Assembly (NCBI GenBank): GCA_964370805.1
Contig: CAYJKM010000001.1
Location: 9,220 to 73,219, forward strand
DNA length: 64,000 nt
Reading direction: 5' to 3'
From: an uncultured Alphaproteobacteria bacterium
GTDB lineage: Bacteria > Electryoneota > RPQS01
Shown here: positions 1 through 64,000 of the stretch, piece after piece
How positions within the stretch are numbered: the first letter of the stretch is position 1
Layout: each line of letters begins with the position of its first letter
Made by a program: the position numbers and the translations under genes
Notes under the pieces: model-generated
Seen by the model: only the letters and a program-made list of their open reading frames with translations
The model's database searches: none
What the model was told of the DNA's origin: nothing

Positions 1-23
1 ACTTGAAAAAAAGGGGAGGGACT

Positions 24-1490
24 ATGCGCTACGTGCTTGGACTGTTGCTACTCTCGACTACCTTCGTATGGGCGCAACCGGAAGGGCCGTGGATCATCGA
101 TGAAGTTGGCTTAAACGCAAATATGCAATGGCCTGTAGTTGTCGCGGATGACGCCGATACGATAATGGTCTTTTATACACTCTACACCTATGCGGGGCAG
201 TGGCTCGAGCAACGCGAGATCAGTGTCTCTGAATTCGTAGTGGTGGATTCTTTCCACCAAGAGATTGAGGATACGCTGAATTATCACCTGACCGACGCGC
301 TTGTATTTGATAGCGGCGATTGGGTGGTCAGCGCACATGCGACCCTCTCGCCATATCGTTCTGTGCGTCAATTCGTCCGCAATGCGTCCGGAATTGACGT
401 CGACATTTTGGCAGAAGGCTCCCATACTTTTTTGCCGTATGCGCATGGTTCATGGGTCCTCCCGCCAACGCTAGCTTACAAGGCAACCAGCGGCTTCATT
501 GTCTCCTGGATCCGTGGGAATGATGACAATTGGGCAGGAGAACCTCATCAAGATGCCATTCTTTGCTTTGTGCCTGACATCGAGAGTCCGGCAGAGCGGT
601 CTCCCTACCTGATCAATACGTTTGATGTTTTCCTGTACGGACCCTCCCGGATGGCCATTGAATCAGCTGTGGGAGACACTGCTGTTGCTCTTCTATCCCG
701 TAGTCCCGACTATCCGGGCTGGGGAGACCCCGTCTCTGGATCGCTGTACCCCGGGTCCTTCGGTGAGATGGACGGGCCGCTCATCCCATTGCCCTGTGCC
801 GATCAACCAATAGACATTGTTGAGACGGTCGGGCACAACTGGCTCTTGCTTGCGGATTCGAGCGCACCAAGAATCTACTCGTTTGACCTTGCCGGAAACT
901 GCATGCTCAGAGAAGATCTTGGAAGTGGGCCTGATCTGGCTGCTGCCGCATGGAACGATCATTATGGCTTCGTGCTCTTGCATGTTGAACCTTCATCAAT
1001 TCGAATCACACGAACCGATACGTCCGGCTCGCTGACTTATCCCGAAGGCGTGTTCTATTGGCAAGATACGAATTTTGATATCCGACAAGGAAACGTTGCC
1101 ATCTCCGATTCGGGGTGGGTCGTTGTGACATGGACGGAACGCAGCCAAATTGAAGATTATGTTCGCTTGATGTTGGCTGCGATGCCGTGGGACGCGCCGC
1201 TTGTTTCTAATGACCGTTTCGTCCCTCATCCTTCATCTCTCATCCTTTCCGCCTATCCCAATCCGTTTAACGGTGAGCTTCACATCCAATATGAGTTGAT
1301 GCGGGAGGGGGCGATTGAGTTAGCTGTTTTCAATGTGCTTGGGCAGCAAGTAGCGAAACTTGAGAGTGGAATAGAGAGGGCGGGAAGCCATCAAACAGTT
1401 TGGTCTCCCACGGCAGGCAGTGGCATCTACTTTGTTTCGCTGCGGACGGAACACGGAACTCGAACGCGGAAAGTGCTCTTCGCACGATAG
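24..1490 (+). CDS. secreted hypothetical protein with T9SS C-terminal sorting domain
   Basis: ORF 3..1490. ATG at 24 is preceded by GGGGAGGG. Signal peptide MRYVLGLLLLSTTFVWA. The last ~80 aa (HPSSLILSAYPNPFNGELHIQYEL...SGIYFVSLRTEHGTRTRKVLF) fit the Por/T9SS CTD pattern. No catalytic domain recognised. Confidence 0.8.
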   Translation: MRYVLGLLLLSTTFVWAQPEGPWIIDEVGLNANMQWPVVVADDADTIMVFYTLYTYAGQWLEQREISVSEFVVVDSFHQEIEDTLNYHLTDALVFDSGDWVVSAHATLSPYRSVRQFVRNASGIDVDILAEGSHTFLPYAHGSWVLPPTLAYKATSGFIVSWIRGNDDNWAGEPHQDAILCFVPDIESPAERSPYLINTFDVFLYGPSRMAIESAVGDTAVALLSRSPDYPGWGDPVSGSLYPGSFGEMDGPLIPLPCADQPIDIVETVGHNWLLLADSSAPRIYSFDLAGNCMLREDLGSGPDLAAAAWNDHYGFVLLHVEPSSIRITRTDTSGSLTYPEGVFYWQDTNFDIRQGNVAISDSGWVVVTWTERSQIEDYVRLMLAAMPWDAPLVSNDRFVPHPSSLILSAYPNPFNGELHIQYELMREGAIELAVFNVLGQQVAKLESGIERAGSHQTVWSPTAGSGIYFVSLRTEHGTRTRKVLFAR

Positions 1491-1511
1491 CAACTTCAAC
1501 AGGAGGCCGCC

Positions 1512-3497
1512 ATGATTTACTCGCTTCTGATTCTGCTCGCGTTTGCGGTATGCGGGTTTTCCCAACCGTGGCAATGGGAATTGTATGAGGGGGATTACTA
1601 CAATCCCACAGGATTTCCGGCACCAATCCTCAGTGGAGAAGAAGGTGCAGCCGCTGTGTTTGGCAATTTTGACGGAGAGGGCACGGACGAGCTATTCATG
1701 TGTGCCTGGGAAGACTATGTTGTTGCTCAGCGAGACAGCGGCGTTTTTCACTGGACGTCGTTTGTCGGTACGGCGGGCCCGCTGGGTGTCGGCTGCGAAG
1801 CAGCCAATCTGGACACCGACGAGAGCGATGAGCTGATTGTCTTTGGTGATGACGGAGTGCATGTGTGGGAGGCTGTCCTGTTCGATCCGTGGGAGTGGCA
1901 GCAGCGAGACGATTTGCTCGAGGGCTTTGACATCCCGGAAGGAGCTGTGCGAGGGATATATGGAGACTACGACGGCGATGGATTACTAAATGCTTTTTAC
2001 TGGTCAGGGGTTTGGGACGGACATTTTGAGCTTTGGGAACGTACTGCAGACCAGGATTGGGCTGTGGACACCTCTTTTGACGGCGGTGGGGGCGTGTCGT
2101 CAGGGATCTATGACGGCGACTTCGATCATGACGGAGACACCGACATTGCGATTGCCCCCTTGTTCACAGATGTACCGCTTTTCGGGGGCTTCGGCGAAAA
2201 TACCGCGCAGGGAATCGTCTGGCATTTGCAGACTGAAGGGATGTATGATTTTCCGGGACCGACGGGTGGAGATATCGACGGCGACGGTGTGTGGAAAGGG
2301 CTGTATGCCTATGAAGGATATTCCGGCTTCACCGTCGTGGAGGTCGAGCACGATTCACTCCAATTCCTTCGCGTTGCTGAAAGGCATTACGTCGGCGGAC
2401 TTTTCGCGCCAATCATCGGGAACTTTCGCACCGGCAGCCAAACTGTGGTCGGCGCGGTTCGGAACTGGTCCTATGGGGCACCCTTCTACCACAACGAAGC
2501 ATTCGCATGCATGAGTCACAGCGACAGCGGCTGGCGAGATCTGAACAACAACTTTGAAATTGCCTGGGACTATAATTGCGTGCTCGGCAACAAGTCCGAT
2601 CTGAACGGCGATGGCCTTGACGACATTTTGAGTCTCCTGCGGAGTCAGAGTATTGGTGGAGCGACGACATGCATGATCTGGAGAAATACTGGAGATGAAG
2701 ACGCTGATGCATATGTCTCATCACCAATTACGCGTACTTTTCTGACGCGCCGCTTCATGCAGAATCCAGACACGCTCTTCCAATCTCATCAAATCGGCGA
2801 TGTCTCCGGTGACGGACGAGCGGAGCTCGGCGTGCTGGCGACCGTCGGCACTGATTCCTCCCGCATCCTCTTCTTCGAGAAACTCGGAGAGATCGAGGAC
2901 ACTACATTTGTGGCACGACCCGAATGGTGTACATCTTTGCCGGGGGGCATGACCGGTCTGCGGCTCGCTGATATTGACAACGATGGTCTGGCCGAGATCA
3001 TCGCACACCGAAACAACGGCTCGTGGCGAACGTTTTTCCGCCGCAATGGAGTCTGGCAAGAGTACTCCAGCATTTTGCCGACGATCATGGCAAATGACGT
3101 CTCCTTTGCCGATGCCGACAACGATGGCGATCTCGATTTATTTGCCGGCGATCAGCTTTGGTACAGTCTAAGCCCAAGTAACACAGACTATCCCTTCATC
3201 CTTCAGCCCTCAGCCTTCAGCCTTTCCGCTTACCCGAATCCCTTTAACAGCACAACCACCTTCACGTACGACTTGCCACAGCGCAGCAATGTGGAGCTGA
3301 CTATCTTCAATTTATTGGGAGAGCAGGTCGCAGTGCTGGTTCAGGGAGCACAGGAGGCGGGAGCTCACACCGCCCGCTGGCAGCCCTCAGACGGAGTTGA
3401 GGTTCGGCGCGGTCAGCAAGTTTCGAGCGGGATTTACTTTGCGAAGCTCTCCGCCGGCACGAGCATCAAGACCCAGAAAGTCGTATATTTACGGTAG
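1512..3497 (+). CDS. FG-GAP/VCBS-repeat (integrin-alpha-like beta-propeller) protein with T9SS CTD
   Basis: AGGAGG upstream of ATG. Signal peptide MIYSLLILLAFAVCGFSQP. Repeated Ca-loop motifs DYDGDGLLN, DFDHDGDTDIAIA, GDIDGDGVW, DLNGDGLDDIL, GDVSGDGRAELG, ADIDNDGLAEII, ADADNDGDLDLFAG. CTD is LSAYPNPFNSTTTFTYDL...SGIYFAKL...KVVYLR. Confidence 0.85.
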   Translation: MIYSLLILLAFAVCGFSQPWQWELYEGDYYNPTGFPAPILSGEEGAAAVFGNFDGEGTDELFMCAWEDYVVAQRDSGVFHWTSFVGTAGPLGVGCEAANLDTDESDELIVFGDDGVHVWEAVLFDPWEWQQRDDLLEGFDIPEGAVRGIYGDYDGDGLLNAFYWSGVWDGHFELWERTADQDWAVDTSFDGGGGVSSGIYDGDFDHDGDTDIAIAPLFTDVPLFGGFGENTAQGIVWHLQTEGMYDFPGPTGGDIDGDGVWKGLYAYEGYSGFTVVEVEHDSLQFLRVAERHYVGGLFAPIIGNFRTGSQTVVGAVRNWSYGAPFYHNEAFACMSHSDSGWRDLNNNFEIAWDYNCVLGNKSDLNGDGLDDILSLLRSQSIGGATTCMIWRNTGDEDADAYVSSPITRTFLTRRFMQNPDTLFQSHQIGDVSGDGRAELGVLATVGTDSSRILFFEKLGEIEDTTFVARPEWCTSLPGGMTGLRLADIDNDGLAEIIAHRNNGSWRTFFRRNGVWQEYSSILPTIMANDVSFADADNDGDLDLFAGDQLWYSLSPSNTDYPFILQPSAFSLSAYPNPFNSTTTFTYDLPQRSNVELTIFNLLGEQVAVLVQGAQEAGAHTARWQPSDGVEVRRGQQVSSGIYFAKLSAGTSIKTQKVVYLR

Positions 3498-3517
3498 GGT
3501 CGCAGACCCGCCCTACC
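3493..3517. repeat. GTAGGG-prefixed hairpin (REP-B family member)
   Basis: GGTAGGG-TCGCAGACCCG-CCCTACC. The TAG inside GTAGGG is the stop codon of CDS 1512..3497. An alternative inner stem is GGGTC/GACCC. It is followed by GAATCTTCGCGTTTTG. Confidence 0.6.
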
Positions 3518-3562
3518 GAATCTTCGCGTTTTGTCTAACTCACAATCAACCGATTCCCTACC

Positions 3563-4471
3563 ATGACACGCGTTTTGATTACCGACGGCATGGACAAAGG
3601 CGCCGTCAAACAACTCAAGGATCTCGGTTTCGAGGTCACGGAACAGTTTTATCCCGAACCTGAACTCATTCAGGAAATCAAGAAGTATGAAGCGGTGGTC
3701 GTGCGCTCGGCCACCAAGGTCACTCCGCCCGTGATTGACGCGGCCAACGGACTCAAGCTGATCGTGCGCGGCGGCGTGGGCGTGGACAACATCGACGTCA
3801 AGCACGCGGAAGCGCATCACATCAAGGTGATGAACACACCTGGCGCGTCCAGCGACAGCGTCGCCGAACTCGCGCTCGGTCTGATGTTCGCGGTCGCGCG
3901 GCAGATTCCGCAGGCCAGCGCGTCGATGAAAGCCGCCAAATGGGAAAAGAAAGCGTTTGCGGGCGGTGTCGAGCTCGCCGGCAAGACGCTCGGCATCATC
4001 GGCATGGGCCGGATCGGCGCAAGCCTCGCCCGCATGGCCACAGCCCTCGGCATGAAAGTGCTCGGCCACGATCGCTATCCCGAAACGGCGCGCTCGCGCA
4101 ATGTGCCGATGATGACCAAAGATGAACTGCTGCCGCAGTGCGACTACATCTCGCTGCACATCCCGTATGACAAGATCGCCGGCGCGGAACTCACGGCGCG
4201 CGAGTTCAGCCTGATGAAAGACGGCGTAATCATTGTCAACTGCGCGCGCGGCGGTGTGGTGGATGAAGACGCGCTGCTCGCCGCCCTGAACTCCGGCAAG
4301 GTGCGCGGCGCGGGGATTGACGTCTGGGTTGGAGAGCCCAATCCAAGACGAGACCTTGTTGAGCATCCCAAAGTCGTGGCCCTCCCGCATATCGGTGCGG
4401 CGACCGGCGAGGCGCAAGGTCGTGTCGGTGGTGAGGTGGTACAGATTTTGAAGGAGTTCTTCAAGAAGTAA
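3563..4471 (+). CDS. serA: D-3-phosphoglycerate dehydrogenase-like D-isomer 2-hydroxyacid dehydrogenase (short form, no ACT domain)
   Basis: NAD-binding GKTLGIIGMGRIGASLA. Substrate and catalytic blocks RGGVGVDNID and LPHIGAATGEAQ. At 302 aa it is typical of short (type III) PGDH. Confidence 0.75.
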   Translation: MTRVLITDGMDKGAVKQLKDLGFEVTEQFYPEPELIQEIKKYEAVVVRSATKVTPPVIDAANGLKLIVRGGVGVDNIDVKHAEAHHIKVMNTPGASSDSVAELALGLMFAVARQIPQASASMKAAKWEKKAFAGGVELAGKTLGIIGMGRIGASLARMATALGMKVLGHDRYPETARSRNVPMMTKDELLPQCDYISLHIPYDKIAGAELTAREFSLMKDGVIIVNCARGGVVDEDALLAALNSGKVRGAGIDVWVGEPNPRRDLVEHPKVVALPHIGAATGEAQGRVGGEVVQILKEFFKK

Positions 4472-4520
4472 CCTCTATCCCCTGCCCTTTCCCGACTGGA
4501 TGTGGGGAAAGGGAGAGAGA
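4472..4520 (+). repeat. REP-A hairpin element, copy 1
   Basis: CCTCTATCCCCTGCCCTTTCCCGACTGGATGTGGGGAAAGGGAGAGAGA, starting directly after the serA-like stop. Same element as at 16721, 29733, 37178 and 63300. Confidence 0.85.
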
Positions 4521-4692
4521 TGGATTTCGGGTGAGCACAGAATCTCCGCTGGTCATCAGTCTTATGACCGGCGCAGGCTCTGTGCGTGCCGCGCCCGACT
4601 GTCCGCCCCTAACTGACGCTGCTTCAAGTTTGTAGACGGGCGCGTCCATAAAACGTGCCGAGAGGAGACTCCGGCGCACCATCCGCATTATC

Positions 4693-4750
4693 AGAGCCTT
4701 CTGTCAGGAATGACCACGTGTCGTTTTCTGACGGAAGGCTCTATTGTTTT
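4693..4750 (+). terminator. 15-bp hairpin plus U-rich tail; intrinsic terminator or leader attenuator
   Basis: AGAGCCTTCTGTCAG (4693-4707) pairs with CTGACGGAAGGCTCT (4728-4742), with one G:U pair and a 20-nt loop, then ATTGTTTTCG. It lies 220 nt after the serA-like stop and 103 nt before the 4853 operon. Confidence 0.5.
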
Positions 4751-4852
4751 CGTGCAAAATGATGAAGGGAATGCAGAAAATGCGTTTCGGACGCCTGTAT
4801 CCTCTCGTCCAAATCTCGCTTTCGGTCAGACTTTGTCCTCTGGAGAAGGAAC

Positions 4853-5575
4853 ATGAAGTCCTCTTGCTACTTACTCGCGACAATCCTGTTGCTCATTGCG
4901 CTCGGCTGCCAGAACGACGACGAGACCACTCCGCCGCTATCCACACTTAGCATTTCGATCTCGATTGACCCTGATACCATCTGGTTCATCTATGGCCAAG
5001 CCGCTATCGCGGACGTGGTTATCTCAGTAACCGAGGACGGAGTTCCGGTCACGGGCGCAATCGTGACCTCGTCACTGGCCGAACCCTCCACCGGTCAGTT
5101 ATCCGGTTTTCGCGAGCGGACGGATACCACCGATGCCAGCGGTCAAATTCAGCTTCAATACTACTCGACGCTGACCGGCACCGATGTCATGACTTCAACT
5201 GCCGGCACCGCTTCGTTTACGACGGCCATCGTCGCCGCGCATCCGTACAACGGCGAGATGCTGTCCATCGACTTGTTTGTCAGCCCACCGGAATGGTATT
5301 TCCCGTACTATGGTGATACCGCTTCGATTGTCTGTGAAGCTGTCGTCTATGACGAGTCGGCGCAACCCGTCCCCCGCCTGAATCTCAACTTCTATTCGCA
5401 GCGCGGCCAGCTCAGCGACAACCCACTCACGGATGAATATGGCCGCACGGTTGCCATTCTGTCCGGCACGGTGGACGACATTTTTCCGGATCAACACACT
5501 CCGGAGATCACTTGCGAAGTGTTTGTCGAGATCAGCATGTTCAATGAGGCGCAATTGATTCTCTTCAGACGCTAA
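4853..5575 (+). CDS. lipoprotein L1 with two Ig-like (invasin/Big_1-like) domains
   Basis: GGAGAAGGA SD. Lipobox LLIALGC|QNDDE. Beta-sandwich style sequence VVISVTEDGVPVTGAIVTSSL...TDASGQIQLQYYS. First gene of the TP operon. Confidence 0.75.
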   Translation: MKSSCYLLATILLLIALGCQNDDETTPPLSTLSISISIDPDTIWFIYGQAAIADVVISVTEDGVPVTGAIVTSSLAEPSTGQLSGFRERTDTTDASGQIQLQYYSTLTGTDVMTSTAGTASFTTAIVAAHPYNGEMLSIDLFVSPPEWYFPYYGDTASIVCEAVVYDESAQPVPRLNLNFYSQRGQLSDNPLTDEYGRTVAILSGTVDDIFPDQHTPEITCEVFVEISMFNEAQLILFRR

Positions 5576-5586
5576 GGAGCACTCCC

Positions 5587-7185
5587 ATGCCCCGCACAGC
5601 TCATCGTTTGCTTTTCTTGTCCTTGCTGACCATCATGGCCTCGCTGGCCTATGGCATCAACTACATGTATTTCTCACACTTTGAGAGGACTTCGTTCAAC
5701 GACATTATACGCTTCTGGCATGAAGACATGCTTGCTGGTCCGGTTCGCTCTAATTCGCAGATAGGCATCATGGAGAACCCCGTCTTCTATGACTATGTGA
5801 TGCAGGGCGGGATGTGGACAGACTTTGAGCACGGGCCGGGATACAATCCTCTCTTTCTCGGGCCTGATCCGCTCTTCCGTGCGCAGAACCTGCCCTTTCC
5901 CGAGACTGCATCCGTGATCCGCGAGCGCGCTCTCGAACAGGATTACTACTTCAATGCCGGACCGAATATGTTGGCTTGGGTGCGACTTAGCCACGACACG
6001 CTGAAACTTGCCTGGATCGAAGAGGATCAGCCGATAGATTCACTTCCTGCCTTCGAGGACATCCTGCTGCCGGACACGGCGTTTGTCTTTTTTGAGGCCA
6101 CGCTCCGGATATCCGGTACAGTCAGCACCGTATTGACTTTGGGCGCCAGCGGCAGAATTGGCCTGGAAGACAATATTCTCTATGCGTCCACAGTATCACA
6201 GGAGGGAATGCCGGTTGCGGGTCACCCGGAGAAATTGGCGTTGGTATCGGAAAATGAGATCAAGATCTTGAACACGCAGGCAAACGGACGAAACGACGAA
6301 TGGCGTTATCCGTTCGAGCCGCCGGATTCGATGAACGCCGCCGATATCGCCTTGAATGGCATCTTCGTTGCGATGAATGAGAGTTTCACGTTTGAGAATC
6401 AAAATGACCCCGACAGCGGGTATCAAGGGCCTTCACATGACGAGCGCGGTAACATCTATCTGTGGGGCTCGCTGATGCAAAAGCGCCGTTCATACATACA
6501 TCGTTCCAACCACCTTGGCACCGGCTATGGCAAGCAGTATCGGTATGACGAAGACTTGCGCTTCTGGAATGTTCCCTTGTGGAGCGACACCCTGCAGGAA
6601 AATGCCGTCGATCCAGCCGGGCTTGAATTCGGCGAGATTTTCATCGGCGACACACTCTGGCGCGAAGTCGTGGTCACCAACGACTTCATCCCGGTGTGGT
6701 TAACTCCAATCACCGTTAACTCCGGCTTCGGTTTCTTCACCCCTGTGGATAGCCTTTCCTCTGACTGGGAGCATCACATCCAAGTCGGCTTCTCCCCCCA
6801 CGCTCCCGGTCTCGATCTGGGTGAGTTGCGCGTGGACATTCCTTATTACAACCAGTCATTCACGATTGCGCTGGAAGGCACCGGCATCACCACCGCTGTC
6901 GAAGACCCGTTCATCCCGCATCCCTCGTCCTTCGGCTTGTCCGCGTTTCCGAATCCCTTCAACGCCGCCACGCGGATTTCGTATTCCCTGCCGCAGCGCA
7001 GTTTCATCGAGCTGGCTGTATTCGACCTCACCGGCCGCCGCATCCGGACGCTGGTGCAAGGAGACCGTGATGCTGGTGTGCATCACGTCTCATTTAACGC
7101 CGCCGATCTGCCCAGCGGCCTTTACTTCGTCCGGCTGCTAACTGCCGAGCGAGTCTTAACGCAAAAACTTCTTCTGGTCAAATAA
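5587..7185 (+). CDS. TP1, tandem paralog of an uncharacterised secreted family (beta-helix-like core + Ig-like module + T9SS CTD)
   Basis: AAGGAG SD. Signal peptide ends SLAYG. Family motifs INYMYFS, IRFWHED, GPVRSN, FPETASVIRERA, LRISGTVSTVLTLGASGRIGLEDNILY, EKLALVSENEIKILNT and SFTFENQNDPDSGYQGPSHDERGNIYLWGSLMQKRRSYIHRSNHLGTGYGKQYRYDEDL. CTD is FPNPFNAATRISYSL...SGLYFVRL...KLLLVK. Confidence 0.85.
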   Translation: MPRTAHRLLFLSLLTIMASLAYGINYMYFSHFERTSFNDIIRFWHEDMLAGPVRSNSQIGIMENPVFYDYVMQGGMWTDFEHGPGYNPLFLGPDPLFRAQNLPFPETASVIRERALEQDYYFNAGPNMLAWVRLSHDTLKLAWIEEDQPIDSLPAFEDILLPDTAFVFFEATLRISGTVSTVLTLGASGRIGLEDNILYASTVSQEGMPVAGHPEKLALVSENEIKILNTQANGRNDEWRYPFEPPDSMNAADIALNGIFVAMNESFTFENQNDPDSGYQGPSHDERGNIYLWGSLMQKRRSYIHRSNHLGTGYGKQYRYDEDLRFWNVPLWSDTLQENAVDPAGLEFGEIFIGDTLWREVVVTNDFIPVWLTPITVNSGFGFFTPVDSLSSDWEHHIQVGFSPHAPGLDLGELRVDIPYYNQSFTIALEGTGITTAVEDPFIPHPSSFGLSAFPNPFNAATRISYSLPQRSFIELAVFDLTGRRIRTLVQGDRDAGVHHVSFNAADLPSGLYFVRLLTAERVLTQKLLLVK

Positions 7186-7238
7186 CGTCCCGGTCATTGC
7201 CTCCACTCTGTGGAGGAGAATTCGAAACAGGAGGCCCT

Positions 7239-8861
7239 ATGCATCGCACCGCACACCGTCTGCTCTTCTTGGCCCTGCTCGTGATTATGGCGTCGCTCGC
7301 CTATGGCATCAACTACATGTATTTCTCAACCAGCGAGATGACACCCTTCGGCGATCGGATCCGCTTCTGGCATCTGGATACCCTGAACGGGCCGATCCGC
7401 ACGAATGGGCAGTTTTCCATCATGCAGAACCCGGTCTTTTTTGATCTGGTGATTCAGTCGGAGTTCTACATCGATCAGGGCGCCGGGTACAGTCCGTATT
7501 TCCTGTCGGAGTTCCCACCGGTGCTCAACGCGCCGGAACTGCCCTTTCCGGAAACCGCAAGCGTCATCCGCGAGCGAGCGTTTGCGCAAGGCTTCTACTT
7601 TAACGCCGGCCCGGGCATGCAGGCGTGGATTCTGATTCTTGAAGATACGTTGCGACTGCACTGGGCACAGATTGACGAGCCCTTCGATACGCTCGTCTTT
7701 GAAGACATTGGCCTCCCCGCGGAGGCGACTGTCTTCATCGACGCTTCCCTGCGTATCTCGGGAACCGTCAGCACGGTGCTCACGATCGGCGCCGGCGGAC
7801 GCATCGGCCTCGACGACAATATCCGCTACGTGTCAAGCTCAGCGGAGTACCCGTGGCCGCCCACACCCGGACACACGGAGAAGCTCGCGCTCGTCTCCGA
7901 AAACCAAATCAAAGTCCTGAACACGCCCGCCAATGGCCGTGATAACTGCGGTGGCCCGGGGCCTGATAGCCAGCCGGATATCAACTTGAAAGACATCGTC
8001 ATCAGCGGCATCCTCGTGGCCATGAACGAGAGCTTCACGTTTGAGAATCAGAATGACGCGGACAGCGGTTATCAAGGCCCGTATCCGGACGAGCGCGGCA
8101 CGGTTTACCTGTGGGGTTCGCTCATGCATCGCCAGCGCAACTATGTGCACCGCTCCAATCATGGCGGCAGCGGCTACAACAAGATCTACCGTTACGACGA
8201 AGATCTGCGTCACTGGGATTTCGGCCTGTTCGACACCACCTATGCGGAGAACCGGCTCGCTCCAGAAAGTATTGACTTTGGAACCGTGCTGATCGGTCAA
8301 CAGGCGCGCGATACCGTGCGGCTTGCGAATGATTTTATTCCCCTCGGTCTGGCAGAGGTCTCTCCCGGTGTCGCGCCGTTCCTTTATGATCATTTTGTGT
8401 CGTGTCCGCAGCCGTCGCATCCGGATTCCATCTGCCTCGAGTGGCTGAAGCAAATTGCCGTGTCGTTCACGCCGTCCGAGGCGGGCGAGTTTTTCGACAC
8501 CCTGCGCTTCCGCCTCCGCTATTATGACCTTTGGATGGAAGTGCCCATGCACGGCATCGGGATCACCACAGCGACTGAGGATCCGTTCATCCCGCAGCCC
8601 TCGTCTCTCTCCCTTGCTGCTTGTCCCAATCCGTTCAACAGCCGCACGACGTTTTCGTTTGCGCTGCCCACAGCGAGCAACGTGAAGCTAACGCTTTTTG
8701 ACGTCAATGGCCGCGAAGTGGCCCGCATCGTCGATCAGGCATACGCCCCCGGCAGCTACAACGTGAGTTTCGATGCGGCGGCGTTGAGTTCGGGCGTGTA
8801 TTTCGCCAGCCTGAGCACGCCGTCTCGCACCTTAACACAGAAATTACTGCTCATAAAGTGA
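7239..8861 (+). CDS. TP2, tandem paralog (closest to TP1)
   Basis: ORF 7197..8861. ATG at 7239 has GGAGG 6 nt upstream and restores the TP1-like N-terminus MHRTAHRLLFLALLVIMASLAYG|INYMYFS. Same motif set as TP1. CTD is CPNPFNSRTTFSFAL...SGVYFASL...KLLLIK. Confidence 0.85.
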   Translation: MHRTAHRLLFLALLVIMASLAYGINYMYFSTSEMTPFGDRIRFWHLDTLNGPIRTNGQFSIMQNPVFFDLVIQSEFYIDQGAGYSPYFLSEFPPVLNAPELPFPETASVIRERAFAQGFYFNAGPGMQAWILILEDTLRLHWAQIDEPFDTLVFEDIGLPAEATVFIDASLRISGTVSTVLTIGAGGRIGLDDNIRYVSSSAEYPWPPTPGHTEKLALVSENQIKVLNTPANGRDNCGGPGPDSQPDINLKDIVISGILVAMNESFTFENQNDADSGYQGPYPDERGTVYLWGSLMHRQRNYVHRSNHGGSGYNKIYRYDEDLRHWDFGLFDTTYAENRLAPESIDFGTVLIGQQARDTVRLANDFIPLGLAEVSPGVAPFLYDHFVSCPQPSHPDSICLEWLKQIAVSFTPSEAGEFFDTLRFRLRYYDLWMEVPMHGIGITTATEDPFIPQPSSLSLAACPNPFNSRTTFSFALPTASNVKLTLFDVNGREVARIVDQAYAPGSYNVSFDAAALSSGVYFASLSTPSRTLTQKLLLIK

Positions 8862-8904
8862 CACGCGCCGCGTGCCATCCTGAACAAACTGAAGGATCTC
8901 TCTG

Positions 8905-10461
8905 GTGAGAATACTCGTGATGAAGGTGCTCTCCATTCTACTGATTGTGACTTCGGCCTGCGCCGTCGACTACATGTATCTCTCGGATAATGAGACGACC
9001 GTGTTCGGCGACCGCATTCGCTGGTGGCATGAAGATACAGTGGGCACGGCGATCCGCACGAATGACTGCTTCGCGATCATGGAAAATCCGGTGTTCTATG
9101 GCCCGGTCATTCAGGCCGGCGAGAACTGTGATTGCTGTGATCCGCCCTGCGTCTGCGGTGTCCCGCCTTATCCGTTTCCCGAAACCGCCGATTGGCTGCG
9201 CGGTTTGGCTCTGCATGAGATGTCGGAACCGGACACAGTTTGGTGGGCCAACTATTACTTTGATCAAGGTGCGAATGACCAGGCCTTTGTCAAAATCACG
9301 CCGGAGTACTTGCACATCTGGTGGGGAGTGTGGGGAATACCGGTGGATACAGTCTTTGGAATCGACGAAATTCGGTCGCTCAATTCGTATCGACACGTGA
9401 TATATTTCGATTGTCCCATCCGTATTTCCGGTGTGGTCGGCGGCTATCTCATCATTGCCTCCAGCGGCACGATCGGCATTGCGGATAATATCGTTTACGA
9501 AAGTTCCACGATGCCGTACGGCATACCGACGCCGGGACACTCCGAACGCTTTGCCCTCGTCGCCGAAGGCAACATCAAGATTCTGAACAATCCCTTCAAT
9601 GGCCGCGAGAACTGCAGCGGTTTCGGCCCGGGTGGCACAAACGACCCGGATCTGAAAGACGTCGCGCTGAACGGTTATTACGTCGCGCTCAACCAGAGTT
9701 TCACCTTTGAGCAGCAAAACGACTGCGTGGACAGCGCCTATTGCGGCCCAACACCCGATGAACGCGGCACGATCCGGCTCTGGGGCGCGCTCGCGCATAA
9801 GCGGCGCGGTTATGTCCATCGCTCCAATCATGGCGGTACGGGCTACGCAAAGCAGTATCGCTGGGATCCCGAACTCGCGGACTTCGACGCCGGCGTGTTC
9901 AATCACACGGCCAATCGTTTCACGCCGGATTCGCTCGTCTTCGGCGACGTGGCTGTCGGGGATTCGCTTTGGGATACGCTGTTCGTGGACAATTACCGCC
10001 AGGCGGTCGGGCTGGCCGCCGTCTTGACCTCACCGCCGTTCCACACTCCGCCGGTTTCGTACGAGTACGGCCAGCACTTCGCCTTTCCGGTGCGCTTTGC
10101 GCCGCAGAATGTGGGCACGTTCTACGGCAACATCTCGATGAACATCGCCGGCGACTATTATCAGGTTCCAATCACGGGTCGCGGCATCTCCGGTGGCTCC
10201 GCCATCCCCGAGCCGTCCGTGTATCCCAATCCGTTCAACAACACGGCCACGATCTCGTTTCTCCTTCCCGTCGGCAGTGACGTCCGCGTGGACGTCTTTG
10301 ATGTGCTCGGCCGCCACGTGCAAACACTGCTCGATGGCCAGCGCGAGGCCGGCTTGCAACGCGTGAACATTGACGGACGCCGCCTTGCCTCCGGAGTGTA
10401 TTTCGTCCACCTGAACACGCCCGCGCAGCACTTTACCCGCAAGATTCTGCTCATCAAGTGA
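8905..10461 (+). CDS. TP3, tandem paralog with Cys-rich insert
   Basis: GTG at 8905 (AAGGA 8 nt upstream) or ATG at 8920. Motifs DYMYLSDNETTVFGDRIRWWHEDT, ERFALVAEGNIKILNNPFNGREN and SFTFEQQNDCVDSAYCGPTPDERGTIRLWGALAHKRRGYVHRSNHGGTGYAKQYRWD. Insert AGENCDCCDPPCVCG. CTD is YPNPFNNTATISFLL...SGVYFVHL...KILLIK. Confidence 0.85.
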   Translation: MRILVMKVLSILLIVTSACAVDYMYLSDNETTVFGDRIRWWHEDTVGTAIRTNDCFAIMENPVFYGPVIQAGENCDCCDPPCVCGVPPYPFPETADWLRGLALHEMSEPDTVWWANYYFDQGANDQAFVKITPEYLHIWWGVWGIPVDTVFGIDEIRSLNSYRHVIYFDCPIRISGVVGGYLIIASSGTIGIADNIVYESSTMPYGIPTPGHSERFALVAEGNIKILNNPFNGRENCSGFGPGGTNDPDLKDVALNGYYVALNQSFTFEQQNDCVDSAYCGPTPDERGTIRLWGALAHKRRGYVHRSNHGGTGYAKQYRWDPELADFDAGVFNHTANRFTPDSLVFGDVAVGDSLWDTLFVDNYRQAVGLAAVLTSPPFHTPPVSYEYGQHFAFPVRFAPQNVGTFYGNISMNIAGDYYQVPITGRGISGGSAIPEPSVYPNPFNNTATISFLLPVGSDVRVDVFDVLGRHVQTLLDGQREAGLQRVNIDGRRLASGVYFVHLNTPAQHFTRKILLIK

Positions 10462-10468
10462 GGCCAGC

Positions 10469-12031
10469 ATGAGACTCTTTCTGCAGATTCTTTGCTTCGT
10501 CCTGCTGCTTGTGCTCTTCATCGGGGCGGCGGAAGCATTGAACTATACGTACCTCTCGGATATCGAGATGACGACCTTTGGGGATCGCATCCGCTTCATG
10601 CGGGAAGATAGTATCTGCGGTATTATTCGCACCAATGGTCAATTCGCGTTCTTTGAAGACTTTGTGCCACCGTGTTGTCTTGTAATTATGGGAGATGCAG
10701 GCTCAAATTTCGAGTCAAATCCCGACTGCCCGCAGAATTACATGCCGAACATCCTACCAACGGTGATTCCCATTGACCCGTCCGGCCTGCGCAACTCAGC
10801 GTTGGTGAATGGTACCTTTTACGACCAAGGGGAGATGGATCAGGCCACGATTCACATCGTCGGCGACGAACTGCTGGTCTGGTGGGGAGAGTTGGGTCAA
10901 CCGGTGGATACGACCGTTGCGCCGACGGCCATTGTAGTCAACCCCGATCAACCCGTCCATTACTTTGATTGCATGTTGCGAGTCTCGGGCACTCTGAGCA
11001 GCAGTCTGATCCTGATCGGCGTGAGCAAAGTCGGACTCGAAGACAATATACTTTATGCAAGCTCCGACCCTGTGACTGGCGCGCTGACGGAAAATCATCC
11101 CGAAAAGTTCGCGCTCGTCTCGCTGGGCGACATCAAGATTCTCAACAATCCTGCTAACGGCCGTCTGAACTCTAATGGCCTCGGCCAGGATCAAACCAAT
11201 CCCGATTCCACAAGTATCGCCTTGAACGGCTTTTATTTCGCTCTCGGCAGTTACTGGGCCGATGCGGCAGGCAGTTTCACGTTCGAAAATCAGAATGACT
11301 GTGTGGACAGCGGCTACTGCGGACCGTCTCCCGATGAACGCGGCAAGATGTATTTGTGGGGCGGCATCACACAGCGGCGGCGCGGGTATCTGCACCGTTC
11401 CAACAATGGTGGAACTGGATACATCAGACGCTGGCACTGGGACGAAGAGTTGGCTGACTGGGACATCGGCGTGTTTGATGAGGATCATTTTGCGGATCCC
11501 GACACGGTCTTTTTCGGCGACGTGCCCGTCGGCAGCATTGCCCGTGACACGGTCGAGTTGAATCTGTTCGATTACAGCACGCTCGGTGCAGTGATTGCCT
11601 CGCAACCCTTTGACGCTGAGCGGATCGAGCCGTTTTTCGGTACGCACTTCCACGTCCCCGTGAGCTTCGAACCCATTCAATCCGGCAACTACTCCGGCAT
11701 GCTGAATATCAGCACCACGTATCAGTTCTTCCAGATCCCGTTGTACGGCCATGCCGTGCCGGGGAACGGGCCTGTGTTCGAGCCATCCGTCTTTCCGAAT
11801 CCCTTCAACAACACGGCCATGATTTCGTTCCGTCTGGAAACCGCCAGTGACGTGCGCGTCACACTGTATGACATTCTTGGCCGCCACGTTTCGACATTGC
11901 TCGATGAGCATCGCCTGGCCGGAATTCAGCAGGTTCAGATCAACGGTCAAGCGTTGGCTTCGGGTGTTTACTTCGCGCGGCTGGAGACTCCCGCATTCGG
12001 ACGGACGATCAAGGTGCTCCTTCTGAAATGA
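10469..12031 (+). CDS. TP4, tandem paralog
   Basis: Starts 7 nt after the TP3 stop. Motifs LNYTYLSDIEMTTFGDRIRFMRED, EKFALVSLGDIKILNNPANGRLN and SFTFENQNDCVDSGYCGPSPDERGKMYLWGGITQRRRGYLHRSNNGGTGYIRRWHWD. CTD is FPNPFNNTAMISFRL...SGVYFARL...KVLLLK. Confidence 0.85.
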   Translation: MRLFLQILCFVLLLVLFIGAAEALNYTYLSDIEMTTFGDRIRFMREDSICGIIRTNGQFAFFEDFVPPCCLVIMGDAGSNFESNPDCPQNYMPNILPTVIPIDPSGLRNSALVNGTFYDQGEMDQATIHIVGDELLVWWGELGQPVDTTVAPTAIVVNPDQPVHYFDCMLRVSGTLSSSLILIGVSKVGLEDNILYASSDPVTGALTENHPEKFALVSLGDIKILNNPANGRLNSNGLGQDQTNPDSTSIALNGFYFALGSYWADAAGSFTFENQNDCVDSGYCGPSPDERGKMYLWGGITQRRRGYLHRSNNGGTGYIRRWHWDEELADWDIGVFDEDHFADPDTVFFGDVPVGSIARDTVELNLFDYSTLGAVIASQPFDAERIEPFFGTHFHVPVSFEPIQSGNYSGMLNISTTYQFFQIPLYGHAVPGNGPVFEPSVFPNPFNNTAMISFRLETASDVRVTLYDILGRHVSTLLDEHRLAGIQQVQINGQALASGVYFARLETPAFGRTIKVLLLK

Positions 12032-12034
12032 CTC

Positions 12035-12058
12035 GTAGGGACATGGCTTGCCATGTCC
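12035..12058 (+). repeat. GTAGGG-prefixed hairpin (REP-B family) between TP4 and TP5
   Basis: GTAGGGACATGG-CTTG-CCATGTCC with an 8-bp stem GGACATGG/CCATGTCC. It begins 3 nt after the TP4 stop. Confidence 0.6.
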
Positions 12059-12076
12059 GATAGGAGAACAATTCTC

Positions 12077-13660
12077 ATGCGTAGCGCACTCCGCAAATTC
12101 CTGCTCGTCGCAATCGTCCTCACGCTCGCGACCTCCGCGCGTGGTCAAAATGTGTATTCGTGGCTGACGGACATCGAAACGCGTCCATTTGGTCCCGACG
12201 ATGACTACCAACCCTTTGGACCGTTCGATGGCATAAACGGCATCGTGCGTTCCAACGACACGATCACCATCGCCGGTTCTCCTGTGTTTGACTGGATCAT
12301 CACACATGCCCCGCTTTTCGAGCACGGCCCGGATTATAACCCGACCTTCAACGTCCCTCCCACTTTCAATGCTTCACTGATCGGATTTCCTGAATACGCC
12401 GAGAACCTGCGCAACTATGCCACTCATTACTTCAACCCCGGCTCGGACAAGCAAATGCGCATGGTAATCAACGGATCGACACTGCACCATTTTACTTGGG
12501 ACTTAGGTGAGGCGTTTGATTCGCTCGAATGCATTTCCGATCAGATTGAGATTCCGCAGGGTGAAGGCAGCGGTCTCTGTGTCTTTACGGAGACGCGGCT
12601 GGAACTCGCCGGAACGGAGATTACCGGCCGCATTACGATTGGCTCGGCGCAACAAATTCGCCTGATGGACGATGTTCGGGTCGGTGTGGAATACACGAGT
12701 GGTCCGCCGGAGTACCGCATACAGGAGTGGTGCCCCCACTACATCGGCATCGTCAGCGAAGGCGATATTAAGATTGCGAACACGCCGCGGAACGGCCGCG
12801 AAAATTCGAGCGGAATGGGCATGGAGCAGCCTAATCAGGCATATACGGACATCATCATTCATGCGGACATGATCGCTCTCGGCAGCTTCGAGTTCGAGCA
12901 GCAGAACGACCCGGACAGCGGCTACGTCTGCGATTGCAGTCCCGACTGGCGCGGCGACATCTGGTTCTGGGGCGCGCTGCAGCAGTGCGAGCGCAGCTAC
13001 CTTTCCCGCACGAACAACGGCGGCACGGGTTACCGACTGCATCACCGCTTTGACACCCGCCTGCTCATGCAGCGGCCGCCCTGCTTCTTCAGTCCTATCG
13101 ATTCCAGCGGCGGGCCTCAAACTACGGACACACTCTTTTTTGGTGAGGTTGCGGTCGGCACCACGGTCTGGGACACAGCGCATGTCTATCCGATGATGCA
13201 GAGTTACCTCGGCGCCGTCATCGCTTCCTATCCGTTCTATGCTGAGCGGATCGAGCCGTTCTGGGGTACTCACTTCACGATTCCCGTCAGCTTCACTCCC
13301 GCGCAAACCGGGCAGTACACCGGGATGCTCAATGTGAGCACCTCGTATCACTATTATCAAATCGTTCTGCGCGGCACCGGCATTCCTGGCAGTGCGCCGC
13401 CGATTGCCGAGCCGTCCGTCTATCCCAATCCCTTCAACGCGGTAACCACGTTGACGTTTGAACTGGAAAGCGCCGGCGTGGTCAAGCTGGAACTCTACAA
13501 TACCCTCGGCCAACTCGTCGCCACGCCGCTTGAACAATCTTACGAAGCCGGACGGCATCACGCGGTCATCTCCGCCGCCGACTTGCCATCCGGTGTTTAC
13601 TTCGCACGGCTCACGACACCGACACAACATTCCATGCACAAGTTATTGTTGATCAGATAG
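12077..13660 (+). CDS. TP5, most divergent tandem paralog
   Basis: ORF 12053..13660. ATG at 12077 has AGGAGA 9 nt upstream and gives signal peptide MRSALRKFLLVAIVLTLATSARG. The 12053 ATG lies inside the hairpin. Motifs GIVRSNDTITIAGSPVF, SFEFEQQNDPDSGYVCDCSPDWRGDIWFWGALQQCERSYLSRTNNGGTGYRLHHRFD. CTD is YPNPFNAVTTLTFEL...SGVYFARL...KLLLIR. Confidence 0.8.
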   Translation: MRSALRKFLLVAIVLTLATSARGQNVYSWLTDIETRPFGPDDDYQPFGPFDGINGIVRSNDTITIAGSPVFDWIITHAPLFEHGPDYNPTFNVPPTFNASLIGFPEYAENLRNYATHYFNPGSDKQMRMVINGSTLHHFTWDLGEAFDSLECISDQIEIPQGEGSGLCVFTETRLELAGTEITGRITIGSAQQIRLMDDVRVGVEYTSGPPEYRIQEWCPHYIGIVSEGDIKIANTPRNGRENSSGMGMEQPNQAYTDIIIHADMIALGSFEFEQQNDPDSGYVCDCSPDWRGDIWFWGALQQCERSYLSRTNNGGTGYRLHHRFDTRLLMQRPPCFFSPIDSSGGPQTTDTLFFGEVAVGTTVWDTAHVYPMMQSYLGAVIASYPFYAERIEPFWGTHFTIPVSFTPAQTGQYTGMLNVSTSYHYYQIVLRGTGIPGSAPPIAEPSVYPNPFNAVTTLTFELESAGVVKLELYNTLGQLVATPLEQSYEAGRHHAVISAADLPSGVYFARLTTPTQHSMHKLLLIR

Positions 13661-13670
13661 GAGCGCCCTC

Positions 13671-15215
13671 ATGAACAAAACAGCTCAGTATCTTCATTTT
13701 GCGGCGCTGCTTGTGGCCCTTTGCGGAGCAGCCTATGGAATCAACTATGCATATCTTTCCGACCAAGAGCTGACCGTCTTCGGCGACCGCATTCGGTTCT
13801 GGCATGAAGATACGTTGAGCGGCCCCGTCCGCTCAAACTACCAGATTGCCATCATGGAGAACCCCGTTTTCTATGACATCGTCATTCAAGCGGGATCCTG
13901 GACCGACTTCGAGCACGTCTCCGGATACAACCCGTGTTTTCTCGGCCCGCCGCCGGTCTTCCGAGCGCGGCCGATCTGGATTCCCGACCAAGCCTATCAC
14001 TTGCACGAAAACGCCACGCAGATCTTCGCTCCCGGTGCCGGCCAGCAAATGAAGATCGAAATCGACAGCAACTTCGCCCGGCTTTACACCTGGCCGATCG
14101 GGATCGGCTTCAATGGCGCCGATCCTGTGGTTGATTCCATGTTGCTGAACTCGACGGAGATCTTGTTCTTCGAATGTCCGCTGCGAGTTGAAGCCAGAGT
14201 CGCGGGGGATATTACGCTCGCCAGCACGCACAGCATCGGCCTGGATGACAACGCGACGTGCGTGGATGCCGATTCCGTCACGGGCAGAATGCCCGAAGAA
14301 AGCGAGAATTTTCTGACGCTGGTCGCGGAAGGTGAAATCATTGTCCGCAACACCCCGGAGAATGGACGCAATAATTCGGACGGGTTAGGACACGATCAGA
14401 CTGATCTCGATCTCCGCGACATCGTGATTACGGCCAACGTGTTCGCGCTGGGCGGCAGCTTTACCTTCGACCAGCAGAATGATCCGGACAGCGGCTACCA
14501 GGGTCCCTCGCCGGACGAGCGCGGCATCATCTGGCTTTATGGCGGACTGACGCAGCATCGCCGTGGCTACGTGCATCGTTCCAATCACGGCGGTACCGGC
14601 TATGCCAAGGTTTACCGCTATGACGAGCGATTACGCGCCCGACTCAACCCCGTCCTCGGGCCGTTCGGAAACGAGCCGCCGGATACCTTGTATTTCGGCG
14701 ACGTTGCCGTCGGCGAGATTTTGTGGGACACGTTGGAGCTGCATCCCGAATTGCCCGGTACTCTGGGTGCAGTCCTCGCGTCGTATCCGTTCTGGGCCGA
14801 ACGGATTGAGCCATTCTTCGGCAGTGATTTCGTGATTCCCGTTCGCTTCGCTCCACCATCCGTCGGTCCTCATACCGGCATGCTGACGATCGTCACCACC
14901 TATCAAACCTTCCAAATTGTCCTCCGGGGCACAGGAATTCCCGGCAGTGCGCCGCCGATTGCTGAGCCGTCCGTCTATCCGAATCCGTTCAACAACAACG
15001 CGGCGATCTCATTCACGATTCCCGTTGCCGGGCACGTGTCGCTCGAACTCTACGACATCCTCGGCCGCCGCGCGCTGACGGTCTTCGATGACGACGTCCT
15101 GCCCGGCTCGCAAAGCCTGCGAATTGATGCGCAAACTCTCGCTTCCGGCATCTACTTCGCGCACCTCCGCACACCGTCACAGCAGAAAACCATGAAGCTG
15201 CTGCTCGTTAAGTGA
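13671..15215 (+). CDS. TP6, tandem paralog
   Basis: AGGAG SD. Signal peptide ends GAAYG|INYAYLSDQELTVFGDRIRFWHEDTLSGPVRSN. Motif SFTFDQQNDPDSGYQGPSPDERGIIWLYGGLTQHRRGYVHRSNHGGTGYAKVYRYDERL. CTD is YPNPFNNNAAISFTI...SGIYFAHL...KLLLVK. Confidence 0.85.
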   Translation: MNKTAQYLHFAALLVALCGAAYGINYAYLSDQELTVFGDRIRFWHEDTLSGPVRSNYQIAIMENPVFYDIVIQAGSWTDFEHVSGYNPCFLGPPPVFRARPIWIPDQAYHLHENATQIFAPGAGQQMKIEIDSNFARLYTWPIGIGFNGADPVVDSMLLNSTEILFFECPLRVEARVAGDITLASTHSIGLDDNATCVDADSVTGRMPEESENFLTLVAEGEIIVRNTPENGRNNSDGLGHDQTDLDLRDIVITANVFALGGSFTFDQQNDPDSGYQGPSPDERGIIWLYGGLTQHRRGYVHRSNHGGTGYAKVYRYDERLRARLNPVLGPFGNEPPDTLYFGDVAVGEILWDTLELHPELPGTLGAVLASYPFWAERIEPFFGSDFVIPVRFAPPSVGPHTGMLTIVTTYQTFQIVLRGTGIPGSAPPIAEPSVYPNPFNNNAAISFTIPVAGHVSLELYDILGRRALTVFDDDVLPGSQSLRIDAQTLASGIYFAHLRTPSQQKTMKLLLVK

Positions 15216-15278
15216 GCCTTTTCATTTGTCATCCTTGAAGCCGCGTGGCGGCTGAAGGATCTCACTGGAACACACACG

Positions 15279-15992
15279 ATGAAACAATATTGTACACTGA
15301 TTCTGCTACCGCTGTTCCTCTGTCTTTTCTTAGCCATCGGCTGTGAGGAGGAAGATGGGAAAATTGTGGAACCGCCTTATTATTGGATTTGGAATGTCCA
15401 GGTCCTCCTCGGTACCGACACGCTCTATTATCTTCCCGGCGACTCTGCATCCACAATTGTAATTGTGATCGTCACGGATCAGTCTGGCAATGTTGTGCCT
15501 CATGTTCGTGTCGGCATCGCCCTCGCCAATCCCCAAGTCGGCATCCTCGAGTTCCTTGATGAGGAACTGCGCGACACGACCAATTCCTTTGGTCAAGTGC
15601 GTTTGGCATACACCTGCCTTGCCACGCCCGGCATGAACATCGTCTCCGCCACCGCCAGCGGAAGAACGGATATGGATTCGATCGCCGCGTTGCCTTTGCA
15701 AGGCGCGGCCTCTTTGGTATTTTCATTCTCTCGGGACTCCATCTTCTACGAGCATGATCTCAACGACTCTGTTCGTGTCGGCCTGTGTATTCGTGACGCT
15801 CTCAACAATCCCATTGAAGGCATCTCGTTTCAGTTCCCTTTCTATGAAGGCCAGCTCACGCCTTTGCAACCCACCGATTACACGGGTTGCGCATATTTCT
15901 GGTGGCACCCGCCCCACGAGACCGGCTGGCAATGTATTTCCTATCAAGTCGGCGAAGTCTCCGCAACCGCCTGCATCTGGGTTGAACCTTAG
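15279..15992 (+). CDS. lipoprotein L2 with two Ig-like (Big_1-like) domains
   Basis: Lipobox FLAIGC|EEEDG. Motif TLYYLPGDSASTIVIVIVTDQSGNVVPHVRVGIALANPQVGILEF...TTNSFGQVRLAY. Tandem duplicate of L3. Confidence 0.8.
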   Translation: MKQYCTLILLPLFLCLFLAIGCEEEDGKIVEPPYYWIWNVQVLLGTDTLYYLPGDSASTIVIVIVTDQSGNVVPHVRVGIALANPQVGILEFLDEELRDTTNSFGQVRLAYTCLATPGMNIVSATASGRTDMDSIAALPLQGAASLVFSFSRDSIFYEHDLNDSVRVGLCIRDALNNPIEGISFQFPFYEGQLTPLQPTDYTGCAYFWWHPPHETGWQCISYQVGEVSATACIWVEP

Positions 15993-16003
15993 GAAACAAA
16001 GCC

Positions 16004-16714
16004 ATGCACCACGCACTCAAGTGGATTCCACCACTCCTTGCCGCTACCTTCCTCCTGCTTGCCTCCGGATGTGAGGAAAAGAAGATTGGGATGAACGGTT
16101 GGCACGATCCTATCTATGATCCAGAAATCATCCTCGGCGCTGATACGCTTTATTATCTTCCCGGCGACTCCGCATCCACGACTGTAACTGTCATCGTCAC
16201 GGACTACAGCGGCAACGTTGCTCCCGGGGTCAGAGTCGGCATCGCCCTCGCTAATCCCCAAATCGGCATTCTTGAATTCCTCGACACGGAACTCCGCGAT
16301 ACGACGAACGACCTCGGCCGCGTGGAAATGATGTACTATTGCTATGGCAGTCCCGGCATGAATATCATCACGGCCACAGCCGGATGGCGAACGGACGCAG
16401 ATACGATTCTCTCTGAAGAAGGGTACGGTGACCCCTTCCCCTTTTGGGTGGTTGTCACTCCCGACAGCATTCATTTTTTGGTGCTGGACTCCGTTCGTGT
16501 CAGCGCCTGTGTCGCCGATCACAATCACAATGGTATTGCGGGCGCCACACTGATTGTCGAGCAGGCATCGGGATCCTACACTCCTCCCCCGCTCACAGAT
16601 TCCTACGGATGCACGGAATTCTCCTGGTGGCCGGCACATGACATCGGCTGGCATGAGATCACCTTACGCTTTCAGAATCAGACAGCATCCGACAGCGTCT
16701 GGGTCGAACCGTAA
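16004..16714 (+). CDS. lipoprotein L3 with two Ig-like (Big_1-like) domains
   Basis: Lipobox LLASGC|EEKK. Motif TLYYLPGDSASTTVTVIVTDYSGNVAPGVRVGIALANPQIGILEF. Roughly two-thirds identical to L2 by eye over the first domain. Confidence 0.8.
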   Translation: MHHALKWIPPLLAATFLLLASGCEEKKIGMNGWHDPIYDPEIILGADTLYYLPGDSASTTVTVIVTDYSGNVAPGVRVGIALANPQIGILEFLDTELRDTTNDLGRVEMMYYCYGSPGMNIITATAGWRTDADTILSEEGYGDPFPFWVVVTPDSIHFLVLDSVRVSACVADHNHNGIAGATLIVEQASGSYTPPPLTDSYGCTEFSWWPAHDIGWHEITLRFQNQTASDSVWVEP

Positions 16715-16720
16715 CGAGCA

Positions 16721-16764
16721 CTCTCCCTTTCTCCACTTTGTGGGGAAAGGGCCGGGGATAGGGT
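16721..16764 (-). repeat. REP-A hairpin element, copy 2 (inverted relative to the upstream gene)
   Basis: CTCTCCCTTTCTCCACTTTGTGGGGAAAGGGCCGGGGATAGGGT. Confidence 0.85.
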
Positions 16765-16767
16765 CTG

Positions 16768-16806
16768 CTCTTCGCGTCTTCGTATCTTCGCTTCTTCGCG
16801 TCTCGC
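16768..16806 (+). repeat. TCTTCGNN octamer micro-tandem array
   Basis: CTCTTCGCG TCTTCGTA TCTTCGC TTCTTCGCG TCTCG, abutting REP-A copy 2. Confidence 0.7.
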
Positions 16807-16836
16807 CTTGAATTTCTCCCCCCATTTCCGTATCTT

Positions 16837-17730
16837 TTGTCCGTGGCGTCCGCCTACGGCACTCTCCTCTTCATCACTCTGATCTGGGGCGCAACCTTCC
16901 CCATCGTGCAAATGGCGCTGGAAGACGCGTCCCCGTTTGCCTTTGTTGCCGTCCGCTTCGCTGTCGCCGCCCTGCTCTTTGCCGCGCTCTTTTTCCGGCG
17001 TCTGCACCTTCCCCACAGCTTGTGGGGAAGGACGGGATGGGGTCGCGAGCACCTTGTAAAAGGCATCACTCTTGGCGCGCTGCTCTATGGCGGATTTGCC
17101 TTCCAAACGCTCGGCCTCGCGCATACCACCGCCGCGCGTTCCGGTTTTATCACCGGGTTGCTCGTGCCGCTCACCCCGGTCTTTGCGTGGCTGATCTTCA
17201 AAGAGCGGATCGGCCTGCGGCTGTGGAGCGCCGTCCTACTGGCCTTTGCGGGACTTTGGATCATGTCCCGTCCCGAAGCGGGCGGACTCAACTTCGGCGA
17301 TGCGCTCACGCTCTGCTGCGCGGTTGTGTTCGCATTGCAAGTTGCGTGCGTGAGCAAATGGGCGAATCCCACCAACGACGTGCTACTGACGGCGATTCAA
17401 CTCGTCGCCACGGCAATTTTCGCCGCCATCGCGCTGCCGTTTGATTCAAACGCGCACTTTCATCCGACGACGCGGCTGCTCTCCATTACACTTTTCAACG
17501 CGGTGTTCGCGACGGCGTTTGCCATTTACGCGCAATTGAAATATCAGCCGCGCATCTCGCCCGCCGCCGCCGCCGTGATTTATGCCTGCGAGCCGCTCTT
17601 TGCGGGCCTTGCCGCGTGGGTGATCCTCGATCACGTGCCACCGATCACGACGCTCTACGGGGCGGCGTTCATTGTCGCCGGCATGATACTGTCCTCTTTA
17701 CCGTCAAAAACCAAACCTGCTTTGTCATGA
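16837..17730 (+). CDS. EamA/DMT-family transporter
   Basis: About 10 predicted TM segments. Motif LLFITLIWGATFPIVQMALEDASPFAFVAVRF is typical of an EamA domain, and a second EamA half is present. Start is TTG 16837 or GTG 16843. Confidence 0.8.
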   Translation: MSVASAYGTLLFITLIWGATFPIVQMALEDASPFAFVAVRFAVAALLFAALFFRRLHLPHSLWGRTGWGREHLVKGITLGALLYGGFAFQTLGLAHTTAARSGFITGLLVPLTPVFAWLIFKERIGLRLWSAVLLAFAGLWIMSRPEAGGLNFGDALTLCCAVVFALQVACVSKWANPTNDVLLTAIQLVATAIFAAIALPFDSNAHFHPTTRLLSITLFNAVFATAFAIYAQLKYQPRISPAAAAVIYACEPLFAGLAAWVILDHVPPITTLYGAAFIVAGMILSSLPSKTKPALS

Positions 17731-18254
17731 GACTACTGCTGATTGTGCTCGTCGCGGCTGCCATGACTGCCGCTCCCGCAATGTCCGAACCGAAACGGAT
17801 CGTCGTCGAACGCCCGCCCGCCGGACAGGACACGGCGTCGTCCTATTTTCGCTATGAGGCCGGCACCGACTCCACGCCGCCGCGGCTGATGATTGATCCT
17901 GGCGAGCTGGCCTACCAGATGAAAGTGGACTCGATCAACGACGCCGCGGAATTGAAGATCCGCAAGGCAATCGAGCAGCTCGAACGCAAGTTCGAGGATC
18001 CGAAAGTCGAAGAGATGGTCGGCCGCTTGATCGGCACCATCGTCATGGAACAGCAACTGGCGCTGCTCGACATTCAGATTGATCGTGCGCTCAGCTTCCG
18101 CGATACCCTGCTGCTCAAAGGCCTCGAACTCGCCTTTCAGGAACTGCTCCGCAACGTCCCACAAATCCGCGAGGAACTCCTGAATCAAGTGAATGCGCTC
18201 GAACGCCGCTTCCGCGAACTGGAATTGGAGCTGCAAGCCGTCCGACGCGAATAA
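17727..18254 (+). CDS. secreted coiled-coil hypothetical protein
   Basis: ORF 17616..18254. ATG at 17727 overlaps the EamA stop (ATGA) and gives signal peptide MRLLLIVLVAAAMTAAPAMS. The C-terminal half is heptad-like and charged. Confidence 0.6.
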   Translation: MRLLLIVLVAAAMTAAPAMSEPKRIVVERPPAGQDTASSYFRYEAGTDSTPPRLMIDPGELAYQMKVDSINDAAELKIRKAIEQLERKFEDPKVEEMVGRLIGTIVMEQQLALLDIQIDRALSFRDTLLLKGLELAFQELLRNVPQIREELLNQVNALERRFRELELELQAVRRE

Positions 18255-18292
18255 TCTCTTGGTTTTTAATTTTTGGTTTTTGTTTTTCTTTT

Positions 18293-18320
18293 CGGCGGCC
18301 AAAGGCCGCCGCTTTCTTGT
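18293..18320 (+). terminator. intrinsic terminator
   Basis: CGGCGGCC-AAA-GGCCGCCG followed by CTTTCTTGT. Preceded by a T-rich array TTGGTTTTTAATTTTTGGTTTTTGTTTTTC. Confidence 0.6.
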
Positions 18321-18452
18321 GGATTCGGTCAGCATTGCAAAACTTCAAGCATTGCTTCAACTCCGGAACTTAAAGCCTCTCTTTACACTTCCAACTCATT
18401 GATATCTCGGAGCATCAATTGTACATACCCATTCAGATTCGTTCAGTGCCTC

Positions 18453-18482
18453 TTGACTTTTCCTGGTTTACTTGACTAAATT
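18453..18482 (+). promoter_or_regulatory. candidate sigma70-type promoter for the histidine kinase gene
   Basis: TTGACT, 18 nt spacer, TAAATT. Whether the sigma70 consensus applies to this lineage is unknown. Confidence 0.35.
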
Positions 18483-18567
18483 ATCCAAAAAGAAATCTGC
18501 CGCGGTTTTTGTGCTTCCCGTCACCGCGGCCGAGCTCATCCGAGCAGCGAATCCTCCCGCACGATAC

Positions 18568-18597
18568 GCACCGAGGCCTCGTTGCTTTTTTGTTTTC
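18568..18597 (+). promoter_or_regulatory. terminator-shaped hairpin in the kinase leader (possible attenuator)
   Basis: GCACCG-AGGCCT-CGTTGC (one mismatch) followed by TTTTTTGTTTT. It ends 34 nt before ATG 18631. Confidence 0.35.
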
Positions 18598-18630
18598 ATT
18601 TGGGATCACTCCAGTTTTCTGCGCACTCTT

Positions 18631-20445
18631 ATGACACGGTACCATTCGCCGGACACGGCCCTCGCGAAAATCGAACTTCGCGTCATCGCTTTCTCGGCGC
18701 TGGTGGGAATCTTTATCGGCTTTCTCGACACCGTCGTTGACTATTTCGCCTTCTATCGCGGCTCGTTCATCGAAATTCTGTTCAGCGCCGTGCCGACCGA
18801 AGAACTCTGGAAACGCGGTTTTGCCCTGATCGTGTGCTTGATCTTCGGCATTATTGTGGCGCGCGTGATGGGTCATCGCCTGCAGGCCGAACGCGCACGA
18901 GCCGAAAGCGAGAAGCAGTTCCAGCTGCTGTTCGAGTATGCGCCGGACGCCATCTACTTGCACGAGCTGGATGGTTGCCTGATCAACATGAACCGTGCGG
19001 GTGAGGAACTCACCGGTTACTCGCGCGACGAACTGCGCGGCCGCCGCCTGCTCGAAAGCGGTCTGCTGCGTCCACAGGAGATCCCACGGGCCGCCGAAAT
19101 CCTCAGCCGCAACGCTCGCCATGAGGAAACCGGCCCGGATGAGTTCACAATCATGAAGCAGAACGGCCAACTTGCCGTGGCGGAAATCCGCACCTTTCCC
19201 GTGAACATGCGCGGCCAAACGCTCATCATGGCCATCGCCCGCGATATCACCCAACGCAAGCGCAGTGAGCGCGAGAAGGAACAGCTCGAGGAGCAACTTC
19301 GCCAGGCGCAGAAAATGGAATCCATCGGCCGACTCGCCGGCGGAATCGCGCACGACTTCAACAATCTCCTGACCGGCATCATCGGCTACGCCGAACTCGG
19401 CATGCTGCAACAAAAATCCCGCGGCCATCAGATCGCGGAATTGCAGGAGATCATCTCGTCGGGGCATCGCGCCGCCGAACTAACCCGGCAACTCCTTGCC
19501 TTCAGCCGCAAGCAGGTGCTGGCTCCGACGACGCTCAATCTCAATGAGATCGTGACCCGGCTCGAGCGCATGCTGGATCGCATGATCGGCGAGGACATTC
19601 TGATCGTCACCCATTTGGATCCCGCCATCAGCAGCGTCAGGGCCGATCCCGTCCAAATGGAGCAAATGCTGATGAATCTGGCCGTCAACGCACGCGATGC
19701 GATGCCCGACGGCGGCCGGCTCACGTTTGAAACCGGGAACGCCTTGCTCGATGAGGAATATGCGCGCACCCACCCGGGCGTGCAGCCCGGACCTTATGTG
19801 ATGCTGTCGATCAGCGATACCGGCCAGGGCATGAGCGCTGACGTGCAGAGTCACATTTTCGAGCCGTTCTTCACCACCAAGGAGAAGGGCAAAGGCACCG
19901 GCTTGGGCTTGTCCACCGTTTACGGCATTGTTAATCAACATGGCGGACATCTCTGGCTGTACAGCGAACCGGGGCACGGCACGATCTTCAAAATCTACTT
20001 GCCCGCCGTGGACGCGCCCTCTGATCAGCGAACGTTTCCACCCGATACCGGCGAAGAGCGCCGCGGAACGGAAACCGTGCTGTTGGTCGAGGATCAGGAA
20101 ACCGTTCGCAAGCTCGTCGGCAGCATTCTCACTGAGTACGGTTATGATGTGCTGCCAGCCCCTAATGCCCGCGAAGCGGTGCGCATCGCCAATGCGCATC
20201 CGACTCCGATTCATTTACTCCTGACCGACGTGATCATGCCGGAGCTGAACGGCAAGGAATTGGCTCAGCAGCTCGCCGCCCGGCATCCGCACATGCACGT
20301 CATCTACATGTCTGGCTACACCGACGACGTCATTGTCCACCATGGCATGCTGGAACCCGGCACCGACTTTCTGCAGAAGCCGCTCACGGTTCATGCCCTC
20401 ACGCAAAAAGTCCGCGACGTGCTTGATCGCACCGTCAACGCGTGA
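18631..20445 (+). CDS. hybrid sensor histidine kinase / response regulator (TM + PAS + HisKA + HATPase_c + REC)
   Basis: ORF 18472..20445 starts at TTG. ATG 18631 is taken as the start. Two or three TM segments. PAS region LFEYAPDAIYLHELDG. H-box GGIAHDFNNLLTGI. N, G1 and G2 boxes NLAVNARDAM, DTGQGM, GKGTGLGLS. Receiver LLLTDVIMPELNG. Confidence 0.85.
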   Translation: MTRYHSPDTALAKIELRVIAFSALVGIFIGFLDTVVDYFAFYRGSFIEILFSAVPTEELWKRGFALIVCLIFGIIVARVMGHRLQAERARAESEKQFQLLFEYAPDAIYLHELDGCLINMNRAGEELTGYSRDELRGRRLLESGLLRPQEIPRAAEILSRNARHEETGPDEFTIMKQNGQLAVAEIRTFPVNMRGQTLIMAIARDITQRKRSEREKEQLEEQLRQAQKMESIGRLAGGIAHDFNNLLTGIIGYAELGMLQQKSRGHQIAELQEIISSGHRAAELTRQLLAFSRKQVLAPTTLNLNEIVTRLERMLDRMIGEDILIVTHLDPAISSVRADPVQMEQMLMNLAVNARDAMPDGGRLTFETGNALLDEEYARTHPGVQPGPYVMLSISDTGQGMSADVQSHIFEPFFTTKEKGKGTGLGLSTVYGIVNQHGGHLWLYSEPGHGTIFKIYLPAVDAPSDQRTFPPDTGEERRGTETVLLVEDQETVRKLVGSILTEYGYDVLPAPNAREAVRIANAHPTPIHLLLTDVIMPELNGKELAQQLAARHPHMHVIYMSGYTDDVIVHHGMLEPGTDFLQKPLTVHALTQKVRDVLDRTVNA

Positions 20446-20461
20446 TTTGAAACAACAACTA

Positions 20462-20484
20462 CCCCCCAGTCGCCGACTGGGGGG
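20462..20484. terminator. 10-bp hairpin between convergent genes (bidirectional terminator candidate)
   Basis: CCCCCCAGTC-GCC-GACTGGGGGG, between the kinase stop (20445) and the NRAMP stop (20523). Confidence 0.55.
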
Positions 20485-20522
20485 CTCAACAGCTAAACTT
20501 GTCTTTTCCGGATTTCCTGTCT

Positions 20523-21794
20523 CTAATTTCCCCCCATCACCTGCATCCCTATCCACCCCGCCGACATCGCCGTGATGGCGATCACAAACACCCAGCAGAC
20601 GACATTGTACGTTCGCCCGTTCACGTATTCGCCCATCAGCCTCTTGTTGTTGACGATCAGCAGAATCGGAATCAATGTGAACGGCAGCATGATCCCGTTG
20701 ATCACCTGCGAATAGAACATCACGGCAATCAGCGGCAAGCCCGGCAGCAGCACGAACAGCGCGCCCAGCACAATCAGCGCGGTATAGAGCGCGTAGAACT
20801 GCTTCGCTTCCTGAAACTTGTGATCCAGCCCGGACTCCCAGCCCATCGCTTCGCAAATCGTATACGATGTTGAGATCGGCAGAATCGACGCCGCAAATAG
20901 ACTCGCGTTCAACAGCCCGATGGCGAACAGCCCCGCGCTGAATCGCCCCGCCAGCGGCAGCAGCGCCTGCGCGGCATCGGCCGCCGTGTCAATCCGCACC
21001 GCGTGAACGTATAAGGTCCCCGCGCACACGACCACGATGAACAGTGCCACCAGCGACACCGTCACGCCGCCGAAAATCGTGTCAAATCGCGAATAACCGT
21101 AATGCTTGAGCGAGATGTGCTTTTCGACGATGGAGGCCTGCTGATAGAATTGCATCCACGGCGCGATCGTCGTTCCGACCAGTCCGATCAACATCAGCAG
21201 ATAACCCCGTTCGTGAATGATCTGCGGAATGACCAGCGCCTTTCCCACTTCCCCCCAGTGCGGGTGCACCTGAAATCCGGTGATGATGTACGCGACATAA
21301 AAAAGCGTCGCAAAGAGAAAGACCTTCTCAATCGACGCATACGTCCCGGCAATGACCAGCGCCCACACGGCAAACGCCGCAATCGGCACGCTCACGAACT
21401 TGGGAATTCCTAACAGCTCTCCCGCCGCCGCAATCCCGGAAAACTCGGCCAGCACGTTGCCGAAGTTCGTCAGCAGCAGCGCCAGCATCAGGTAAAACGT
21501 CCAGCGCACGCCGAACTGCTCGCGAATCAGATCCGAGAGTCCCTTCCCCGTCACCACGCCCATGCGGTTGACCATCTCCTGAATCATGATCAACGCCACG
21601 GTCATCGGAATGAAGATCCACAGCGCCGCCAGACCGTAGTGCGCGCCCGCCTGCGAATATGTGGTGATTCCGCCCGCATCATTGTCCACGTTCGCCGTGA
21701 TGATCCCCGGCCCCATGATGGAGAGAAAGATCACCACTCGCGCCCACGCGGGTGAAAATCGTGACGTGATCTTGTGGGGGATGAGGTTGGGCAC
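20523..21794 (-). CDS. mntH: NRAMP-family divalent metal (Mn2+/Fe2+) transporter
   Basis: MGPGIITANVDNDAGGITTYSQAGAHYG is the DPGN-type NRAMP signature region. About 11 TM segments, 423 aa. Confidence 0.85.
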   Translation of the reverse strand: MPNLIPHKITSRFSPAWARVVIFLSIMGPGIITANVDNDAGGITTYSQAGAHYGLAALWIFIPMTVALIMIQEMVNRMGVVTGKGLSDLIREQFGVRWTFYLMLALLLTNFGNVLAEFSGIAAAGELLGIPKFVSVPIAAFAVWALVIAGTYASIEKVFLFATLFYVAYIITGFQVHPHWGEVGKALVIPQIIHERGYLLMLIGLVGTTIAPWMQFYQQASIVEKHISLKHYGYSRFDTIFGGVTVSLVALFIVVVCAGTLYVHAVRIDTAADAAQALLPLAGRFSAGLFAIGLLNASLFAASILPISTSYTICEAMGWESGLDHKFQEAKQFYALYTALIVLGALFVLLPGLPLIAVMFYSQVINGIMLPFTLIPILLIVNNKRLMGEYVNGRTYNVVCWVFVIAITAMSAGWIGMQVMGGN

Positions 21795-21812
21795 AGGGTC
21801 AGTATTTTTCGC

Positions 21813-21889
21813 GTAGGGGCGGCCCTGTGTGGCCGCTCGTGGATTGGTGGGCGATCATCAGATGGACGACCACAGCGGGTCGTCCCTAC
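21813..21889. repeat. inverted doublet of GTAGGG-prefixed hairpins (REP-B, BIME-like)
   Basis: GTAGGG-GCGGCC-CTGTGT-GGCCGC at 21813-21836 on +. On the minus strand, GTAGGG-ACGACC-CGCTGT-GGTCGT at 21889-21864. The stems differ but co-vary. Confidence 0.7.
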
Positions 21890-21898
21890 AATCATACG

Positions 21899-23173
21899 TT
21901 AACGTTTTCTCGGCAGCTTCGGCTTTCGCGACGAGCGAAAACTCTTGATCGTCGTCACCGTATTCACGCTCGGCCGCTGCAACCCCGTGGCTCGCTCCGG
22001 CGGCGGCACGCTGTAATTGAAATCCCGCAGCGCTACGCGCGGCAGCGCATGGCCCAGATGCCGCTCGATCTCCCGCATCTGATATTCCTCCTCCGGGGAT
22101 ACGATCGTGAACGCGTCGCCGACCCGTTCCGCGCGCGCGGTGCGGCCGATCCGGTGCACGTAATCCTCCGGCGTGCCCGGGACGTCAAAGTTGATCACGT
22201 GCGTGATGCCTTCCACGTCCAGACCGCGCGCGGCGATGTCCGTCGCCACCAGCACTTCGTACTTTCCTCGCCGGAAGCCTTCCAGCGCGGCGATCCGCTG
22301 CGATTGCGAACGGTCGCCGTGAATGATCGCAATCTTCATGTTCTCGCGCTGCAGCACTTTGGCCAGACGATCCGCGCGCCGTTTCGTGCGCGTGAACACC
22401 AGCGCCGAGCGGATTCCCACCTCTTTCAAGATGGCCGGCAGCAGATACGCTTTCAAATGCGCCGCCACCGGATACACCGCGTGCGTGATGCCGACGGCCG
22501 CCTCGGAGCGATGCCCGATCTGCACCTGCTCCGGGTTGTGCAGCATGGACGCTGCGAGCTTCGCAATTTCCACCGGAATGGTCGCCGAGAACAACATCGT
22601 CTGCCGCTTGTCGGGCAGGTAATAGATGATGCGCCGGATGTCCGGCAGGAAACCCATGTCCAGCATCCGGTCGGCCTCGTCCAGCACGAAGACTTGCAGC
22701 GTATCAAGGTTGATGTTGCGATGATCGAGATGATCGAGCAGACGCCCTGGCGTGGCGACAACAATGTCCACGCCTTCTTTGAGCGCGCGCGTCTGCGGCC
22801 CGATCGCCACGCCGCCGTAAATGGCCGCGATCTTTATTTTCGTATGCCGTGCGTACTGTTTGAGCGCCGCATCGATCTGCGCCGTCAGCTCGCGCGTCGG
22901 GCTCAAAATCAGCGCACGTAGGATGTGATTGCGACGGTTCTCATCGAGAATCCGCTGCAGAATCGGCAGCCCGAAGGCGGCCGTCTTGCCCGTGCCCGTC
23001 TGCGCGGAGCCGGTCAGATCCTTGCCGGTCATCACGATCGGAATCGCCTCTTCCTGAATCGGCGTGGGACGTTCATAGCCCTGCTCGGCGACGGCTTTCA
23101 GCAGCCGCTCATCCAGCCCGAACTTCGCAAACGGATTAACAGCGGGAGTGGTGTGTGTTTGTTTGTGTGGCAT
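21899..23173 (-). CDS. rhlE: DEAD-box ATP-dependent RNA helicase
   Basis: Q-motif/GYERPTPIQ, Walker A AQTGTGKT, DEAD (VLDEADRMLDMGF), SAT, HRIGRTARA. Basic C-terminal tail. Start taken at ATG 23173 (MPHKQ...); the ORF extends to 23221. Confidence 0.85.
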   Translation of the reverse strand: MPHKQTHTTPAVNPFAKFGLDERLLKAVAEQGYERPTPIQEEAIPIVMTGKDLTGSAQTGTGKTAAFGLPILQRILDENRRNHILRALILSPTRELTAQIDAALKQYARHTKIKIAAIYGGVAIGPQTRALKEGVDIVVATPGRLLDHLDHRNINLDTLQVFVLDEADRMLDMGFLPDIRRIIYYLPDKRQTMLFSATIPVEIAKLAASMLHNPEQVQIGHRSEAAVGITHAVYPVAAHLKAYLLPAILKEVGIRSALVFTRTKRRADRLAKVLQRENMKIAIIHGDRSQSQRIAALEGFRRGKYEVLVATDIAARGLDVEGITHVINFDVPGTPEDYVHRIGRTARAERVGDAFTIVSPEEEYQMREIERHLGHALPRVALRDFNYSVPPPERATGLQRPSVNTVTTIKSFRSSRKPKLPRKR

Positions 23174-23263
23174 GTGATATATACTCGAATGGTGAAACTT
23201 AGAATCTGAATCAAACATCAAACCACAATTGTCAGCCTACAAATGACTGGCACTCCAGTTACC

Positions 23264-23303
23264 GTTTGAAGTTTGAGGTTTGAGGTTTGAGGTTTGAAGT
23301 TTG
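23264..23303 (+). repeat. GTTTGAR heptamer micro-tandem array
   Basis: GTTTGAA GTTTGAG GTTTGAG GTTTGAG GTTTGAA GTTTG, abutting the RAYT stop codon. Related arrays at 27681-27738. Confidence 0.75.
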
Positions 23304-23756
23304 TTATGCGGCCGCAAACGGATGATCCACTGCTTTCGCCGTATGCTTGCGATGCGCGTTGTTGACCACGTACTCCCGCGCGATGAACAGCTCGCGCTCA
23401 GTATGAATCGCGTGCGCGAAATCATCCGTCTGCCAGACCGGTTGTCCCGGCGTCTCCCGCAGTTGATTGATCGCCCGCGCGGAGCGCTCTTTGAACACGC
23501 GCACGACCTCCGCCACGGTATAGTTGCTCTTCCCACTCAGGACGATGATCGCGTGCACGTGATCGGGCAGAATCGCCAGCTCATCGAGCGCGATCTGCGG
23601 AAAGCGCTCGGACAGCCCATGCCAGCACTCCTGCACCGCCTCGCCGAACGGACTGAGCCGCGTCGCATCGTACTTGATCGCCCCGAACAGCGATTCCTTC
23701 TGCGCCGCCCGCAGCGTCACAAAATACGCATCTGTAAGATTGAGGTTCTTGCTCAT
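23304..23756 (-). CDS. REP-associated tyrosine transposase (RAYT; IS200-like Y1 HUH enzyme)
   Basis: 150 aa. HUH motif LPDHVHAII. VWQTDDFAHAIH aligns with the E. coli RAYT block IWQPRFWEHAIR. The catalytic-Tyr block REYVVNNA aligns with VDYIYINP. AGGAGGG SD. Confidence 0.8.
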   Translation of the reverse strand: MSKNLNLTDAYFVTLRAAQKESLFGAIKYDATRLSPFGEAVQECWHGLSERFPQIALDELAILPDHVHAIIVLSGKSNYTVAEVVRVFKERSARAINQLRETPGQPVWQTDDFAHAIHTERELFIAREYVVNNAHRKHTAKAVDHPFAAA

Positions 23757-23840
23757 GGAGAAACCCTCCTATGTATATGGGTTTTCCGGCATCTCGCTCC
23801 CGGAACATAGTGTTATCGGATTCTGATTTGCTCCCGTCTT

Positions 23841-23866
23841 GCTTTCAGCATTTCAGCATTTCAGCG
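23841..23866 (+). repeat. CATTTCAG octamer micro-tandem array
   Basis: GCTTTCAG CATTTCAG CATTTCAG CG, between the RAYT start and the stop of CDS 23873..25186. Confidence 0.7.
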
Positions 23867-23872
23867 TTGTCC

Positions 23873-25186
23873 TCAGTCCGCTTTCCACACCCGATACAGA
23901 TGCGGCAAGAGCTGATCGAACGCATGCTTGAAGCTGATCACCCCGCGCAAAACGCCGTCCTCATCCACGATGGGAAGATAGAGGAAGTTATAGCGTAGGA
24001 ACGAATCGGCAATTTCATCCATCCGCGCGTCGGGTGCGAGCGTGACCAGCCGCTGCTGAATCACGTTGTCCAGCTTCAAATGCGGGTCGGTCATGATCAG
24101 ATGCCGCCAACTGATCACACCCGAGAGCTTGCCGTCGTCGTCGTGCACGTACACGTAATAGATCGCTTCGATCTCCTCGGCCTGCTTGCGCACCGTGTCC
24201 AGCGCATCGCCCACGGTTCGCTCCGCGCCGATCTCGATGAAGTCCGTCGTCATCAGCGAGCCGGCCGTGTCGTCTGTGTACGTCATCAGCTCCTGCAGCT
24301 CAGCCTTCTCCTCCGTGCCCTCGAACGCTTCGAGAATCTCCGACGACGATTCTTCATCCAGATTGCCCAGAATGTCCGCCGCCATTGCCGGCTCCATCTC
24401 TTCCAAGATGTCCGCGGCGAGTTCCTCGTCCATACCCTCTATGACGGATTTCTGAATATCTTCGTCGGTCTCTTCGAGCACTTCCGCCGCCGTTTCCGCA
24501 TCGAGCGTGGCGAGCATCACCTGCCGCTGTTGATGATCAAGGTCTTCCAGAATATCCGCCAATTCGCCGGGATGCAGCTCGTTCAATCCGCGCGCCCCGA
24601 TCGTCAATCGAATCGGCGCAATCCGCGCGGACTCTGACGTCACCGGCTGCACGAATTTCCACGAGATCAGATCGTCATGGATCGGTTTGCCGAGCGTCTT
24701 CGCCACCGGTTTGATCGTCGTCTCCCAACCGAGCCGCCGCAGCAAGCCGGAGAAGCCGACGTCCACGTGCACGACCCATTGCCGCTCGCCGATGAGCAGG
24801 TGAATGTCGTTCACGCGCACGACTTTGGCCCCTTCCACGTCCACGATCTGCTTGTCCCAAAGTAAATCCCGCAGGCTCACGTCTTCGGGGCCGAGTTCGA
24901 GCGGCCGGATCAACTTCTCATCCACCACCAGATAACCATGCTTGAAAATGGTCACGTATTCTTCGTATCGCGCGGGATAGAGCACGGTCGTGTCGCGATG
25001 CCGCAGCACAATCCCCCGCACCTGCGGATAGAGTTCCCCCAATGTCGCCACGATGTCCCAGATCCGGCCCATCGAGGTCCCCAGCTTGGAACTCTTGGCT
25101 CTTCTTCCCACTAACGAGGAAAAGAAATATAGTTCTTCGGGGTGTCCGGCCATCTTGATCTCCACTGCACTTACATCAAATCTCAA
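23873..25186 (-). CDS. soluble MgtE_N + CBS-pair protein with N-terminal PRC-barrel-like region (no MgtE membrane domain)
   Basis: Acidic helical MgtE-N style region LHPGELADILEDLDHQQRQVMLATLDAETAAEVLEE...AADILEEMEPAMAADILGNL. Two CBS motifs follow. The ORF ends without TM segments. An alternative start is ATG 25153. Confidence 0.7.
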   Translation of the reverse strand: MRFDVSAVEIKMAGHPEELYFFSSLVGRRAKSSKLGTSMGRIWDIVATLGELYPQVRGIVLRHRDTTVLYPARYEEYVTIFKHGYLVVDEKLIRPLELGPEDVSLRDLLWDKQIVDVEGAKVVRVNDIHLLIGERQWVVHVDVGFSGLLRRLGWETTIKPVAKTLGKPIHDDLISWKFVQPVTSESARIAPIRLTIGARGLNELHPGELADILEDLDHQQRQVMLATLDAETAAEVLEETDEDIQKSVIEGMDEELAADILEEMEPAMAADILGNLDEESSSEILEAFEGTEEKAELQELMTYTDDTAGSLMTTDFIEIGAERTVGDALDTVRKQAEEIEAIYYVYVHDDDGKLSGVISWRHLIMTDPHLKLDNVIQQRLVTLAPDARMDEIADSFLRYNFLYLPIVDEDGVLRGVISFKHAFDQLLPHLYRVWKAD

Positions 25187-25303
25187 TGCACTCTTTGGTC
25201 TCCCTGCTCGGGAGGGGGACAGTATGGGGGTCGTGTCTTCAGGGAGACCTCGGCATTCTACTCAATAACATAGCTAATTTTATCAATTTAGTCAACATCC
25301 GGC

Positions 25304-25332
25304 TTGATTTTCCCCCGAACTTTGTGTATTTT
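25304..25332 (+). promoter_or_regulatory. candidate sigma70-type promoter for the DUF1015 gene
   Basis: TTGATT, 17 nt spacer, TATTTT. Confidence 0.35.
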
Positions 25333-25417
25333 TACTCGATTATCGGGCGGCTCTGCCCGCCGCTGCACAAACTTACTTCCGGCTGCCTCTGGCTGCCTTC
25401 AGAATTTAAGGAATCTC

Positions 25418-26743
25418 ATGGCCCACATTGCTCCGTTCAAGGTTTTGCGTTACAAATCCGGCGCCGCGGGCGAGCTGACCGATCTGGTCGCTCAACCCTA
25501 TGACAAAATTGACCGCGAACTGCAGCAGAAATACTATCTGCGCAATCCGCATAACGTCGTTCGCATCATCAAATCCGAAGAGGCGAATGACGTCCCCGAG
25601 ACCGACTACGCCACAGCCGGGCGCACGCTCCAGGAGTGGCGCGAGCAGGGCGTTCTGATTGACGATCCCGAACCCGCGCTCTACATCTACTACCAGAAGT
25701 TCACCTTTCGCGGGCGGCCTTACACCCGCAAGGGTTTCATTGCATCCGTTGCCCTCGAAGAAAAGGGCGTTCGTGCCCATGAGCACACGCTCGCCGGACC
25801 GAAAGCTGATCGCCTGCGCCTGCTCCGCGCAACGGTGACGAACGACGAACTGATCTTCATGCTCTTTTCCGATCCCGCGCATCGGGCCGTCACCGTGATG
25901 GATGCCGCGATCAAATCCGTCAGGCCGCTGCTGGCGGCGAGGGATGATTTCGGCGAAATGCATTATGTCTGGAAGATCACAAAATCTTCAGTCATCACCA
26001 ACCTGACCAAGCTCGTGGCTCCGCTGGAGCTGTTCATCGCCGACGGCCATCACCGCTATGAAACGGCCGTCAACTTCAAGCATGAGTGCGAGCAGAAAGG
26101 CTGGCAGCCGGTCGGCGCGCAGGGCTTCGATCATCGCATGATGGCGCTCTTCCCGATGGAAGACCCCGGGTTGGTGATCTTCCCCACCCACCGTTTGATC
26201 CACCACGTGCCGGATTTCGATGGCGAGATGCTGGTTACGCAGTTGCGCGAGAAGTTCGATGTCCAGCCAGCGAGTTCCGCTGAGGAACTGTATCGCATCA
26301 TGGATGCCCATCCCGAAGAACACACGTTCGGCCTGTGCTTTGCGCCGAGCCGGATGTCCTCGCCCGGCCGAAATCTGAGCTTCTACTTCCTCAGACTCAA
26401 AGACCTTTCCATTGCCGACAAAGAAGGCCCCGCCGGTGCCTCGGAGGCGTCCAAACGGCTCGGTGTCACGATTCTGCATCACTTCATTCTCGATCAACTC
26501 TTGGGCATAGACAAAGCCAAGCTCGAAGCGTTCACCAACGTGGATTACGTCCGCCACCGCGAGGAGGCTCTGGAGCGCATTAAGAAAGGCAACATCCAGG
26601 CCGCGTTCCTGCTGAACGGAACCGACGTCGCCCACGTCAAAGCCGTCGCCGAAACCGGCGAGCGCATGCCGCAAAAATCCACCGACTTCTATCCCAAACT
26701 CTTAGCGGGTTTGGTGATGATGCCGCTGGAAATCAAGAAGTAA
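25418..26743 (+). CDS. DUF1015-family protein
   Basis: ORF 25304..26743. ATG 25418 has AAGGA upstream. N-terminus MAHIAPFKVLRYK...LVAQPYDKI and the internal FIADGHHRYETA are characteristic of DUF1015. Confidence 0.75.
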   Translation: MAHIAPFKVLRYKSGAAGELTDLVAQPYDKIDRELQQKYYLRNPHNVVRIIKSEEANDVPETDYATAGRTLQEWREQGVLIDDPEPALYIYYQKFTFRGRPYTRKGFIASVALEEKGVRAHEHTLAGPKADRLRLLRATVTNDELIFMLFSDPAHRAVTVMDAAIKSVRPLLAARDDFGEMHYVWKITKSSVITNLTKLVAPLELFIADGHHRYETAVNFKHECEQKGWQPVGAQGFDHRMMALFPMEDPGLVIFPTHRLIHHVPDFDGEMLVTQLREKFDVQPASSAEELYRIMDAHPEEHTFGLCFAPSRMSSPGRNLSFYFLRLKDLSIADKEGPAGASEASKRLGVTILHHFILDQLLGIDKAKLEAFTNVDYVRHREEALERIKKGNIQAAFLLNGTDVAHVKAVAETGERMPQKSTDFYPKLLAGLVMMPLEIKK

Positions 26744-26797
26744 ATGTAAAGGCGCACAACATGTGCGCCCCATTTCCAACATCACTTGTACACCAAG

Positions 26798-26828
26798 AAA
26801 GCCAACCCTTCCGGATTGGCTTTTTGTA
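26798..26828 (+). terminator. intrinsic terminator of the DUF1015 gene
   Basis: AAAGCCAACC-CTTCC-GGATTGGCTTT followed by TTTTTG. Confidence 0.6.
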
Positions 26829-26830
26829 TT

Positions 26831-26862
26831 CTCTGACTCGAATTTTGAATTTTGGTTCTTAC
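26831..26862 (+). repeat. heptamer-array element (HA family), copy a
   Basis: CTCTGACTCGAATTTTGAATTTTGGTTCTTAC. It overlaps the stop codon of the minus-strand CDS 26859..27587. Confidence 0.7.
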
Positions 26863-27587
26863 CGCCTGCTTCGCCGCTCATAGCGGCGTCCGTCGTCACG
26901 GCGACCTCCTCGATTCCCGTCATCCCGACGACGATGATCATCCCGGTCCCGTCCCCGCCACTCACGGTCGCGGTCATGTCCGCCGCGATGATGTCCGCGA
27001 TCCCAGCCGGGATGCGGACGAGGTCCGTAGTTCGGCCCCCGCCAATAGTGTTGGTGCCAATCGCGGTAGTGATGCCGCCAGCGCGGACCGTACCAGTAAT
27101 AGCGCGGCGGGGGCGGAGGCGCGTAGATGTAATGCGTCGGCGCGCAGTCGTACCAGATCACGTAAGAATCGTGACACGGTCCCCAACCGGAACTGTAGTA
27201 GTAATCGTCGTCATTCACCCAGTACGGAATGCCTTCACCGCTTGCGAGTTCAAAGTGGAAATTCGGTCCCCAAATCCCGCCCGCAAAATACCACTCGCTG
27301 CGGCCATCCGGATCGTACCACGCATCCACGTCCACTTCCATGCCGCTGCGCAAGCGATAGCCGCGCTCCCGCCAATACGACTGCGGACCAAGTTGGACGC
27401 CCACTCGCTGACCGCTGCTTGTGCGAATGTACGCCTCTTGCCCCTCAATTCGCTCCACCACACCCGAGACGCGCTGGCGCTGCAAGTCCCGTTTGTGCTC
27501 GGCGCTTGCCGCCGTTGCCAGAGTCAATATACCTATGAGCAGCATGCTCATCAGAATCATGCTTCGGTGTCGCATCGTCAACCTCAT
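26859..27587 (-). CDS. secreted protein RH1: conserved beta-rich domain plus extreme Trp/Tyr/Pro then Arg/Asp/His-rich tail
   Basis: Signal peptide MILMSMLLIGILTLATAASA. Conserved block GQEAYIRTSSGQRVGVQLGPQSYWRERGYRL shared with RH2. In the last 55 aa, 20 are Arg, 10 Asp and 5 His (…GHHRGGHDRDREWRGRDRDDHRRRDDGNRGGRRDDGRRYERRSRR). Confidence 0.7.
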   Translation of the reverse strand: MRLTMRHRSMILMSMLLIGILTLATAASAEHKRDLQRQRVSGVVERIEGQEAYIRTSSGQRVGVQLGPQSYWRERGYRLRSGMEVDVDAWYDPDGRSEWYFAGGIWGPNFHFELASGEGIPYWVNDDDYYYSSGWGPCHDSYVIWYDCAPTHYIYAPPPPPRYYWYGPRWRHHYRDWHQHYWRGPNYGPRPHPGWDRGHHRGGHDRDREWRGRDRDDHRRRDDGNRGGRRDDGRRYERRSRR

Positions 27588-27664
27588 GCCGTTAAATCGA
27601 CCATTCTGATTATTGGATGCTCACCTGCCTTCGAGGTTTAAAGCAGTTCGCAAATCCTTGTAAA

Positions 27665-27745
27665 CCAAACATCAAAACTACAAACCTCAAACCCGAGGCC
27701 GCTCCGCATAGATTTGACCTTTGAAGTTTGAGGTTTGATTTGTCG
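27665..27745. repeat. hairpin built from opposed heptamer arrays
   Basis: CAAACCTCAAAC (27681-27692) is the perfect complement of GTTTGAGGTTTG (27727-27738). It is followed by TTGTCGGC/TTGTCCGT/CTGTCAGT octamers and nested palindromes GTCGAGATCTCGAC and GTCCGAC...GTCGGAC up to 27815. Confidence 0.65.
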
Positions 27746-27818
27746 GCTTGTCCGTCTGTCAGTCCGACAAAGTCGAGATCTCGACCTTTTTGGTCGGACT
27801 TGTCAGTCCATCGGCTTG

Positions 27819-28421
27819 TTAGTGATGATGTCGTCCCCGGTCATGGTGACGCTTCTTGGCATGCCCCGGCGGCACGCGTTTCTCCTTGATGATTTTGGTC
27901 GGCGGTGCCGCTTCGTAGCGATAGATGTACGTCGGTTGGTACCAGACCTCATAGACCTCATACGTCGGATACCACCCGCGTTCGTATTCGTATTCCGTCA
28001 CCCAGTACGGCCGCCCAACGTCATTCGTCAGTGAAAACGAAAATCCCGGCCCGGCAATGCTGCCCGCAAAGAACCAGTCACTGCGCTCGTACGGATCAGA
28101 CCAGCCCACCACCGTTACGCGCTGCCCCGGCACCAGGCGATATTCCCGATGCTCCCAGTACGATTGCGGCCCAAGCTGCACGCCCACGCGCTGCCCACTC
28201 GAGGTGCGAATGTACGCGACTTGCCCGCGCACGCTTTCCACCTCTCCCCGAATCTTCTGCCGTTTCAATTTCTTCTTCTGATTCTTCACCACCACGATTT
28301 GGTTGCTGCGGCCTCCGTCACGGCGCGACCACGATCCGGGGTACGATCCCTCCCCGACTGCCGTGAACGCCATGATCATGATGAGTATCATGCTCATCCG
28401 CAGGATTATGCGATGTTTCAT
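27819..28421 (-). CDS. secreted protein RH2, paralog of RH1 with a shorter His/Lys/Arg tail
   Basis: ORF 27819..28526. ATG 28421 has GGAGGG 7 nt upstream and gives signal peptide MKHRIILRMSMILIMIMAFTAVGEG. Block GQVAYIRTSSGQRVGVQLGPQSYWEHREYRL. Tail PPGHAKKRHHDRGRHHH. Confidence 0.7.
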   Translation of the reverse strand: MKHRIILRMSMILIMIMAFTAVGEGSYPGSWSRRDGGRSNQIVVVKNQKKKLKRQKIRGEVESVRGQVAYIRTSSGQRVGVQLGPQSYWEHREYRLVPGQRVTVVGWSDPYERSDWFFAGSIAGPGFSFSLTNDVGRPYWVTEYEYERGWYPTYEVYEVWYQPTYIYRYEAAPPTKIIKEKRVPPGHAKKRHHDRGRHHH

Positions 28422-28494
28422 GATCAGTCCCTCCTTGTTCATTCTGCTGAGTTCATCCCGTTCTAAGAACCCAGTCGTTGGCCGTCTCCCCGCT

Positions 28495-28522
28495 TTAATC
28501 AAAACGTCCGGCCAAGCCGGAC
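28495..28522 (-). terminator. intrinsic terminator (minus strand)
   Basis: Minus strand reads GTCCGGC-TTG-GCCGGAC then GTTTTGATT. Confidence 0.55.
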
Positions 28523-28697
28523 GCAATGCAAATTAACTGTTAATGATACGTTCCGGGTCGGACTCCTGGCGGATTGAACGTTCGATTCTCACTTGACAGA
28601 GGATCGTTGTGTCAATCCGCCTCTTTTTCAGACTTCAAATCGGCGCCTCTATTTGCCGCCGTTGTTGAAGAGGAATCCGGCTCGTTTAATCGTGGTC

Positions 28698-28871
28698 CTA
28701 TTCGCTCTGATCGCTGCGGTTGCGCTGCGAATGTCGCGCGACGCTACCCGGCGGTGCCGGCAGCTTTTCCATTCCATTGCCGTGAGCGCGACGGTCTCTA
28801 CGTCTTTCACGCTTCCGCCGCCCGCCCGGTTCCGGCGTCTGCCCCGGCATCGGCGGTATTCTTGGTTCCAT
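28698..28871 (-). CDS. possible 57-aa Arg/Pro-rich micro-protein
   Basis: Internal ATG of ORF 28698..29252 with AGAGG 6 nt upstream. Product MEPRIPPMPGQTPEPGGRRKRERRRDRRAHGNGMEKLPAPPGSVARHSQRNRSDQSE. Composition resembles the RH1 tail. No homology evidence. Confidence 0.3.
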   Translation of the reverse strand: MEPRIPPMPGQTPEPGGRRKRERRRDRRAHGNGMEKLPAPPGSVARHSQRNRSDQSE

Positions 28872-28885
28872 GAGGACCTCTATTC

Positions 28886-28928
28886 GCTGATTCGAATTTC
28901 GAGTTTTGAATGTTGAATTTCTGCTTCG
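28886..28928 (+). repeat. heptamer-array element (HA family), copy b
   Basis: GCTGATTCGAATTTCGAGTTTTGAATGTTGAATTTCTGCTTCG. Confidence 0.65.
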
Positions 28929-28938
28929 TTCCACTCCG

Positions 28939-29010
28939 GCGGCAGAGAGCGGTGTTGTCATCCTGGACACTTCCGTCTCCGGAAGGCGTCCAGGATCCGC
29001 TCTCTGCCGC
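28939..29010. other. 72-nt three-tier perfect hairpin
   Basis: Outer stem GCGGCAGAGAGCGG (28939-52) pairs with CCGCTCTCTGCCGC (28997-29010). Middle stem ATCCTGGAC (28960-68) pairs with GTCCAGGAT (28988-96). Inner stem CTTCCG-TCTC-CGGAAG (28970-85). There is a one-sided 7-nt bulge TGTTGTC. Confidence 0.85.
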
Positions 29011-29017
29011 GTGTCGT

Positions 29018-29048
29018 TGTGAAACGCAATACCCGAATGCTTCGGGTA
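29018..29048 (-). terminator. hairpin terminator candidate after the 59-aa ORF
   Basis: Minus strand reads TACCCGAA-GCA-TTCGGGTA then TTGCGTTTC. Confidence 0.45.
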
Positions 29049-29064
29049 CCGCAAATCTCCCCCG

Positions 29065-29244
29065 TCAGCGATCCATGTCGCTGCCCTGACGCTCGTCAAT
29101 CTTCTCGCGTCCGGGCATCTGCTCACGATTCGGATTGCGATCAGGCTGCGGATTCGCGCGGCCGCCACCCTGGTCTTCATTCTCGCGGTCCGGATCCGAC
29201 TGATTGCCCTGACCTCCACCCGGTTGCCGATTGTCTCTTGGCAT
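29065..29244 (-). CDS. 59-aa highly hydrophilic Gly/Asp/Arg/Asn/Gln-rich protein (not in the supplied ORF track)
   Basis: Hand translation of the minus strand gives MPRDNRQPGGGQGNQSDPDRENEDQGGGRANPQPDRNPNREQMPGREKIDERQGSDMDR*. GGGAGGG lies 7 nt upstream of the ATG at 29244. It falls below the 60-aa track cutoff. Confidence 0.55.
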   Translation of the reverse strand: MPRDNRQPGGGQGNQSDPDRENEDQGGGRANPQPDRNPNREQMPGREKIDERQGSDMDR

Positions 29245-29300
29245 GATTCCACCCTCCCATGGTTGTGAGGCTCTCGTCTATGGTTCTATGCTTCTGTTCT

Positions 29301-29498
29301 CTACCGGAGTTGCGATATCACCGTGTCCCAGAGCTCGATCCGCCTAAGCATCAAGAAACTCAAGATATTCTGATCGTTCGCCCGCGCCGACGGAACCATC
29401 GGCTTTACCATCGACCAGCCTTCGACCCGGCTCAAATTGCCTTGACTCGACGGCAGTTGATCCTGAATCTTGGATGGCGTCCACATGGCTGGCTGCAT
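29301..29498 (-). CDS. possible 65-aa hypothetical protein
   Basis: ORF 29301..29528 starts at GTG. An internal ATG at 29498 has AAGGGA 7-8 nt upstream. Third codon positions are G/C-rich like real genes here. No recognisable motif. Confidence 0.3.
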   Translation of the reverse strand: MQPAMWTPSKIQDQLPSSQGNLSRVEGWSMVKPMVPSARANDQNILSFLMLRRIELWDTVISQLR

Positions 29499-29671
29499 CA
29501 ACTGTTCCCTTCTTAACTCAATCTTCACCGAATTCGCGCGCGCGGCACGGCTCCGCCGTCATCGTGTCTCACAGAGTTTACACCCCGCCTTTCCAGCCTC
29601 GGTTCCCGCCCTCCTTCACCTGCGATAATTTTGTCGCACCATGACGTTAGTGATATTCCGGCGCATTCTCA

Positions 29672-29706
29672 CACAAAATGCAAAAGAGCGCGATTCCTCG
29701 CGCTCT
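29672..29706 (-). terminator. intrinsic terminator of the alpha/beta hydrolase gene
   Basis: Minus strand reads AGAGCGCG-AGGAAT-CGCGCTCT then TTTGCATTTTGTG. It lies just downstream of REP-A copy 3. Confidence 0.7.
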
Positions 29707-29732
29707 TTCTACTACACTGTTAGTGTCATCTC

Positions 29733-29776
29733 GTCCCTTTCTCCACATCGTGTGGGGAAAGGGCAGGGATAGGGGT
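29733..29776 (-). repeat. REP-A hairpin element, copy 3
   Basis: GTCCCTTTCTCCACATCGTGTGGGGAAAGGGCAGGGATAGGGGT. It starts 2-3 nt after the hydrolase stop when read on the minus strand. Confidence 0.85.
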
Positions 29777-29778
29777 CT

Positions 29779-30501
29779 TCAGTCCAGCCGGTTCAAGAAA
29801 TCCTTGAACACCGGCAAGAATACGTGGTCCCGCACGCTGCCGAGCGGATGATTCGTGTCCGACAGCACGCACAACTGGCCGCGCGGCAGATTGCGATACA
29901 GCTCGACCGCTTCCTCGACCGGCACCAGCTCGTCATGATCGCCCACCGACACCATCACCGGAAACTTGGCGTCTTCGAGGTCCATGTGCGTCAGACCGAT
30001 GTCGGGCAGACCCGTGACCAGCTTGTTCAGCCACGGCAGCATCGCTTCGAGCTTTTCTTCGCCGTGCAATTCGCGCAGCCGCTGCAGGCGGTCCGGGTTG
30101 TTTTCTTCCAGGAAGGAAAGATCCAGTTCCGCGCCGAGATTCTCCGCTTCCTCGCCTGACCAATAGAACTTCGTGCCGTGCATCCACACGCCGACGACGC
30201 GATTCGGATGCTTGACCGCCCACGCCAGCGCCGCGTAGCCGCCTAAACTGTAGCCGAGCACGACCACCGGCTCGGCGTTAATCCCCTGCAAAAGTTTGTC
30301 AATCTCATCGGTGATGACGCGCAGCGTGAGCGCCTTCGGCATCTCCGACGGCCCGTGTCCCGGAAGCTCGGCCGCAATCACGGTGTAGCCTAAATCTGCA
30401 ATCGGCTGCAGCAAGTGCTGCCATTCAGTCTCGATCGTGCCGAGCATCCCCGGCAAAATCAAAATCGGCGGCCCGCTGCCTATGGAACGATGATGTAGCA
30501 T
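29779..30501 (-). CDS. alpha/beta-fold hydrolase
   Basis: Motif PPILILPGMLG and nucleophile elbow LGYSLGGY. C-terminal DTNHP supplies the catalytic His. The ORF extends to a TTG at 30570; ATG 30501 is preferred. Confidence 0.8.
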   Translation of the reverse strand: MLHHRSIGSGPPILILPGMLGTIETEWQHLLQPIADLGYTVIAAELPGHGPSEMPKALTLRVITDEIDKLLQGINAEPVVVLGYSLGGYAALAWAVKHPNRVVGVWMHGTKFYWSGEEAENLGAELDLSFLEENNPDRLQRLRELHGEEKLEAMLPWLNKLVTGLPDIGLTHMDLEDAKFPVMVSVGDHDELVPVEEAVELYRNLPRGQLCVLSDTNHPLGSVRDHVFLPVFKDFLNRLD

Positions 30502-30610
30502 GTCTGAAGGTAGTTGTGGGTTATGAAAAAATGAAAAATGAAATTCCCTTTTGTGAGGTGTCGGCTGCAAACCAAAAGCCTGACTAATCGTAGGAGCACA
30601 ACAGCCGGCC

Positions 30611-30648
30611 CTCTTCGCCCCTTCGCTTCTTCGTATCTTAGAATCTTC
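30611..30648 (+). repeat. TCTTCGNN-type octamer array
   Basis: CTCTTCGCCCCTTCGCTTCTTCGTATCTTAGAATCTTC, abutting the aldo/keto reductase stop. Confidence 0.65.
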
Positions 30649-31610
30649 TACAGTCCTGCACTCACGTCATCCAACGCGCGCGCTTCCTCGCCCGTGAGCC
30701 GCTTCCCCGCCGCTCCCAGCGAATCATCGAGCTGGGCGATCGAGGTTGCCCCGATGATCGGCGACGTGATAAACGTCTTGGTCAAGCACCACGCAAGTGC
30801 TGTCTGTGTCATCGTCTCGCCGCGTTGGCCGGCGATCTGCTGAAGTGTCTCCAGGATGCGCACAACCTGCGGCGTGAGTTTCTCCGGTGCGCGTTGATTG
30901 AGCGTGTGCCGCGCGTTCTCCGGCAGCGGTTTGCCCGCTTGATACTTCCCCGTCAGCAGCCCGCCTTCCAGCGGCGAATAGGGAATGATCGCGATATTCT
31001 CACGCAGACAATATTCGGCCAAGTCCGGCTCGACACGCGAGCGCACCGTCAAATTGTATTTTGGTTGCGACGAAACAAATTGTAGTGCCGCACTGCGTGC
31101 GCACTCATTCATCGCCCGGTGCTGTGCCGCCGTGTAATTCGAAAGCCCCAGGTGACGCACCTTCCCCGCTTTCACCAGCTCCGCCAGCGCTTCGACGGTC
31201 TCCGCAATCGGCACCCACTCATCCGGCGAATGACACTGATAGAGATCAATGTAATCCACGCGCAGCCGTTTCAGCGAGTCATCGCAGGCGCGCAGCAGGT
31301 GCGAGCGCGAAAGCCCCTCCCCATCCGCGCCGTCCCACATCCGCCCGCGCGCTTTCGTCGCCAAGATGACGTCGTCGCGCCGCTTGGTCCTGAGCCACTT
31401 GCCAATGATCGTCTCGCTCTCGCCCCCGCGATTACCCTCTACCCAATTGCTGTAAATATCCGCCGTGTCGAAGAAATTGATCCCGTGATGAAACGCATGA
31501 TCGAGAATCTTGAGCGACTCCCGCTCATCATTCTGCCACCCCATCGTCATCGTGCCGAGACACAGCTCGGAGACTTTGTGACCAGTGGTATTGAGTAAAC
31601 GGTACTCCAT
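30648..31610 (-). CDS. aldo/keto reductase
   Basis: MEYRLLNTTGHKVSELCLGTMTMGW, FDTADIYS, and SPLEGGLLTGKY are typical AKR blocks. 320 aa. Confidence 0.85.
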   Translation of the reverse strand: MEYRLLNTTGHKVSELCLGTMTMGWQNDERESLKILDHAFHHGINFFDTADIYSNWVEGNRGGESETIIGKWLRTKRRDDVILATKARGRMWDGADGEGLSRSHLLRACDDSLKRLRVDYIDLYQCHSPDEWVPIAETVEALAELVKAGKVRHLGLSNYTAAQHRAMNECARSAALQFVSSQPKYNLTVRSRVEPDLAEYCLRENIAIIPYSPLEGGLLTGKYQAGKPLPENARHTLNQRAPEKLTPQVVRILETLQQIAGQRGETMTQTALAWCLTKTFITSPIIGATSIAQLDDSLGAAGKRLTGEEARALDDVSAGL

Positions 31611-31650
31611 AAGATTCGAAGACTCGAAGACACGAAGAAACGAAGAGACT
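31611..31650 (-). repeat. TCTTCGNN octamer array, inverted copy
   Basis: The + strand reads AAGA TTCGAAGA CTCGAAGA CACGAAGA AACGAAGA GA. This is the reverse complement of four TCTTCGNN units. Confidence 0.75.
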
Positions 31651-31666
31651 GATGTTCGGTATCGCG

Positions 31667-32035
31667 CTACTGTTTTGGCCTGGACTTGTGTATAATCGTG
31701 ACGATTATCGCGATGATCTCGCTTATCTCGCGGAGTATCGCCTCCAACCGTACCGACTTGACTATCTCTCCATCACGGAGCAGTTCGAGCCAGTAGCGCG
31801 TCTCCTGCGCTTCCTGCAAAGCCCCCTCTAACTTGCTGATGAAGTCGGCTTGCGACTTCGCAAAATTGGCTTCAGAGAGCTGTGCACCGATGGACGTCCC
31901 GCAGCAAAAAAGTTGACTCGCCAACTTCTGACCCGTGGTTGTCTTTGGCAGCGCGTCGCAAAGTCGCATGATCCGGCGAGAAAAGTTCGATGTGCGCCTG
32001 AGGATGTCATTGCCTTCAATGGCGGCCAGCCTCAT
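31667..32035 (-). CDS. four-helix-bundle protein (23S rRNA intervening-sequence / Avd-like family)
   Basis: FSRRIMRLCDALPKTTTGQKLASQLFCCGTSIGAQLSEANFAKSQADFISKLEGALQEAQETRYWLELL matches the TIGR02436-type pattern. Confidence 0.8.
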   Translation of the reverse strand: MRLAAIEGNDILRRTSNFSRRIMRLCDALPKTTTGQKLASQLFCCGTSIGAQLSEANFAKSQADFISKLEGALQEAQETRYWLELLRDGEIVKSVRLEAILREISEIIAIIVTIIHKSRPKQ

Positions 32036-32095
32036 GTTCCTGCTCCTGTCTTAGCTCACAGGATTAGTCACTTGCCTGCGTTGACCTTGGATCTA

Positions 32096-32136
32096 CTCTT
32101 CGAGTCTTCGAATCTTCGTATCTTCGAATCTTCCCG
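32096..32136 (+). repeat. TCTTCGNN octamer array, direct copy
   Basis: C TCTTCGAG TCTTCGAA TCTTCGTA TCTTCGAA TCTTCC. Inverted relative to 31611-31650, so the pair brackets the four-helix-bundle gene. Confidence 0.75.
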
Positions 32137-32138
32137 TC

Positions 32139-32444
32139 TCAATACACATTCCCTTTCCGCGGCGGATCGGTCGCCGGGCGAATCTCCGGCATTGGATTGC
32201 CCTTAAACTTCGGCGAGAGCTTCGCATTCAATTCCGCCGCCGCTTCGTCTTCCGACGGATTCTCGATAATCGCCTCCACCGGACACTCCGGCACGCACGC
32301 GCCGCAGTCAATGCACAGCGTCGGATCAATCACCGCGAACGGCTGTCCCTCGTACTCGCCGGGATAGATACAATAAACCGGGCACACCTGCATGCACGAG
32401 GCGTAGCGTTCGCCTAGGCACTTATCCGTAATGACAAACGTCAT
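32139..32444 (-). CDS. fdxA: ferredoxin, Azotobacter 7Fe (3Fe-4S + 4Fe-4S) type
   Basis: MTFVITDKCLGERYASCMQVCPVYCIY...IDPTLCIDCGACVPECPVEAI. Cys spacing matches FdxA-like ferredoxins. Confidence 0.8.
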   Translation of the reverse strand: MTFVITDKCLGERYASCMQVCPVYCIYPGEYEGQPFAVIDPTLCIDCGACVPECPVEAIIENPSEDEAAAELNAKLSPKFKGNPMPEIRPATDPPRKGNVY

Positions 32445-32486
32445 CTATGCTTCCAAGTCCTTGAAAAACCAACTATTACTAACGAA

Positions 32487-32505
32487 AAACGGGCTCTTGC
32501 CCGTT
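32487..32505 (-). promoter_or_regulatory. terminator-shaped hairpin in the ferredoxin leader
   Basis: Minus strand reads AACGGGC-AAGA-GCCCGTT then TTTCGTT. It lies 43-60 nt upstream of the fdx ATG in a divergent intergenic region. Confidence 0.4.
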
Positions 32506-32661
32506 CTTTCTCCAGCCCTAATATGGCAATTTTGCGGCTAATTTGCAAGGAATCGTTCACTTTCACAGCACTCATTCGGAATCAATGTTGACCTCGTTAT
32601 CACTTGATCGAAAATGATTTTCCCCCTTGCCTGTCAGTCATGACGAGCGTATATTTCAACT

Positions 32662-33666
32662 ATGCTGAAGCAACTCGTACTGATCCTCTTCAGTACCGCA
32701 CATTTCAGTCTGGCGCTCGTGACCGAGAATGAGCCGAACGACACGTTCGCGCAGGCCAATCCCGTGCAGTGCGGCGACACCGTTTTCTGCGCGCGCCTCG
32801 CCACTGTGACGGACGCCGACAACTTCCGCTTTTCCGCGATCGCGGGCGACTCACTCTATCTCACCACTTTTGCCTGCAGCGGCCTCACGAATACCTTCTT
32901 AGTACTCTACGATCAGCATGACTCCGTACTCGCCGTGAATGACAACGACGGCCCCAACGATTTTTCATCCATCCGCTGGGCCGTTACCGAGACCGCCGAG
33001 TACATCGCGCGAGTCATCTGCGGCGGCGCCGCGCCGGATTCCACTTACTCCCTCCACATCAACTGCCCGCATCCTGCCCCCGAGGATTACGACCTCTGCG
33101 AGACCGCGCGCACGATTCCTGCTCTACCTTATTACGATGAAGGCTCCACCAGCGGCGCGACGAATCAATTCGGCACGCTTGCGCCGGACGTGTTCTATCG
33201 CTTTGATAATCCCATTACCCGCAGCCTGCACGTCATTGTCTGTTCGGATCTCTTTGATGCCCGCGTACAGATGCTCGGCTACTGCATCGGTGGCGAAGGC
33301 GATGACGAATCGCAAGGCTGCAATCTCGGCGCTGATCTCTTCACGTTCAATCTCCCGCCCGGCCCGCACACGATTATGGTGGAAGGCACCGCCGCCAATC
33401 AGATCGGCGATTTCTCGCTCGAGATCACCGCTCAGCCCACCGAATGCCCCACGCCATTCCCCGTCGTGATTGCGCGCGTCGGCGGTTATCCGTTTCTGGA
33501 TTGGCCGCAGCTCGAAGGCCCCTCGTACTACATCGTCTGGCAATCGAGCACGATGAACAGCGAGTACGAACATCTCGGCACGACCGTCTTCACCTACTTC
33601 ACCGATTCCACCGGCTTCGTCACCCCCCGCCGCTTTTATTACGTCACCGCCGTCTGCCCGTGGTGA
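32662..33666 (+). CDS. secreted protein with pre-peptidase C-terminal (PPC)-like domain
   Basis: Signal peptide MLKQLVLILFSTAHFSLA. ENEPNDTFAQANPV...DADNFRFSAIAGDSLYL...YIARV is the collagenase-type PPC pattern. A possible promoter is TTGCCT, 17 nt spacer, TATATT at 32627-32655. Confidence 0.7.
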   Translation: MLKQLVLILFSTAHFSLALVTENEPNDTFAQANPVQCGDTVFCARLATVTDADNFRFSAIAGDSLYLTTFACSGLTNTFLVLYDQHDSVLAVNDNDGPNDFSSIRWAVTETAEYIARVICGGAAPDSTYSLHINCPHPAPEDYDLCETARTIPALPYYDEGSTSGATNQFGTLAPDVFYRFDNPITRSLHVIVCSDLFDARVQMLGYCIGGEGDDESQGCNLGADLFTFNLPPGPHTIMVEGTAANQIGDFSLEITAQPTECPTPFPVVIARVGGYPFLDWPQLEGPSYYIVWQSSTMNSEYEHLGTTVFTYFTDSTGFVTPRRFYYVTAVCPW

Positions 33667-33712
33667 TGAGATTATTTCCCTCCGTGCACTGGGGACTGAG
33701 AGGGCCGCTGTG

Positions 33713-33753
33713 CTCTGACTTGGATTTCGGATTTTGGATTTTCTTCCTTTTCC
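33713..33753 (+). repeat. heptamer-array element (HA family), copy c
   Basis: CTCTGACTTGGATTTCGGATTTTGGATTTTCTTCCTTTTCC. Confidence 0.75.
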
Positions 33754-33816
33754 TCAGTGGGGGGACTACAGGGGGGAATATGGAGAGACAATGGGAGAGT
33801 CGTCGCGCACAATCGG

Positions 33817-33859
33817 CTCTAACTTGAATTTCGGGTTTCGAATTTCGAATTTCCTTTCC
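33817..33859 (+). repeat. heptamer-array element (HA family), copy d
   Basis: CTCTAACTTGAATTTCGGGTTTCGAATTTCGAATTTCCTTTCC. Confidence 0.75.
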
Positions 33860-33926
33860 GGGAGGCCGCAAGCCATGAACATCACGCGCTGCCTTCGCTT
33901 TTTCTCGTCCCTTTTCTTTTTCGATC

Positions 33927-33970
33927 ATTCGGACAGACCTTGCCCTCGGGTGAGGTCTGCGTTGTTTTTG
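33927..33970 (+). promoter_or_regulatory. conserved leader hairpin E1 (terminator-shaped)
   Basis: ATTCGGACAGACCTTGCCCTCGGGTGAGGTCTGCGTTGTTTTTG. An 11-12-bp stem plus U-tract ending 11 nt before ATG 33982. Near-identical to E2 at 47477-47520 (minus strand). Confidence 0.5.
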
Positions 33971-33981
33971 ACAATCGCGAT

Positions 33982-36951
33982 ATGAAGGTCTTAAGTCGTA
34001 TAGTCTTTGCGCTTTCTTCCCTTCTGCTACAGATCTCGGCGAGCAGAGCTGACACGACGTTTGTCTCTGGATCAATAGCGGGCATGTGGACGATAGACGG
34101 CGCTCCCTATGTGATAAATGGCGCAGCCTGGATATCTATCACAGATACACTGGCGATTTTAGAAGGTGTGGAAGTTATTCTGCCTGACGAGAATTCTGTT
34201 CTACGCATTGAAGGAACTTGCTTGGCTTTGGGAACGGATTTGGATAGCGTTTCCCTGCACCTTGACCATCCACAAGCACAGATTCGGTCGGGTCTTACAA
34301 ATCCTGGAAGAAAGCTGTGGCTGAGTTATATCCATGTTGATGGGAACGGTGAATGGAATACCGATATTGATTCGGTATTGATTAGGCATTCATCATTCAC
34401 ATTAGCGATGCAAGACGTCATGATCTTTTCGGGCTCTTTTATTCGCGTGGATTCGTGTACTATCCGCGCAATTCTCTTGATCAACGCTGACATGAATATT
34501 CTCTCGACTAAGATCGAAAACTATCTAGGCATGATCAACACAAGAAGTATAGTAGACCGTCTATGGGCACAGTCCGGTACTGGTGATCCAGCGGTCATTG
34601 CGTTCAATCCCTTGGCTGGCGATTCACTCATTCTAATGCGCAGCAGGATAGATGAGTTACACTTGTCCTACCAAATGGCCCCGTACTCGGCGGCCTGGAT
34701 CTCGCAGTGTGATATCACACGATTTGAAGCAGGCGAAGGTCAAAGAACATTCGTTGATTCGAGCCGCATCGCAGAATTCGACATTGAGGAAATGGGTGGA
34801 TACGTCATTCGCTGCATTGTCGGCAGAATGTTCATCCACTATGGGGCCCCGGGACTAGAGCCTGAATTGGATTTGCAAAACAACACTTTTATTTGGTCAC
34901 TTTGTTGTCTTGATTACGGTCCGTCTGCGTTTCTTTGGTACTCGAATGGTCTTGGAACGCGTCGCCAAGTGACCCTTAGAAACAACATCTTCTTTTCACC
35001 CAGATCGGAAGTCACGGTACTTTGTGAGGAGAATGACATTTTGATCGAGCCCCCAAGCTACAATATTGCATATGGTATGAGTACCCCGTGGCTTGATCAT
35101 GATTTGGGTCCCGGCAATCTGACCGAAAATCCTCTATTCGACCCCAATTCAGAGGCATTTGTACTACAGTATCCGTCCATGGCTATTAATGGTGGTGATC
35201 CGTCACTGGAAGACCCCGACGGATCGCGCCGTGACATTGGTGCGGCGTGGTGGGATCTAAGATATGATCATCCTCCAATTATTTCTACACCGAATAGAAT
35301 AGATCTTCGGTGGGGTGACAATTTCGAGTTATGGGCCACGGCTACGGATGATGGTCCGGTGGATGTCTATTGTCCACTGTCGAGTACATTGCCTGCATGG
35401 CTTGGATACAGCCGTGCTTTAGATAGCGACACGGCACTCCTTTTTGCAGGCAGAGTTCCGTTTGGCGCCGAATCAGTTACCGTTCCACTCATTGCTCTCG
35501 ACAGTCAGGGTCAAGCGGATTCTGAGTTAGTTCAGATCAACGTTTTTCCAAGTTCGATCCTTCCTGATACGATTGCTGGGCGTCTTGTTCCTGATTTTTC
35601 CCCATACTTGGCCACACATGACGTCATAATTCTACCGCCAGATTCTTTAACAATGTTGCCAGGCGTAACCATATCTTTTGACTCCGTTGACTGCATGCCT
35701 ACGCTGCTCGTTTATGGAATATTGAACTCACTTGGGTCAGCGAGCGACAGCGTATTCTTGAAATCTGCCAACGGATCCTTATGGCGAGGAATTTACGCTG
35801 AAGGACTTGCGGCACAATTGGACATGCGCTATACAGGAATCTCAGGAGCGTTGTATGGTGCCTACCTTCAAGAATGTACTAGCGCAACATTTTCACACTC
35901 ACGTATGTCGGCTATCAGCGAAAATTCATTAGTCGCTCGTGACCTTGCTGATAGTCTGATCATTCATCTCTGTGAATTCGATCAAAGCATAGGTGTCGTG
36001 AACACGAGATGCCTTATCGACTCTTCATGGACGCTGCCGACAAGCAATAGTAAAATCTCGCTTAGTGACGCCGTAGGTCTTATCAGCGAATGTCGGATCT
36101 ACGGAGGTGTGACGGTACGCGGAATGTCAGACGTGATAATCCAGCGGTGCCTGTTTCGTCCATCAGGGGATGCCGCATCCGTTGCCGTGTTGCCGGAGGT
36201 GCCAGGTGAACTGTGTGCCGCTCGCATTTATAATAATACTTTCTACGGCAATGAGCAGCCGAGCCGCTTCATTTGTTTATGTGCAGGATCTGTCCTCAAT
36301 ACACTTTCGGCTGAAATAGTGAATAATATATTCCATGGCTCGAACTACGCGATTCAGGTTAGTCAAGTCAGTAATGCAAGCCCAGTTCAAATTAGCAATA
36401 ACTGTATTTGGCAGTGTGACCAGTTCCTTTCGGATACAACGGGTCGTTGGTCGCCGTTTGGAGTAATGTTTGAAACCAATCTGAACGGAGATAGTACTGA
36501 CGTTTACGCCAATCTGATCGCTGATCCCTTGCTTATCGGTGATTCGCTTATTCCGGATCTTGCATCCCCCTGTATTGATGCTGGTATTGATGTTGGCCTC
36601 AGTTTTTGGGGTGCGGCACCAGATATTGGTTATATTGAGCAATCTTTGACAGATCTAAAAGACCCCTCAGGTTATGCCACGAAGGATGAATCTGTTGACG
36701 TCAATCTTGGAGTTTATCCTAATCCTGCCAATAATGGCTTCCGCATCAGCTTTCATGGATTCTCTGGACCAACATATTTGACATTATTTAACGTACTCGG
36801 GCAAGAAATTCTCGTTCGCGAATTTCGTTCCACTCCGTCTCTTCGGCAAACGTTTCTACTTAACGGCAGTCACTTGCCTTCTGGTCGTTACATCATTCGC
36901 GTGAGCGACAAGACCCACAGCACCTTCAAACAGATTACGCTCTTGCAGTAA
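33982..36951 (+). CDS. large (989 aa) beta-helix-like secreted protein with T9SS CTD, in a low-GC segment
   Basis: ORF 33940..36951. ATG 33982 gives signal peptide MKVLSRIVFALSSLLLQISASRA. Repetitive N/S/I-rich strands such as NNTFYGN, NNIFHGSNYAIQV and NNCIWQ resemble a right-handed beta-helix. CTD is VYPNPANNGFRISFHG...SGRYIIRV...KQITLLQ. Confidence 0.8.
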   Translation: MKVLSRIVFALSSLLLQISASRADTTFVSGSIAGMWTIDGAPYVINGAAWISITDTLAILEGVEVILPDENSVLRIEGTCLALGTDLDSVSLHLDHPQAQIRSGLTNPGRKLWLSYIHVDGNGEWNTDIDSVLIRHSSFTLAMQDVMIFSGSFIRVDSCTIRAILLINADMNILSTKIENYLGMINTRSIVDRLWAQSGTGDPAVIAFNPLAGDSLILMRSRIDELHLSYQMAPYSAAWISQCDITRFEAGEGQRTFVDSSRIAEFDIEEMGGYVIRCIVGRMFIHYGAPGLEPELDLQNNTFIWSLCCLDYGPSAFLWYSNGLGTRRQVTLRNNIFFSPRSEVTVLCEENDILIEPPSYNIAYGMSTPWLDHDLGPGNLTENPLFDPNSEAFVLQYPSMAINGGDPSLEDPDGSRRDIGAAWWDLRYDHPPIISTPNRIDLRWGDNFELWATATDDGPVDVYCPLSSTLPAWLGYSRALDSDTALLFAGRVPFGAESVTVPLIALDSQGQADSELVQINVFPSSILPDTIAGRLVPDFSPYLATHDVIILPPDSLTMLPGVTISFDSVDCMPTLLVYGILNSLGSASDSVFLKSANGSLWRGIYAEGLAAQLDMRYTGISGALYGAYLQECTSATFSHSRMSAISENSLVARDLADSLIIHLCEFDQSIGVVNTRCLIDSSWTLPTSNSKISLSDAVGLISECRIYGGVTVRGMSDVIIQRCLFRPSGDAASVAVLPEVPGELCAARIYNNTFYGNEQPSRFICLCAGSVLNTLSAEIVNNIFHGSNYAIQVSQVSNASPVQISNNCIWQCDQFLSDTTGRWSPFGVMFETNLNGDSTDVYANLIADPLLIGDSLIPDLASPCIDAGIDVGLSFWGAAPDIGYIEQSLTDLKDPSGYATKDESVDVNLGVYPNPANNGFRISFHGFSGPTYLTLFNVLGQEILVREFRSTPSLRQTFLLNGSHLPSGRYIIRVSDKTHSTFKQITLLQ

Positions 36952-37177
36952 CCAAGGACACAACCTGGACTGCACCCCCTTTGGGGGACATGGGTCTCAA
37001 GTTCAGCAGGTCTTGAGAAGCTGTTGATTGTATGCCACTTCGAACTCGACGGGCGGCACGTGTCTGTCCGCCTTTGGCGAGATCTCGCTCTGAGGACACA
37101 TGCCCCGCACCGATACCCAATCAAAGCCCCCGGCCATTTCGACCGGGGACTTTCAATAGCTGACTTGAATTTCGAAT

Positions 37178-37218
37178 CTCCCTTTCTCCACTTCGTGGGG
37201 AAAGGGATGGGGATAGGG
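37178..37218 (-). repeat. REP-A hairpin element, copy 4 (fused to HA copy e at 37159-37178)
   Basis: CTCCCTTTCTCCACTTCGTGGGGAAAGGGATGGGGATAGGG, immediately after the stop of minus-strand CDS 37219..38631. Preceded by GCTGACTTGAATTTCGAATC. Confidence 0.85.
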
Positions 37219-38631
37219 TCACGGAAGACTCACTCCCACCACGCGATAGAACTGCCGCGCAGCAAACACTGCTCCGTTAGAGATCACCAGACTGGTGTCC
37301 GGCGTGACCCCGACCTGCGTCTGAAAGGAACCGTCCGCCAGCGTGTCGCTGTACACCTGATAAAGCAGGCTCTCGTCCCCGCGCCAGCGTAAGCGCACGT
37401 CACTCCCGCTCACGAAAATCGTTACGTTCTGCGGCGCCGTGAGCGGATGCAGTTCCGCCAGCCACATGTCGTCATAGCCGGCGCCAAACGACGCCGTCTG
37501 TCCCGCCAAGCGATAATCTCCGCTCGCCGTCCGCAGCGCTTCATAACAAATATCCGAGCCTGCGCCGCCCAGAGTGCGATTCCAGATTTCATTCCCCGCA
37601 TCGTCGGTATGCACGATCCAGAAGTCATCGCCGCCCGAGCCGCTGCTTGCCGTCTGCCCCGCGAGTGTGATGCTCCCGTCCGGTTCTTCATCCACCGACC
37701 ACGCGCGTTCCGCCTGCGTTCCGCCGAACGTGCGCGTCCACAGCGTGTCGCCATTCGAATTCACGCGCAAGAGCCACATGTCGTCGCCGCCCGCGCCGAA
37801 TGATGCCGTCGATCCCGCGCACACAAATCCGCCGTCACCCGTCTCGTCCATCGCAAAGCAATAGTCGGCTCCCGTTCCGCCGTACGTGCGCGTCCACTGC
37901 GTGAGTCCGTTGGCATTCAGCTTCACCAGCCACGCGTCGAAACTTCCCGCGCCGCTCGATGACGTGCGCCCGGCCGCAAGGTATCCGCCATCCGCCGTTT
38001 GCCGCACCGCGTAGAAGCGATCTTCCCCGTTCCCGCCAAGGCTGCGCGTCCATAACGTATCGCCGACCGCATTGGTGCGCGCCATCCAGCCGTTGCCCAT
38101 GCCCGTTTCCGAGGGATCCGTCCACCCCGCGAGAATGAATCCGTTATCCGTGGTCTGATCGAGCGCGATGCACCAATCGTATCCCGTGCCGCCGTAACGC
38201 CGGTTCCACTGTTCGTTGCCGGCGCCGTCAAGCACGATCAGCCACGCATCCGTGGGGCCTGATGCTCCCGCTTCCGTGTAACCGGCAATGGCGTATCCGC
38301 CGCCGGTGGTCGGCGTGATCGCGTAACAATAATCGTTCATCGTCGCGCTGCCGTACGTTCGCGTCCAGAGGCTCTGCCCGTTCGCATCCAGGCACACCAG
38401 CCAGAAATCGTAGTTCGTGCCCGCATCCGGCAATTGCCATCCCGCGAGGACCGTGCCCCCGGCTGCGCGCTCAGTCATTGCAAACGCGCATTCTACGCCG
38501 CCCGTCCCGAACGCGCGACTCCAGAGGCTGTCTGGCTGTGCGTAGAGCGCCGTCGCGATTCCCAGCCCGGCCGCCACCCACAGCCCCCGCATCAGTTTCA
38601 TCACATTCCACATCGTTTGAACGATCTCCAT
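37219..38631 (-). CDS. secreted repeat protein (about 8 beta-propeller-type repeats)
   Basis: Signal peptide ...GLWVAAGLGIATALYA. Repeat unit G.G.D.......T.DGGY..AG.T.S.GAG..D.WL..L...G...W.RT.GG. C-terminal FN3-like domain ends FYRVVGV. Start codon uncertain, with several in-frame ATGs. Confidence 0.75.
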   Translation of the reverse strand: MEIVQTMWNVMKLMRGLWVAAGLGIATALYAQPDSLWSRAFGTGGVECAFAMTERAAGGTVLAGWQLPDAGTNYDFWLVCLDANGQSLWTRTYGSATMNDYCYAITPTTGGGYAIAGYTEAGASGPTDAWLIVLDGAGNEQWNRRYGGTGYDWCIALDQTTDNGFILAGWTDPSETGMGNGWMARTNAVGDTLWTRSLGGNGEDRFYAVRQTADGGYLAAGRTSSSGAGSFDAWLVKLNANGLTQWTRTYGGTGADYCFAMDETGDGGFVCAGSTASFGAGGDDMWLLRVNSNGDTLWTRTFGGTQAERAWSVDEEPDGSITLAGQTASSGSGGDDFWIVHTDDAGNEIWNRTLGGAGSDICYEALRTASGDYRLAGQTASFGAGYDDMWLAELHPLTAPQNVTIFVSGSDVRLRWRGDESLLYQVYSDTLADGSFQTQVGVTPDTSLVISNGAVFAARQFYRVVGVSLP

Positions 38632-38677
38632 GCCGTCTCATCAACGGTGCGACAATTTTATCGCACTGCCATAGCAA

Positions 38678-38706
38678 AGTATAGGTCATTCGCACGAGGA
38701 ATGCAA
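38678..38706 (-). promoter_or_regulatory. candidate sigma70-type promoter for CDS 37219..38631
   Basis: Minus strand reads TTGCAT, 17 nt spacer, TATACT. Confidence 0.35.
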
Positions 38707-38717
38707 GTCTGTCAACG

Positions 38718-38750
38718 CAAAAAATCGCCCCCGATCCGGCGACCGAGGGC
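38718..38750 (-). terminator. intrinsic terminator of gdh
   Basis: Minus strand reads TCGCC-GGATCGGG-GGCGA followed by TTTTTTG. Confidence 0.5.
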
Positions 38751-38778
38751 AATCTGGATTCGCGATGTCCGATTCAGC

Positions 38779-40086
38779 TTACGGAAAGATTCCTCTTTCC
38801 TTGTACACTTTTTCCAGCCGCGAGAGCGCCACGATGTACGCCGCCGTGCGCCAATCGATCGTTTGCGAGCGCGCCTTGTCACGAACTTTCTCGTACGCAG
38901 TCACGATCTTCTTGTGCAGCTTCGCATCCACCTCGTCCAGCTCCCAGAATTCGCTGCGCTTGTTCTGCAGCCATTCGAAATAGCTCACGATCACGCCGCC
39001 CGAATTGCAGAGGATATCCGGCAGAATGTGGACCCCGCGCTGTTCGAGGATCGCATCCGCTTCCGGGTCGGTCGGCCCGTTCGCGCCTTCCGCGATCAAG
39101 CGCGTGTTCAGCCACTCCGCATTGTCGGCCGTGATCTGCCCTTCGACCGCACCGGGAACAAAAATATCCACTTTCGTTTTGAGAAACGTCTCGTGATCAA
39201 TCGCGTCCGCTTTCGGGTATCCGGCCACGCCGCCGTGAGCGTTGGCGTAGCGGTACAGGTCGTCCGGATCGATGCCGTCGCGATGCTGGATCGCGCCGGT
39301 CACGTCTTCGACGGCGACGAGTCGCGGTCCCATCGGCGCCAGCAAGCGCGACGTCCACGAACCGACGTTGCCGTAGCCCTGAACTGAGAAGGTGGCCGCG
39401 TACAAACTGAAGCGCTGGTCTTTCGCCCATTGTTCGATCAAGTAAACGATGCCCTGCCCGGTCGCTTTCGATCGTCCTTGGCTGCCGCCCGACTCGATCG
39501 GTTTGCCGGTGACGCAGTGGATGCAGCGCCCGCGTTCCTGCGGTGGCAGCGTTGACAGGTACGTGTCGAGGATCCAGGCCATAATCTGGCCGTTCGTGTT
39601 GACGTCGGGTCCGGGGATATCATATTCGGGACCGATCGTCGCGCCGAGCGCAAACGTAAACCTGCGCGTGATTCGTTCGACTTCGGTGGCGGAGTACTTG
39701 CGCGGATCCATGCGCACGCCGCCTTGCGCGCCGCCGAACGGCAGCCCGATCAGCGCGCTTTTCAATGTCATCGTGGCCGCGAGGGCACGGGCAAGATTGA
39801 TATCGAGTTCCGGATAGAATCGCAATCCGCCTTTGTACGGCCCTTGCACGTTATTGTGCTGCACGCGGTAGCCGGAGAAAATTTCGATCCCGCCGTCGTC
39901 CATCTTGACGGGAAAATTGACGGCGATTTCGTTGGTCGTAGCCGCGAGAATTTTGCGAATGTGCGGATCAAGTTCCATCAGATCCGCCGCGCGATCGAAG
40001 CGCCGCCGCATGTGCTCGTTGGCATTGCCCTGCGCCGCGACCGGCGACGCATTAAGCTGCGGAAATTTGGGAGTGGTGGTTTTCAT
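38779..40086 (-). CDS. gdh: glutamate dehydrogenase (Glu/Leu/Phe/Val dehydrogenase family)
   Basis: GYRVQHNNVQGPYKGGLRFYPELD and LPFGGAQGGVRMDP form the catalytic Lys region. NAD(P) domain GYGNVGSW. ORF 38779..40167 starts at TTG; ATG 40086 is taken. Confidence 0.85.
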   Translation of the reverse strand: MKTTTPKFPQLNASPVAAQGNANEHMRRRFDRAADLMELDPHIRKILAATTNEIAVNFPVKMDDGGIEIFSGYRVQHNNVQGPYKGGLRFYPELDINLARALAATMTLKSALIGLPFGGAQGGVRMDPRKYSATEVERITRRFTFALGATIGPEYDIPGPDVNTNGQIMAWILDTYLSTLPPQERGRCIHCVTGKPIESGGSQGRSKATGQGIVYLIEQWAKDQRFSLYAATFSVQGYGNVGSWTSRLLAPMGPRLVAVEDVTGAIQHRDGIDPDDLYRYANAHGGVAGYPKADAIDHETFLKTKVDIFVPGAVEGQITADNAEWLNTRLIAEGANGPTDPEADAILEQRGVHILPDILCNSGGVIVSYFEWLQNKRSEFWELDEVDAKLHKKIVTAYEKVRDKARSQTIDWRTAAYIVALSRLEKVYKERGIFP

Positions 40087-40138
40087 ATTAGAATGGCCAA
40101 TTGGAGAGCAGAGGGAGACATTTGTGAAACACTTCTCA

Positions 40139-40167
40139 AATATACCCAAGAATCGGGAAAACTTCAA
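40139..40167 (-). promoter_or_regulatory. candidate proximal promoter of gdh
   Basis: Minus strand reads TTGAAG, 17 nt spacer, TATATT. A second candidate is TTGACT, 17 nt spacer, TATATT at 40391-40419 (minus). Confidence 0.35.
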
Positions 40168-40620
40168 ACGTCAAGAGCTGAGCCTTATGTGTGGGTCAGT
40201 AGTGAACCGAGTTTTGCGGAACGAACCTGGTTAAGCCCAAGGAAATCTTGCGGATGAAAAGCGGTCGATTTGGTGAATGGCAGGTTTGTGAGGATCTGAC
40301 GGCGATTTCGGTGTTGTCCACGACATGCTTTGTATATATTTATAAACATTTGACTTTTAATTGGCACATTTTGAAAAACAATATAACGCCAATATATGTA
40401 ACTTTGTTCAAAAAGTCAAGTAGGGGCAGGAATGTTAAGAATTTATGAATTATGAAGTAATTATTTTAGGGCAACAAAAAAGAGACGGGGGGAGGCCTCG
40501 ACCAGATGCGGGTCTTGGTACGGCCGGTTTTATGCCAGCACGGCCTGGTACGCGTTGAAATTCAGTCAATCCTCGAGATCGTCTGTCAGCTGAAAGTCAA
40601 CCCGCCAAATCCGCTCAAAT

Positions 40621-42789
40621 CTATTTGACTAAGAGGATCTTTCGAGTTGCTGAGAACTTCTCTGCCGACAAGCAGAGAAAGTAGATTCCGGAGGGGAGAT
40701 TGTCGGCGTCGAAGTTGAGCGCATGATAACCCGGCTCGCGCCATCCCTCGCATAACGAGCGCACGTGCCTGCCGGTGACGTCAAAGAGCGTCAGGCTCAT
40801 GCGACTTGCGCGCGGCAGCGTGAACGAAATCGTGGTGGCGGAATTGAATGGATTGGGGTAGTTCTGATGCAGGATGAAAGCTTCCGGCGCGGGCACAGCA
40901 TCGTTGACACGCAGCAGCGAGTCCCCCGCAATCAGGACGTACGACGAGTGCGCGGAATAGTTGTCGAAGCCGTCCACTCCGGACAGGTAGAACACAATCG
41001 TGTCCCCCTCGAGATTGGCGCTGCCGTTGGCATGCGTATCGGGAAGCAGGAAGTAGTACTCGCCGGAGTACGTCTCCGGATCGGACCAGACATACGAGTA
41101 GCTCGGGGACGAATTCCAAATTGATTCATGACCGAACCAGAGCCAGTGAAGCTGCACCTGTCCCTGGTAATCCACTCCGTCATCGTCGGCATAGAACGCG
41201 CTGAGCACATAGGGGCCGAGCGATTCCGGCGACGTATACATCGTGACATCGCTGATGCGGGGCCCGGCATCGAAGACAGGAAGATGATCGGCAATCGCGT
41301 TCAGTTCGGCAATATCGGCGGCGCCAATCAAAGCCACCGTGAAATCCATGACCTCCCCCGGCGCCAGCACCAGATCCTGCGTCACCGCTCCCCAGCCCAT
41401 TAGCATGCGCCAATCCCCGTACGAATTGGATGCCGGGGAAATCTGGCCGGAAGAAATCAAATTGAATTTGTCCGCGTCCACAGGCGGATCGCCGCCGCTC
41501 ACTCGTTCGAAGTTGGCATAGGTGAATCGTGCGTCGTCCCAGGGGAAAGGCGGCTTGACGACCTTGACCGCGACCAGCCCCGGCCCCGAACCGTCACCAT
41601 CCGTGTTGTCGTCGCACATGACCATCATCCGCCGCTCCGGATCATAGTAGGTGGAGTCATCGAGGGACGCAGCATCGCCGCCTTCGCCTTCGGCTCCGAC
41701 GTCCGCATCCGCAAAGAAGGCGAGATGCACGTTTTCGAGCATCTGGGTGCCCGTGTTTCTCACTCTGAATTCAAGCAGCACGATGTTGCGGCCGAGGTCG
41801 CTGTCCCAAACATACGTAAGCTGATTGACGGTCACGCCGAGCGGATCGTGCGGGTCTTCCGGATCGGGGCTGCTTACCCATTGCGGCTGAATATCATCAT
41901 GATAGACGGCGCGGAATTCCTGCGGCGCGCGCGCGCCGGCGTCTTCGTCTTCGAGGCCATCGCCGTCGTCATCGAATGATTCGAGGCAGCAGTCGCCGTC
42001 ATGGTCGGGATCCAGAGCATCCACCAAGCCGTCATAATCGTTATCGAGAAAATCCGTCGCGATGTTTCCCGCCGGATCTTCATCGATGTGCGGTTCGGGA
42101 TCGTAACCCGCGTCGCCGTCACCGTTGATATCGCCATCCTGAGTGTCTTCATCGATCAAGCCGTCCGCATCGTTGTCGAGGTTATCGGCCGATTCCTCGT
42201 CAATCGTCCCGTCGTCATCGTCATCAAACGAGAGCAGGCCGCCGCCGCGATCGTAATTCTTCGAGGGCAGAAGATCGCCGTTGATGTCGTCGGTTTGAGG
42301 ATTCCAATCGCCGTCGTCATCCTGACCATAAACGCCGAGAACGTAATCATCGTCCTGATGGAATGCAAAGGCATTGGACTGGAACCACCAGTCATCGAAA
42401 TCCGGTATGGCATTTTCGGAGGGAATCGTTCCAATGTGAACCGGATAGAGCTCGTTGGTGCCGTTGTCGCCATCGGTGCCCGTGGAGACATTCGGTTGGC
42501 TATCCACCATGGCGCCAATCCAGATCCCGGCCGAAAAGAGAAAATCGTTGCCGCTGTTGATTGGAAATTCGAACCCCTTGTAGCCCGCCACACCGTTGGG
42601 ATTGCCATATTCACCCCAGTTACTGAGCGTGGTGCGGATGATGCCGACATCGTGTTGAACCAGCGACTTGACGGCATCGGGGTCTACGTCATCGAGCGGC
42701 GCCTGAGAGGGACGTGCCCAGACCGCGAAAGCGAGCAGTAATGCCGCGGCACGCAAGGCTGTTCGGAAGTGTAGATGTGTTGTATTCAT
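40621..42789 (-). CDS. secreted protein with thrombospondin-type-3-like Ca-binding Asp repeats and T9SS CTD
   Basis: ATG 42789 has AGGAA upstream; the ORF reaches a TTG at 42795. Signal peptide ...AALLLAFAVWARPSQA. Acidic repeats DNDADGLIDEDTQDGDINGDGD, DNDYDGLVDALDPDHDGD and DDDGDGLEDED. CTD is NYPNPFNSATTISFTL...SGIYFLCL...KILLVK. Confidence 0.85.
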   Translation of the reverse strand: MNTTHLHFRTALRAAALLLAFAVWARPSQAPLDDVDPDAVKSLVQHDVGIIRTTLSNWGEYGNPNGVAGYKGFEFPINSGNDFLFSAGIWIGAMVDSQPNVSTGTDGDNGTNELYPVHIGTIPSENAIPDFDDWWFQSNAFAFHQDDDYVLGVYGQDDDGDWNPQTDDINGDLLPSKNYDRGGGLLSFDDDDDGTIDEESADNLDNDADGLIDEDTQDGDINGDGDAGYDPEPHIDEDPAGNIATDFLDNDYDGLVDALDPDHDGDCCLESFDDDGDGLEDEDAGARAPQEFRAVYHDDIQPQWVSSPDPEDPHDPLGVTVNQLTYVWDSDLGRNIVLLEFRVRNTGTQMLENVHLAFFADADVGAEGEGGDAASLDDSTYYDPERRMMVMCDDNTDGDGSGPGLVAVKVVKPPFPWDDARFTYANFERVSGGDPPVDADKFNLISSGQISPASNSYGDWRMLMGWGAVTQDLVLAPGEVMDFTVALIGAADIAELNAIADHLPVFDAGPRISDVTMYTSPESLGPYVLSAFYADDDGVDYQGQVQLHWLWFGHESIWNSSPSYSYVWSDPETYSGEYYFLLPDTHANGSANLEGDTIVFYLSGVDGFDNYSAHSSYVLIAGDSLLRVNDAVPAPEAFILHQNYPNPFNSATTISFTLPRASRMSLTLFDVTGRHVRSLCEGWREPGYHALNFDADNLPSGIYFLCLSAEKFSATRKILLVK

Positions 42790-42809
42790 GATCAAGGTTC
42801 CTGCTTAGA

Positions 42810-44786
42810 TCACTTCATCAGAACCATTTTCCGCGTGGCAGAGATGGATCCGCAACGCAGGTGAACGAAGTAGATGCCGGAGGCAAGCGCCGACGCGTCG
42901 AATCGGACGTGATGAGCGCCGGCGGACAGCGGTTCATCCACGACAACGGCGATCTGGCGGCCCAGCACGTCGAACACGCTTAGATTCACCGGGCTTGTTT
43001 GCGGGATCGTGAAGGAAATTTCCGTGACGGAGTTGAACGGGTTCGGGTAATTTTGAGTGAGCTCGAAACTCAAATTCGCTGCAGGCCGCGACGGCGGTGC
43101 AGAAGTCGGCAAGAGCATCAGCGGAACCAGAGTGTCCATGAGTGCGCTGACTTGATCGAAGCGGCAAAAGTAGAGCGGCACGCCGAACACGGCCACGCGG
43201 AAGCCGAGATCGCAGATGTATGCCGCGGGACGGCCTTCAAGCGGGTTCTCGCCGGGATTGTTAACGGTGAGGCGGCCGATCACCGTCGCCTGGGCGCGCG
43301 GATCAAACGTCCATAACCGATCCATGGCCCCGTTCCAAGACGCGGGCAGTTTTGCCGAATCGATCTGACAGGTTGGGAAGCCATTATCACCCGAGAATCC
43401 GGTGGAGTGACGCGGAGCGACGCTGGGATCACGACGTCCAGAGACAGCACAGAGATCACGAAATCCAAAATCAGTGGAATCAAACTCCAGAGAATCGCCG
43501 GACCAACCCAGTGATCCGAAAACGTCCCAGCCCGAGAGGATCAGGCGGCCGCCGCGACTCAGGTATTCATCGAGGACGCGAGTATTGTTATCAAGCATCA
43601 GTTCCGCTTTGTCGTCGGCATGCCAAATGACCATACCGGCGTTCCGGAGGGTGTATGGTGAGACGAATTGGAAAACCGTGTAGTCGTGGTCTCGGTAGTG
43701 ATAGTCAACAAGCACTTCATGATAGAAAGAGTCAGCCTGCGCGTCGTTCGGTACGCCGGGCCCGCCCGGCCCATTACGGGTTTCGTCCACAATGACCAGA
43801 GTATCGGTAAGGGCGAATGCAACGACATGAATGCTCATCGGCCGGATATCTGTGGACACTCCGGCGATATCGCGGGCCATGACTTGAAGCGGATAATCGC
43901 CGGGCGGAATGTCTGCGAAGTTCAGTTCGGGATCAGGGAACCAATCACTCCAGTTTCCCTCTGCATCCCGACAGCGATACGCGTTGATTTCGCCGCGATA
44001 AGGGCTGGCATCAGCATGAAGCGTGAGCGCCATTGCTGCGCCGGAGACAAAGTAAGCGGAGCGATCCGGGTAGATTTCTTCTCCGGCATAGACGCCGGTG
44101 ACGGTTGAGTCCATGATGGGCACGCGATCGGCAAGCACATTGAGCGTACGGCTGATGACTGGGCTGAGTACCTGCCGTGAATCAATGGCACGAAAGTAGA
44201 GCGTGTTCCATTCCAACGTCAACGCGCTGTTTGAAATCAATGTCACATCCTGAGGAAAGAGCCCAAGGGAAGTGTCACAAATCAAAAAGGCCGGAAACGC
44301 CGACCAGTCAGACCACTGGTTGGAATCGTTGACGGCAATGGAGAAGTAGGTCAGGTCTTGATCTTCATCGGACGGGGCGACTGTCATGCGAAAGCCGAAG
44401 CCGACATTCGCGTTGTCGGGCACGCTTCCCGCCGGATCAAAGTCAATGTTCGGCGGCGTACCATAAGGGATCACGGTGACGCTGCCGGACATTTCCGGGA
44501 AATGAACTGCACAATAGTAGGGATAGACGCCCAGCGGCAGAGTGAAGACGTATGCATAGCTCCACGGAGGAGGCGCCGGTTCGCCGCTGGTGAAGTGCGG
44601 CGGCGTGCTCTGCTCCACAACATTGTGCGTGCCGTCAAGATTCGTCCAGACGACGGTATCGCCGTACGCGACGACAAGACTTTCGGGCGCGAAAAAGTTG
44701 CTGCCAAGATAGACTTGCCAGACCGTAGCCGCCGCGGGCGTAAGCAGCGCAAGTGTAATGAGCGACGTCAAGATGAGGCGAAGCAT
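42810..44786 (-). CDS. secreted cupredoxin-domain fusion protein with T9SS CTD
   Basis: AAGGAG SD before ATG 44786. Signal peptide MLRLILTSLITLALLTPAAA. N-terminal plastocyanin-like domain carries candidate type-1 Cu ligands H (DGTHNV) and C, H, M (YYCAVHFPEM). A large unknown middle region follows. CTD is NYPNPFNSVTEISFTI...SGIYFVHL...KMVLMK. Confidence 0.8.
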   Translation of the reverse strand: MLRLILTSLITLALLTPAAATVWQVYLGSNFFAPESLVVAYGDTVVWTNLDGTHNVVEQSTPPHFTSGEPAPPPWSYAYVFTLPLGVYPYYCAVHFPEMSGSVTVIPYGTPPNIDFDPAGSVPDNANVGFGFRMTVAPSDEDQDLTYFSIAVNDSNQWSDWSAFPAFLICDTSLGLFPQDVTLISNSALTLEWNTLYFRAIDSRQVLSPVISRTLNVLADRVPIMDSTVTGVYAGEEIYPDRSAYFVSGAAMALTLHADASPYRGEINAYRCRDAEGNWSDWFPDPELNFADIPPGDYPLQVMARDIAGVSTDIRPMSIHVVAFALTDTLVIVDETRNGPGGPGVPNDAQADSFYHEVLVDYHYRDHDYTVFQFVSPYTLRNAGMVIWHADDKAELMLDNNTRVLDEYLSRGGRLILSGWDVFGSLGWSGDSLEFDSTDFGFRDLCAVSGRRDPSVAPRHSTGFSGDNGFPTCQIDSAKLPASWNGAMDRLWTFDPRAQATVIGRLTVNNPGENPLEGRPAAYICDLGFRVAVFGVPLYFCRFDQVSALMDTLVPLMLLPTSAPPSRPAANLSFELTQNYPNPFNSVTEISFTIPQTSPVNLSVFDVLGRQIAVVVDEPLSAGAHHVRFDASALASGIYFVHLRCGSISATRKMVLMK

Positions 44787-44825
44787 GGTTGCTCCTTGCA
44801 AAAGAAATTCGTCGTTTAGAAGGGA

Positions 44826-44866
44826 GCCGACACGGTGTCGGCTTGTCGACTGAAAGTCGACCCTAC
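44826..44866 (-). repeat. GTAGGG-prefixed double hairpin (REP-B family)
   Basis: Minus strand reads GTAGGG-TCGAC-TTTCA-GTCGA-CAA-GCCGACAC-CG-GTGTCGGC. The TAG of GTAGGG is the stop codon of CDS 44863..47451. Confidence 0.65.
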
Positions 44867-47451
44867 TTCATCAACACGATCTTCCGGGTTGCCGCATAAT
44901 CGCCGGCGGACATGCGGATGAAGTAAATGCCCGACGGCAAAGCGCGGGCGTCGAGCGCGAGCGCATGATAACCCGGTTTGCGCCAATCATCGTACAGCGT
45001 GCGCACGTGCCGGCCGTTCACGTCAAAGAGCGTCAGGCTCATGCGACTTGCGCGCGGCAGCGCAAACGAAATGGTGGTGGCTGGATTGAACGGATTAGGA
45101 TAATTCTGAGCGAGGGTGAATGCCGCGGGGAGCTGCGGATGGTCTGTCGCCGCGTCAGGGAAGCACGAAAACTGAAACGTGTCCGAGGCCCAGGTGCCGG
45201 GAGTGTTGTTATCGGTCGCGCGAACCGTCCAAGAATACGTCACGTACGGCGCCGTAACAAAGAGCACCGTATCGGCGATGCTGTCGGCAACTTGCCATGC
45301 CGTGCTGAGATCTTCGGTCGTGTCCATCCAGACGTCGTAATGCACCGGCTGGAACAAGTCAACATCGAATGACCGGTGCCAGGACACATCCATGCCGCCA
45401 CAATCGAAAATGGAATCACCGTCGGCGGGAAAGATCAGCGTGAAGGGTGTGGGTGGCGTGGCGTAGCCGTGGCCTTCGACGGCCACAGTGAGCAGCGGTT
45501 CATCGGGATCATTACTCGTGATGGTCAGGATTCCCGTGTGCCCGTTTGTATCGGGAGGAGTGTAAAGCACCAGCGTGCTGATGCTGTCGCCGGGAGCGAT
45601 CCAGTAACCTGCGGGGAAGGGCCAATTGACGTCGAAGATGTTGGTGTCGGAGACGACATCGTCAATCAGCAAGTGCCCGGTACCGGCATTCCGGATCTGC
45701 AACCACCATGGCCCGGAAGCGCCGACCGGCCAACCCGTGAAGTCATGAACGGTGTCCGGCAGGAAAACGTCACCGGGCGGGACATCCGCCGTGAGCGACA
45801 AACGGGAGAGCGAGTCGAAGCCGAACGTGCCGTCGCCGATCGAGAATGCCGGAGTAGCTGAAAGTTCCTCTGTATTGAGCATTGACCAGACGCGAAAGCG
45901 CATCGTGTCGCCGGGCGCGAAGCCGGGCAGGCTTTGCGCAGAATCGACCTGCCAACAAGTCACGGTGACCGGCCAGGTCCCAAAGAAGGCCGCCGCGCCA
46001 ACGCACGTGGAATCATCAAAGACGGCGATCTCGTCCGGCACTCTGAATTCATAGTACTCCCAGTGCACGGAATCGACGAATACCGGATAGGAAATCAGAG
46101 TCGGATCGACCGGCACGAAATGTTCTGTTTGGGCGCTCAAGAGATGTCCGGCGGTGATGACGTACGCCACGCCGTTACTTCCGCCGACCACTTCATTGTT
46201 GCCTAATGAGCCAACCTCAATGCTATCGGAGAGAAAGTTCCAGCGGGAGCTGAAGTCGATCCACGTGATGCCGCCATCGAGCGTACGCGAGGTCATCAAG
46301 CTTTCCGGAGTGAACGTTCCCCAGACATTGTGCATCCCGATGCCGTGCAGAGCATCCCAGAAATACGCCTGATTCATGTAAACGAGCGGGCCGATGTCAT
46401 TGAAAGGCCGGGACAGAATCACCATGGTATCCGGGTCGGTCCACCCGCCGCCGCCATAACCGAACTCATCATACGCGTACCACGCCCAGTGATAATCGCC
46501 GAAATTGGGGACTCCCCGGTTGCTGATGACAAACGGAGTGTGATCTGCGGCACGCAGCGCGATCGAAGGATAGCGTTGGGCATAGGTGATGGTCTCAAAC
46601 GAGAAATTTTGACCATGATTGGTCGAAGTGCCGACGCGCACACCGGTGAGATCACTATTGCGAAAACAAATCACCAAAGCATCAACCGCGGGATCGTAGG
46701 CAATCGGCTTGCAGTTGCCGCGGTAATAGCTAACTTCACTTCCGGCCATTTCGGGAAGGGCATTGATGATTCCGGCGCCGCCGGGAGTGGTGGGAAAGCG
46801 CAGCACAAACTGGCTGTAGAAGTTGTCCTGAAACAGCACGAAACACCAGTCTTCGTCATTCAGGTCGGAGATATGCGGGTAGAAGTTAACCCAATTGGGA
46901 GCATTGGGTGTGGCAATGATCCACGGAGTACTCCATGTCGCGCCATTGTCGACGGATTTCGCGCACCAGAAGCGGGCCAGAGACTGCGTGTCCATCCCCG
47001 GAACAATGACGAAGAGATCGCCGTTAGGCGTGCGGCCGATATCGGTCCAACCTCCCTGTGCCGCAATGCCAACAAACTCATTGTTGCCTTCGGGAATCGC
47101 AAGCACCGGCTGAAAATTCGGGCCGGGGAGAGCGTAGATGCCCGGAATCGCGGCCGTCTCGAGATAGACCGAGTAACAGAGCTCGTTGTTGTCCATCACG
47201 CAGGCGCTGAAATCTGCCAGCGGATCCGTGGTCGGAGCGAATTCAGAGAGATCTCCGGCGCGGGTTAGCTCGCTCCACGTCGCACCGTAGTCCGTAGTTT
47301 TGATATAGAGCAGATTGGTGCAAGCGTCATCGAGATGTCCGGACGGCCGAGGGTGACGCACAAGATCGCGTTCATCATCGGCCCTGACCAGGCCTGCACA
47401 GAAAAGTATGATCGCCACGCTGAACGCCGCCCACAGTGTCTTCTGACTCAT
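44863..47451 (-). CDS. large secreted BNR/Asp-box (sialidase-like beta-propeller) protein with Ig-like modules and T9SS CTD
   Basis: GGAGG SD before ATG 47451. Signal peptide MSQKTLWAAFSVAIILFCAGLVRA. Asp-box-like motifs TTDYGATWS, SVDNGATWS, STNHGQNFS and TLDGGITWI. CTD is NYPNPFNPATTISFAL...SGIYFIRM...KIVLMK. Confidence 0.8.
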   Translation of the reverse strand: MSQKTLWAAFSVAIILFCAGLVRADDERDLVRHPRPSGHLDDACTNLLYIKTTDYGATWSELTRAGDLSEFAPTTDPLADFSACVMDNNELCYSVYLETAAIPGIYALPGPNFQPVLAIPEGNNEFVGIAAQGGWTDIGRTPNGDLFVIVPGMDTQSLARFWCAKSVDNGATWSTPWIIATPNAPNWVNFYPHISDLNDEDWCFVLFQDNFYSQFVLRFPTTPGGAGIINALPEMAGSEVSYYRGNCKPIAYDPAVDALVICFRNSDLTGVRVGTSTNHGQNFSFETITYAQRYPSIALRAADHTPFVISNRGVPNFGDYHWAWYAYDEFGYGGGGWTDPDTMVILSRPFNDIGPLVYMNQAYFWDALHGIGMHNVWGTFTPESLMTSRTLDGGITWIDFSSRWNFLSDSIEVGSLGNNEVVGGSNGVAYVITAGHLLSAQTEHFVPVDPTLISYPVFVDSVHWEYYEFRVPDEIAVFDDSTCVGAAAFFGTWPVTVTCWQVDSAQSLPGFAPGDTMRFRVWSMLNTEELSATPAFSIGDGTFGFDSLSRLSLTADVPPGDVFLPDTVHDFTGWPVGASGPWWLQIRNAGTGHLLIDDVVSDTNIFDVNWPFPAGYWIAPGDSISTLVLYTPPDTNGHTGILTITSNDPDEPLLTVAVEGHGYATPPTPFTLIFPADGDSIFDCGGMDVSWHRSFDVDLFQPVHYDVWMDTTEDLSTAWQVADSIADTVLFVTAPYVTYSWTVRATDNNTPGTWASDTFQFSCFPDAATDHPQLPAAFTLAQNYPNPFNPATTISFALPRASRMSLTLFDVNGRHVRTLYDDWRKPGYHALALDARALPSGIYFIRMSAGDYAATRKIVLMK

Positions 47452-47476
47452 GGCTGCCTCCGGGCTGAATTGACCG

Positions 47477-47520
47477 CTAAAACAAGACAGACCTCGCCGA
47501 AGGGCAAGGTCTGTTCGAAT
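47477..47520 (-). promoter_or_regulatory. conserved leader hairpin E2 (terminator-shaped)
   Basis: Minus strand reads ATTCGAACAGACCTTGCCCTTCGGCGAGGTCTGTCTTGTTTTAG. It ends 25 nt before ATG 47451. Homologous to E1. Confidence 0.5.
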
Positions 47521-47626
47521 TGCAGAAGAGAGGAATGGTTGCTTTTGCGGCAAGACTGCTGCCGCCGGCCGAATGCGCTCACGGTAATTCTACCTATGTA
47601 TAGGTCGGCCATACCGACAATATGTG

Positions 47627-47654
47627 AATGTACGCACAAATTTGGAAAAGTCAA
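47627..47654 (-). promoter_or_regulatory. candidate sigma70-type promoter for CDS 44863..47451
   Basis: Minus strand reads TTGACT, 16 nt spacer, TACATT. This implies a leader of about 170 nt that contains E2. Confidence 0.35.
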
Positions 47655-47822
47655 GCAAATTTGCGATTATTTGAATCCTCCCAAGGAGGGAGAATTTTGA
47701 CTCCCTGACGGGTTTATACAGCATCTAATCGTGGGATCGGGCGATGCCACGGCGAGTCTATGCGATCTGCCTCCACGATCCGATTGTCACATCTAACTTA
47801 ACATAGCACAATAGGTAAACAC

Positions 47823-48413
47823 ATGAACTTTCCTGTCCAGGACTTCGGGCCACGGATTCTGCAGCTTGACGGCATCTCGGCCAAAGGCGTCGAGGAACAC
47901 CTCAAACTCTACAAAGGCTACGTCAACAAGTCCAACGAGATCCTCACCAAACTCGAGACCGTGGACCTGTCCACAGCCAATCAGGTCTATAGCGAGGTAC
48001 GAGAGCTCAAGGTCGAACTGAGCTTTGCGCTGGCCGGCAAGCAGAACCACGAACTTTATTTCTCCCACCTCAAGCCCAACGGCGGCCAGCCGACCGGCGA
48101 GGTGCTCAAGCAGATCGAAAAGGATTTCGGAGGTTATGATAAATTTGTCGCGAATCTGAAGGCCTCCGGGATTTCAGCGCGCGGCTGGGCGTGGACCGTG
48201 TGGTTTCCCGAGTTGGGCAAACTCCTGAACTGGGTTGGAGATACGCAGAACACGTACCTGACTTGGAACCTCAAGCCGATTCTCGCGTTGGATGTATATG
48301 AACACGCCTACTTCATGGACTACGGCGTGGATCGCGGCAAATACATTGACGCGTTCATCAATAATCTCGACTGGGACAAGATCGGCGCCAATCTCAGTGC
48401 GGCGCGGTCGTAA
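47823..48413 (+). CDS. Fe/Mn superoxide dismutase family protein (divergent)
   Basis: The four metal-ligand positions are retained: H in GVEEHLKLY, H in KQNHELYF, and D and H in DVYEHAYF. The usual KHH pair is replaced by KLY. Confidence 0.7.
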   Translation: MNFPVQDFGPRILQLDGISAKGVEEHLKLYKGYVNKSNEILTKLETVDLSTANQVYSEVRELKVELSFALAGKQNHELYFSHLKPNGGQPTGEVLKQIEKDFGGYDKFVANLKASGISARGWAWTVWFPELGKLLNWVGDTQNTYLTWNLKPILALDVYEHAYFMDYGVDRGKYIDAFINNLDWDKIGANLSAARS

Positions 48414-48499
48414 GGTTGACCCCTTGGAGAAAAGTGGGTCTTGGTCGAGTACAAATCATAGCTGACTTTACCGTTTGGCTGTATAGCCAAACACTCTGA

Positions 48500-48533
48500 A
48501 AAGCGGTGCGTTGCGGGGCGTGCCGCTTTTTTT
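48500..48533 (+). terminator. intrinsic terminator
   Basis: AAAGCGGTGCG-TTGCGGGG-CGTGCCGCTTT with two G:U pairs, followed by a run of 7 T. Confidence 0.7.
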
Positions 48534-48616
48534 GTGGCTGAAAACCGGGCGAATCTCACTAATTCGCTCCGATTCATTGCTTTTCTTCAGGAAATCCTAT
48601 AATTTAGCGGATTGTT

Positions 48617-49345
48617 ATGGTGCGTAGAATCCTGAACTACAACCGGGACAAGCTGATCACCCGCTATCATGTCGTGCTGATCGTGGTGTTCGCGGCAGTG
48701 TGGACGTGGGCGGCGATCCGGCCCAAGCATCCGGAAGACTGGTTCCTCGAGAACCTGCTCGTGTTTATATTTGTGCCGCTGATCATCGGGGCGGGGCGTT
48801 ACTTCCGGTTCTCGCTGGTTTCCTACACGCTGCTCATGATCTTCATGTGCCTGCACGTGATCGCGTCGCACTACACGTATGCGGAAACGCCCTTCGGCTA
48901 TGATTTGCAGCGGTGGTTCGGCGCCGAGCGCAACTCGTATGATCGAGCGGTGCACTTTCTGTTCGGGCTGCTGTTGGCCTATCCGGTGCGCGAGATCTTT
49001 CTGCGCATTGCGAAGGTGCGCGGGTTCTGGGGCTACTATTTGCCCTTCGACGTGTGTTTGTCGCTCTCGGCGCTCTACGAGATTATCGAGTGGGGCGTAG
49101 CGTCCATTGTTGATCCGAGTGCGGGGACGGCGTTTCTCGGCACGCAGGGCGATGAATGGGACGCGCAGCGCGATATGGCGGCCGCAGGATCGGGCGCACT
49201 GATCTCGATGACGCTGATCATGCTGGTGAATGCGTTCCTTGACAAACACTTTTGGAAAGAGTGGCGCGCGAGTTTCCGCCTGAAGAAAGGAGATCAGCCG
49301 CTGGGGGAAGTGGAGCTGAAACGATTGTTAGAGGGGCCGGATTAA
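48617..49345 (+). CDS. DUF2238 (YjdF-like) inner-membrane protein
   Basis: Multiple TM segments. Motifs PEDWFLENLLVF, HVIASHYTYAETPFG and YDRAVHFLFGLLLAYPVRE. Confidence 0.7.
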   Translation: MVRRILNYNRDKLITRYHVVLIVVFAAVWTWAAIRPKHPEDWFLENLLVFIFVPLIIGAGRYFRFSLVSYTLLMIFMCLHVIASHYTYAETPFGYDLQRWFGAERNSYDRAVHFLFGLLLAYPVREIFLRIAKVRGFWGYYLPFDVCLSLSALYEIIEWGVASIVDPSAGTAFLGTQGDEWDAQRDMAAAGSGALISMTLIMLVNAFLDKHFWKEWRASFRLKKGDQPLGEVELKRLLEGPD

Positions 49346-49368
49346 CTGGAAAACCAGGAATACGATAC

Positions 49369-49751
49369 GGCTCTCGATCACGGCTAACCGCAACGGCTCG
49401 TATCGCCTGCAGGGGCCGGTGATAATTCACTTCGTGGACGGGACGGATATCGCCGGAAATCGCTGCTCACTATGCCGCTGCGGGCAGTCGGCGAACAAGC
49501 CGTACTGTGACAATACACACTTGCGCACGCGATTCCGCGATCCGGGCAGGCTTCAGGAGAATAAACTCGTCGTGGATGATCCCGCGCCGGAGACCTCACG
49601 GCTCTCGATCACCGCCAATCGCAACGGGTCTTTTCGCCTGCAGGGGCCGGTGACAATTCACTTTGTGGACGGGACGGATATCGCTGGAAATCGCTGCTCA
49701 CTGTGCCGCTGCGGGCAATCGAAGAACAAGCCGTTCTGCGATGCGACGCAC
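49369..49751 (+). repeat. tandem duplication encoding two CDGSH modules (period 231 nt)
   Basis: Unit 1 at 49369-49520 and unit 2 at 49600-49751 align base for base, with scattered substitutions (GGCTCTCGATCAC...CTGCAGGGGCCGGTGA.AATTCAC...CGCTGCGGGCA). Confidence 0.85.
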
Positions 49752-49778
49752 AAGGAGATTGGGTTTGCAACCGAATAG
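49419..49778 (+). CDS. double CDGSH iron-sulfur domain protein (5' end unresolved)
   Basis: CRCGQSANKPYCDNTH and CRCGQSKNKPFCDATH. The only canonical start in frame is GTG 49419. Homology to module 2 continues upstream to about 49368, and the frame is open from 49332. Confidence 0.7.
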   Translation: MIIHFVDGTDIAGNRCSLCRCGQSANKPYCDNTHLRTRFRDPGRLQENKLVVDDPAPETSRLSITANRNGSFRLQGPVTIHFVDGTDIAGNRCSLCRCGQSKNKPFCDATHKEIGFATE

Positions 49779-49838
49779 AAGAAAGGATGAAGGCGAAAGG
49801 ATGAAGGATGAAATCGAAGCTTTGAGACCTGAGGCTTG
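49779..49838 (+). repeat. GGATGAAG-type micro-tandem array
   Basis: GAAGAAAGGATGAAGGCGAAAGGATGAAGGATGAAATCGAAGCTTTGAGACCTGAGGCTTGAAATG, between the CDGSH stop and the trpF start. Confidence 0.6.
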
Positions 49839-49840
49839 AA

Positions 49841-58546: not shown

Positions 58547-59323
58547 ATGCGAGGTCTACTTCTCACCCTGACCATTCTGGTAATCACGGGCGCCGCGATG
58601 GCGGCGATCCGGACGCAGGCGATTGAGTACAAGCACGGTGATGCCGTGCTGGAAGGGTATCTTGCCTATGACGACAGCAAGACCGGCAAGTTGCCCGGCG
58701 TATTGGTTGTTCACGAATGGTGGGGGCTGAACGATTATCCCAAGCGGCGGGCGAGAGAGCTGGCGGAACTGGGTTATGTGGCATTCGTCGCCGATATGTA
58801 CGGCAAAGGCGTGACGACCACCGATCCGGCGCAAGCCCGCGAGCTGGTCGGCGCGTTTTACGGCGACCGGGCGATGACGCGGGCGCGCGTCGCCGCCGGT
58901 CTCAATGTGCTGAAGACTCAACCCAATGTTGATCCGGACAAGATTGCGGCGATGGGCTATTGTTTTGGCGGCATGGTGTCGCTGGAACTGGCGCGCAGCG
59001 GCGCGGATATTGACGGCGTGGTTTCGTTTCACGGATCATTGAGCACGCCGAATGCGGACGATGCCAAGAACATCAAAGCCAAGGTACTGGTGCTGCATGG
59101 CGCGGATGATCCAAACGTGAAACCCGAAGAGGTGGCGACGTTCGAGCAGGAGATGCGCGGCGGCGGCGTGGACTGGCAGCTTGTGAAGTACAGCGGCGCG
59201 GTGCACGCGTTCACGAATCCCGCAGCGGGGAGTGACCCAACAATCGGCATGGCTTACAACGAGCGCGCCGACAAGCGCTCGTGGGAAGCGATGAAGGATT
59301 TCTTGGCGGAGATATTCCAGTAA
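58547..59323 (+). CDS. dienelactone hydrolase family protein (secreted)
   Basis: Signal peptide MRGLLLTLTILVITGAAMA. Motifs GVLVVHEWWGLN, nucleophile GYCFGG, VLHGADD and AVHAF. Confidence 0.8.
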   Translation: MRGLLLTLTILVITGAAMAAIRTQAIEYKHGDAVLEGYLAYDDSKTGKLPGVLVVHEWWGLNDYPKRRARELAELGYVAFVADMYGKGVTTTDPAQARELVGAFYGDRAMTRARVAAGLNVLKTQPNVDPDKIAAMGYCFGGMVSLELARSGADIDGVVSFHGSLSTPNADDAKNIKAKVLVLHGADDPNVKPEEVATFEQEMRGGGVDWQLVKYSGAVHAFTNPAAGSDPTIGMAYNERADKRSWEAMKDFLAEIFQ

Positions 59324-59326
59324 TTC

Positions 59327-60448
59327 ATGGCGCACTCTTACACACCCGGGTTGCGGGTTGCGGAAGCGACCGTAATTACAAAGGATCGCCGCCTGCCGCT
59401 GCGCGGCGACGTGCTGGTTACGGTCGGCGAACATCTGGCGGCGGAAGAGGTGGTGGCGCGGACGGCGTTGCCCGGCAACGTCACGCCCGTTAATGCCGCA
59501 AATATTCTCGGTGTAACGCCGCAGGAAGTGGCGGCGAGTCTGCTTGTCAAACCGGGTGACAGAGTCGAGAAAGACCAGCTTGTGGCGCAGGCGAAGTCGT
59601 TTTTCGGGATGTTCAAGAGCCAGCTCAAGTCGCCGATCACAGGCATACTGGAAAGCGTGTCGGACGTGACGGGGCAAGTCATCTTTCGCGATCCGCCGAT
59701 TCCGGTGGAGATCGACGCTTATCTGGACGGCCGCGTGACGCACGTCTATCCGCAGGAAGGGATTGAGATTCAGGCACAGGGGGCGTTTGTGCAGGGGATC
59801 TTCGGCATCGGCGGCGAGACGTATGGAACGATTCACATGGTCTGCCAGTCGCCGGACGAGGTGCTCGACGAGCGCCAGATTCCCGCGGATGCGCAGCGCA
59901 GGATTCTGGTCGGCGGCTCCATCGTTACGCTGAGTGCCGTGCAGAAAGCAATCCAGGCGAAGGCAGCCGCGATCGTAGTGGGCGGCTTCAATTCGCTCGA
60001 CTTGCGAACGCTGTTAGGTTATGAATTGGGCGTGGCAATCACGGGCGGCGAGCAGATCGGCACGACGCTGATTCTCACAGAGGGTTTCGGAAAGATTGCC
60101 ATGGCGCGGCGGACGTTTGAACTGCTCAAGCGGCATGAAGGGCATTTGGCGAGCTGTTCCGGCGCAACGCAGATTCGCGCGGGAGTGATGCGGCCGGAGA
60201 TCATCATTGCCCGCAAGGACGTGACGCATCATGTGCCGCATGACTATGAGGGGAAGGGATTGGATCTGGGCATGGTGGTGCGGCTCATTCGCGAGCCGTA
60301 TTTCGGAAAGCTGGGCAAAGTGACGGCACTGCCGGCGGAGCTGGTGCCGCTAGAAACGGAGGCGCGCGTGCGCGTGCTGGAAGTAGAGTTAGAATCCGGG
60401 CAGCGCGTGACGCTGCCGCGCGCCAATATCGAGATGATCGAAGGATAA
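59327..60448 (+). CDS. conserved hypothetical protein (barrel-sandwich-like N-terminus, KOW/SH3-like C-terminus)
   Basis: 373 aa, starting 3 nt after the previous stop. Contains LLVKPGDRVEKDQLVA and a C-terminal GKLGKVTALP...VRVLEVELESGQRVTLPRANIEMIE. No family name assigned. Confidence 0.6.
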   Translation: MAHSYTPGLRVAEATVITKDRRLPLRGDVLVTVGEHLAAEEVVARTALPGNVTPVNAANILGVTPQEVAASLLVKPGDRVEKDQLVAQAKSFFGMFKSQLKSPITGILESVSDVTGQVIFRDPPIPVEIDAYLDGRVTHVYPQEGIEIQAQGAFVQGIFGIGGETYGTIHMVCQSPDEVLDERQIPADAQRRILVGGSIVTLSAVQKAIQAKAAAIVVGGFNSLDLRTLLGYELGVAITGGEQIGTTLILTEGFGKIAMARRTFELLKRHEGHLASCSGATQIRAGVMRPEIIIARKDVTHHVPHDYEGKGLDLGMVVRLIREPYFGKLGKVTALPAELVPLETEARVRVLEVELESGQRVTLPRANIEMIEG

Positions 60449-60464
60449 GAGCGGCTAAGTAGAG

Positions 60465-60550
60465 AAGCCGGCAGGCTGACAGGCTGACAACTCGGAAACA
60501 AGGCTCTGGTTTTCGGATTGTCGGACTGCCGGCCGGCCGGCTTTTTTTTG
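60465..60550 (+). terminator. long intrinsic terminator built from opposed octamer arrays
   Basis: GCCGGCAG GCTGACAG GCTGACAA CTCGGAAA ... TTTTCGGA TTGTCGGA CTGCCGGC pair arm to arm, counting G:U pairs. Then CGGCCGGC and a run of 8 T. Confidence 0.7.
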
Positions 60551-60630
60551 GCTCTGCAACCCCGGCAACGGCCAGCGAGTTTGAGAAGTAACAACACCCC
60601 GCATGATGGATCTAAGATCGAGGAGGAATC

Positions 60631-62022
60631 ATGCATCGAATCGCAATGGCAGTGGTGATGATGACGTTTCCGCTCTATTGTGCATTTGCTCAGCATCGCC
60701 ATGAAGGTTCCGCCGACAGCAGCCGCGCACACGGTGCGCGGACTTCAATGAACCACGCCGGCACCAACGGCATCCACAACAGTCTGGATGCGCATGAGCA
60801 TCACAGCGGGCTGTTGCCAACATTGCCGGCGCAGCGCGACGCGACCGGCACGGCGTGGCTGCCGGATGCGGCGCCGACGCACGGCGTGCATCAAATGACT
60901 CCCGGCTGGAACTGGATGTTTCACTGGAACACGTTTCTGCGGATCACGGCGCAAGACGCATTCAGCTCCGGCGAGCGCGGCAATACCACGATGAGTGCGC
61001 CGAACTGGCTCATGGTTCATGGTCATCGAATGTGGACGGGGAGAGATCAAGTCGGACTGCGCGGCATGTTTTCACTGGAACCGGCGACAGAATCTGGCGA
61101 CGGCTACCCGCTGTTGTTTCAATCCGGTGAAGAATGGCACGGCCGCGCGTTGATTGACCGGCAGCATCCGCACGACTTTTTCGGTGAGTTAGCCGCTACC
61201 TACGGGCACACGTTTAGTCCGACGGCGGGAGGATTTGCGTATTTCGGTTTGGCCGGGGAACCGGCGCTGGGACCGCCGGCGTTCGTGCACCGTCCTTCGT
61301 CCCAGCATAATCCGGACGCGCCACTTGGGCATCACTGGCAGGACGCGACGCACATCACGTACGGCGTGTTTACACTGGGGACGCGACTGGGGGACTGGAA
61401 GCTCGACGGTTCGGTTTTCAACGGGCGCGAACCCGACGACAATCGAATTAACATCGATGCCATCCGTTTCGATTCGTACAGTGGGCGAGTGACGCTCAAT
61501 CCCTCTGCGCACTGGTCCGTTCAGGCGTCGGCCGGAATGCTGAATGAACCGGAGCGCCAGCATCCCGGCGTCGATCTCTATCGCTACACGGCATCTGCAC
61601 TCTATCAGGTGAACGTGTTGGGATTGGGGAGCTGGTCGAACGCACTCATCTGGGGCATGAACCAGCCCAAGGGCGACCGCAACGTGGCGGAAGGATTCAC
61701 GGCGAGTTCGGATGAGACGCAGCATTCGCTGGGTCTTGAATCCGATCTCGAGCGCTGGAATCACGCGTACTACACGCGTGTGGAGTGGGTCCAGAAGGAT
61801 GCGGCGGATTTGGGAGTCGCACAACTTGGAAATCGCCGCTTTGATATCGGCGCGTTGACCTTGGGTTATGCACATGATCTCGCGCGCACGCGGGTCTTGA
61901 AGCTTGCCGTCGGCGGCCAGGGGACGCTTTATACCGTGCCGTCGGACCTTCAGCCGGAGTATGGGGAATTTCCGGTATCAATGGAGGTCTATCTGCGAAT
62001 GAGTCCGTTGCGGATTCTGTGA
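60631..62022 (+). CDS. putative outer-membrane beta-barrel protein with His-rich N-terminus
   Basis: AGGAGG SD. Signal peptide MHRIAMAVVMMTFPLYCAFA. His-rich HRHEGSADSSRAHG...DAHEHHSG. The rest has alternating beta-strand character. The family is not recognised. Confidence 0.5.
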   Translation: MHRIAMAVVMMTFPLYCAFAQHRHEGSADSSRAHGARTSMNHAGTNGIHNSLDAHEHHSGLLPTLPAQRDATGTAWLPDAAPTHGVHQMTPGWNWMFHWNTFLRITAQDAFSSGERGNTTMSAPNWLMVHGHRMWTGRDQVGLRGMFSLEPATESGDGYPLLFQSGEEWHGRALIDRQHPHDFFGELAATYGHTFSPTAGGFAYFGLAGEPALGPPAFVHRPSSQHNPDAPLGHHWQDATHITYGVFTLGTRLGDWKLDGSVFNGREPDDNRINIDAIRFDSYSGRVTLNPSAHWSVQASAGMLNEPERQHPGVDLYRYTASALYQVNVLGLGSWSNALIWGMNQPKGDRNVAEGFTASSDETQHSLGLESDLERWNHAYYTRVEWVQKDAADLGVAQLGNRRFDIGALTLGYAHDLARTRVLKLAVGGQGTLYTVPSDLQPEYGEFPVSMEVYLRMSPLRIL

Positions 62023-62040
62023 CTACGTGGAAAATTTCAC

Positions 62041-62077
62041 AAAATGAAGGCGGCGGCGAAGCCGCCTTCATTTTTTG
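62041..62077 (+). terminator. intrinsic terminator
   Basis: AAAATGAAGGCGGC-GGCGAA-GCCGCCTTCATTTT followed by TTG. Confidence 0.8.
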
Positions 62078-62129
62078 ATTTGTTTGTTAGTTGACCCAAA
62101 AGTCGCAGCCGCGACATTCGCGCAACTCT

Positions 62130-62157
62130 TTGCAATTGACCGCCAAATGCTTATATT
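62130..62157 (+). promoter_or_regulatory. candidate sigma70-type promoter for CDS 62244..63299
   Basis: TTGCAA, 16 nt spacer, TATATT. Confidence 0.35.
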
Positions 62158-62243
62158 TGCCCTCCGTCATGGGTAGTGGCGCGTACTTTGCACGAAATTG
62201 CACAAAGATCCATTTAATCTAATAAACTGAGGAAGTTTTCATC

Positions 62244-63299
62244 ATGTCCCGCACACTGCTAATTTGTTTGGCCGTAATGACTGCCGCAATCACGACGGCA
62301 TTCGCGCAAATTACGCTTACATCGGAGAGTTTTCCCGAAGTCGGAGGATCTTTTACGCACCGTGACGTTGGCAGCGTAGCCGTGAATCTTGGCTCGCCGG
62401 GGGGAAATCAAACGTGGACAATTCCCGATCATGGCGGATGGGATACTTCCACAGAATCGTTTGTGGCGCCAAGCTCAACGCCATTTGCGGGCGACTTTCC
62501 TGCGGCCACACATGCTTCCACAGAAGACAATACGCTGTGGCAGTATTATCGTCTGGCAGGAAACGGAGTTTTCTATCAGGGCATGGGCGGCGAGGTAGAT
62601 GGATTTGACACGTTAGTGGTATTCAACCCTGAAGTGAGCTTTGTTCCGCTGCCGCTTACCTACGGGACTCAATGGAGTTCCGTTTGGCATATGCAGTATG
62701 AATACGAAATTTCTCCCGGTAATTTCGTCACTGTATTTGTCACGGATTCGACGCGCCACAATACCGACGCGTGGGGAACGTTGAACACACCGTTCGGGAG
62801 TTGGCAGGTCCTGCGGGTTCAGGACCATCACTACACGATGATCACGACAGATCCGCCGGTTTTCTCGCAGACAATGGAGCTTTACGGCTATACGTTTGCC
62901 ACAAACTCGGGTTTCCAAGGGGCAACGATGCGGCAGCCGGATGATGACGACGCTCCGAATCCGAGCTTCACGACGGGCGACGTGAACGTGCGCACATATA
63001 ACCCGACTTCCGCTGAACCCGCGCGCGGGCCGGTAGCGGAGCGCTTTGCGGTCGGCCAGAATTATCCGAATCCCTTTAATCCGAGCACGATGCTGCCGGT
63101 GGAATTGCAGCATGACGCGACCGTGACGCTGGCGGTTTATGATGAGACCGGGCGGCTGGTGTCATCCAACGAGATGCAGCTACCGGCGGGAGCGCATCAG
63201 CTCCCGATTGACGGTTCGCAGTGGGCGACGGGAACGTATTTCGCCCGGGTGTCCGCCGGCGAGCAGATGCTGACCACGAAGATGCAGTTGGTGAAGTAA
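62244..63299 (+). CDS. secreted hypothetical protein with T9SS CTD
   Basis: GAGGAAG SD. Signal peptide MSRTLLICLAVMTAAITTAFA. CTD is NYPNPFNPSTMLPVEL...TGTYFARV...KMQLVK. Confidence 0.8.
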   Translation: MSRTLLICLAVMTAAITTAFAQITLTSESFPEVGGSFTHRDVGSVAVNLGSPGGNQTWTIPDHGGWDTSTESFVAPSSTPFAGDFPAATHASTEDNTLWQYYRLAGNGVFYQGMGGEVDGFDTLVVFNPEVSFVPLPLTYGTQWSSVWHMQYEYEISPGNFVTVFVTDSTRHNTDAWGTLNTPFGSWQVLRVQDHHYTMITTDPPVFSQTMELYGYTFATNSGFQGATMRQPDDDDAPNPSFTTGDVNVRTYNPTSAEPARGPVAERFAVGQNYPNPFNPSTMLPVELQHDATVTLAVYDETGRLVSSNEMQLPAGAHQLPIDGSQWATGTYFARVSAGEQMLTTKMQLVK

Positions 63300-63343
63300 C
63301 CCCTATCCCCTGCCCTTTCCCCACAAGTTGTGGAGAAAGGGAG
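63300..63343 (+). repeat. REP-A hairpin element, copy 5
   Basis: CCCCTATCCCCTGCCCTTTCCCCACAAGTTGTGGAGAAAGGGAG, immediately after the stop codon. Confidence 0.85.
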
Positions 63344-63381
63344 CATAGATTTCTCGCAGCGCGAACAACGCAAGCAGAAGC

Positions 63382-63412
63382 GGGCGTGGCCTTAGTGGCC
63401 ACGCCCGTTTTG
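63382..63412 (+). terminator. intrinsic terminator
   Basis: GGGCGTGGCC-TTAGT-GGCCACGCCC followed by GTTTTG. Confidence 0.75.
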
Positions 63413-63422
63413 CATTGGCGGT

Positions 63423-63459
63423 GTATGACTCCGCGTACAGGGAGTACGCGGAGTCATAC
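63423..63459. other. perfect 16-bp inverted repeat
   Basis: GTATGACTCCGCGTAC-AGGGA-GTACGCGGAGTCATAC. Confidence 0.85.
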
Positions 63460-63635
63460 ATTCAGGGACTGCCAGAAACTGTGTAAACCGTCGCCATCTG
63501 TGGACTTCCGGAATCGGCACAGTGGTTGTAAATATCAATGCCGTGTACATTCCGGATTCAACCGGAAGCGTTGTTCCCGAAACAAGAAGGCGGGAACGAC
63601 GAATTATTCATCATCAAAAGAGAATGGGACAACAG

Positions 63636-64000
63636 ATGAAGAGGTTTATGTTCGTACTGCTCGCACTGCTGTTCGCGAGCACCGGCACTTTTGCGCAGTG
63701 GAATTGGGACATCTTGTGGACACTGACGTACGGCGAGGCTGACGATGAATGGATCGGCGCGATGGCACCCGGAACCAGCGGCGGATTTCTGCTGGCGGGA
63801 CGGACTCAAGCTGCCAACGGGAACGGGTTCGACATTCGCTTGACGCGCATCGACTCGGCGGGGCAGATTCTGGGCAGCACGTATTGCGGCGGCAGCGGCG
63901 ATGAATCGGTGCAAACGGCCGTGCGTGCTCCCGGGGATGGATGGGTTGTTGCCGGCTACACGACCGGGAGTGGAAACGGTGGCCGCGACGTGTACCTGAT
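63636..64000 (+). CDS. secreted beta-propeller-repeat protein, 5' fragment (runs off the window)
   Basis: Not in the ORF track because it is open-ended. ATG 63636 gives MKRFMFVLLALLFASTGTFA. Repeats GG.GDE....AV.APGDGWVVAGYTTGSGNGGRDVYL are the same type as in CDS 37219..38631. Confidence 0.65.
   Translation, partial: MKRFMFVLLALLFASTGTFAQWNWDILWTLTYGEADDEWIGAMAPGTSGGFLLAGRTQAANGNGFDIRLTRIDSAGQILGSTYCGGSGDESVQTAVRAPGDGWVVAGYTTGSGNGGRDVYL

Follow-up and report, generated by a model that had tools for sequence, protein, structure and literature searches.

Gingipains and SprB-type adhesins are examples of T9SS type-A cargo, which carries a C-terminal sorting domain (CTD) of the Por_Secre_tail / TIGR04183 type. 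Beta-solenoids have been described on pilus components: ComZ of Thermus thermophilus (PDB 6QVI) is the tip pilin of the competence pilus, shows lysine-dependent DNA binding and contains a solenoid, whose nearest relative is FfIBP 4NU2 and which is placed between the penultimate and the final strand of a GspK-like pilin fold (PMC6561018). The same combination of pilin and solenoid was assigned by a preprint to cyanobacterial PilX, which has an apical beta-solenoid, includes the PilX-EPS/HpsA subfamily, is linked to polysaccharide export and was put forward as tip plug and adhesin where PilY1 is missing; a T9SS-coupled form is not mentioned in that preprint (bioRxiv 10.64898/2026.02.12.705559). 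A literature search found no description of a beta-rich domain of the pilus-cluster type as T9SS cargo.

The 64-kb stretch of DNA analysed here (the window), from an uncultured bacterium of the FCB group, encodes six proteins, TP1-TP6, in which a domain of type IV pilus clusters has lost its pilin anchor and gained a T9SS tail, and appears to have been repurposed as T9SS cargo.

The nine-gene cluster and the anatomy of its products

The cluster consists of nine open reading frames on the + strand at 4853-16714, as confirmed by an ORF check: lipoprotein L1 (4853..5575, 240 aa), TP1 (5587..7185, 532 aa), TP2 (7239..8861, 540 aa), TP3 (8920..10461, 513 aa), TP4 (10469..12031, 520 aa), TP5 (12077..13660, 527 aa), TP6 (13671..15215, 514 aa) and lipoproteins L2 (15279..15992, 237 aa) and L3 (16004..16714, 236 aa). 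Independent gene calls from four metagenome assemblies reproduce this gene set and, when corrected starts are used, the gaps measure 7-63 nt, in agreement with the operon-like layout claimed in the preliminary description. In particular, TP2 starts at ATG 7239, which is preceded by AGGAG and supported by public gene calls, and not at TTG 7197; the more likely starts of TP3 and TP5 are ATG 8920 over GTG 8905 (518 aa) and ATG 12077 over 12053 (535 aa), respectively. Several stop codons of the cluster overlap GGAG-like Shine-Dalgarno sites, and all nine genes probably belong to a single transcription unit. Its promoter may be located in the 381-nt gap between a 2-hydroxyacid dehydrogenase gene and L1 (4472..4852), the sole space big enough; a scan for the sigma-70 consensus returned 9 sites versus 6.4 expected.

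The 17-nt sequence CTGAAGGATCTCNCTGG is present in exactly two copies in the 64 kb, versus 0.02 expected by chance, both on the + strand; copy 1 (CTGAAGGATCTCTCTGG, 8889..8905), which is preceded by an upstream ATCCT, lies between TP2 and TP3, and copy 2 (15252-15268 within 15231..15268) in the TP6-L2 gap. In copy 2, AAGGAT pairs with ATCCTT at 15232-15237, further upstream, and the two enclose a GCCGC/GCGGC hairpin; as no T-run follows, this structure is no intrinsic terminator. Local RNA folding gave no significant result for copy 1 (z -0.29) or for copy 2 (MFE -20.1 kcal/mol, z -1.42), and the motif is absent in relatives; the shared intercistronic motif that had been described is real, in two exact copies, but is not conserved.

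Each of TP1-TP6 is composed of a signal peptide, a core of ~320 aa, a HYDIN/ASH-type Ig module and a T9SS type-A CTD, an anatomy that had been read from the letters alone and that domain searches uphold. In TP1 these parts correspond to residues 1-22, 23-340 (nt 5653-6606), 341-437 (nt 6607-6897) and 453-532 (nt 6943-7182), respectively. The CTD exceeds the curated cut-offs in 6/6 TPs (31-46 bits versus 27 for PF18962, 35-44 bits versus 23 for TIGR04183) and nothing else does in TP1-TP6, the core being devoid of a Pfam or NCBIfam match; the Ig module that links the core to the CTD resembles HYDIN/ASH domains (E 6e-16 against a PDB profile) and matches choice_anchor_D below threshold. The expectation that the CTD and ASH/choice-of-anchor-D would be the sole matches in Pfam/NCBIfam scans was thus correct.

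The TPs resemble T9SS type-A cargo in having a Sec signal peptide and a sorting domain of ~80 aa at the C-terminus after an Ig-like domain, and differ from it in their passenger, a beta-rich domain of the pilus-cluster type. T9SS export and surface anchoring can be predicted by analogy with this cargo: the TPs would be exported by Sec and cleaved just N-terminal to a conserved N-Y-M-Y, the T9SS would then recognise the CTD and move the protein across the outer membrane and, after removal of the CTD, surface anchoring or release would follow. The 64-kb window contains 13 CTD proteins, and no T9SS machinery genes were seen within it.

The other TPs are 35-55% identical to TP1, TP2 being its nearest paralog (55%). 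Mean pairwise identity is 56-80% in a near-invariant block (TP1 residues ~260-320) and 22-24% in the most variable core stretch, 131-165; moreover, the core of TP3 contains 10 Cys, including CDCCDPPCVCG, and TP4 has a 7-aa insertion directly before the invariant block. The conserved core end could maintain the fold or a common site, and the variable stretches 131-165, 194-219 and 240-259 could confer distinct specificities on the six paralogs.

Homology of the core to pilin-headed proteins

The core had been presented as an unrecognised family, but clear homologs of it make up the last ~330 aa of PilX/GspK-like pseudopilin proteins (60% identity for TP5). An exhaustive search with a core profile retrieved 2,034 cluster representatives at E<=1e-3, 208 of them with E<=1e-30, with E reaching 1e-145 on homologs, and in about one third of the best matches a PilX/GspK-like pseudopilin head of ~160 aa precedes the core. 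The 106 close homologs found with this profile are of two kinds, carrying either a C-terminal PF18962 (CTD-type) or an N-terminal head with DUF4900 (head-type); the JGI name for the latter is PulG. The head sequences include a hydrophobic PilX-like helix and the core starts at residue ~153-167 in most of them (135-204 overall), compared with residue ~23-50 in the signal-peptide types; NCBIfam gave no family at E<=0.1 on three FCB head-type proteins. DUF4900 (PF16241), a model without assigned function, is the sole curated model touching the core: the last ~50 positions of the model match the beginning of the core (YMYLS..FGDRI.FWH.DTL.G.V.SN), where they cover about 50 of its ~320 residues, both in head-type proteins and in part of the T9SS-type ones. 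It scores 14-15 bits on TP2 and TP6 (cut-off 29.4) and does not match the other TPs. About 14 core residues are invariant and ~30 nearly invariant, mostly polar.

The two versions were never found together in one of the 79 non-redundant loci, 40 of which are head-type and 32 CTD-type; tandem arrays of 2-6 genes are present in 14 of the CTD-type loci. Head-type homologs belong to conserved type IV pilus clusters in the same lineages as the window, with the gene order pilin(N_methyl)-PilT-2 small ORFs-core protein-PilM-PilN-PilO-x-secretin-Poly_export-Big_1 lipoprotein-PilB. Every closest MAG encodes both core versions, and a head-type pilus cluster probably exists also in the organism of the window: the pilin-headed gene P0007 was recovered from the three samples that also yielded the window, the coverage ratios between them are 0.70-0.85 and their tetranucleotide frequencies correlate at 0.946. 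TP5 is the paralog nearest to this pilus-cluster gene, and their match (60% over 344 aa, E 2e-130) runs from TP5 residue 16 to residue 345 and coincides exactly with the core; TP5 also shares the 'QRPPCFF..DS.G' tail of P0007, placed before the Ig domain, and TP6 is the nearest of the six at the core start and the conserved core end.

The TP core would be a free-standing copy of the domain that elsewhere in these lineages follows a PilX/GspK-like minor-pilin head, the head and a short C-terminal tail having been swapped, in this scheme, for a Sec signal peptide, a HYDIN/ASH-type Ig spacer and a type-A CTD. Head-type proteins are predicted to sit at the pilus tip and, since the same core occurs in pilus clusters and as T9SS cargo, one probable binding module would be displayed by two machines.

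The kinship of TP5 with P0007 bears also on a quite unlikely alternative, in which the TPs, alone or together with L1-L3, serve as surface docks or mimics for the cell's own type IV pilus. They would be recognised by the tip complex of that pilus or by its Big_1 lipoprotein and act in kin recognition, pilus regulation or adhesion between cells, and not in adhesion to external substrates. Between the two genomes compared, the TP5-type genes are 57% identical, and each is closer (64% and 73%) to the head-type gene of its own genome; identity between TP5 and P0007 residues 243-335 is 86-94% although synonymous sites are nearly saturated. However, such tight tracking concerns one paralog of six, the other five being strongly diverged, and the within-genome similarity could be due to old gene conversion without functional meaning; the tree in which TP5 sits among head-type genes is a neighbour-joining tree without support values. 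The presence of pilus-cluster counterparts for both the core and the L module, and of both core versions in each closest MAG, is what this alternative would account for.

Core structure and probable role in binding

The AF2 model of full-length TP1 has a pLDDT of 89.4 and that of the core a pLDDT of 90.5 and a pTM of 0.91. All PDB neighbours of the core model in Foldseek are weak matches: ComZ (6qvi_B) is at the top (E 0.13, TM 0.31), the ice-binding solenoids 4nuh, 7ehk, 9lhr, 5uyt, 5b5h and 4nu2 come next, and the list also includes scattered low-coverage matches to ATPase-fold proteins; the beta-helix initially guessed for the core is consistent with the model and these best neighbours. Like ComZ, the head-type relatives combine a GspK/PilX-like pilin part with a beta-rich domain of ~330-380 aa and a short C-terminal tail and are encoded among pilus genes, and the ice-binding solenoids are also the nearest neighbours of ComZ itself. 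Unlike ComZ, the TPs have no pilin part and are predicted to exit by the T9SS, and a sequence-level link between the TP core and ComZ was sought and not detected. ComZ-style lysine-dependent DNA binding is unlikely because the TP cores are acidic (pI 4.3-4.7, 2-5 Lys). The head-type proteins can be likened to cyanobacterial PilX by the described architecture only; the polysaccharide-export link has a parallel in the Poly_export (Wza-like) gene of the pilus clusters.

The diversified adhesin, one of the options raised in the preliminary description, is now favoured: with a probability of roughly 0.6, TP1-TP6 are surface-anchored, diversified binding modules derived from the pilus-cluster beta-rich domain. 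Their role would be binding rather than catalysis and, as a guess, the ligand would be polysaccharide or the surface of particles, and not DNA.

A secreted battery of glycan-acting beta-helix lyases or hydrolases, with the invariant block as active site and the variable region defining the substrate range, is unlikely, since matches to enzyme families are missing in Pfam, NCBIfam and PDB sequences and no enzyme-type beta-helix is among the top structural neighbours of the core model. The core is nevertheless beta-rich and right-handed beta-helices are mostly hydrolytic or lytic, as remarked by the ComZ authors (PMC6561018); the invariant N56, N233, Q272, N273, D274, D276, Y279, D285 and R287, and likewise R306 and H305, could equally form a catalytic or metal site. 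Relatives of 700-900 aa append pectate-lyase-type Beta_helix, NosD or DUF5123 domains, or Disaggr_assoc, after the core, and the neighbour array in GCA_964406405.1, with which synteny is shared, includes a Beta_helix/NosD T9SS protein; but Beta_helix in the longer relatives is a separate, extra domain, and the invariant block is retained in the pilus-cluster version, whose known parallels have binding or plug roles.

Lipoproteins and variation of the cluster

The lipoboxes (ALGC in L1, AIGC in L2, ASGC in L3) and the tandem arrangement of L2 and L3 were recognised correctly from the start, L3 being a tandem duplicate of L2 (50% identity, E 1e-63); L1 is 27-29% identical to both. Their Big_1 matches are at threshold (36.0 bits for L1, E 7e-9; 32.0 for L2 and 32.1 for L3; cut-off 34.9). 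L2 aligns with the pilus-cluster lipoprotein L018:10363-13095 (35% over 224 aa including the lipobox, E 5e-39), the matched part being the first ~230 of the ~900 aa that make up the Big_1 lipoproteins of type IV pilus clusters. These have lipoboxes themselves, and the L profile goes down to E 1e-49 on them. Judging from these alignments, L1-L3 are lipoproteins that amount to a shortened form of the large Big_1 lipoprotein, reduced to its N-terminal module of two domains. Both share Big_1/Invasin_D3 Ig domains with intimin/invasin-type proteins, from which L1-L3 differ as lipobox lipoproteins that are not inverse autotransporters and have ~2 domains without a lectin-like tip. At the surface, L1-L3 probably work together with the cores as their partner or scaffold.

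The exact 'lipoprotein-TPn-lipoprotein' order was seen in the window alone: in the nearest relative five TPs precede a single L, a second close relative combines five TPs with zero L within 20 kb, and L genes are missing beside some close TP arrays (e.g. L015, L016). Since TP copies range from 1 to 6 and L is often missing, a fixed stoichiometric structure fits poorly, and the proposal that the six TPs co-assemble as a heteromeric fibre or coat with the lipoproteins as base or anchor found no support and is very unlikely. It could draw on the fact that six paralogs, all T9SS cargo, and three lipoproteins are encoded in one operon-like unit; however, no donor strands, coiled coils or other polymerisation features were seen, each TP carries its own complete anchor (CTD), and the pilus-cluster homolog would be one copy per filament tip by analogy with ComZ (PMC6561018). 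After the lipobox, L1 and L2 have acidic residues (QNDDE and EEED, respectively) and L3 has EEKK.

Operon organization and predicted export of its products

The operon is best read as carrying a beta-rich domain of type IV pilus clusters, putatively of the ComZ/PilX type, that is re-deployed and expanded as predicted cargo of the type IX secretion system (T9SS) together with a lipoprotein module, and its six tandem paralogs TP1–TP6 are, with a probability of about 0.6, surface-anchored and diversified binding modules with Big_1 lipoproteins as partners. The nine forward-strand ORFs have the layout proposed in the preliminary description, namely L1 at 4853–5575, the TPs at 5587–15215, and L2/L3 at 15279–16714, and identical genes are called in four independent metagenome assemblies (ENA ERZ13693045, ERZ13693047, ERZ13693048, and ERZ13693099); the public contig matching the window is NODE_356 (199,795 bp). 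The start of TP2 is corrected to the ATG at 7239, and those of TP3 and TP5 are probably the ATGs at 8920 and 12077; with these starts the intergenic gaps of the array are 7–63 nt. A GGAG-like site, which frequently overlaps the preceding stop codon, is located 6–12 nt before most of the nine genes and, together with the short gaps, would be compatible with a single transcription unit; scans for sigma-70 promoters and terminators were uninformative. The two longest gaps, before TP3 and L2, contain exact copies of CTGAAGGATCTCNCTGG (0.02 expected), in which AAGGAT could base-pair with an ATCCT(T) located upstream. The two copies had been correctly noticed, and their interpretation as a conserved regulatory element is unsupported: they occur in the genome of the window only and are absent from all relatives (81 other loci), the RNA folds no better than shuffled sequences (z −0.29 and −1.42), and no T-run follows either copy.

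The TPs are ~515–540 aa long and 35–55% identical to TP1, with mean pairwise identity ranging from a minimum of 22–24% at TP1 residues 131–165 to a maximum of 56–80% at residues 260–320. Minus-strand ORFs of 237–509 aa are found inside the TP genes (7839–8552, 8938–9906, 10796–12325, and 12503–13639); no such genes are called on public contigs, and these ORFs probably just reflect how codons are used in GC-rich genes.

Each of the six TPs scores above the cut-offs of the models for the T9SS C-terminal domain (CTD), with 31.1–45.6 bits against 27 for PF18962 and 35.5–44.0 against 23 for TIGR04183. When the nine proteins are scanned against Pfam and NCBIfam, the core is without a match except for a sub-threshold one to DUF4900, so that, as predicted, the T9SS type-A sorting domain is the only model recognized in the TPs at curated thresholds. 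The signal peptides, recognized by inspection, are ordinary ones, with a positively charged n-region, a hydrophobic stretch, and a site of small residues (AYG, ACA, AEA, or ARG) directly before a conserved NYMY; the core starts from residue ~23, no N-terminal pilin helix is present in TP1–TP6, and pilus genes are absent from the operon. The module between core and CTD is an Ig domain of the HYDIN/ASH type (PDB profile E 6e-16 to Hydin), for which choice_anchor_D is sub-threshold in the TPs and PF22544 is passed by relatives.

No gene of the T9SS machinery (PorK/L/M/N, SprA/Sov, PorU/V) lies within the 64-kb window, and the 13 CTD proteins encoded there argue for the presence of the system in the organism. 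The seven CTD proteins other than the TPs are located at 3–3497, 33940–36951, 40621–47553 (minus strand), and 62244–63299; outside the CTD they were rejected as paralogs of the TPs and of one another. Those of 724, 663, and 896 aa are encoded by adjacent minus-strand genes and have no other Pfam match. The GC content decreases to 0.476 at 34001–36000, versus ~0.56–0.59 elsewhere, inside the gene at 33940–36951 for a 1,003-aa T9SS protein with a weak DUF5123 match, which may be recently acquired or compositionally odd. A block of two CTD proteins followed by a 2-hydroxyacid dehydrogenase is conserved near the operon; upstream of it are found, on the window contig ahead of the window itself (L002:981–4388), a 1,135-aa protein with a faint match to DUF4901 (PF16244, an accession near PF16241 of DUF4900) and a TonB-dependent receptor, and in a related MAG (L006:1–1016) a 1,131-aa Rce1-like protein.

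The core family and its type IV pilus context

The core, which could not be assigned to a known family in the preliminary description, does have relatives: a profile of the six cores matches 106 close homologs of two kinds; the first is TP-like with a C-terminal CTD, and the second (head-type) is ~500 aa long, lacks the CTD, and carries the core after a ~160-aa N-terminal part. This head opens with a hydrophobic PilX/GspK-like helix (e.g., GGYVLVTAMILVMGLLGVGAAFMRW), and the pilin-like segment GGYVLVTAMILV..AFMRW is found in head-type relatives; the heads do not reach Pfam PilX_N or N_methyl at E ≤ 0.1, three of the proteins are labelled pseudopilin PulG by JGI, and Pfam DUF4900 spans the head-core junction. 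The head-type plan, in which the ~160-aa head and the core are followed by a conserved tail of ~25 aa (PP.F...D..G..LFDIV.WG), is consistent with the insertion of the core into a GspK-like pilin fold before its short C-terminal strand. Homology between the TP core and the core of the pilus-cluster proteins is near certain.

When 1.84 billion representatives are searched exhaustively with HMMER, 2,034 match at E ≤ 1e-3 and 208 at E ≤ 1e-30, which delineates a large family (about 2,000 clusters at 50% identity) that is nearly all unannotated. Its architectures are signal peptide, core, Ig, and CTD (~520 aa); head and core (~500 aa); and signal peptide, core, Beta_helix/DUF5123, and CTD (700–900 aa). 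The Beta_helix match of the longer relatives is downstream of the core, at residues ~430–730, and zero TPs match the Beta_helix (PF13229) or NosD models at E ≤ 1. The gathering threshold of DUF4900 (PF16241), 29.4 bits, is missed by TP2 (14.8) and TP6 (13.7); relatives score 18.7–32.9 bits, and only P0227 is above the threshold. The extra Beta_helix domains, as well as the numerous invariant polar residues, would favor an enzymatic activity of the TPs; this is nevertheless unlikely, since the core matches no enzyme family and the invariant block shows the same degree of conservation in the proteins of the pilus clusters.

All the long loci examined have the head-type gene inside a conserved type IV pilus cluster in the order ECF sigma factor, major pilin (N_methyl), PilT-like ATPase, two small ORFs with hydrophobic N-termini, core protein, PilM, PilN, PilO, a small gene, secretin, Wza-like Poly_export, a Big_1/Invasin_D3 protein of 800–1,170 aa, and PilB; no PilY1-like gene was seen in these clusters. 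The Wza-like Poly_export/SLBB gene beside the secretin and the upstream ECF sigma factor are observed in the loci L001, L007, and L008 and in other head-type loci (e.g., L001:16145–17824). Such clusters recall pilus-linked polysaccharide secretion systems.

All ORFs of the fetched loci were scanned with custom HMMs and duplicates were removed, giving 79 loci, 40 head-type and 32 CTD-type, with the two types never mixed in one locus; the source MAGs are labelled Calditrichota, KSB1, LCP-89, Electryonea, Tariuqbacter, Hatepunaea, and Caldithrix. Tandem core copies are frequent in both types (at least two core genes in 14 of the 32 CTD-type loci and at least four in 7), and the pairs or triplets of head-type genes in L027, L034, L050, L058, L061, L063, L069, and L071 indicate that the core has diversified also in the pilus context. 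In the syntenic array of the related MAG GCA_964406405.1, five TPs precede a single L, and EamA and Nramp come next, as they do in the window. The assembly of the TPs into a heteromeric fibre, a reading advanced in the preliminary description, is very improbable, since the copy number varies and each TP has a complete anchor of its own. In L078 (OY820579.1, 3462–11047), five tandem core-only genes of ~375 aa, with a signal-peptide-like start and without Ig or CTD, are directly upstream of a head-type gene; this array is a third route of core-domain expansion, beside the pilus gene itself. In L016 (CAVTJX010000008.1, 13171–16355), a locus of a related MAG, two T9SS-type array members are fragmented (195+395 aa and 190+120+303 aa), being either pseudogenes or the result of assembly frameshifts.

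Pilus-cluster counterparts of TP5 and of the lipoproteins

P0007 is a head-type protein whose pilus cluster lies on NODE_188 of the assembly that also contains the window contig, and it is also present in two of the three other samples containing the TP operon. The coverage of its contig tracks that of the window contig (21.5 versus 25.3, 5.1 versus 7.3, and 3.9 versus 4.9), with a tetranucleotide correlation of 0.946, which suggests that the organism of the window probably carries both T9SS-type and pilin-headed cores. TP5 and P0007 share 60% identity over 344 aa (E 2e-130), in an alignment extending from just past the TP5 signal peptide to a shared 'QRPPCFF..DS.G' right before the TP5 Ig; its ends define the swap points, where the pilin head is exchanged for a signal peptide and the last pilin strand for Ig and CTD. 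The similarity is mosaic: residues 243–335 of P0007 are 86–94% identical to TP5 and 7–40% to the other TPs, and both ends of the P0007 core are closest to TP6. A recent gene conversion was rejected because the DNA identity of the segment with 86–94% protein identity is only 80%; in addition, its third-position identity at conserved codons is 61%, near saturation, versus 42–50% for the other paralogs over this stretch, so that the relation is ancient and has been preserved by purifying selection.

A neighbour-joining tree built from 126 cores, computed without support values, shows head-type and CTD-type genes interleaved by lineage, with TP5 and two GCA_964406405.1 genes placed among those of the head type. 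The TP5-type genes are 64% and 73% identical to the head-type gene of their own genome versus 57% to each other across the two genomes. This tracking of the head-type gene is the main support for the TPs acting as docks that interact with pili, a role that we consider improbable.

The diversified binding modules proposed here would have as partners the lipoproteins L1–L3, which have lipoboxes (ALGC, AIGC, and ASGC) at residues 16–23, after a hydrophobic segment and with acidic residues next. For Big_1 (PF02369), L1 (36.0) passes the cut-off of 34.9 bits, L2 (32.0) and L3 (32.1), which are 50% identical, are just under it, and the pilus-cluster homolog reaches 116.6 bits. The L1–L3 profile matches the N-terminal ~230 aa of the pilus-cluster Big_1 protein (close relatives, E 1e-26 to 1e-49) and avoids the later Big_1 repeats; these large proteins are lipoproteins as well, and one of them is 35% identical to L2 over 224 aa including the lipobox (E 5e-39). 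Several distant lineages also encode L-like proteins beside their T9SS-type core genes, with weaker scores at a generic Big_1 level, and L is missing from the locus in two close arrays, L015 and L016; the association with the core is frequent but not universal, and flags the Big_1 lipoprotein module as a probable conserved partner. The operon resembles a copy of two type IV pilus-cluster components that has been rewired to T9SS.

A wider and doubtful extension is that the core and the N-module of the Big_1 lipoprotein constitute a portable two-part surface unit, repeatedly swapped between type IV pilus and T9SS cell-body anchoring in FCB-group bacteria (Calditrichota, KSB1, LCP-89, Electryonea, and relatives), with the TP5-type paralog kept in step with the pilus-cluster gene of its genome through concerted evolution or co-selection. 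If true, pili and a T9SS-anchored coat would be in functional dialogue, as when the tip of a pilus docks on matching proteins at the surface of its own or a sister cell (self-recognition, retraction-driven aggregation) or when a captured ligand is passed from the pilus tip to the cell surface.

Structure of the core and its possible relation to ComZ and PilX

The AF2 models (pLDDT 89.4 for full TP1; pLDDT 90.5 and pTM 0.91 for the core alone) describe a core that is nearly all beta. The least confident part of the full model is the invariant N-D-P-D-S-G-Y loop (273–279; pLDDT <50 for 274–280), a behavior typical of loops ordered by ligand or metal binding, which could be the case here. Since the Foldseek search with full-length TP1 was dominated by tandem Ig matches (HYDIN, Cep192, RbmA, and chaperone-usher proteins) and uninformative on the core, the core was run alone, with zero PDB matches at E < 0.001. 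The best one, weak, is ComZ, the competence-pilus tip pilin of Thermus thermophilus (6qvi_B; E 0.13, TM 0.31, 430 columns), and six ice-binding beta-solenoids are among the top 25, the range for ComZ and the solenoids being E 0.13–1.8 and TM 0.2–0.31. ComZ is reported to be a pilin of the GspK kind whose last strand is preceded by an inserted triangular solenoid of ~380 aa, and the closest structural relative of this solenoid is FfIBP (4NU2) (PMC6561018). The presence of both ComZ and ice-binding solenoids among the matches places the TP core weakly in the ComZ structural neighbourhood, and the head-type relatives match the ComZ-like plan and pilus context. Sequence homology to ComZ was not detected, 6QVI being missed by PDB searches with the profiles A4 and A7 and by phmmer with P0106 even at E ≤ 10; only Ig and CTD parts were matched in these searches.

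The same plan is reported for cyanobacterial PilX in a 2026 preprint, in which a tip-plug and adhesin role is proposed and one subfamily is tied to polysaccharide secretion (bioRxiv 10.64898/2026.02.12.705559). In the literature searched, a T9SS-coupled pilus-tip solenoid is not described, and nothing of use was found for DUF4900. A ComZ-like binding of DNA by the TP cores is unlikely because they are acidic (pI 4.3–4.7) and lysine-poor (2–5 lysines), and a link to tailspikes or tail fibres was rejected, as viral structures (BFVD) yielded no Foldseek match at E < 0.1.

Six 'hypothetical T9SS proteins' become in this way a testable class, in which a pilus-cluster beta-rich domain, of the kind seen in ComZ/PilX, would be displayed without a pilus. 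This suggests that the bulky domain of the minor pilin is an autonomous module functional outside the pilus, and such autonomy bears on its role as plug, adhesin, or receptor. Six diverged variants and one pilus-borne copy, probably in one genome, are a natural set for specificity mapping, and two major surface machines, type IV pili and T9SS, are linked in poorly known candidate phyla living on particles and polymers.

The cores also differ in their cysteine content (TP3 10, TP4 7, TP5 6, TP6 3, TP2 1, and TP1 0). In particular, a CDCCDPPCVCG cluster is located in the TP3 core (window 9124–9165, residues ~74–87), the region concerned in TP4 is residues ~68–90, and the core cysteines could form paralog-specific disulfide or metal sites.

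What the first reader, a model, noticed from the sequence alone, without database searches (positions are those of the whole stretch)
26859..28421. Two paralogous secreted proteins with extreme Trp/Tyr/Pro and Arg/Asp/His low-complexity tails
RH1 (242 aa) and RH2 (200 aa) share a signal peptide and a conserved domain: (V/E)..(I/V).GQ.AYIRTSSGQRVGVQLGPQSYW....YRL..G..V.V..W.DP..RS.W(Y/F)FAG.I.GP.F.F.L. RH1 then runs into YYYSSGWGPCHDSYVIWYDCAPTHYIYAPPPPPRYYWYGPRWRHHYRDWHQHYWRGPNYGPRPHPGWDRGHH. Its final 55 residues contain 20 Arg, 10 Asp and 5 His. RH2 ends in HAKKRHHDRGRHHH. Such composition in an exported protein is very unusual. It suggests binding of polyanions or metals (nucleic acid, polyphosphate, mineral surfaces) or phase-separating/matrix behaviour. 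I cannot name the family.
Basis: partly seen in the sequence, partly recalled or inferred. Interest (0 to 1): 0.65.

Follow-up and report, generated by a model that had tools for sequence, protein, structure and literature searches.

The report
Exported MamS/MamX-like proteins with charged tails
Two neighbouring genes encode exported proteins with a small barrel domain related to the magnetosome proteins MamS and MamX, followed by a floppy, positively charged tail rich in arginine, aspartate and histidine; they are real and belong to a rare, unstudied family, but their function is only inferred.

Summary
RH1 (26859-27575, minus strand; the likely start is 4 codons inside the ORF, giving 238 aa) and RH2 (27819-28421, minus strand, 200 aa) are true paralogues: 44% identity, E=1e-46. 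Substitutions against an orthologue fall mostly on RH1's third codon positions (42/36/113), so the longer antisense ORF 26763-27641 is a by-product.

The family can now be named at domain level. The N-terminal domain is an OB fold of the MamS/MamX/ExtJ superfamily (Pfam PF26390). It is not an orthologue of any of the three.

About 30 residues of the supposed aromatic low-complexity tail are a conserved, confidently modelled extension of the OB fold. It probably carries one disulfide. Only the part from PPPPP onward is disordered.

The disordered tail keeps its composition but not its sequence across about 40 relatives. It is net positive in 36 of 38, rich in R, G, D and H, and has almost no hydrophobic residues.

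The aromatic-tailed subfamily looked up here always lies in one conserved neighbourhood of T9SS-rich uncultured genomes.

Function is inferred only. These are most likely periplasmic binders of metal ions, mineral surfaces or anionic ligands. Interest is moderate.

The parts
26859..27575 (-). RH1 coding sequence (238 aa plus stop). An alternative upstream ATG at 27587 would add MRLT.
   Evidence: ORF. Start supported by GAGG at 27582-27585 and by homologue N-termini. Third-codon-position excess of substitutions, 42/36/113.
27501..27575 (-). RH1 Sec-type signal peptide MRHRSMILMSMLLIGILTLATAASA, with predicted cleavage after ASA.
   Evidence: Read from the sequence: basic n-region, about 17-residue hydrophobic core, AXA motif. 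Modelled as a helix at low confidence. No lipobox, no twin-arginine motif, no T9SS C-terminal domain. No signal-peptide predictor was run.
27219..27494 (-). RH1 OB-fold domain of the MamS/MamX/ExtJ type (residues 28-119).
   Evidence: AlphaFold pLDDT 84-98. Foldseek finds OB folds, including YgiW 1nnx. A profile of this domain finds 242 cluster representatives. Of 115 of the more distant relatives among the 150 listed, 62 hit NCBIfam MamS, 23 MamX and 15 ExtJ.
27126..27218 (-). RH1 folded aromatic extension VNDDDYYYSSGWGPCHDSYVIWYDCAPTHYI (residues 120-150), with a probable Cys134-Cys144 disulfide.
   Evidence: pLDDT about 81-86 with the 35-sequence alignment. 84% identity to the orthologue with substitutions 7/6/24 by codon position, measured over residues 120-175. 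The two Cys co-occur: 13 sequences have both, 19 neither, 3 one only.
27006..27125 (-). RH1 Pro/Tyr/Trp/Arg/His segment YAPPPPPRYYWYGPRWRHHYRDWHQHYWRGPNYGPRPHPG (residues 151-190). Motifs are semi-conserved and no stable fold is predicted.
   Evidence: pLDDT falls from 65 to below 50. PPPPP and GPRWR are conserved within the RH1 clade.
26862..27005 (-). RH1 disordered Arg/Asp/His/Gly tail (residues 191-238), ending in the basic cluster RRSRR.
   Evidence: pLDDT below 50. Composition. Residues 151-238 have pI 11.2 and charge +12.6, against pI 4.95 and charge -6.8 for the folded part. Composition is conserved in relatives. Substitutions 19/20/36 by codon position over residues 176-238 show it is translated under relaxed constraint.
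27819..28421 (-). RH2 coding sequence (200 aa plus stop).
   Evidence: ORF. AGGAGG at 28430-28435. The database copy P0011 differs by one residue and carries a precomputed PF26390 hit. Substitutions against the orthologue are 69/48/111 by codon position.
28347..28421 (-). RH2 signal peptide MKHRIILRMSMILIMIMAFTAVGEG. The cleavage site is less canonical than in RH1.
   Evidence: Read from the sequence; aligns with the RH1 signal peptide.
28002..28277 (-). RH2 OB-fold domain (residues 49-140).
   Evidence: Aligned to the RH1 domain. Profile match of 157.9 bits for P0011.
27906..28001 (-). RH2 aromatic extension VTEYEYERGWYPTYEVYEVWYQPTYIYRYEAA (residues 141-172), without Cys.
   Evidence: Aligned with the RH1 extension. 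Conserved in RH2-type relatives P0012, P0013, P0018 and the L003 orthologue.
27822..27905 (-). RH2 short basic tail rich in His and Lys, PPTKIIKEKRVPPGHAKKRHHDRGRHHH (residues 173-200).
   Evidence: Sequence. His-rich C-termini recur in RH2-type relatives P0012, P0018, P0021 and P0040.
28504..28524 (-). Terminator-like hairpin about 80 nt upstream of RH2. It suggests RH2 is not co-transcribed with the genes upstream of it.
   Evidence: Consensus scan only: 9-pair stem with 7 GC pairs and a T-rich tail. This is not evidence of function.
26751..26769 (.). Perfect 7-bp GC-rich hairpin (GGCGCAC-AACAT-GTGCGCC) between the convergent DUF1015 gene and RH1. It may be a bidirectional terminator.
   Evidence: Read from the sequence. 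The terminator scan did not flag it. Inference.

Best explanation
RH1 and RH2 are an old tandem pair of Sec-exported, probably periplasmic proteins.

Anatomy (shown or modelled):
- Each has an acidic globular head. It is an OB-fold barrel of the MamS/MamX/ExtJ superfamily plus a conserved aromatic extension of about 30 residues. In RH1 a disulfide probably clamps the extension.
- Each has a basic, disordered tail. In RH1 this is a proline/aromatic stretch followed by an Arg/Asp/His/Gly tail of about 50 residues (tail region charge about +13). In RH2 it is a short tail rich in His and Lys.

Mechanism (inferred, not shown): the OB head docks on a periplasmic partner or surface. The tail's His and Asp side chains, together with many Arg, capture a charged inorganic ligand. 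Candidates are transition-metal ions, oxyanions or polyphosphate, or a charged mineral surface. The protein would then buffer, hand over or coat that ligand. This would make the pair accessory factors in periplasmic metal or mineral handling. That is the setting in which the named members of the superfamily are found: MamS and MamX in magnetite crystal growth, and ExtJ in the Geobacter Ext cluster.

Status of each step: existence, export signal, paralogy, fold and domain-level homology are shown. Disorder is modelled. Tail composition conservation is shown. The disulfide, the periplasmic location and the ligand are all inferred.
For: - Gene reality and frame.
- Fold: AlphaFold gives pLDDT 80.7 and pTM 0.77, with residues 1-120 of the mature protein confident. 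Foldseek returns OB folds, including periplasmic YgiW.
- Superfamily: precomputed PF26390 hits on the RH2 copy P0011, on the RH2 orthologues and on the relatives P0019, P0036, P0123, P0141 and P0072. The RH N-domain profile retrieves 242 cluster representatives. Of 115 of the more distant ones listed, 62 hit NCBIfam MamS (best 1e-20), 23 MamX and 15 ExtJ. Of the 35 close relatives, 4 hit MamS and 4 hit ExtJ.
- Metal or mineral theme:
  - MamS is a magnetosome protein that regulates crystal size and shape, and MamX acts in redox control of biomineralisation (PMC8788322, PMC3905215).
  - ExtJ is a small periplasmic protein in a cytochrome conduit cluster (PMC6148476).
  - RH2-type tails are His-rich.
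  - Small single-domain relatives end in Cys/His clusters such as CPPCPGCRW, CCGCNRGRW and HHHYHHHHGCCP.
  - In L001 the RH1 homologue lies 50 nt downstream of a 7-haem cytochrome c.
  - In L015 a relative follows a Met/His-rich exported protein next to an ECF sigma factor.
- Tail: composition and net positive charge are conserved in 36 of 38 relatives, and Asp far exceeds Glu and Arg far exceeds Lys in the short R/D/H-type tails, including RH1's.
- Motif: a degenerate (G/D)W(D/N/H)(R/G)G motif occurs 23 times, against 6.8 +/- 2.4 in shuffles. The pattern was defined after seeing the data.
Against: - There is no binding, localisation or expression data.
- The biochemical role of the MamS/MamX/ExtJ domain is itself unknown, so homology transfers a setting, not a mechanism.
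- RH1 and RH2 score far below the NCBIfam cut-offs for all three named families.
- The window shows no adjacent metal transporter, regulator or cytochrome that is specific to the pair. The neighbours (DUF1015, MgtE, DEAD helicase, Nramp, abhydrolase, aldo-keto reductase, ferredoxin) are a conserved housekeeping block, and the RH slot within it is variable.
- An Arg-dominated, net-positive tail is not a typical cation-binding sequence and would fit anionic ligands better.
- No riboswitch or other known RNA element lies upstream.
Confidence: 0.35

Rival explanations
1. The pair are periplasmic accessory modulators of envelope-stress or two-component signalling, working like ZraP, CpxP or Spy. 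The OB head would bind the sensor domain of a kinase or anti-sigma factor. The tail would sense a stress cue such as metal, pH or misfolded envelope proteins.
For: - In Thermodesulforhabdus norvegica and Thermosulfuriphilus sp., small MamS_MamX-domain proteins with Cys-rich tails lie 15-23 nt upstream of a HisKA-HATPase kinase and a sigma54-dependent response regulator.
- A third relative lies near other kinases.
- The RH relative P0036 lies next to a divergent ECF sigma factor.
- A hybrid PAS histidine kinase lies about 6.4 kb away in the window and is syntenic.
Against: - The operon linkage is seen only for distant superfamily members, not for the RH subfamily.
- In the window, L001 and L003 no kinase or sigma factor is adjacent.
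- The syntenic kinase is separated from the pair by four housekeeping genes.
Confidence: 0.2
2. The pair bind envelope polyanions or act as tethers, working like the YgiW/YdeI stress OB-fold proteins. The OB head would bind an oligosaccharide such as peptidoglycan or the LPS core. The Arg-rich tail would stick to anionic lipids, LPS, extracellular DNA or acidic polysaccharide, and so protect or stiffen the envelope.
For: - OB folds commonly bind oligosaccharides or oligonucleotides (PMC3905215).
- YgiW appears among the Foldseek matches: TM-score 0.58 normalised to the target, 22% identity.
- Tails are net positive in 36 of 38 relatives and often end in RGGRR, RGRR or RIRGR. Distant relatives end in (Y/W)RGGR.
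- Some clade members carry long basic tails rich in Lys, Gln, Ser and Pro instead.
Against: - There is no sequence match to the NirD/YgiW/YdeI model for the RH subfamily at E<=1. Only 1 of 115 distant relatives matches at E<=0.01.
- The high His and Asp content is not needed for polyanion binding.
- No cell-wall or LPS genes are adjacent.
Confidence: 0.2
3. The pair form a self-assembling matrix or condensate. The acidic head and basic tail, plus dense Tyr, Trp and Arg residues that favour self-association, would drive head-to-tail or cation-pi association into a gel or coacervate. Metal ions might cross-link it, in the periplasm or on the cell surface.
For: - The charges are split: the head has pI 4.95 and charge -6.8, and the tail has pI 11.2 and charge +12.6.
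- Aromatic residues make up 16-18% of the protein, and Arg makes up about 30% of the tail.
- AlphaFold predicts disorder from PPPPP onward.
Against: - The argument rests on composition alone.
- There is no secretion signal beyond Sec and no T9SS C-terminal domain, although the genome uses T9SS heavily.
- Nothing suggests the high expression a matrix protein would need.
Confidence: 0.1
4. The feature is an annotation artefact. Either the real gene is the antisense ORF 26763-27641, or the tails are untranslated.
For: The antisense ORF is longer than RH1 (292 aa) and stays open over most of the orthologue as well.
Against: - Substitutions fall on RH1's third codon positions (42/36/113), including in the tail (19/20/36).
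- RH1 has a paralogue at E=1e-46.
- Ten homologues keep the same architecture.
- The RH1 frame gives a confident structure model.
Confidence: 0.02

Closest known systems
MamS and the C-terminal domain of MamX (magnetosome proteins; Pfam PF26390 MamS_MamX; NCBIfam NF040991 and NF040996)
   Same: - Homologous OB-type domain carrying the LGP..(Y/F)W and G.P.W motifs.
- An N-terminal hydrophobic segment places the domain outside the cytoplasm.
- A short basic, Gly/Arg-rich C-terminus is common across the superfamily.
- The OB fold was predicted for MamS on a YgiW template (PMC3905215), and YgiW is also recovered here.
   Different: - RH1 and RH2 score far below the MamS and MamX cut-offs (no hit at E<=1).
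- They have no magnetochrome CXXCH motifs, and the window has no multihaem ORFs. None of the window genes annotated here is a magnetosome gene.
- RH proteins have a cleavable-looking signal peptide rather than a membrane anchor.
- They add an aromatic folded extension and a long Arg/Asp/His tail that MamS and MamX lack.
ExtJ (NF040942), a small periplasmic protein of the Geobacter sulfurreducens extHIJKL cluster
   Same: It is a small Sec-exported protein. Weak to moderate profile similarity covers the first strands of the barrel: RH1 E=0.17, best 3e-4 among close relatives, and 1.8e-13 among distant ones.
   Different: ExtJ is about 77-104 aa with no tail. It is encoded with a porin-like protein, a rhodanese and cytochromes (PMC6148476, PMC5877670). 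Only one RH locus (L001) has a cytochrome neighbour.
YgiW/YdeI/NirD 'bacterial OB fold' stress proteins (NF033674)
   Same: They are periplasmic single OB folds of similar size. There is fold-level similarity to 1nnx: Foldseek E=5e-3, TM-score 0.58 normalised to the target.
   Different: No sequence-profile match for the RH subfamily. These proteins have no aromatic extension and no charged tail.
ZraP, CpxP and Spy periplasmic accessory proteins, and His-rich metal-binding tails such as those of HypB, SlyD and UreE (analogy recalled from memory, not tested)
   Same: They are periplasmic or metal-linked proteins in which low-complexity tails rich in His, Asp, Gly and Met bind metal. ZraP is paired with a kinase and a sigma54 response regulator, as the distant relatives P0141 and P0123 are.
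   Different: The folds are unrelated (helical LTXXQ proteins and others). There is no sequence similarity. The Arg dominance of the RH1 tail is not typical of these proteins.

Membership tests
MamS/MamX-type OB domain superfamily (Pfam PF26390) | Significant profile match to the domain. | tested here: met
   - Precomputed PF26390 hits: P0011 (RH2 with one substitution); RH2 orthologues, weak; P0019, P0123 and P0072, strong; P0036 and P0141, weak.
- The RH1 clade has no precomputed hit.
- RH1 and RH2 domains are 60% identical or more. Their joint profile retrieves proteins of which 62 of 115 hit NCBIfam MamS, best 1e-20.
- The local Pfam copy lacks this model, so the negative results say nothing about membership.
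MamS/MamX-type OB domain superfamily (Pfam PF26390) | Five-stranded OB barrel placed outside the cytoplasm behind an N-terminal hydrophobic segment. | tested here: met
   The AlphaFold model is confident, and Foldseek's top matches are all OB folds. The signal peptide was read from the sequence. The actual location was not tested.
MamS (NF040991) or MamX (NF040996) orthologue | Score above the family cut-off (200 and 400 bits). | tested here: not met
   RH1 and RH2 give no hit at E<=1. The best among 35 close relatives is E=8e-4.
MamS (NF040991) or MamX (NF040996) orthologue | Location in a magnetosome gene cluster; for MamX, magnetochrome CXXCH motifs. | tested here: not met
   None of the 158 family proteins held has a CXXCH motif. 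The window has no ORF of 80 aa or more with two or more CXXCH motifs. The neighbours are housekeeping genes. Not every ORF in the window was scanned.
ExtJ (NF040942) | Score above 52.5 bits and location in an extHIJKL-type cluster. | tested here: not met
   RH1 scores 12.3 bits, E=0.17. No ExtI-like porin or rhodanese gene is adjacent among the annotated neighbours.
NirD/YgiW/YdeI stress OB fold (NF033674) | Profile match to the domain model (35 bits). | tested here: not met
   No hit at E<=1 in RH1, RH2 or the 35 close relatives. Similarity is at fold level only.
Type IX secretion cargo | C-terminal Por_Secre_tail sorting domain. | tested here: not met
   RH1 and RH2 have no Pfam hit, while several neighbouring genes do carry the domain. 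The RH C-termini are disordered basic tails.
Sec-exported soluble periplasmic protein | Cleavable type I signal peptide, no lipobox, no further membrane segment. | tested here: inconclusive
   The sequence features fit: a basic n-region, a hydrophobic core and ASA-E in RH1. RH2's site is less canonical. The co-varying Cys pair fits an oxidising compartment. No signal-peptide predictor and no experiment was available.

The most novel reading that the evidence does not exclude
The MamS/MamX-type OB head plus an Arg/His/Asp/Trp/Tyr tail is a mineral-templating or metal-cross-linked, condensate-forming module. It would operate in the periplasm of a non-magnetotactic, uncultured lineage rich in type IX secretion genes. 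That would make it a relative of the magnetosome crystal-growth machinery reused for another inorganic phase, such as Fe or Mn oxide, polyphosphate, silica or Se(0). RH1 and RH2 would act as a pair.
Probability: 0.1. Interest if true: 0.75.

Novelty: new variant of a known kind. Interest (0 to 1): 0.4.

Why it matters
The MamS/MamX domain has a Pfam entry, but no biochemical role is reported in the papers consulted here. This work shows that the domain is widespread outside magnetotactic bacteria, with 242 clusters at 50% identity. It almost always sits behind an export signal, and it is usually followed by a short or long basic tail rich in Gly/Arg, His or Cys.

The RH subfamily is the extreme case. 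It has a folded aromatic extension and a 50-90 residue disordered basic tail. If the tails bind metals, oxyanions or mineral surfaces, these proteins would be tractable soluble models for what MamS and MamX do in magnetite growth. They would also be rare examples of functional disordered regions in the bacterial periplasm. If not, they remain lineage-specific hypothetical proteins.

Tried and rejected
- **Local Pfam and NCBIfam scans of RH1 and RH2** gave nothing except ExtJ at E=0.17. The local Pfam copy lacks PF26390, so its silence is uninformative. The weak DUF5666, DUF5818, Rep_fac-A_3 and Myosin_N SH3-like hits only indicate a small beta-barrel.
- **The search for homologous proteins with the domain alignment A2** returned no hit, not even the family itself. 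The RH1 tail alone also returned nothing. The second result probably reflects composition filtering. Neither is informative.
- **Sequence search of PDB chains** with the family profile found no relative.
- **Genome-collection scan** found only the MAG already known, which is titled 'uncultured Alphaproteobacteria'. That label is doubtful because its genes carry T9SS sorting domains.
- **Metagenome scan** gave four short contigs with no context.
- **Context look-ups for P0023, P0014 and P0033** gave contigs under 2 kb.
- **Rfam** at gathering threshold over the whole window and at E<=5 upstream of RH2 found no riboswitch, only chance miRNA-type matches. There are no tRNAs.
- **Tandem repeat search** found no DNA repeat underlying the RH1 tail, so it is not a recent slippage expansion.
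- **Multihaem cytochrome partner in the window** was rejected: tblastn with the L001 cytochrome and a CXXCH count both found none.
- **T9SS cargo** was rejected.
- **Antisense ORF as the real gene** was rejected.
Full report

Both ORFs are present on the minus strand at the stated coordinates. The quoted sequences and counts are exact. RH1's last 55 residues contain 20 Arg, 10 Asp and 5 His, and RH2 ends in HAKKRHHDRGRHHH. BLASTP of RH1 against RH2 gives 44% identity over 180 residues, E=1e-46.

RH1 most likely begins at the second ATG (27575). GAGG lies 7 nt upstream (27582-27585). The database copy P0001 and most homologues start MRHR, MRYR or MKHR, as RH2 does. That makes RH1 238 aa rather than 242. 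RH2 has a strong AGGAGG at 28430-28435.

**2. Which strand codes?**

I aligned RH1 codon by codon with its orthologue in locus L003.

| Region | Differences at codon positions 1/2/3 |
|---|---|
| Whole gene | 42/36/113 |
| OB domain | 8/5/41 |
| Aromatic part | 7/6/24 |
| Charged tail | 19/20/36 |

RH1's third positions coincide with the antisense ORF's first positions. The pattern therefore shows purifying selection on the RH1 frame. It also shows that the tail is translated under relaxed constraint.

The antisense frame is also open over most of the orthologue. This is what a sense strand made of Arg, Asp, Gly, His and Pro codons produces. RH2 shows the same third-position excess, 69/48/111.

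**3. How common is the family?**

A word-indexed search of 5.8 billion proteins found 11 proteins. Ten are RH1-type and one is RH2 with a single substitution.

An exhaustive HMMER search of 1.84 billion cluster representatives used a profile of the 92-residue N-terminal domain. It found 242 proteins at E<=1e-3 and 54 at E<=1e-10.

About 40 of these share the full RH architecture:
- a signal peptide;
- one copy of the domain;
- about 60 residues that are 35-58% Trp, Tyr, Phe and Pro;
- in most, a hydrophilic tail.

The remaining relatives fall into three groups:
- proteins with 2-4 tandem copies of the domain, often ending in (Y/W)RGGR;
- membrane-anchored single-domain proteins of about 180-200 aa;
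- small exported proteins of 125-165 aa with Cys/His-rich C-termini, such as CPPCPGCRW, CCGCNRGRW and HHHYHHHHGCCP.

**4. What is the N-terminal domain?**

AlphaFold2 with the 12-sequence family alignment modelled residues 32-110 as a beta-barrel at pLDDT 80-93. With a 35-sequence alignment of the mature protein, the mean pLDDT was 80.7 and pTM 0.77. Foldseek against the PDB returns only OB folds: RPA14, IF1, CspA, Ten1 and, at rank 8, the periplasmic E. coli protein YgiW (1nnx). A profile search of PDB sequences finds no relative.

The family identity comes from three independent lines.

(a) Precomputed Pfam annotations assign PF26390 (MamS_MamX) to several proteins. These are the RH2 copy P0011 and the RH2 orthologues (weak), and the relatives P0019, P0123 and P0072 (strong) and P0036 and P0141 (weak).

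(b) I scanned 115 of the more distant relatives retrieved by the RH profile against NCBIfam. Of these, 62 hit MamS (best 1e-20), 23 hit MamX (best 6e-10) and 15 hit ExtJ (best 1.8e-13).

(c) Of the 35 close relatives, 4 hit MamS (best 8e-4) and 4 hit ExtJ (best 3e-4).

RH1 and RH2 themselves fall far below the cut-offs of all three named families. They are members of the domain superfamily, not orthologues. The local Pfam library used by hmmscan lacks PF26390: P0123 has a strong precomputed hit but none locally. Its negative results therefore do not bear on membership.

The literature predicts that MamS is a membrane anchor plus an OB fold modelled on YgiW (PMC3905215). It describes MamS as a magnetosome-localised protein that regulates crystal size and shape, and places MamX in redox control of biomineralisation (PMC8788322). 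ExtJ is a small periplasmic protein of unknown function in the extHIJKL cluster (PMC6148476, PMC5877670).

**5. What is the 'tail'?**

It has three parts.

*First part.* The roughly 30 residues after the barrel are conserved across the whole subfamily as G.P.W(V/A)..DY..GW.P....Y..(W/Y)Y...P...Y. In RH1 they read VNDDDYYYSSGWGPCHDSYVIWYDCAPTHYI. They are 84% identical to the closest orthologue when measured over residues 120-175. With the deeper alignment they are modelled at pLDDT 81-86 with two short helices. This stretch is a folded extension of the OB domain, not low complexity. Its two cysteines co-occur across the family: 13 sequences have both, 19 have neither and 3 have one. This fits a disulfide and hence an oxidising, extracytoplasmic location. 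That is an inference.

*Second part.* From PPPPP onward (YAPPPPPRYYWYGPRWRHHYRDWHQHYWRGPNYGPRPHPG) confidence drops from 65 to below 50. Only short motifs (PPPPP, GPRWR) are conserved within the RH1 clade.

*Third part.* The final roughly 50 residues are predicted disordered. They are 49% identical to the orthologue.

Across 38 relatives the tails keep their composition rather than their sequence. The pooled values are R 17.6%, G 13.6%, D 8.1%, H 8.1% and P 7.7%, with L+I+F+M below 2.5%. In the short R/D/H-type tails, including RH1's, Arg far exceeds Lys and Asp far exceeds Glu. Thirty-six of the 38 tails are net positive. Many end in RGGRR, RGRR or RIRGR.

A degenerate motif (G/D)W(D/N/H)(R/G)G occurs 23 times, against 6.8 +/- 2.4 in residue shuffles. 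I defined the pattern after seeing the sequences, so the excess is overstated.

RH1 is electrostatically split. The head has pI 4.95 and charge -6.8. The tail region has pI 11.2 and charge +12.6. No DNA tandem repeat underlies the tail.

RH2-type proteins have shorter tails rich in His and Lys or Glu, such as HAKKRHHDRGRHHH, HMKKHHETHERHEDGHRHGRR and EHEQHEQHKREERRGH.

**6. Genomic setting**

The window's gene order runs: Nramp, DEAD helicase, MgtE, DUF1015, then RH1 and RH2 on the opposite strand, then about 1.3 kb without a long gene, then abhydrolase, aldo-keto reductase, a 23S-IVP protein and a ferredoxin. This order recurs at 71-83% nucleotide identity across the flanking genes in loci L001 and L003. 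Parts of it recur around the more distant relatives P0032 and P0036.

All these genomes encode many proteins with T9SS sorting domains. The aromatic-tailed members whose context could be read therefore seem to belong to one uncultured lineage. The only genome record is labelled 'uncultured Alphaproteobacteria', which I doubt.

The slot that holds the RH genes is variable:
- RH2+RH1 in the window;
- small ORFs, RH2 and RH1, followed by a T9SS beta-propeller protein, in L003;
- a 7-haem cytochrome c followed 50 nt later by an RH1-type gene in L001;
- an ECF sigma factor, a Met/His-rich exported protein and an RH relative in L015.

The window itself has no multihaem cytochrome. No known RNA element lies upstream of RH2. 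A terminator-like hairpin lies about 80 nt upstream of RH2, so the pair is probably transcribed on its own.

For distant superfamily members in cultured or named taxa, the small Cys-tailed proteins sit directly upstream of a histidine kinase and a sigma54-dependent response regulator. This holds in Thermodesulforhabdus norvegica and Thermosulfuriphilus sp..

**7. Most likely mechanism**

Shown or modelled: the pair are exported paralogues with an OB head, a folded aromatic extension, and a tail that is predicted disordered, basic and His/Asp-bearing, with conserved composition.

Inferred: the head docks on a periplasmic partner or surface. The tail captures a charged inorganic ligand, namely metal ions, oxyanions or polyphosphate, or a mineral surface.

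The inference rests on four things:
- the settings of named superfamily members (magnetite growth; an Ext cluster);
- the His-rich RH2-type tails;
- the Cys/His C-termini of small relatives;
- the cytochrome and Met/His-rich neighbours in two related loci.

It is weak, for three reasons. No member's biochemistry is known. The neighbours in the window are housekeeping genes. An Arg-dominated tail fits anions better than cations. I put it at about 0.35.

The rivals are:

| Rival | Confidence |
|---|---|
| Accessory role in envelope-stress or two-component signalling | 0.2 |
| Polyanion or envelope binding, as in YgiW-type proteins | 0.2 |
| Self-assembly into a condensate or matrix | 0.1 |
| Annotation artefact | 0.02 |

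**8. Comparison with the known, and novelty**

At domain level this is a member of a known Pfam family that lacks a described biochemical role. The added aromatic extension and the long Arg/Asp/His tail were not found in any family model or paper searched here, and the RH subfamily is very rare. I therefore rate it a new variant of a known kind.

Its 'cannot name the family' is now resolved. Its functional guess remains untested. Interest is moderate (0.4): the composition is unusual for an exported bacterial protein, and the link to MamS and MamX gives a concrete hypothesis. No result here points to a new kind of system.

Noticed in passing
window 5587-15215 (+): Six consecutive paralogous ORFs of 514-554 aa, with 33-54% pairwise identity. 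The two that were scanned end in a T9SS Por_Secre_tail sorting domain and have no other Pfam hit. This is a tandem array of secreted proteins of unknown function.
   Followed up: partly
window 29065-29244 (-): A 59-aa, extremely hydrophilic ORF (MPRDNRQPGGGQGNQSDPDRENEDQGGGRANPQPDRNPNREQMPGREKIDERQGSDMDR). It has a GGGAGGG ribosome-binding site and no signal peptide. An orthologue lies at L003 6732-6896. There is no Pfam hit. It sits in the otherwise gene-poor 1.3 kb between RH2 and the abhydrolase gene, and its composition resembles the RH1 tail.
   Followed up: partly
window 33940-36951 (+) and 51374-53214: A 1003-aa beta-helix protein with a T9SS sorting domain has GC3 of 0.46, against about 0.7 for its neighbours. 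Three ORFs around 51.4-53.2 kb also have low GC3 (0.46-0.54). They may be horizontally acquired.
   Followed up: no
L001 8847-9950: A 367-aa exported c-type cytochrome with seven CXXCH motifs lies 50 nt upstream of the RH1-type gene in MAG GCA_964406405.1. It occupies the position that RH2 has in the window.
   Followed up: partly
L015 8341-10092: The RH relative P0036 is preceded, 29 nt upstream, by a 144-aa exported protein rich in Met, His, Arg and Pro (motifs such as MHRREAMRHRG and PEHRMGPRH). A divergent ECF sigma factor lies next to that. The arrangement resembles a metal or envelope-stress module.
   Followed up: partly
L016 6001-9114 and L017 6001-9063: In Thermodesulforhabdus norvegica and Thermosulfuriphilus sp., small MamS_MamX-domain proteins with Cys-rich C-termini lie 15-23 nt upstream of a HisKA-HATPase kinase and a sigma54-dependent response regulator. 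This looks like a conserved three-gene unit.
   Followed up: partly
proteins P0063, P0066, P0089, P0095, P0100, P0108, P0110, P0113, P0138, P0140 (distant relatives): Multi-repeat superfamily members from unrelated contigs end in a Gly/Asn-rich stretch followed by (Y/W)RGGR close to the C-terminus. The RH1 clade ends in RGGRR or RIRGR. This may be a shared C-terminal motif of unknown meaning.
   Followed up: no
window 27588-27818: The 230-nt spacer between RH2 and RH1 holds a 23-nt palindrome (27758-27799) and a perfect 12-nt inverted repeat (27681-27692 and 27726-27737) with CAAACCT repeats. BLAST aligns only about 10 nt of it with L003, immediately upstream of RH1. It may be a terminator or a regulatory hairpin.
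   Followed up: no
window 31667-32035 (-): A gene for a 23S rRNA-intervening-sequence protein (PF05635, E=7e-19) lies between the ferredoxin and aldo-keto reductase genes. The distant syntenic contig of P0032 also has one, between its ferredoxin and abhydrolase genes.
   Followed up: no
tools: The local Pfam-A copy has no PF26390 model, although the precomputed annotations use it. The search for homologous proteins returned nothing, not even self-hits, for an alignment query and for the low-complexity tail. These negatives should not be read as absence.
   Followed up: yes

What the first reader, a model, noticed from the sequence alone, without database searches (positions are those of the whole stretch)
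33927..33970. Conserved terminator-shaped leader hairpin (E1/E2) in front of two large T9SS cargo genes
E1 (33927-33970, +) is ATTCGGACAGACCTTGCCCTCGGGTGAGGTCTGCGTTGTTTTTG. E2 (47520-47477, -) is ATTCGAACAGACCTTGCCCTTCGGCGAGGTCTGTCTTGTTTTAG. Both form 11-12-bp stems with a U-tract. They end 11 nt and 25 nt upstream of the start codons of the 989-aa beta-helix protein and the 862-aa BNR protein. E2 lies in a divergent intergenic region, downstream of a good promoter candidate (47627-47654). It therefore cannot be the terminator of an upstream gene and would stop transcription in the leader unless overridden. A third hairpin with a different stem but the same ATTGTTTT tail (4693-4750) precedes the TP operon. 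This suggests antitermination-type control of surface-protein loci. NusG-paralog (UpxY/LoaP-type) control of long surface-polysaccharide operons is a conceptual analogue.
Basis: partly seen in the sequence, partly recalled or inferred. Interest (0 to 1): 0.6.

Follow-up and report, generated by a model that had tools for sequence, protein, structure and literature searches.

The report
Translated leader hairpin before T9SS cargo
A conserved, terminator-shaped RNA hairpin sits in short translated leaders, just after their own promoters, in front of genes for type IX-secreted surface proteins in one uncultured bacterial family; it probably lets these genes be expressed only when ribosomes read the leader.

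Summary
E1 and E2 are at the stated coordinates, fold into 11-12-bp stems with U-rich tails, and end 11 and 25 nt before the cargo start codons.

The element is a real family. A third copy lies on another contig of this genome, and there are 19 good copies in all: four related genera plus two metagenome contigs. It was found in no other genus among 79 genomes of the phylum, and it matches no Rfam family.

All copies are sense-oriented and 5' of a gene. 12 of 13 independent loci precede Por_Secre_tail (T9SS) cargo genes, against 5.4% of all genes. 13-14 copies lie 79-138 nt after a strict TTGACA-N17-TAnnnT promoter.

The stem core ACCUUGC/GYGAGGU and one U·G wobble never vary.

The leader is not non-coding. 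A conserved Shine-Dalgarno plus start codon about 60 nt upstream opens a small ORF that runs into or through the hairpin. In several copies this ORF is fused to the cargo ORF.

Best reading (confidence 0.45): an intrinsic terminator inside a translated leader, overridden by the translating ribosome, as in pyrBI. NusG-paralog control is not supported, since relatives have one NusG each. No transcript data could be obtained.

The parts
33824..33852 (+). Weak promoter-like TTGAAT-N17-GAATTT. It overlaps a tandem heptamer repeat (GAATTTC)n upstream of the E1 leader.
   Evidence: Matched by my relaxed regex, but not called by the consensus scan. The heptamer repeat recurs at 10 or more other intergenic sites. 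This is the least certain part.
33860..33865 (+). Shine-Dalgarno GGGAGG of the E1 upstream ORF.
   Evidence: Lies 9 nt before ATG 33875. The same GGGAGGCCG-N3-6-RTG island is conserved in E3, L081, L086 and G001a.
33875..33985 (+). E1 upstream ORF of 36 codons (MNITRCLRFFSSLFFFDHSDRPCPRVRSALFLTIAI*). It runs through the hairpin, and its TGA overlaps the cargo ATG (ATGA).
   Evidence: No Pfam match. The cargo ATG has no SD of its own.
33934..33959 (+). E1 stem-loop: 11 bp, loop CUCG, with U·G and G·U wobbles that pair only on this strand.
33960..33970 (+). E1 U-rich tail CGTTGTTTTTG.
33982..36951 (+). 989-aa beta-helix T9SS cargo gene downstream of E1. Its composition looks foreign (GC 47%, GC3 45%).
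   Evidence: Pfam Por_Secre_tail 37.5 bits; composition.
47627..47654 (-). Sigma-70-type promoter TTGACT-16-TACATT of the E2 leader.
   Evidence: The strict form of this motif occurs only 189 times in the genome.
47448..47612 (-). E2 upstream ORF: 54 codons from ATG 47612, or 44 from GTG 47582 (the latter matches G001b's GAATACC-GTG-AGCG start). It runs through the hairpin, and its TGA (47450-47448) overlaps the cargo ATG (47451-47449).
47487..47514 (-). E2 stem-loop: 12 bp, with a C(UUCG)G loop.
47477..47486 (-). E2 U-rich tail CTTGTTTTAG.
44863..47451 (-). 862-aa BNR-type T9SS cargo gene downstream of E2, with its own SD GGAGG.
   Evidence: Pfam Por_Secre_tail 37.4 bits.
40621..44801 (-). 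Two further T9SS cargo genes on the same strand behind the E2 gene (42810-44801 and 40621-42795).
   Evidence: Por_Secre_tail at 41.5 and 36.5 bits.
4692..4750 (+). It is NOT a member of the E family.
   Evidence: Different stem; no hit with R1 or R2; folded.

Best explanation
E is an intrinsic-terminator-type RNA hairpin built into a short translated leader of T9SS cargo mRNAs.

Proposed sequence of events:
1. A sigma-70-type promoter fires about 80-140 nt upstream of the stem.
2. The transcript carries a Shine-Dalgarno sequence and a start codon about 60 nt before the stem.
3. The ORF opened there (about 20-55 codons) runs up to, into or through the hairpin. It ends at or near the cargo start codon, or is fused in frame to the cargo ORF.
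4. If no ribosome follows RNA polymerase closely, the 11-12-bp stem plus U-tract forms and transcription stops. The stem also buries the GAGGU/UUG initiation signals that some copies use.
5. If a ribosome translating the leader ORF is close behind, it occupies or melts the stem. Polymerase then reads on and the cargo is translated, by coupling where the stop and start codons overlap.

This is the pyrBI (pyrL) logic: translation-coupled attenuation without an antiterminator helix.

Shown here:
- the hairpin and its strand-specific conservation;
- its leader position behind promoters;
- the conserved SD-start island;
- its association with cargo genes.

Inferred, not shown:
- that it terminates transcription;
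- that the ribosome overrides it;
- what physiological signal sets the degree of coupling.
For: - Shape: E1 and E2 match the genome's 69 bona fide 3' terminators (median dG -18.7 kcal/mol, stem 11 bp, loop 4 nt), yet sit in leaders. 18 of 19 copies keep a U-rich tail although its sequence and reading frame differ.
- RNA-level, sense-strand element: 96.8% of cells pair, the U·G wobble is present in 16/16, and G·U alternates with G-C at the next pair. There is a compensatory G-C to C-G change in G002. Antisense hits score about 23 bits against 60-69 for sense.
- Promoters: the strict promoter motif lies 79-138 nt upstream in 13-14 of 19 copies, with 0.0036 expected per copy.
- Translated leader: an SD-like motif lies 5-9 nt before ATG/GTG, at -57 to -67 from the stem, in 8-9 copies.
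- Phylogenetic footprint: E3 and its metagenomic orthologue L086 share exactly three conserved islands, namely promoter, SD plus start, and hairpin.
- Start-codon constraints: in G001a and G002b-d the cargo ORF has no start codon downstream of the tail. In G002f the only one (a GTG) leaves a 9-residue presequence, too short for a signal peptide. The E1 and L086 cargo ATGs have no SD and overlap the leader ORF stop as ATGA.
- Nucleotide-level selection: the leader ORF reads the stem in three different frames, so selection acts on the nucleotides.
- No alternative helix: no conserved antiterminator pairing appears in leader folds.
- Literature: ribosomes suppress intrinsic terminators lying in or a few nt after an ORF. 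Terminators in the first ~100 nt of an ORF work unless polymerase pausing lets the ribosome catch up (PMC4824070). pyrL works this way (PMC5021804).
Against: - No transcript or ribosome data.
- GC3 of the leader ORFs is 0.57 against about 0.72 in genes, so they are not codon-optimised.
- SD motifs are absent before the upstream ATG in G002a-d, G004 and G012.
- The ATGA overlaps are partly a geometric consequence of cargo proteins starting MK/MR/MS, so they are weak evidence on their own (my reasoning).
- E3 keeps a perfect stem but has lost the U-tract, so the stem may have a role apart from termination.
- The invariance of a 7+7-nt core across genera is more than a terminator needs.
- The E1 promoter is weak.
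- No U-rich pause element or regulatory codon run is shared by the copies.
Confidence: 0.45

Rival explanations
1. Translation-only switch. The hairpin does not terminate transcription. It sequesters an initiation region: the SD-like GAGGU in the 3' arm followed 5 nt later by UUG-UUU. It may also act as a barrier that only ribosomes coming from the upstream ORF can open, so cargo translation depends on translational coupling. On this view the 'U-tract' is just Leu/Phe codons of the signal-peptide region.
For: GAGGT-N5-TTG-TTT is present in 10 of 19 copies from three genera. In G001a and G002b-d this TTG is in frame with the cargo ORF and is the only start near the signal peptide, for example MFSAIRTTVILVLFVSHIGYAQ|W. 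The invariant core equals an SD (GAGGU) paired with an anti-SD-like ACCUU. E3 keeps the stem without a U-tract. U-rich stretches do occur inside ordinary signal-peptide coding here, for example at C32:6669.
Against: In E2, E3, G001b, G001c, G003 and G012 the cargo has its own SD and ATG well downstream of the stem and not sequestered by it. U-richness of the tail is kept in copies where it is not in the cargo frame and has no TTG (G001b/c CCUUUUUC, L086 CUUAUUUUUG). That fits a terminator better than a codon constraint.
Confidence: 0.2
2. Factor-dependent antitermination or regulon control. A dedicated trans-acting RNA-binding protein or small RNA recognises the invariant stem core and decides between termination and read-through, or controls mRNA stability, for a small set of cargo genes.
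For: Six stem pairs and the U·G wobble never vary across four genera, while loop length varies from 4 to 12 nt. Copies within one genome share lineage-specific variants: all G002 copies have CACACC/GGTGTG and the same loop, and G004 and G012 share an extended loop. This is the pattern expected if sites co-evolve with one partner.
Against: No candidate factor was found. G001, G002 and G003 have one NusG each, so there is no LoaP/UpxY/RfaH-type paralog. The loops are not ANTAR-type hexaloops, and there is only one hairpin, not two. There is no Rfam family. The only other conserved leader element is an SD plus start codon. The concerted pattern can also come from short-patch gene conversion.
Confidence: 0.15
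3. No dedicated regulation. The hairpin is a short palindromic repeat or ordinary terminator module that spreads by recombination among the repetitive 5' ends of cargo genes. It would serve at most as an insulator against read-through from upstream genes.
For: Only about 45-50 nt are shared between copies whose flanks and downstream proteins are unrelated. E1 precedes a gene of foreign composition. Homologues of the E2 gene in other genera lack the hairpin. Copy number is low and the element is confined to four genera. E1 is the only terminator-like site after the upstream gene 32662-33666.
Against: All 19 copies are sense-oriented, 5' of a gene and behind a promoter. None lies at a gene's 3' end or in the opposite orientation. 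12 of 13 independent loci are cargo genes against 5.4% expected. An insulator placed downstream of the gene's own promoter would silence the gene. E1 lies 267 nt after the upstream stop, whereas 3' terminators here lie 19-62 nt after it.
Confidence: 0.12
4. Coding conservation only. The shared sequence is an N-terminal extension or signal-peptide segment conserved at the protein level.
For: In G002b-d and f, G001a, G004 and G012 the frame is open from an upstream ATG/GTG through the hairpin into the cargo ORF. In G002 the hairpin encodes (N/D)TLL(R/L)xAARC(V/F)LF just before the hydrophobic core.
Against: The hairpin is read in three different frames in different copies (RPCPRVRS, TLPxGEV, DLALG*). 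In E1, E2, E3, G001b, G001c, G003, L081 and L086 a stop separates it from a cargo ORF that has its own complete signal peptide. The apparent lack of a start in G004 may be a 1-nt assembly frameshift (sequence).
Confidence: 0.03

Closest known systems
pyrBI (pyrL) attenuator of Escherichia coli, and the related pyrE attenuator
   Same: A promoter-proximal leader ORF extends through an intrinsic terminator. No antiterminator helix is needed, because a ribosome close behind RNA polymerase physically prevents the terminator hairpin (Roland et al. 1988 as cited in PMC5021804; PMC4824070). Here too the leader ORF starts about 60 nt before the stem, covers it, and ends near the structural gene.
   Different: There is no sequence or Rfam relation. 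The targets are secreted T9SS cargo genes, not pyrimidine genes. No shared U-rich pause region was shown, so there is no evidence for UTP sensing. The same hairpin sequence is reused at several unrelated genes per genome. In some copies the leader ORF is fused to the structural gene.
Classical leader-peptide attenuators (trpL, hisL, leuL, pheL, thrL)
   Same: A short translated leader upstream of a terminator, with ribosome position deciding read-through.
   Different: There are no runs of regulatory codons, and the peptide is not conserved. There is no conserved alternative antiterminator pairing. The ORF spans the terminator instead of ending before it.
NusG-paralog processive antitermination (LoaP, UpxY, RfaH)
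   Different: No NusG paralog: one NGN domain per complete relative. The targets are single genes or short runs, not long polysaccharide operons. No ops-like or LoaP-type leader RNA was found.
uORF-opened SD-sequestering hairpins (secM-secA, ermC-type leaders); comparison from my own knowledge
   Same: An upstream ORF is translated through or into a stem that hides a downstream initiation region. The 3' arm here carries GAGGU followed by UUG.
   Different: There is no conserved arrest peptide, since frames and sequences differ. Many copies have an unsequestered SD for the cargo. A U-tract follows the stem.
REP/BIME-type palindromic repeats and small MITE-like hairpins
   Same: A short imperfect palindrome is repeated at several intergenic places, with lineage-specific variants shared within a genome.
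   Different: There are only 1-6 copies per genome. Every copy has one orientation relative to the downstream gene and lies behind a promoter. None lies at a 3' end.

Membership tests
Intrinsic (Rho-independent) terminator | G+C-rich stem of about 7-14 bp, a short loop, and a U-rich tract directly 3' of the stem | tested here: met
   E1: 11 bp, loop 4, 7 U in the 9 nt from +2. E2: 12 bp, loop 4, 6 U in the first 9 nt. The genome's own 3' terminators have the same parameters. 18 of 19 copies have the U-rich tail; E3 does not.
Intrinsic (Rho-independent) terminator | Transcripts actually end in the U-tract | not testable with these tools
There are no Term-seq or RNA-seq data.
pyrBI-type translation-coupled attenuator | A leader ORF with its own ribosome-binding site downstream of the promoter | tested here: met
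   GGGAGG/GGAG(A) lies 5-9 nt before ATG/GTG in E1, E3, L081, L086, G001a, G001b and G003 (weak in E2). It is conserved as a footprint between E3 and L086. It is not evident in G002a-d, G004 or G012.
pyrBI-type translation-coupled attenuator | The leader ORF overlaps or abuts the terminator, so that a ribosome can occlude it | tested here: met
   The ORF spans the stem in E1, E2, E3, L081, L086, G001a, G001d and the G002 copies. It stops inside the 3' arm in G001b and G001c, and 3 nt before the stem in G003. Some of this would be expected by chance, because the stem has no stop codon in 2-3 frames.
pyrBI-type translation-coupled attenuator | Nucleotide-sensitive pause sites that set the coupling, and a response to UTP | not tested
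   E1 has a pyrimidine-rich run before the stem, but nothing comparable is shared by all copies.
Classical amino-acid leader-peptide attenuator | A run of regulatory codons in the leader peptide, and mutually exclusive antiterminator and terminator helices | tested here: not met
   The peptides are unrelated and have no codon runs. The terminator hairpin is an isolated local helix in all leader folds, with no conserved alternative.
NusG-paralog (LoaP/UpxY/RfaH) antitermination | A specialised NusG paralog encoded in the genome | tested here: not met
   PF02357 gives exactly one match each in G001 (100% complete), G002 and G003. There is none in the 66%-complete G000.
Known structured RNA family (riboswitch, leader, sRNA) in Rfam 15 | A match to a curated covariance model | tested here: not met
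   No gathering-score hit in the window. Over 13 loci at E<=1 there were only two unrelated weak hits elsewhere in the loci.
REP/MITE-type selfish palindromic repeat | Many copies, both orientations, mostly 3' of or between genes, and an associated RAYT or transposase | tested here: not met
   There are 1-6 copies per genome, all sense and 5' of a gene behind a promoter. The presence of a RAYT was not tested.
Arrest-peptide monitors (SecM, MifM, VemP type) | A conserved arrest motif in the upstream peptide | tested here: not met
   Leader peptides share no motif and read the hairpin in three frames. They have no Pfam match.

The most novel reading that the evidence does not exclude
The hairpin may be the operator of a lineage-specific post-transcriptional regulon. 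A portable roughly 50-nt cassette would be recognised through its invariant ACCUUGC/GYGAGGU core and conserved U·G wobble by a dedicated, still unknown RNA-binding protein or small RNA. Recombination would graft the cassette onto unrelated T9SS cargo genes, including horizontally acquired ones such as the E1 gene. This would give coordinated control of a changing set of surface proteins. The translated leader would then be the read-out device rather than the sensor.
Probability: 0.15. Interest if true: 0.75.

Novelty: new variant of a known kind. Interest (0 to 1): 0.5.

Why it matters
Very little is known about how the hundreds of T9SS cargo genes of FCB-group bacteria are regulated individually. 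Known control (PorXY/SigP in Porphyromonas, from my own knowledge) acts on the secretion machinery.

This finding gives a defined, testable cis-element that marks a small subset of cargo genes in an uncultured family. It consists of a promoter, a conserved start of a small ORF, and an invariant hairpin.

If the ribosome-override model holds, it extends pyrBI-type coupling control from nucleotide metabolism to secreted surface proteins. It would also show a regulatory cassette being reused on unrelated genes.

For annotation it matters too. In several relatives the true start of the cargo protein lies in or upstream of a hairpin that gene callers and terminator finders would treat as intergenic.

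Tried and rejected
- Rfam: no family at gathering score or at E<=1.
- Exact-pattern scans: genome contigs gave only the contigs of G001 and G003 plus about 7 chance hits in unrelated phyla. Metagenome contigs gave 2 true copies and 5 chance hits in low-GC contigs.
- Orthology test: homologues of the E2 BNR gene in ten other genomes (nine leaders examined) have long leaders, some with other terminator-like hairpins, but not E. The element therefore does not travel with that gene.
- Protein-level conservation: rejected, because three reading frames are used.
- ATGA stop/start overlaps: I first took these as strong evidence for coupling, then downgraded them. Cargo proteins starting MK/MR/MS create ATGA automatically, and the unrelated 4692-4750 leader shows the same overlap.
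- The G004 'no start codon' case: probably a 1-nt frameshift (ATGG), so it was not used as evidence.
- Programmed frameshifting: a CTTTTTC run lies 9-10 nt before the stem in E1 and E3, but it is absent from the other copies.
- Integron attC site: the hairpin is too short and has no GTTRRRY ends.
- Weak CM hits (L036-L040, L009, L012): these are ordinary 3' terminators with unrelated stems.
- L052 (G001e): has a perfect ACCTCGC/GCGAGGT stem upstream of a MarR-like gene. I left it out as uncertain.
- Antiterminator search by folding leaders: nothing conserved was found.

Full report
**1.

E1 (33927-33970, +) and E2 (47520-47477, -) read exactly as quoted.
- E1 folds into an 11-bp stem and E2 into a 12-bp stem, each with a 4-nt loop.
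- dG is -19.7 and -21.8 kcal/mol, and none of 200 shuffles folds as well.
- The consensus scan calls both terminator-like.
- The core pattern occurs only at these two sites in the window, against 0.02 expected.
- The start codons are at 33982 and 47451, which are 11 and 25 nt after the elements.
- The promoter candidate at 47654-47627 is found by the tool.
- Both downstream genes, and two more behind the E2 gene, carry the T9SS C-terminal domain.

The hairpin at 4692-4750 exists but has an unrelated stem. It is not matched by either covariance model.

**2. It is a family, and a narrow one.**

The window is C1:9220-73219 of a 1.56-Mb, 66%-complete MAG.

- A third copy, E3, lies at C24:16253-16296. 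Its stem-loop is identical to E1's, but it has no U-tract. It is about 125 nt before another cargo gene.
- Covariance models built from the copies find 3 copies in G000, 4 in G001 (same genus), 6 in G002, and 1 each in G003, G004 and G012.
- Exact-pattern scans add two metagenome contigs, L081 and L086. Otherwise they give only chance hits in unrelated organisms.
- Among 79 genomes (55 genera) of the phylum, only 6 genomes of 4 genera in one family have it.
- Weaker hits are ordinary 3' terminators with other stems.
- No Rfam family matches.

**3. It is an RNA-level, sense-strand element with an invariant core.**

On 16 aligned copies, 96.8% of cells pair.
- Six pairs never vary (ACCUU.C / G.GAGGU).
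- A U·G wobble is present in 16 of 16 copies, and the next pair alternates between G·U and G-C.
- One pair is G-C in most copies but C-G in all G002 copies.
- Loop length ranges from 4 to 12 nt.
- The wobbles would be A·C mismatches on the other strand, and antisense hits score about 23 bits against 60-69 for sense.

True covariation is thin, amounting to one or two events. The support comes from maintained pairing and strand asymmetry.

Copies within one genome share lineage-specific variants. This points to concerted evolution, or to co-evolution with a partner.

**4. Position.**

Every copy is in the sense orientation and 5' of a gene.
- A strict promoter motif (TTGAC[AT]-N16-18-[TG]AnnnT) occurs only 189 times in the whole genome on both strands. 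It lies 79-138 nt before the stem in 13-14 of 19 copies, with 0.0036 expected per copy.
- E1's promoter is the weak exception.
- Downstream proteins belong to at least six unrelated families.
- 12 of 13 independent loci carry Por_Secre_tail. The exception is G003; G004 scores below the cut-off and G002b's domain is degenerate. The background is 70 of 1304 genes, or 5.4%.

A census of 356 hairpin-plus-U candidates in this genome shows that most lie after same-strand genes. The 69 clear 3' terminators lie a median of 26 nt after the stop codon and have the same stem, loop and energy as E1 and E2. E therefore looks like a working terminator placed in a leader.

**5. The leader is translated: the main revision.**

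Between promoter and stem there is a second conserved island, an SD followed by a start codon:
- E1: GGGAGG-9-ATG (33860 and 33875).
- E3: GGGAGG-5-GTG-ATG.
- L081: GGGAGG-6-GTG.
- L086: GGAGG-5-GTG-ATG.
- G001a: GGAAG-6-GTG.
- G001b and G003: GGAGA-5-GTG.
- E2: a weaker AGGTAGA-N6-GTG, or an ATG close to the start of transcription.

This start sits 57-67 nt before the stem in nine copies.

E3 and its metagenomic orthologue L086 align in exactly three islands: promoter, SD plus start, and hairpin. The ORF body and the tail have diverged, and E3 has lost the U-tract through an 8-nt indel.

The ORF opened there ends in different places in different copies:
- It runs through the stem in most copies.
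- It ends in ATGA on the cargo start in E1, E2 and L086.
- It ends directly before the cargo start in L081.
- It ends inside the 3' arm in G001b and G001c.
- It ends 3 nt before the stem in G003.
- It is fused in frame to the cargo ORF in G001a, G002b-d and f, G004 and G012.

In G001a and G002b-d the cargo ORF has no start codon after the tail. In G002f only a GTG remains, which would leave a 9-residue presequence. Ribosomes must therefore initiate in or upstream of the hairpin.

The ORF reads the stem in three different frames, so the conservation is at the nucleotide level.

Caveats:
- GC3 of the leader ORFs is not gene-like.
- Some copies lack an SD.
- The stop/start overlaps are partly geometric.
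- G004's missing start may be an assembly frameshift.

**6. Mechanism.**

The simplest model that fits all copies is a terminator inside a translated leader. If the first ribosome is close behind RNA polymerase, it covers or melts the stem and transcription continues. If not, the stem and U-tract stop it.

This is the pyrL/pyrBI principle (PMC5021804). Experiments in E. coli show three relevant things (PMC4824070):
- Ribosomes repress terminators placed in an ORF or within a few nt after it.
- Terminators within the first ~100 nt of an ORF function unless pausing lets the ribosome catch up.
- A stop codon 5 nt before a terminator lowers termination from about 90% to under 10%.

Leader folds show no conserved antiterminator helix, as the direct-occlusion model expects.

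The GAGGU of the 3' arm, followed 5 nt later by UUG-UUU in ten copies, may add a translational layer. The stem hides an initiation site that is the cargo start in G001a and G002b-d. I cannot tell what signal modulates the coupling.

**7. Rivals.**
- A purely translational switch (0.2).
- A dedicated trans-acting factor that recognises the invariant core (0.15). The NusG-paralog version is contradicted, with one NusG per complete relative.
- A non-regulatory repeat or insulator (0.12). The uniform orientation, the promoters and the cargo association argue against it.
- Protein-level conservation (0.03), rejected by the frame analysis.

**8. Novelty and verdict.**

The kind of mechanism is known. 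The element, its link to T9SS cargo genes, its reuse on unrelated genes and its fusion into presequences are, as far as Rfam 15 and the papers searched show, undescribed.

No transcript-level evidence could be obtained, so function remains inferred.

Noticed in passing
window 33824-33854; about 54880-54898 (-); also C8:32836, C25:16404, C29:9658 and 19941, C39:15325, C47:2708, C51:10993, C52:6725, C62:6888 of the genome: A short tandem heptamer repeat, (GAATTTC)3-4, is usually preceded by CTGACT. It recurs in at least 10 short intergenic gaps in both orientations, often right after a stop codon. One copy sits just before the E1 leader's SD. A related GGATTT(C/T)GGATTT repeat lies at 33722-33743 and at 5 other sites. 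Its function is unknown.
   Followed up: partly
window 33982-36951: The E1 cargo gene has GC 47% and GC3 45%, against about 58% and 65-75% for its neighbours. A codon-usage gene caller trained on this genome misses it. It is probably horizontally acquired, yet it carries the family's leader cassette.
   Followed up: partly
G000 C24:16165-16419 (locus L048) and metagenome locus L086: E3 is the orthologue of L086, with a near-identical promoter, SD-start and hairpin. E3 lacks the U-tract because of an 8-nt indel, and its leader ORF ends 86 nt before the cargo ATG. It may be a derepressed or decaying copy.
   Followed up: partly
window 4692-4856: The unrelated long hairpin before the tandem cargo operon has an ORF (ATG 4710, 48 codons) that starts in its loop and ends in ATGA on the operon's first ATG (4853). 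There is no convincing SD, so this may be chance.
   Followed up: partly
loci L062 (G014) and L063 (G005), upstream of BNR cargo homologues: Homologues of the E2 gene in other genera have 200-300-nt leaders behind TTGACA promoters. Some of these contain terminator-like hairpins with quite different stems. Leader terminators before cargo genes may therefore be a wider habit of this family.
   Followed up: no
G002:C16:503842-506050 (locus L074): Two hairpin-led units lie 2.1 kb apart in tandem. The second (G002e) is followed by a 73-codon ORF and no cargo gene for about 270 nt, so it looks degenerate.
   Followed up: no
G001:C3:85993-86049 (locus L052): A hairpin with a perfect ACCTCGC/GCGAGGT stem (no wobble) lies 115 nt before a MarR-like regulator gene and a secreted YceI-like gene. 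It is either a distant member of the family or a coincidence.
   Followed up: partly
genome-wide (G000): 77 Por_Secre_tail matches occur in a 1.56-Mb, 66%-complete MAG. That is about 5% of all genes, an unusually high cargo load.
   Followed up: no
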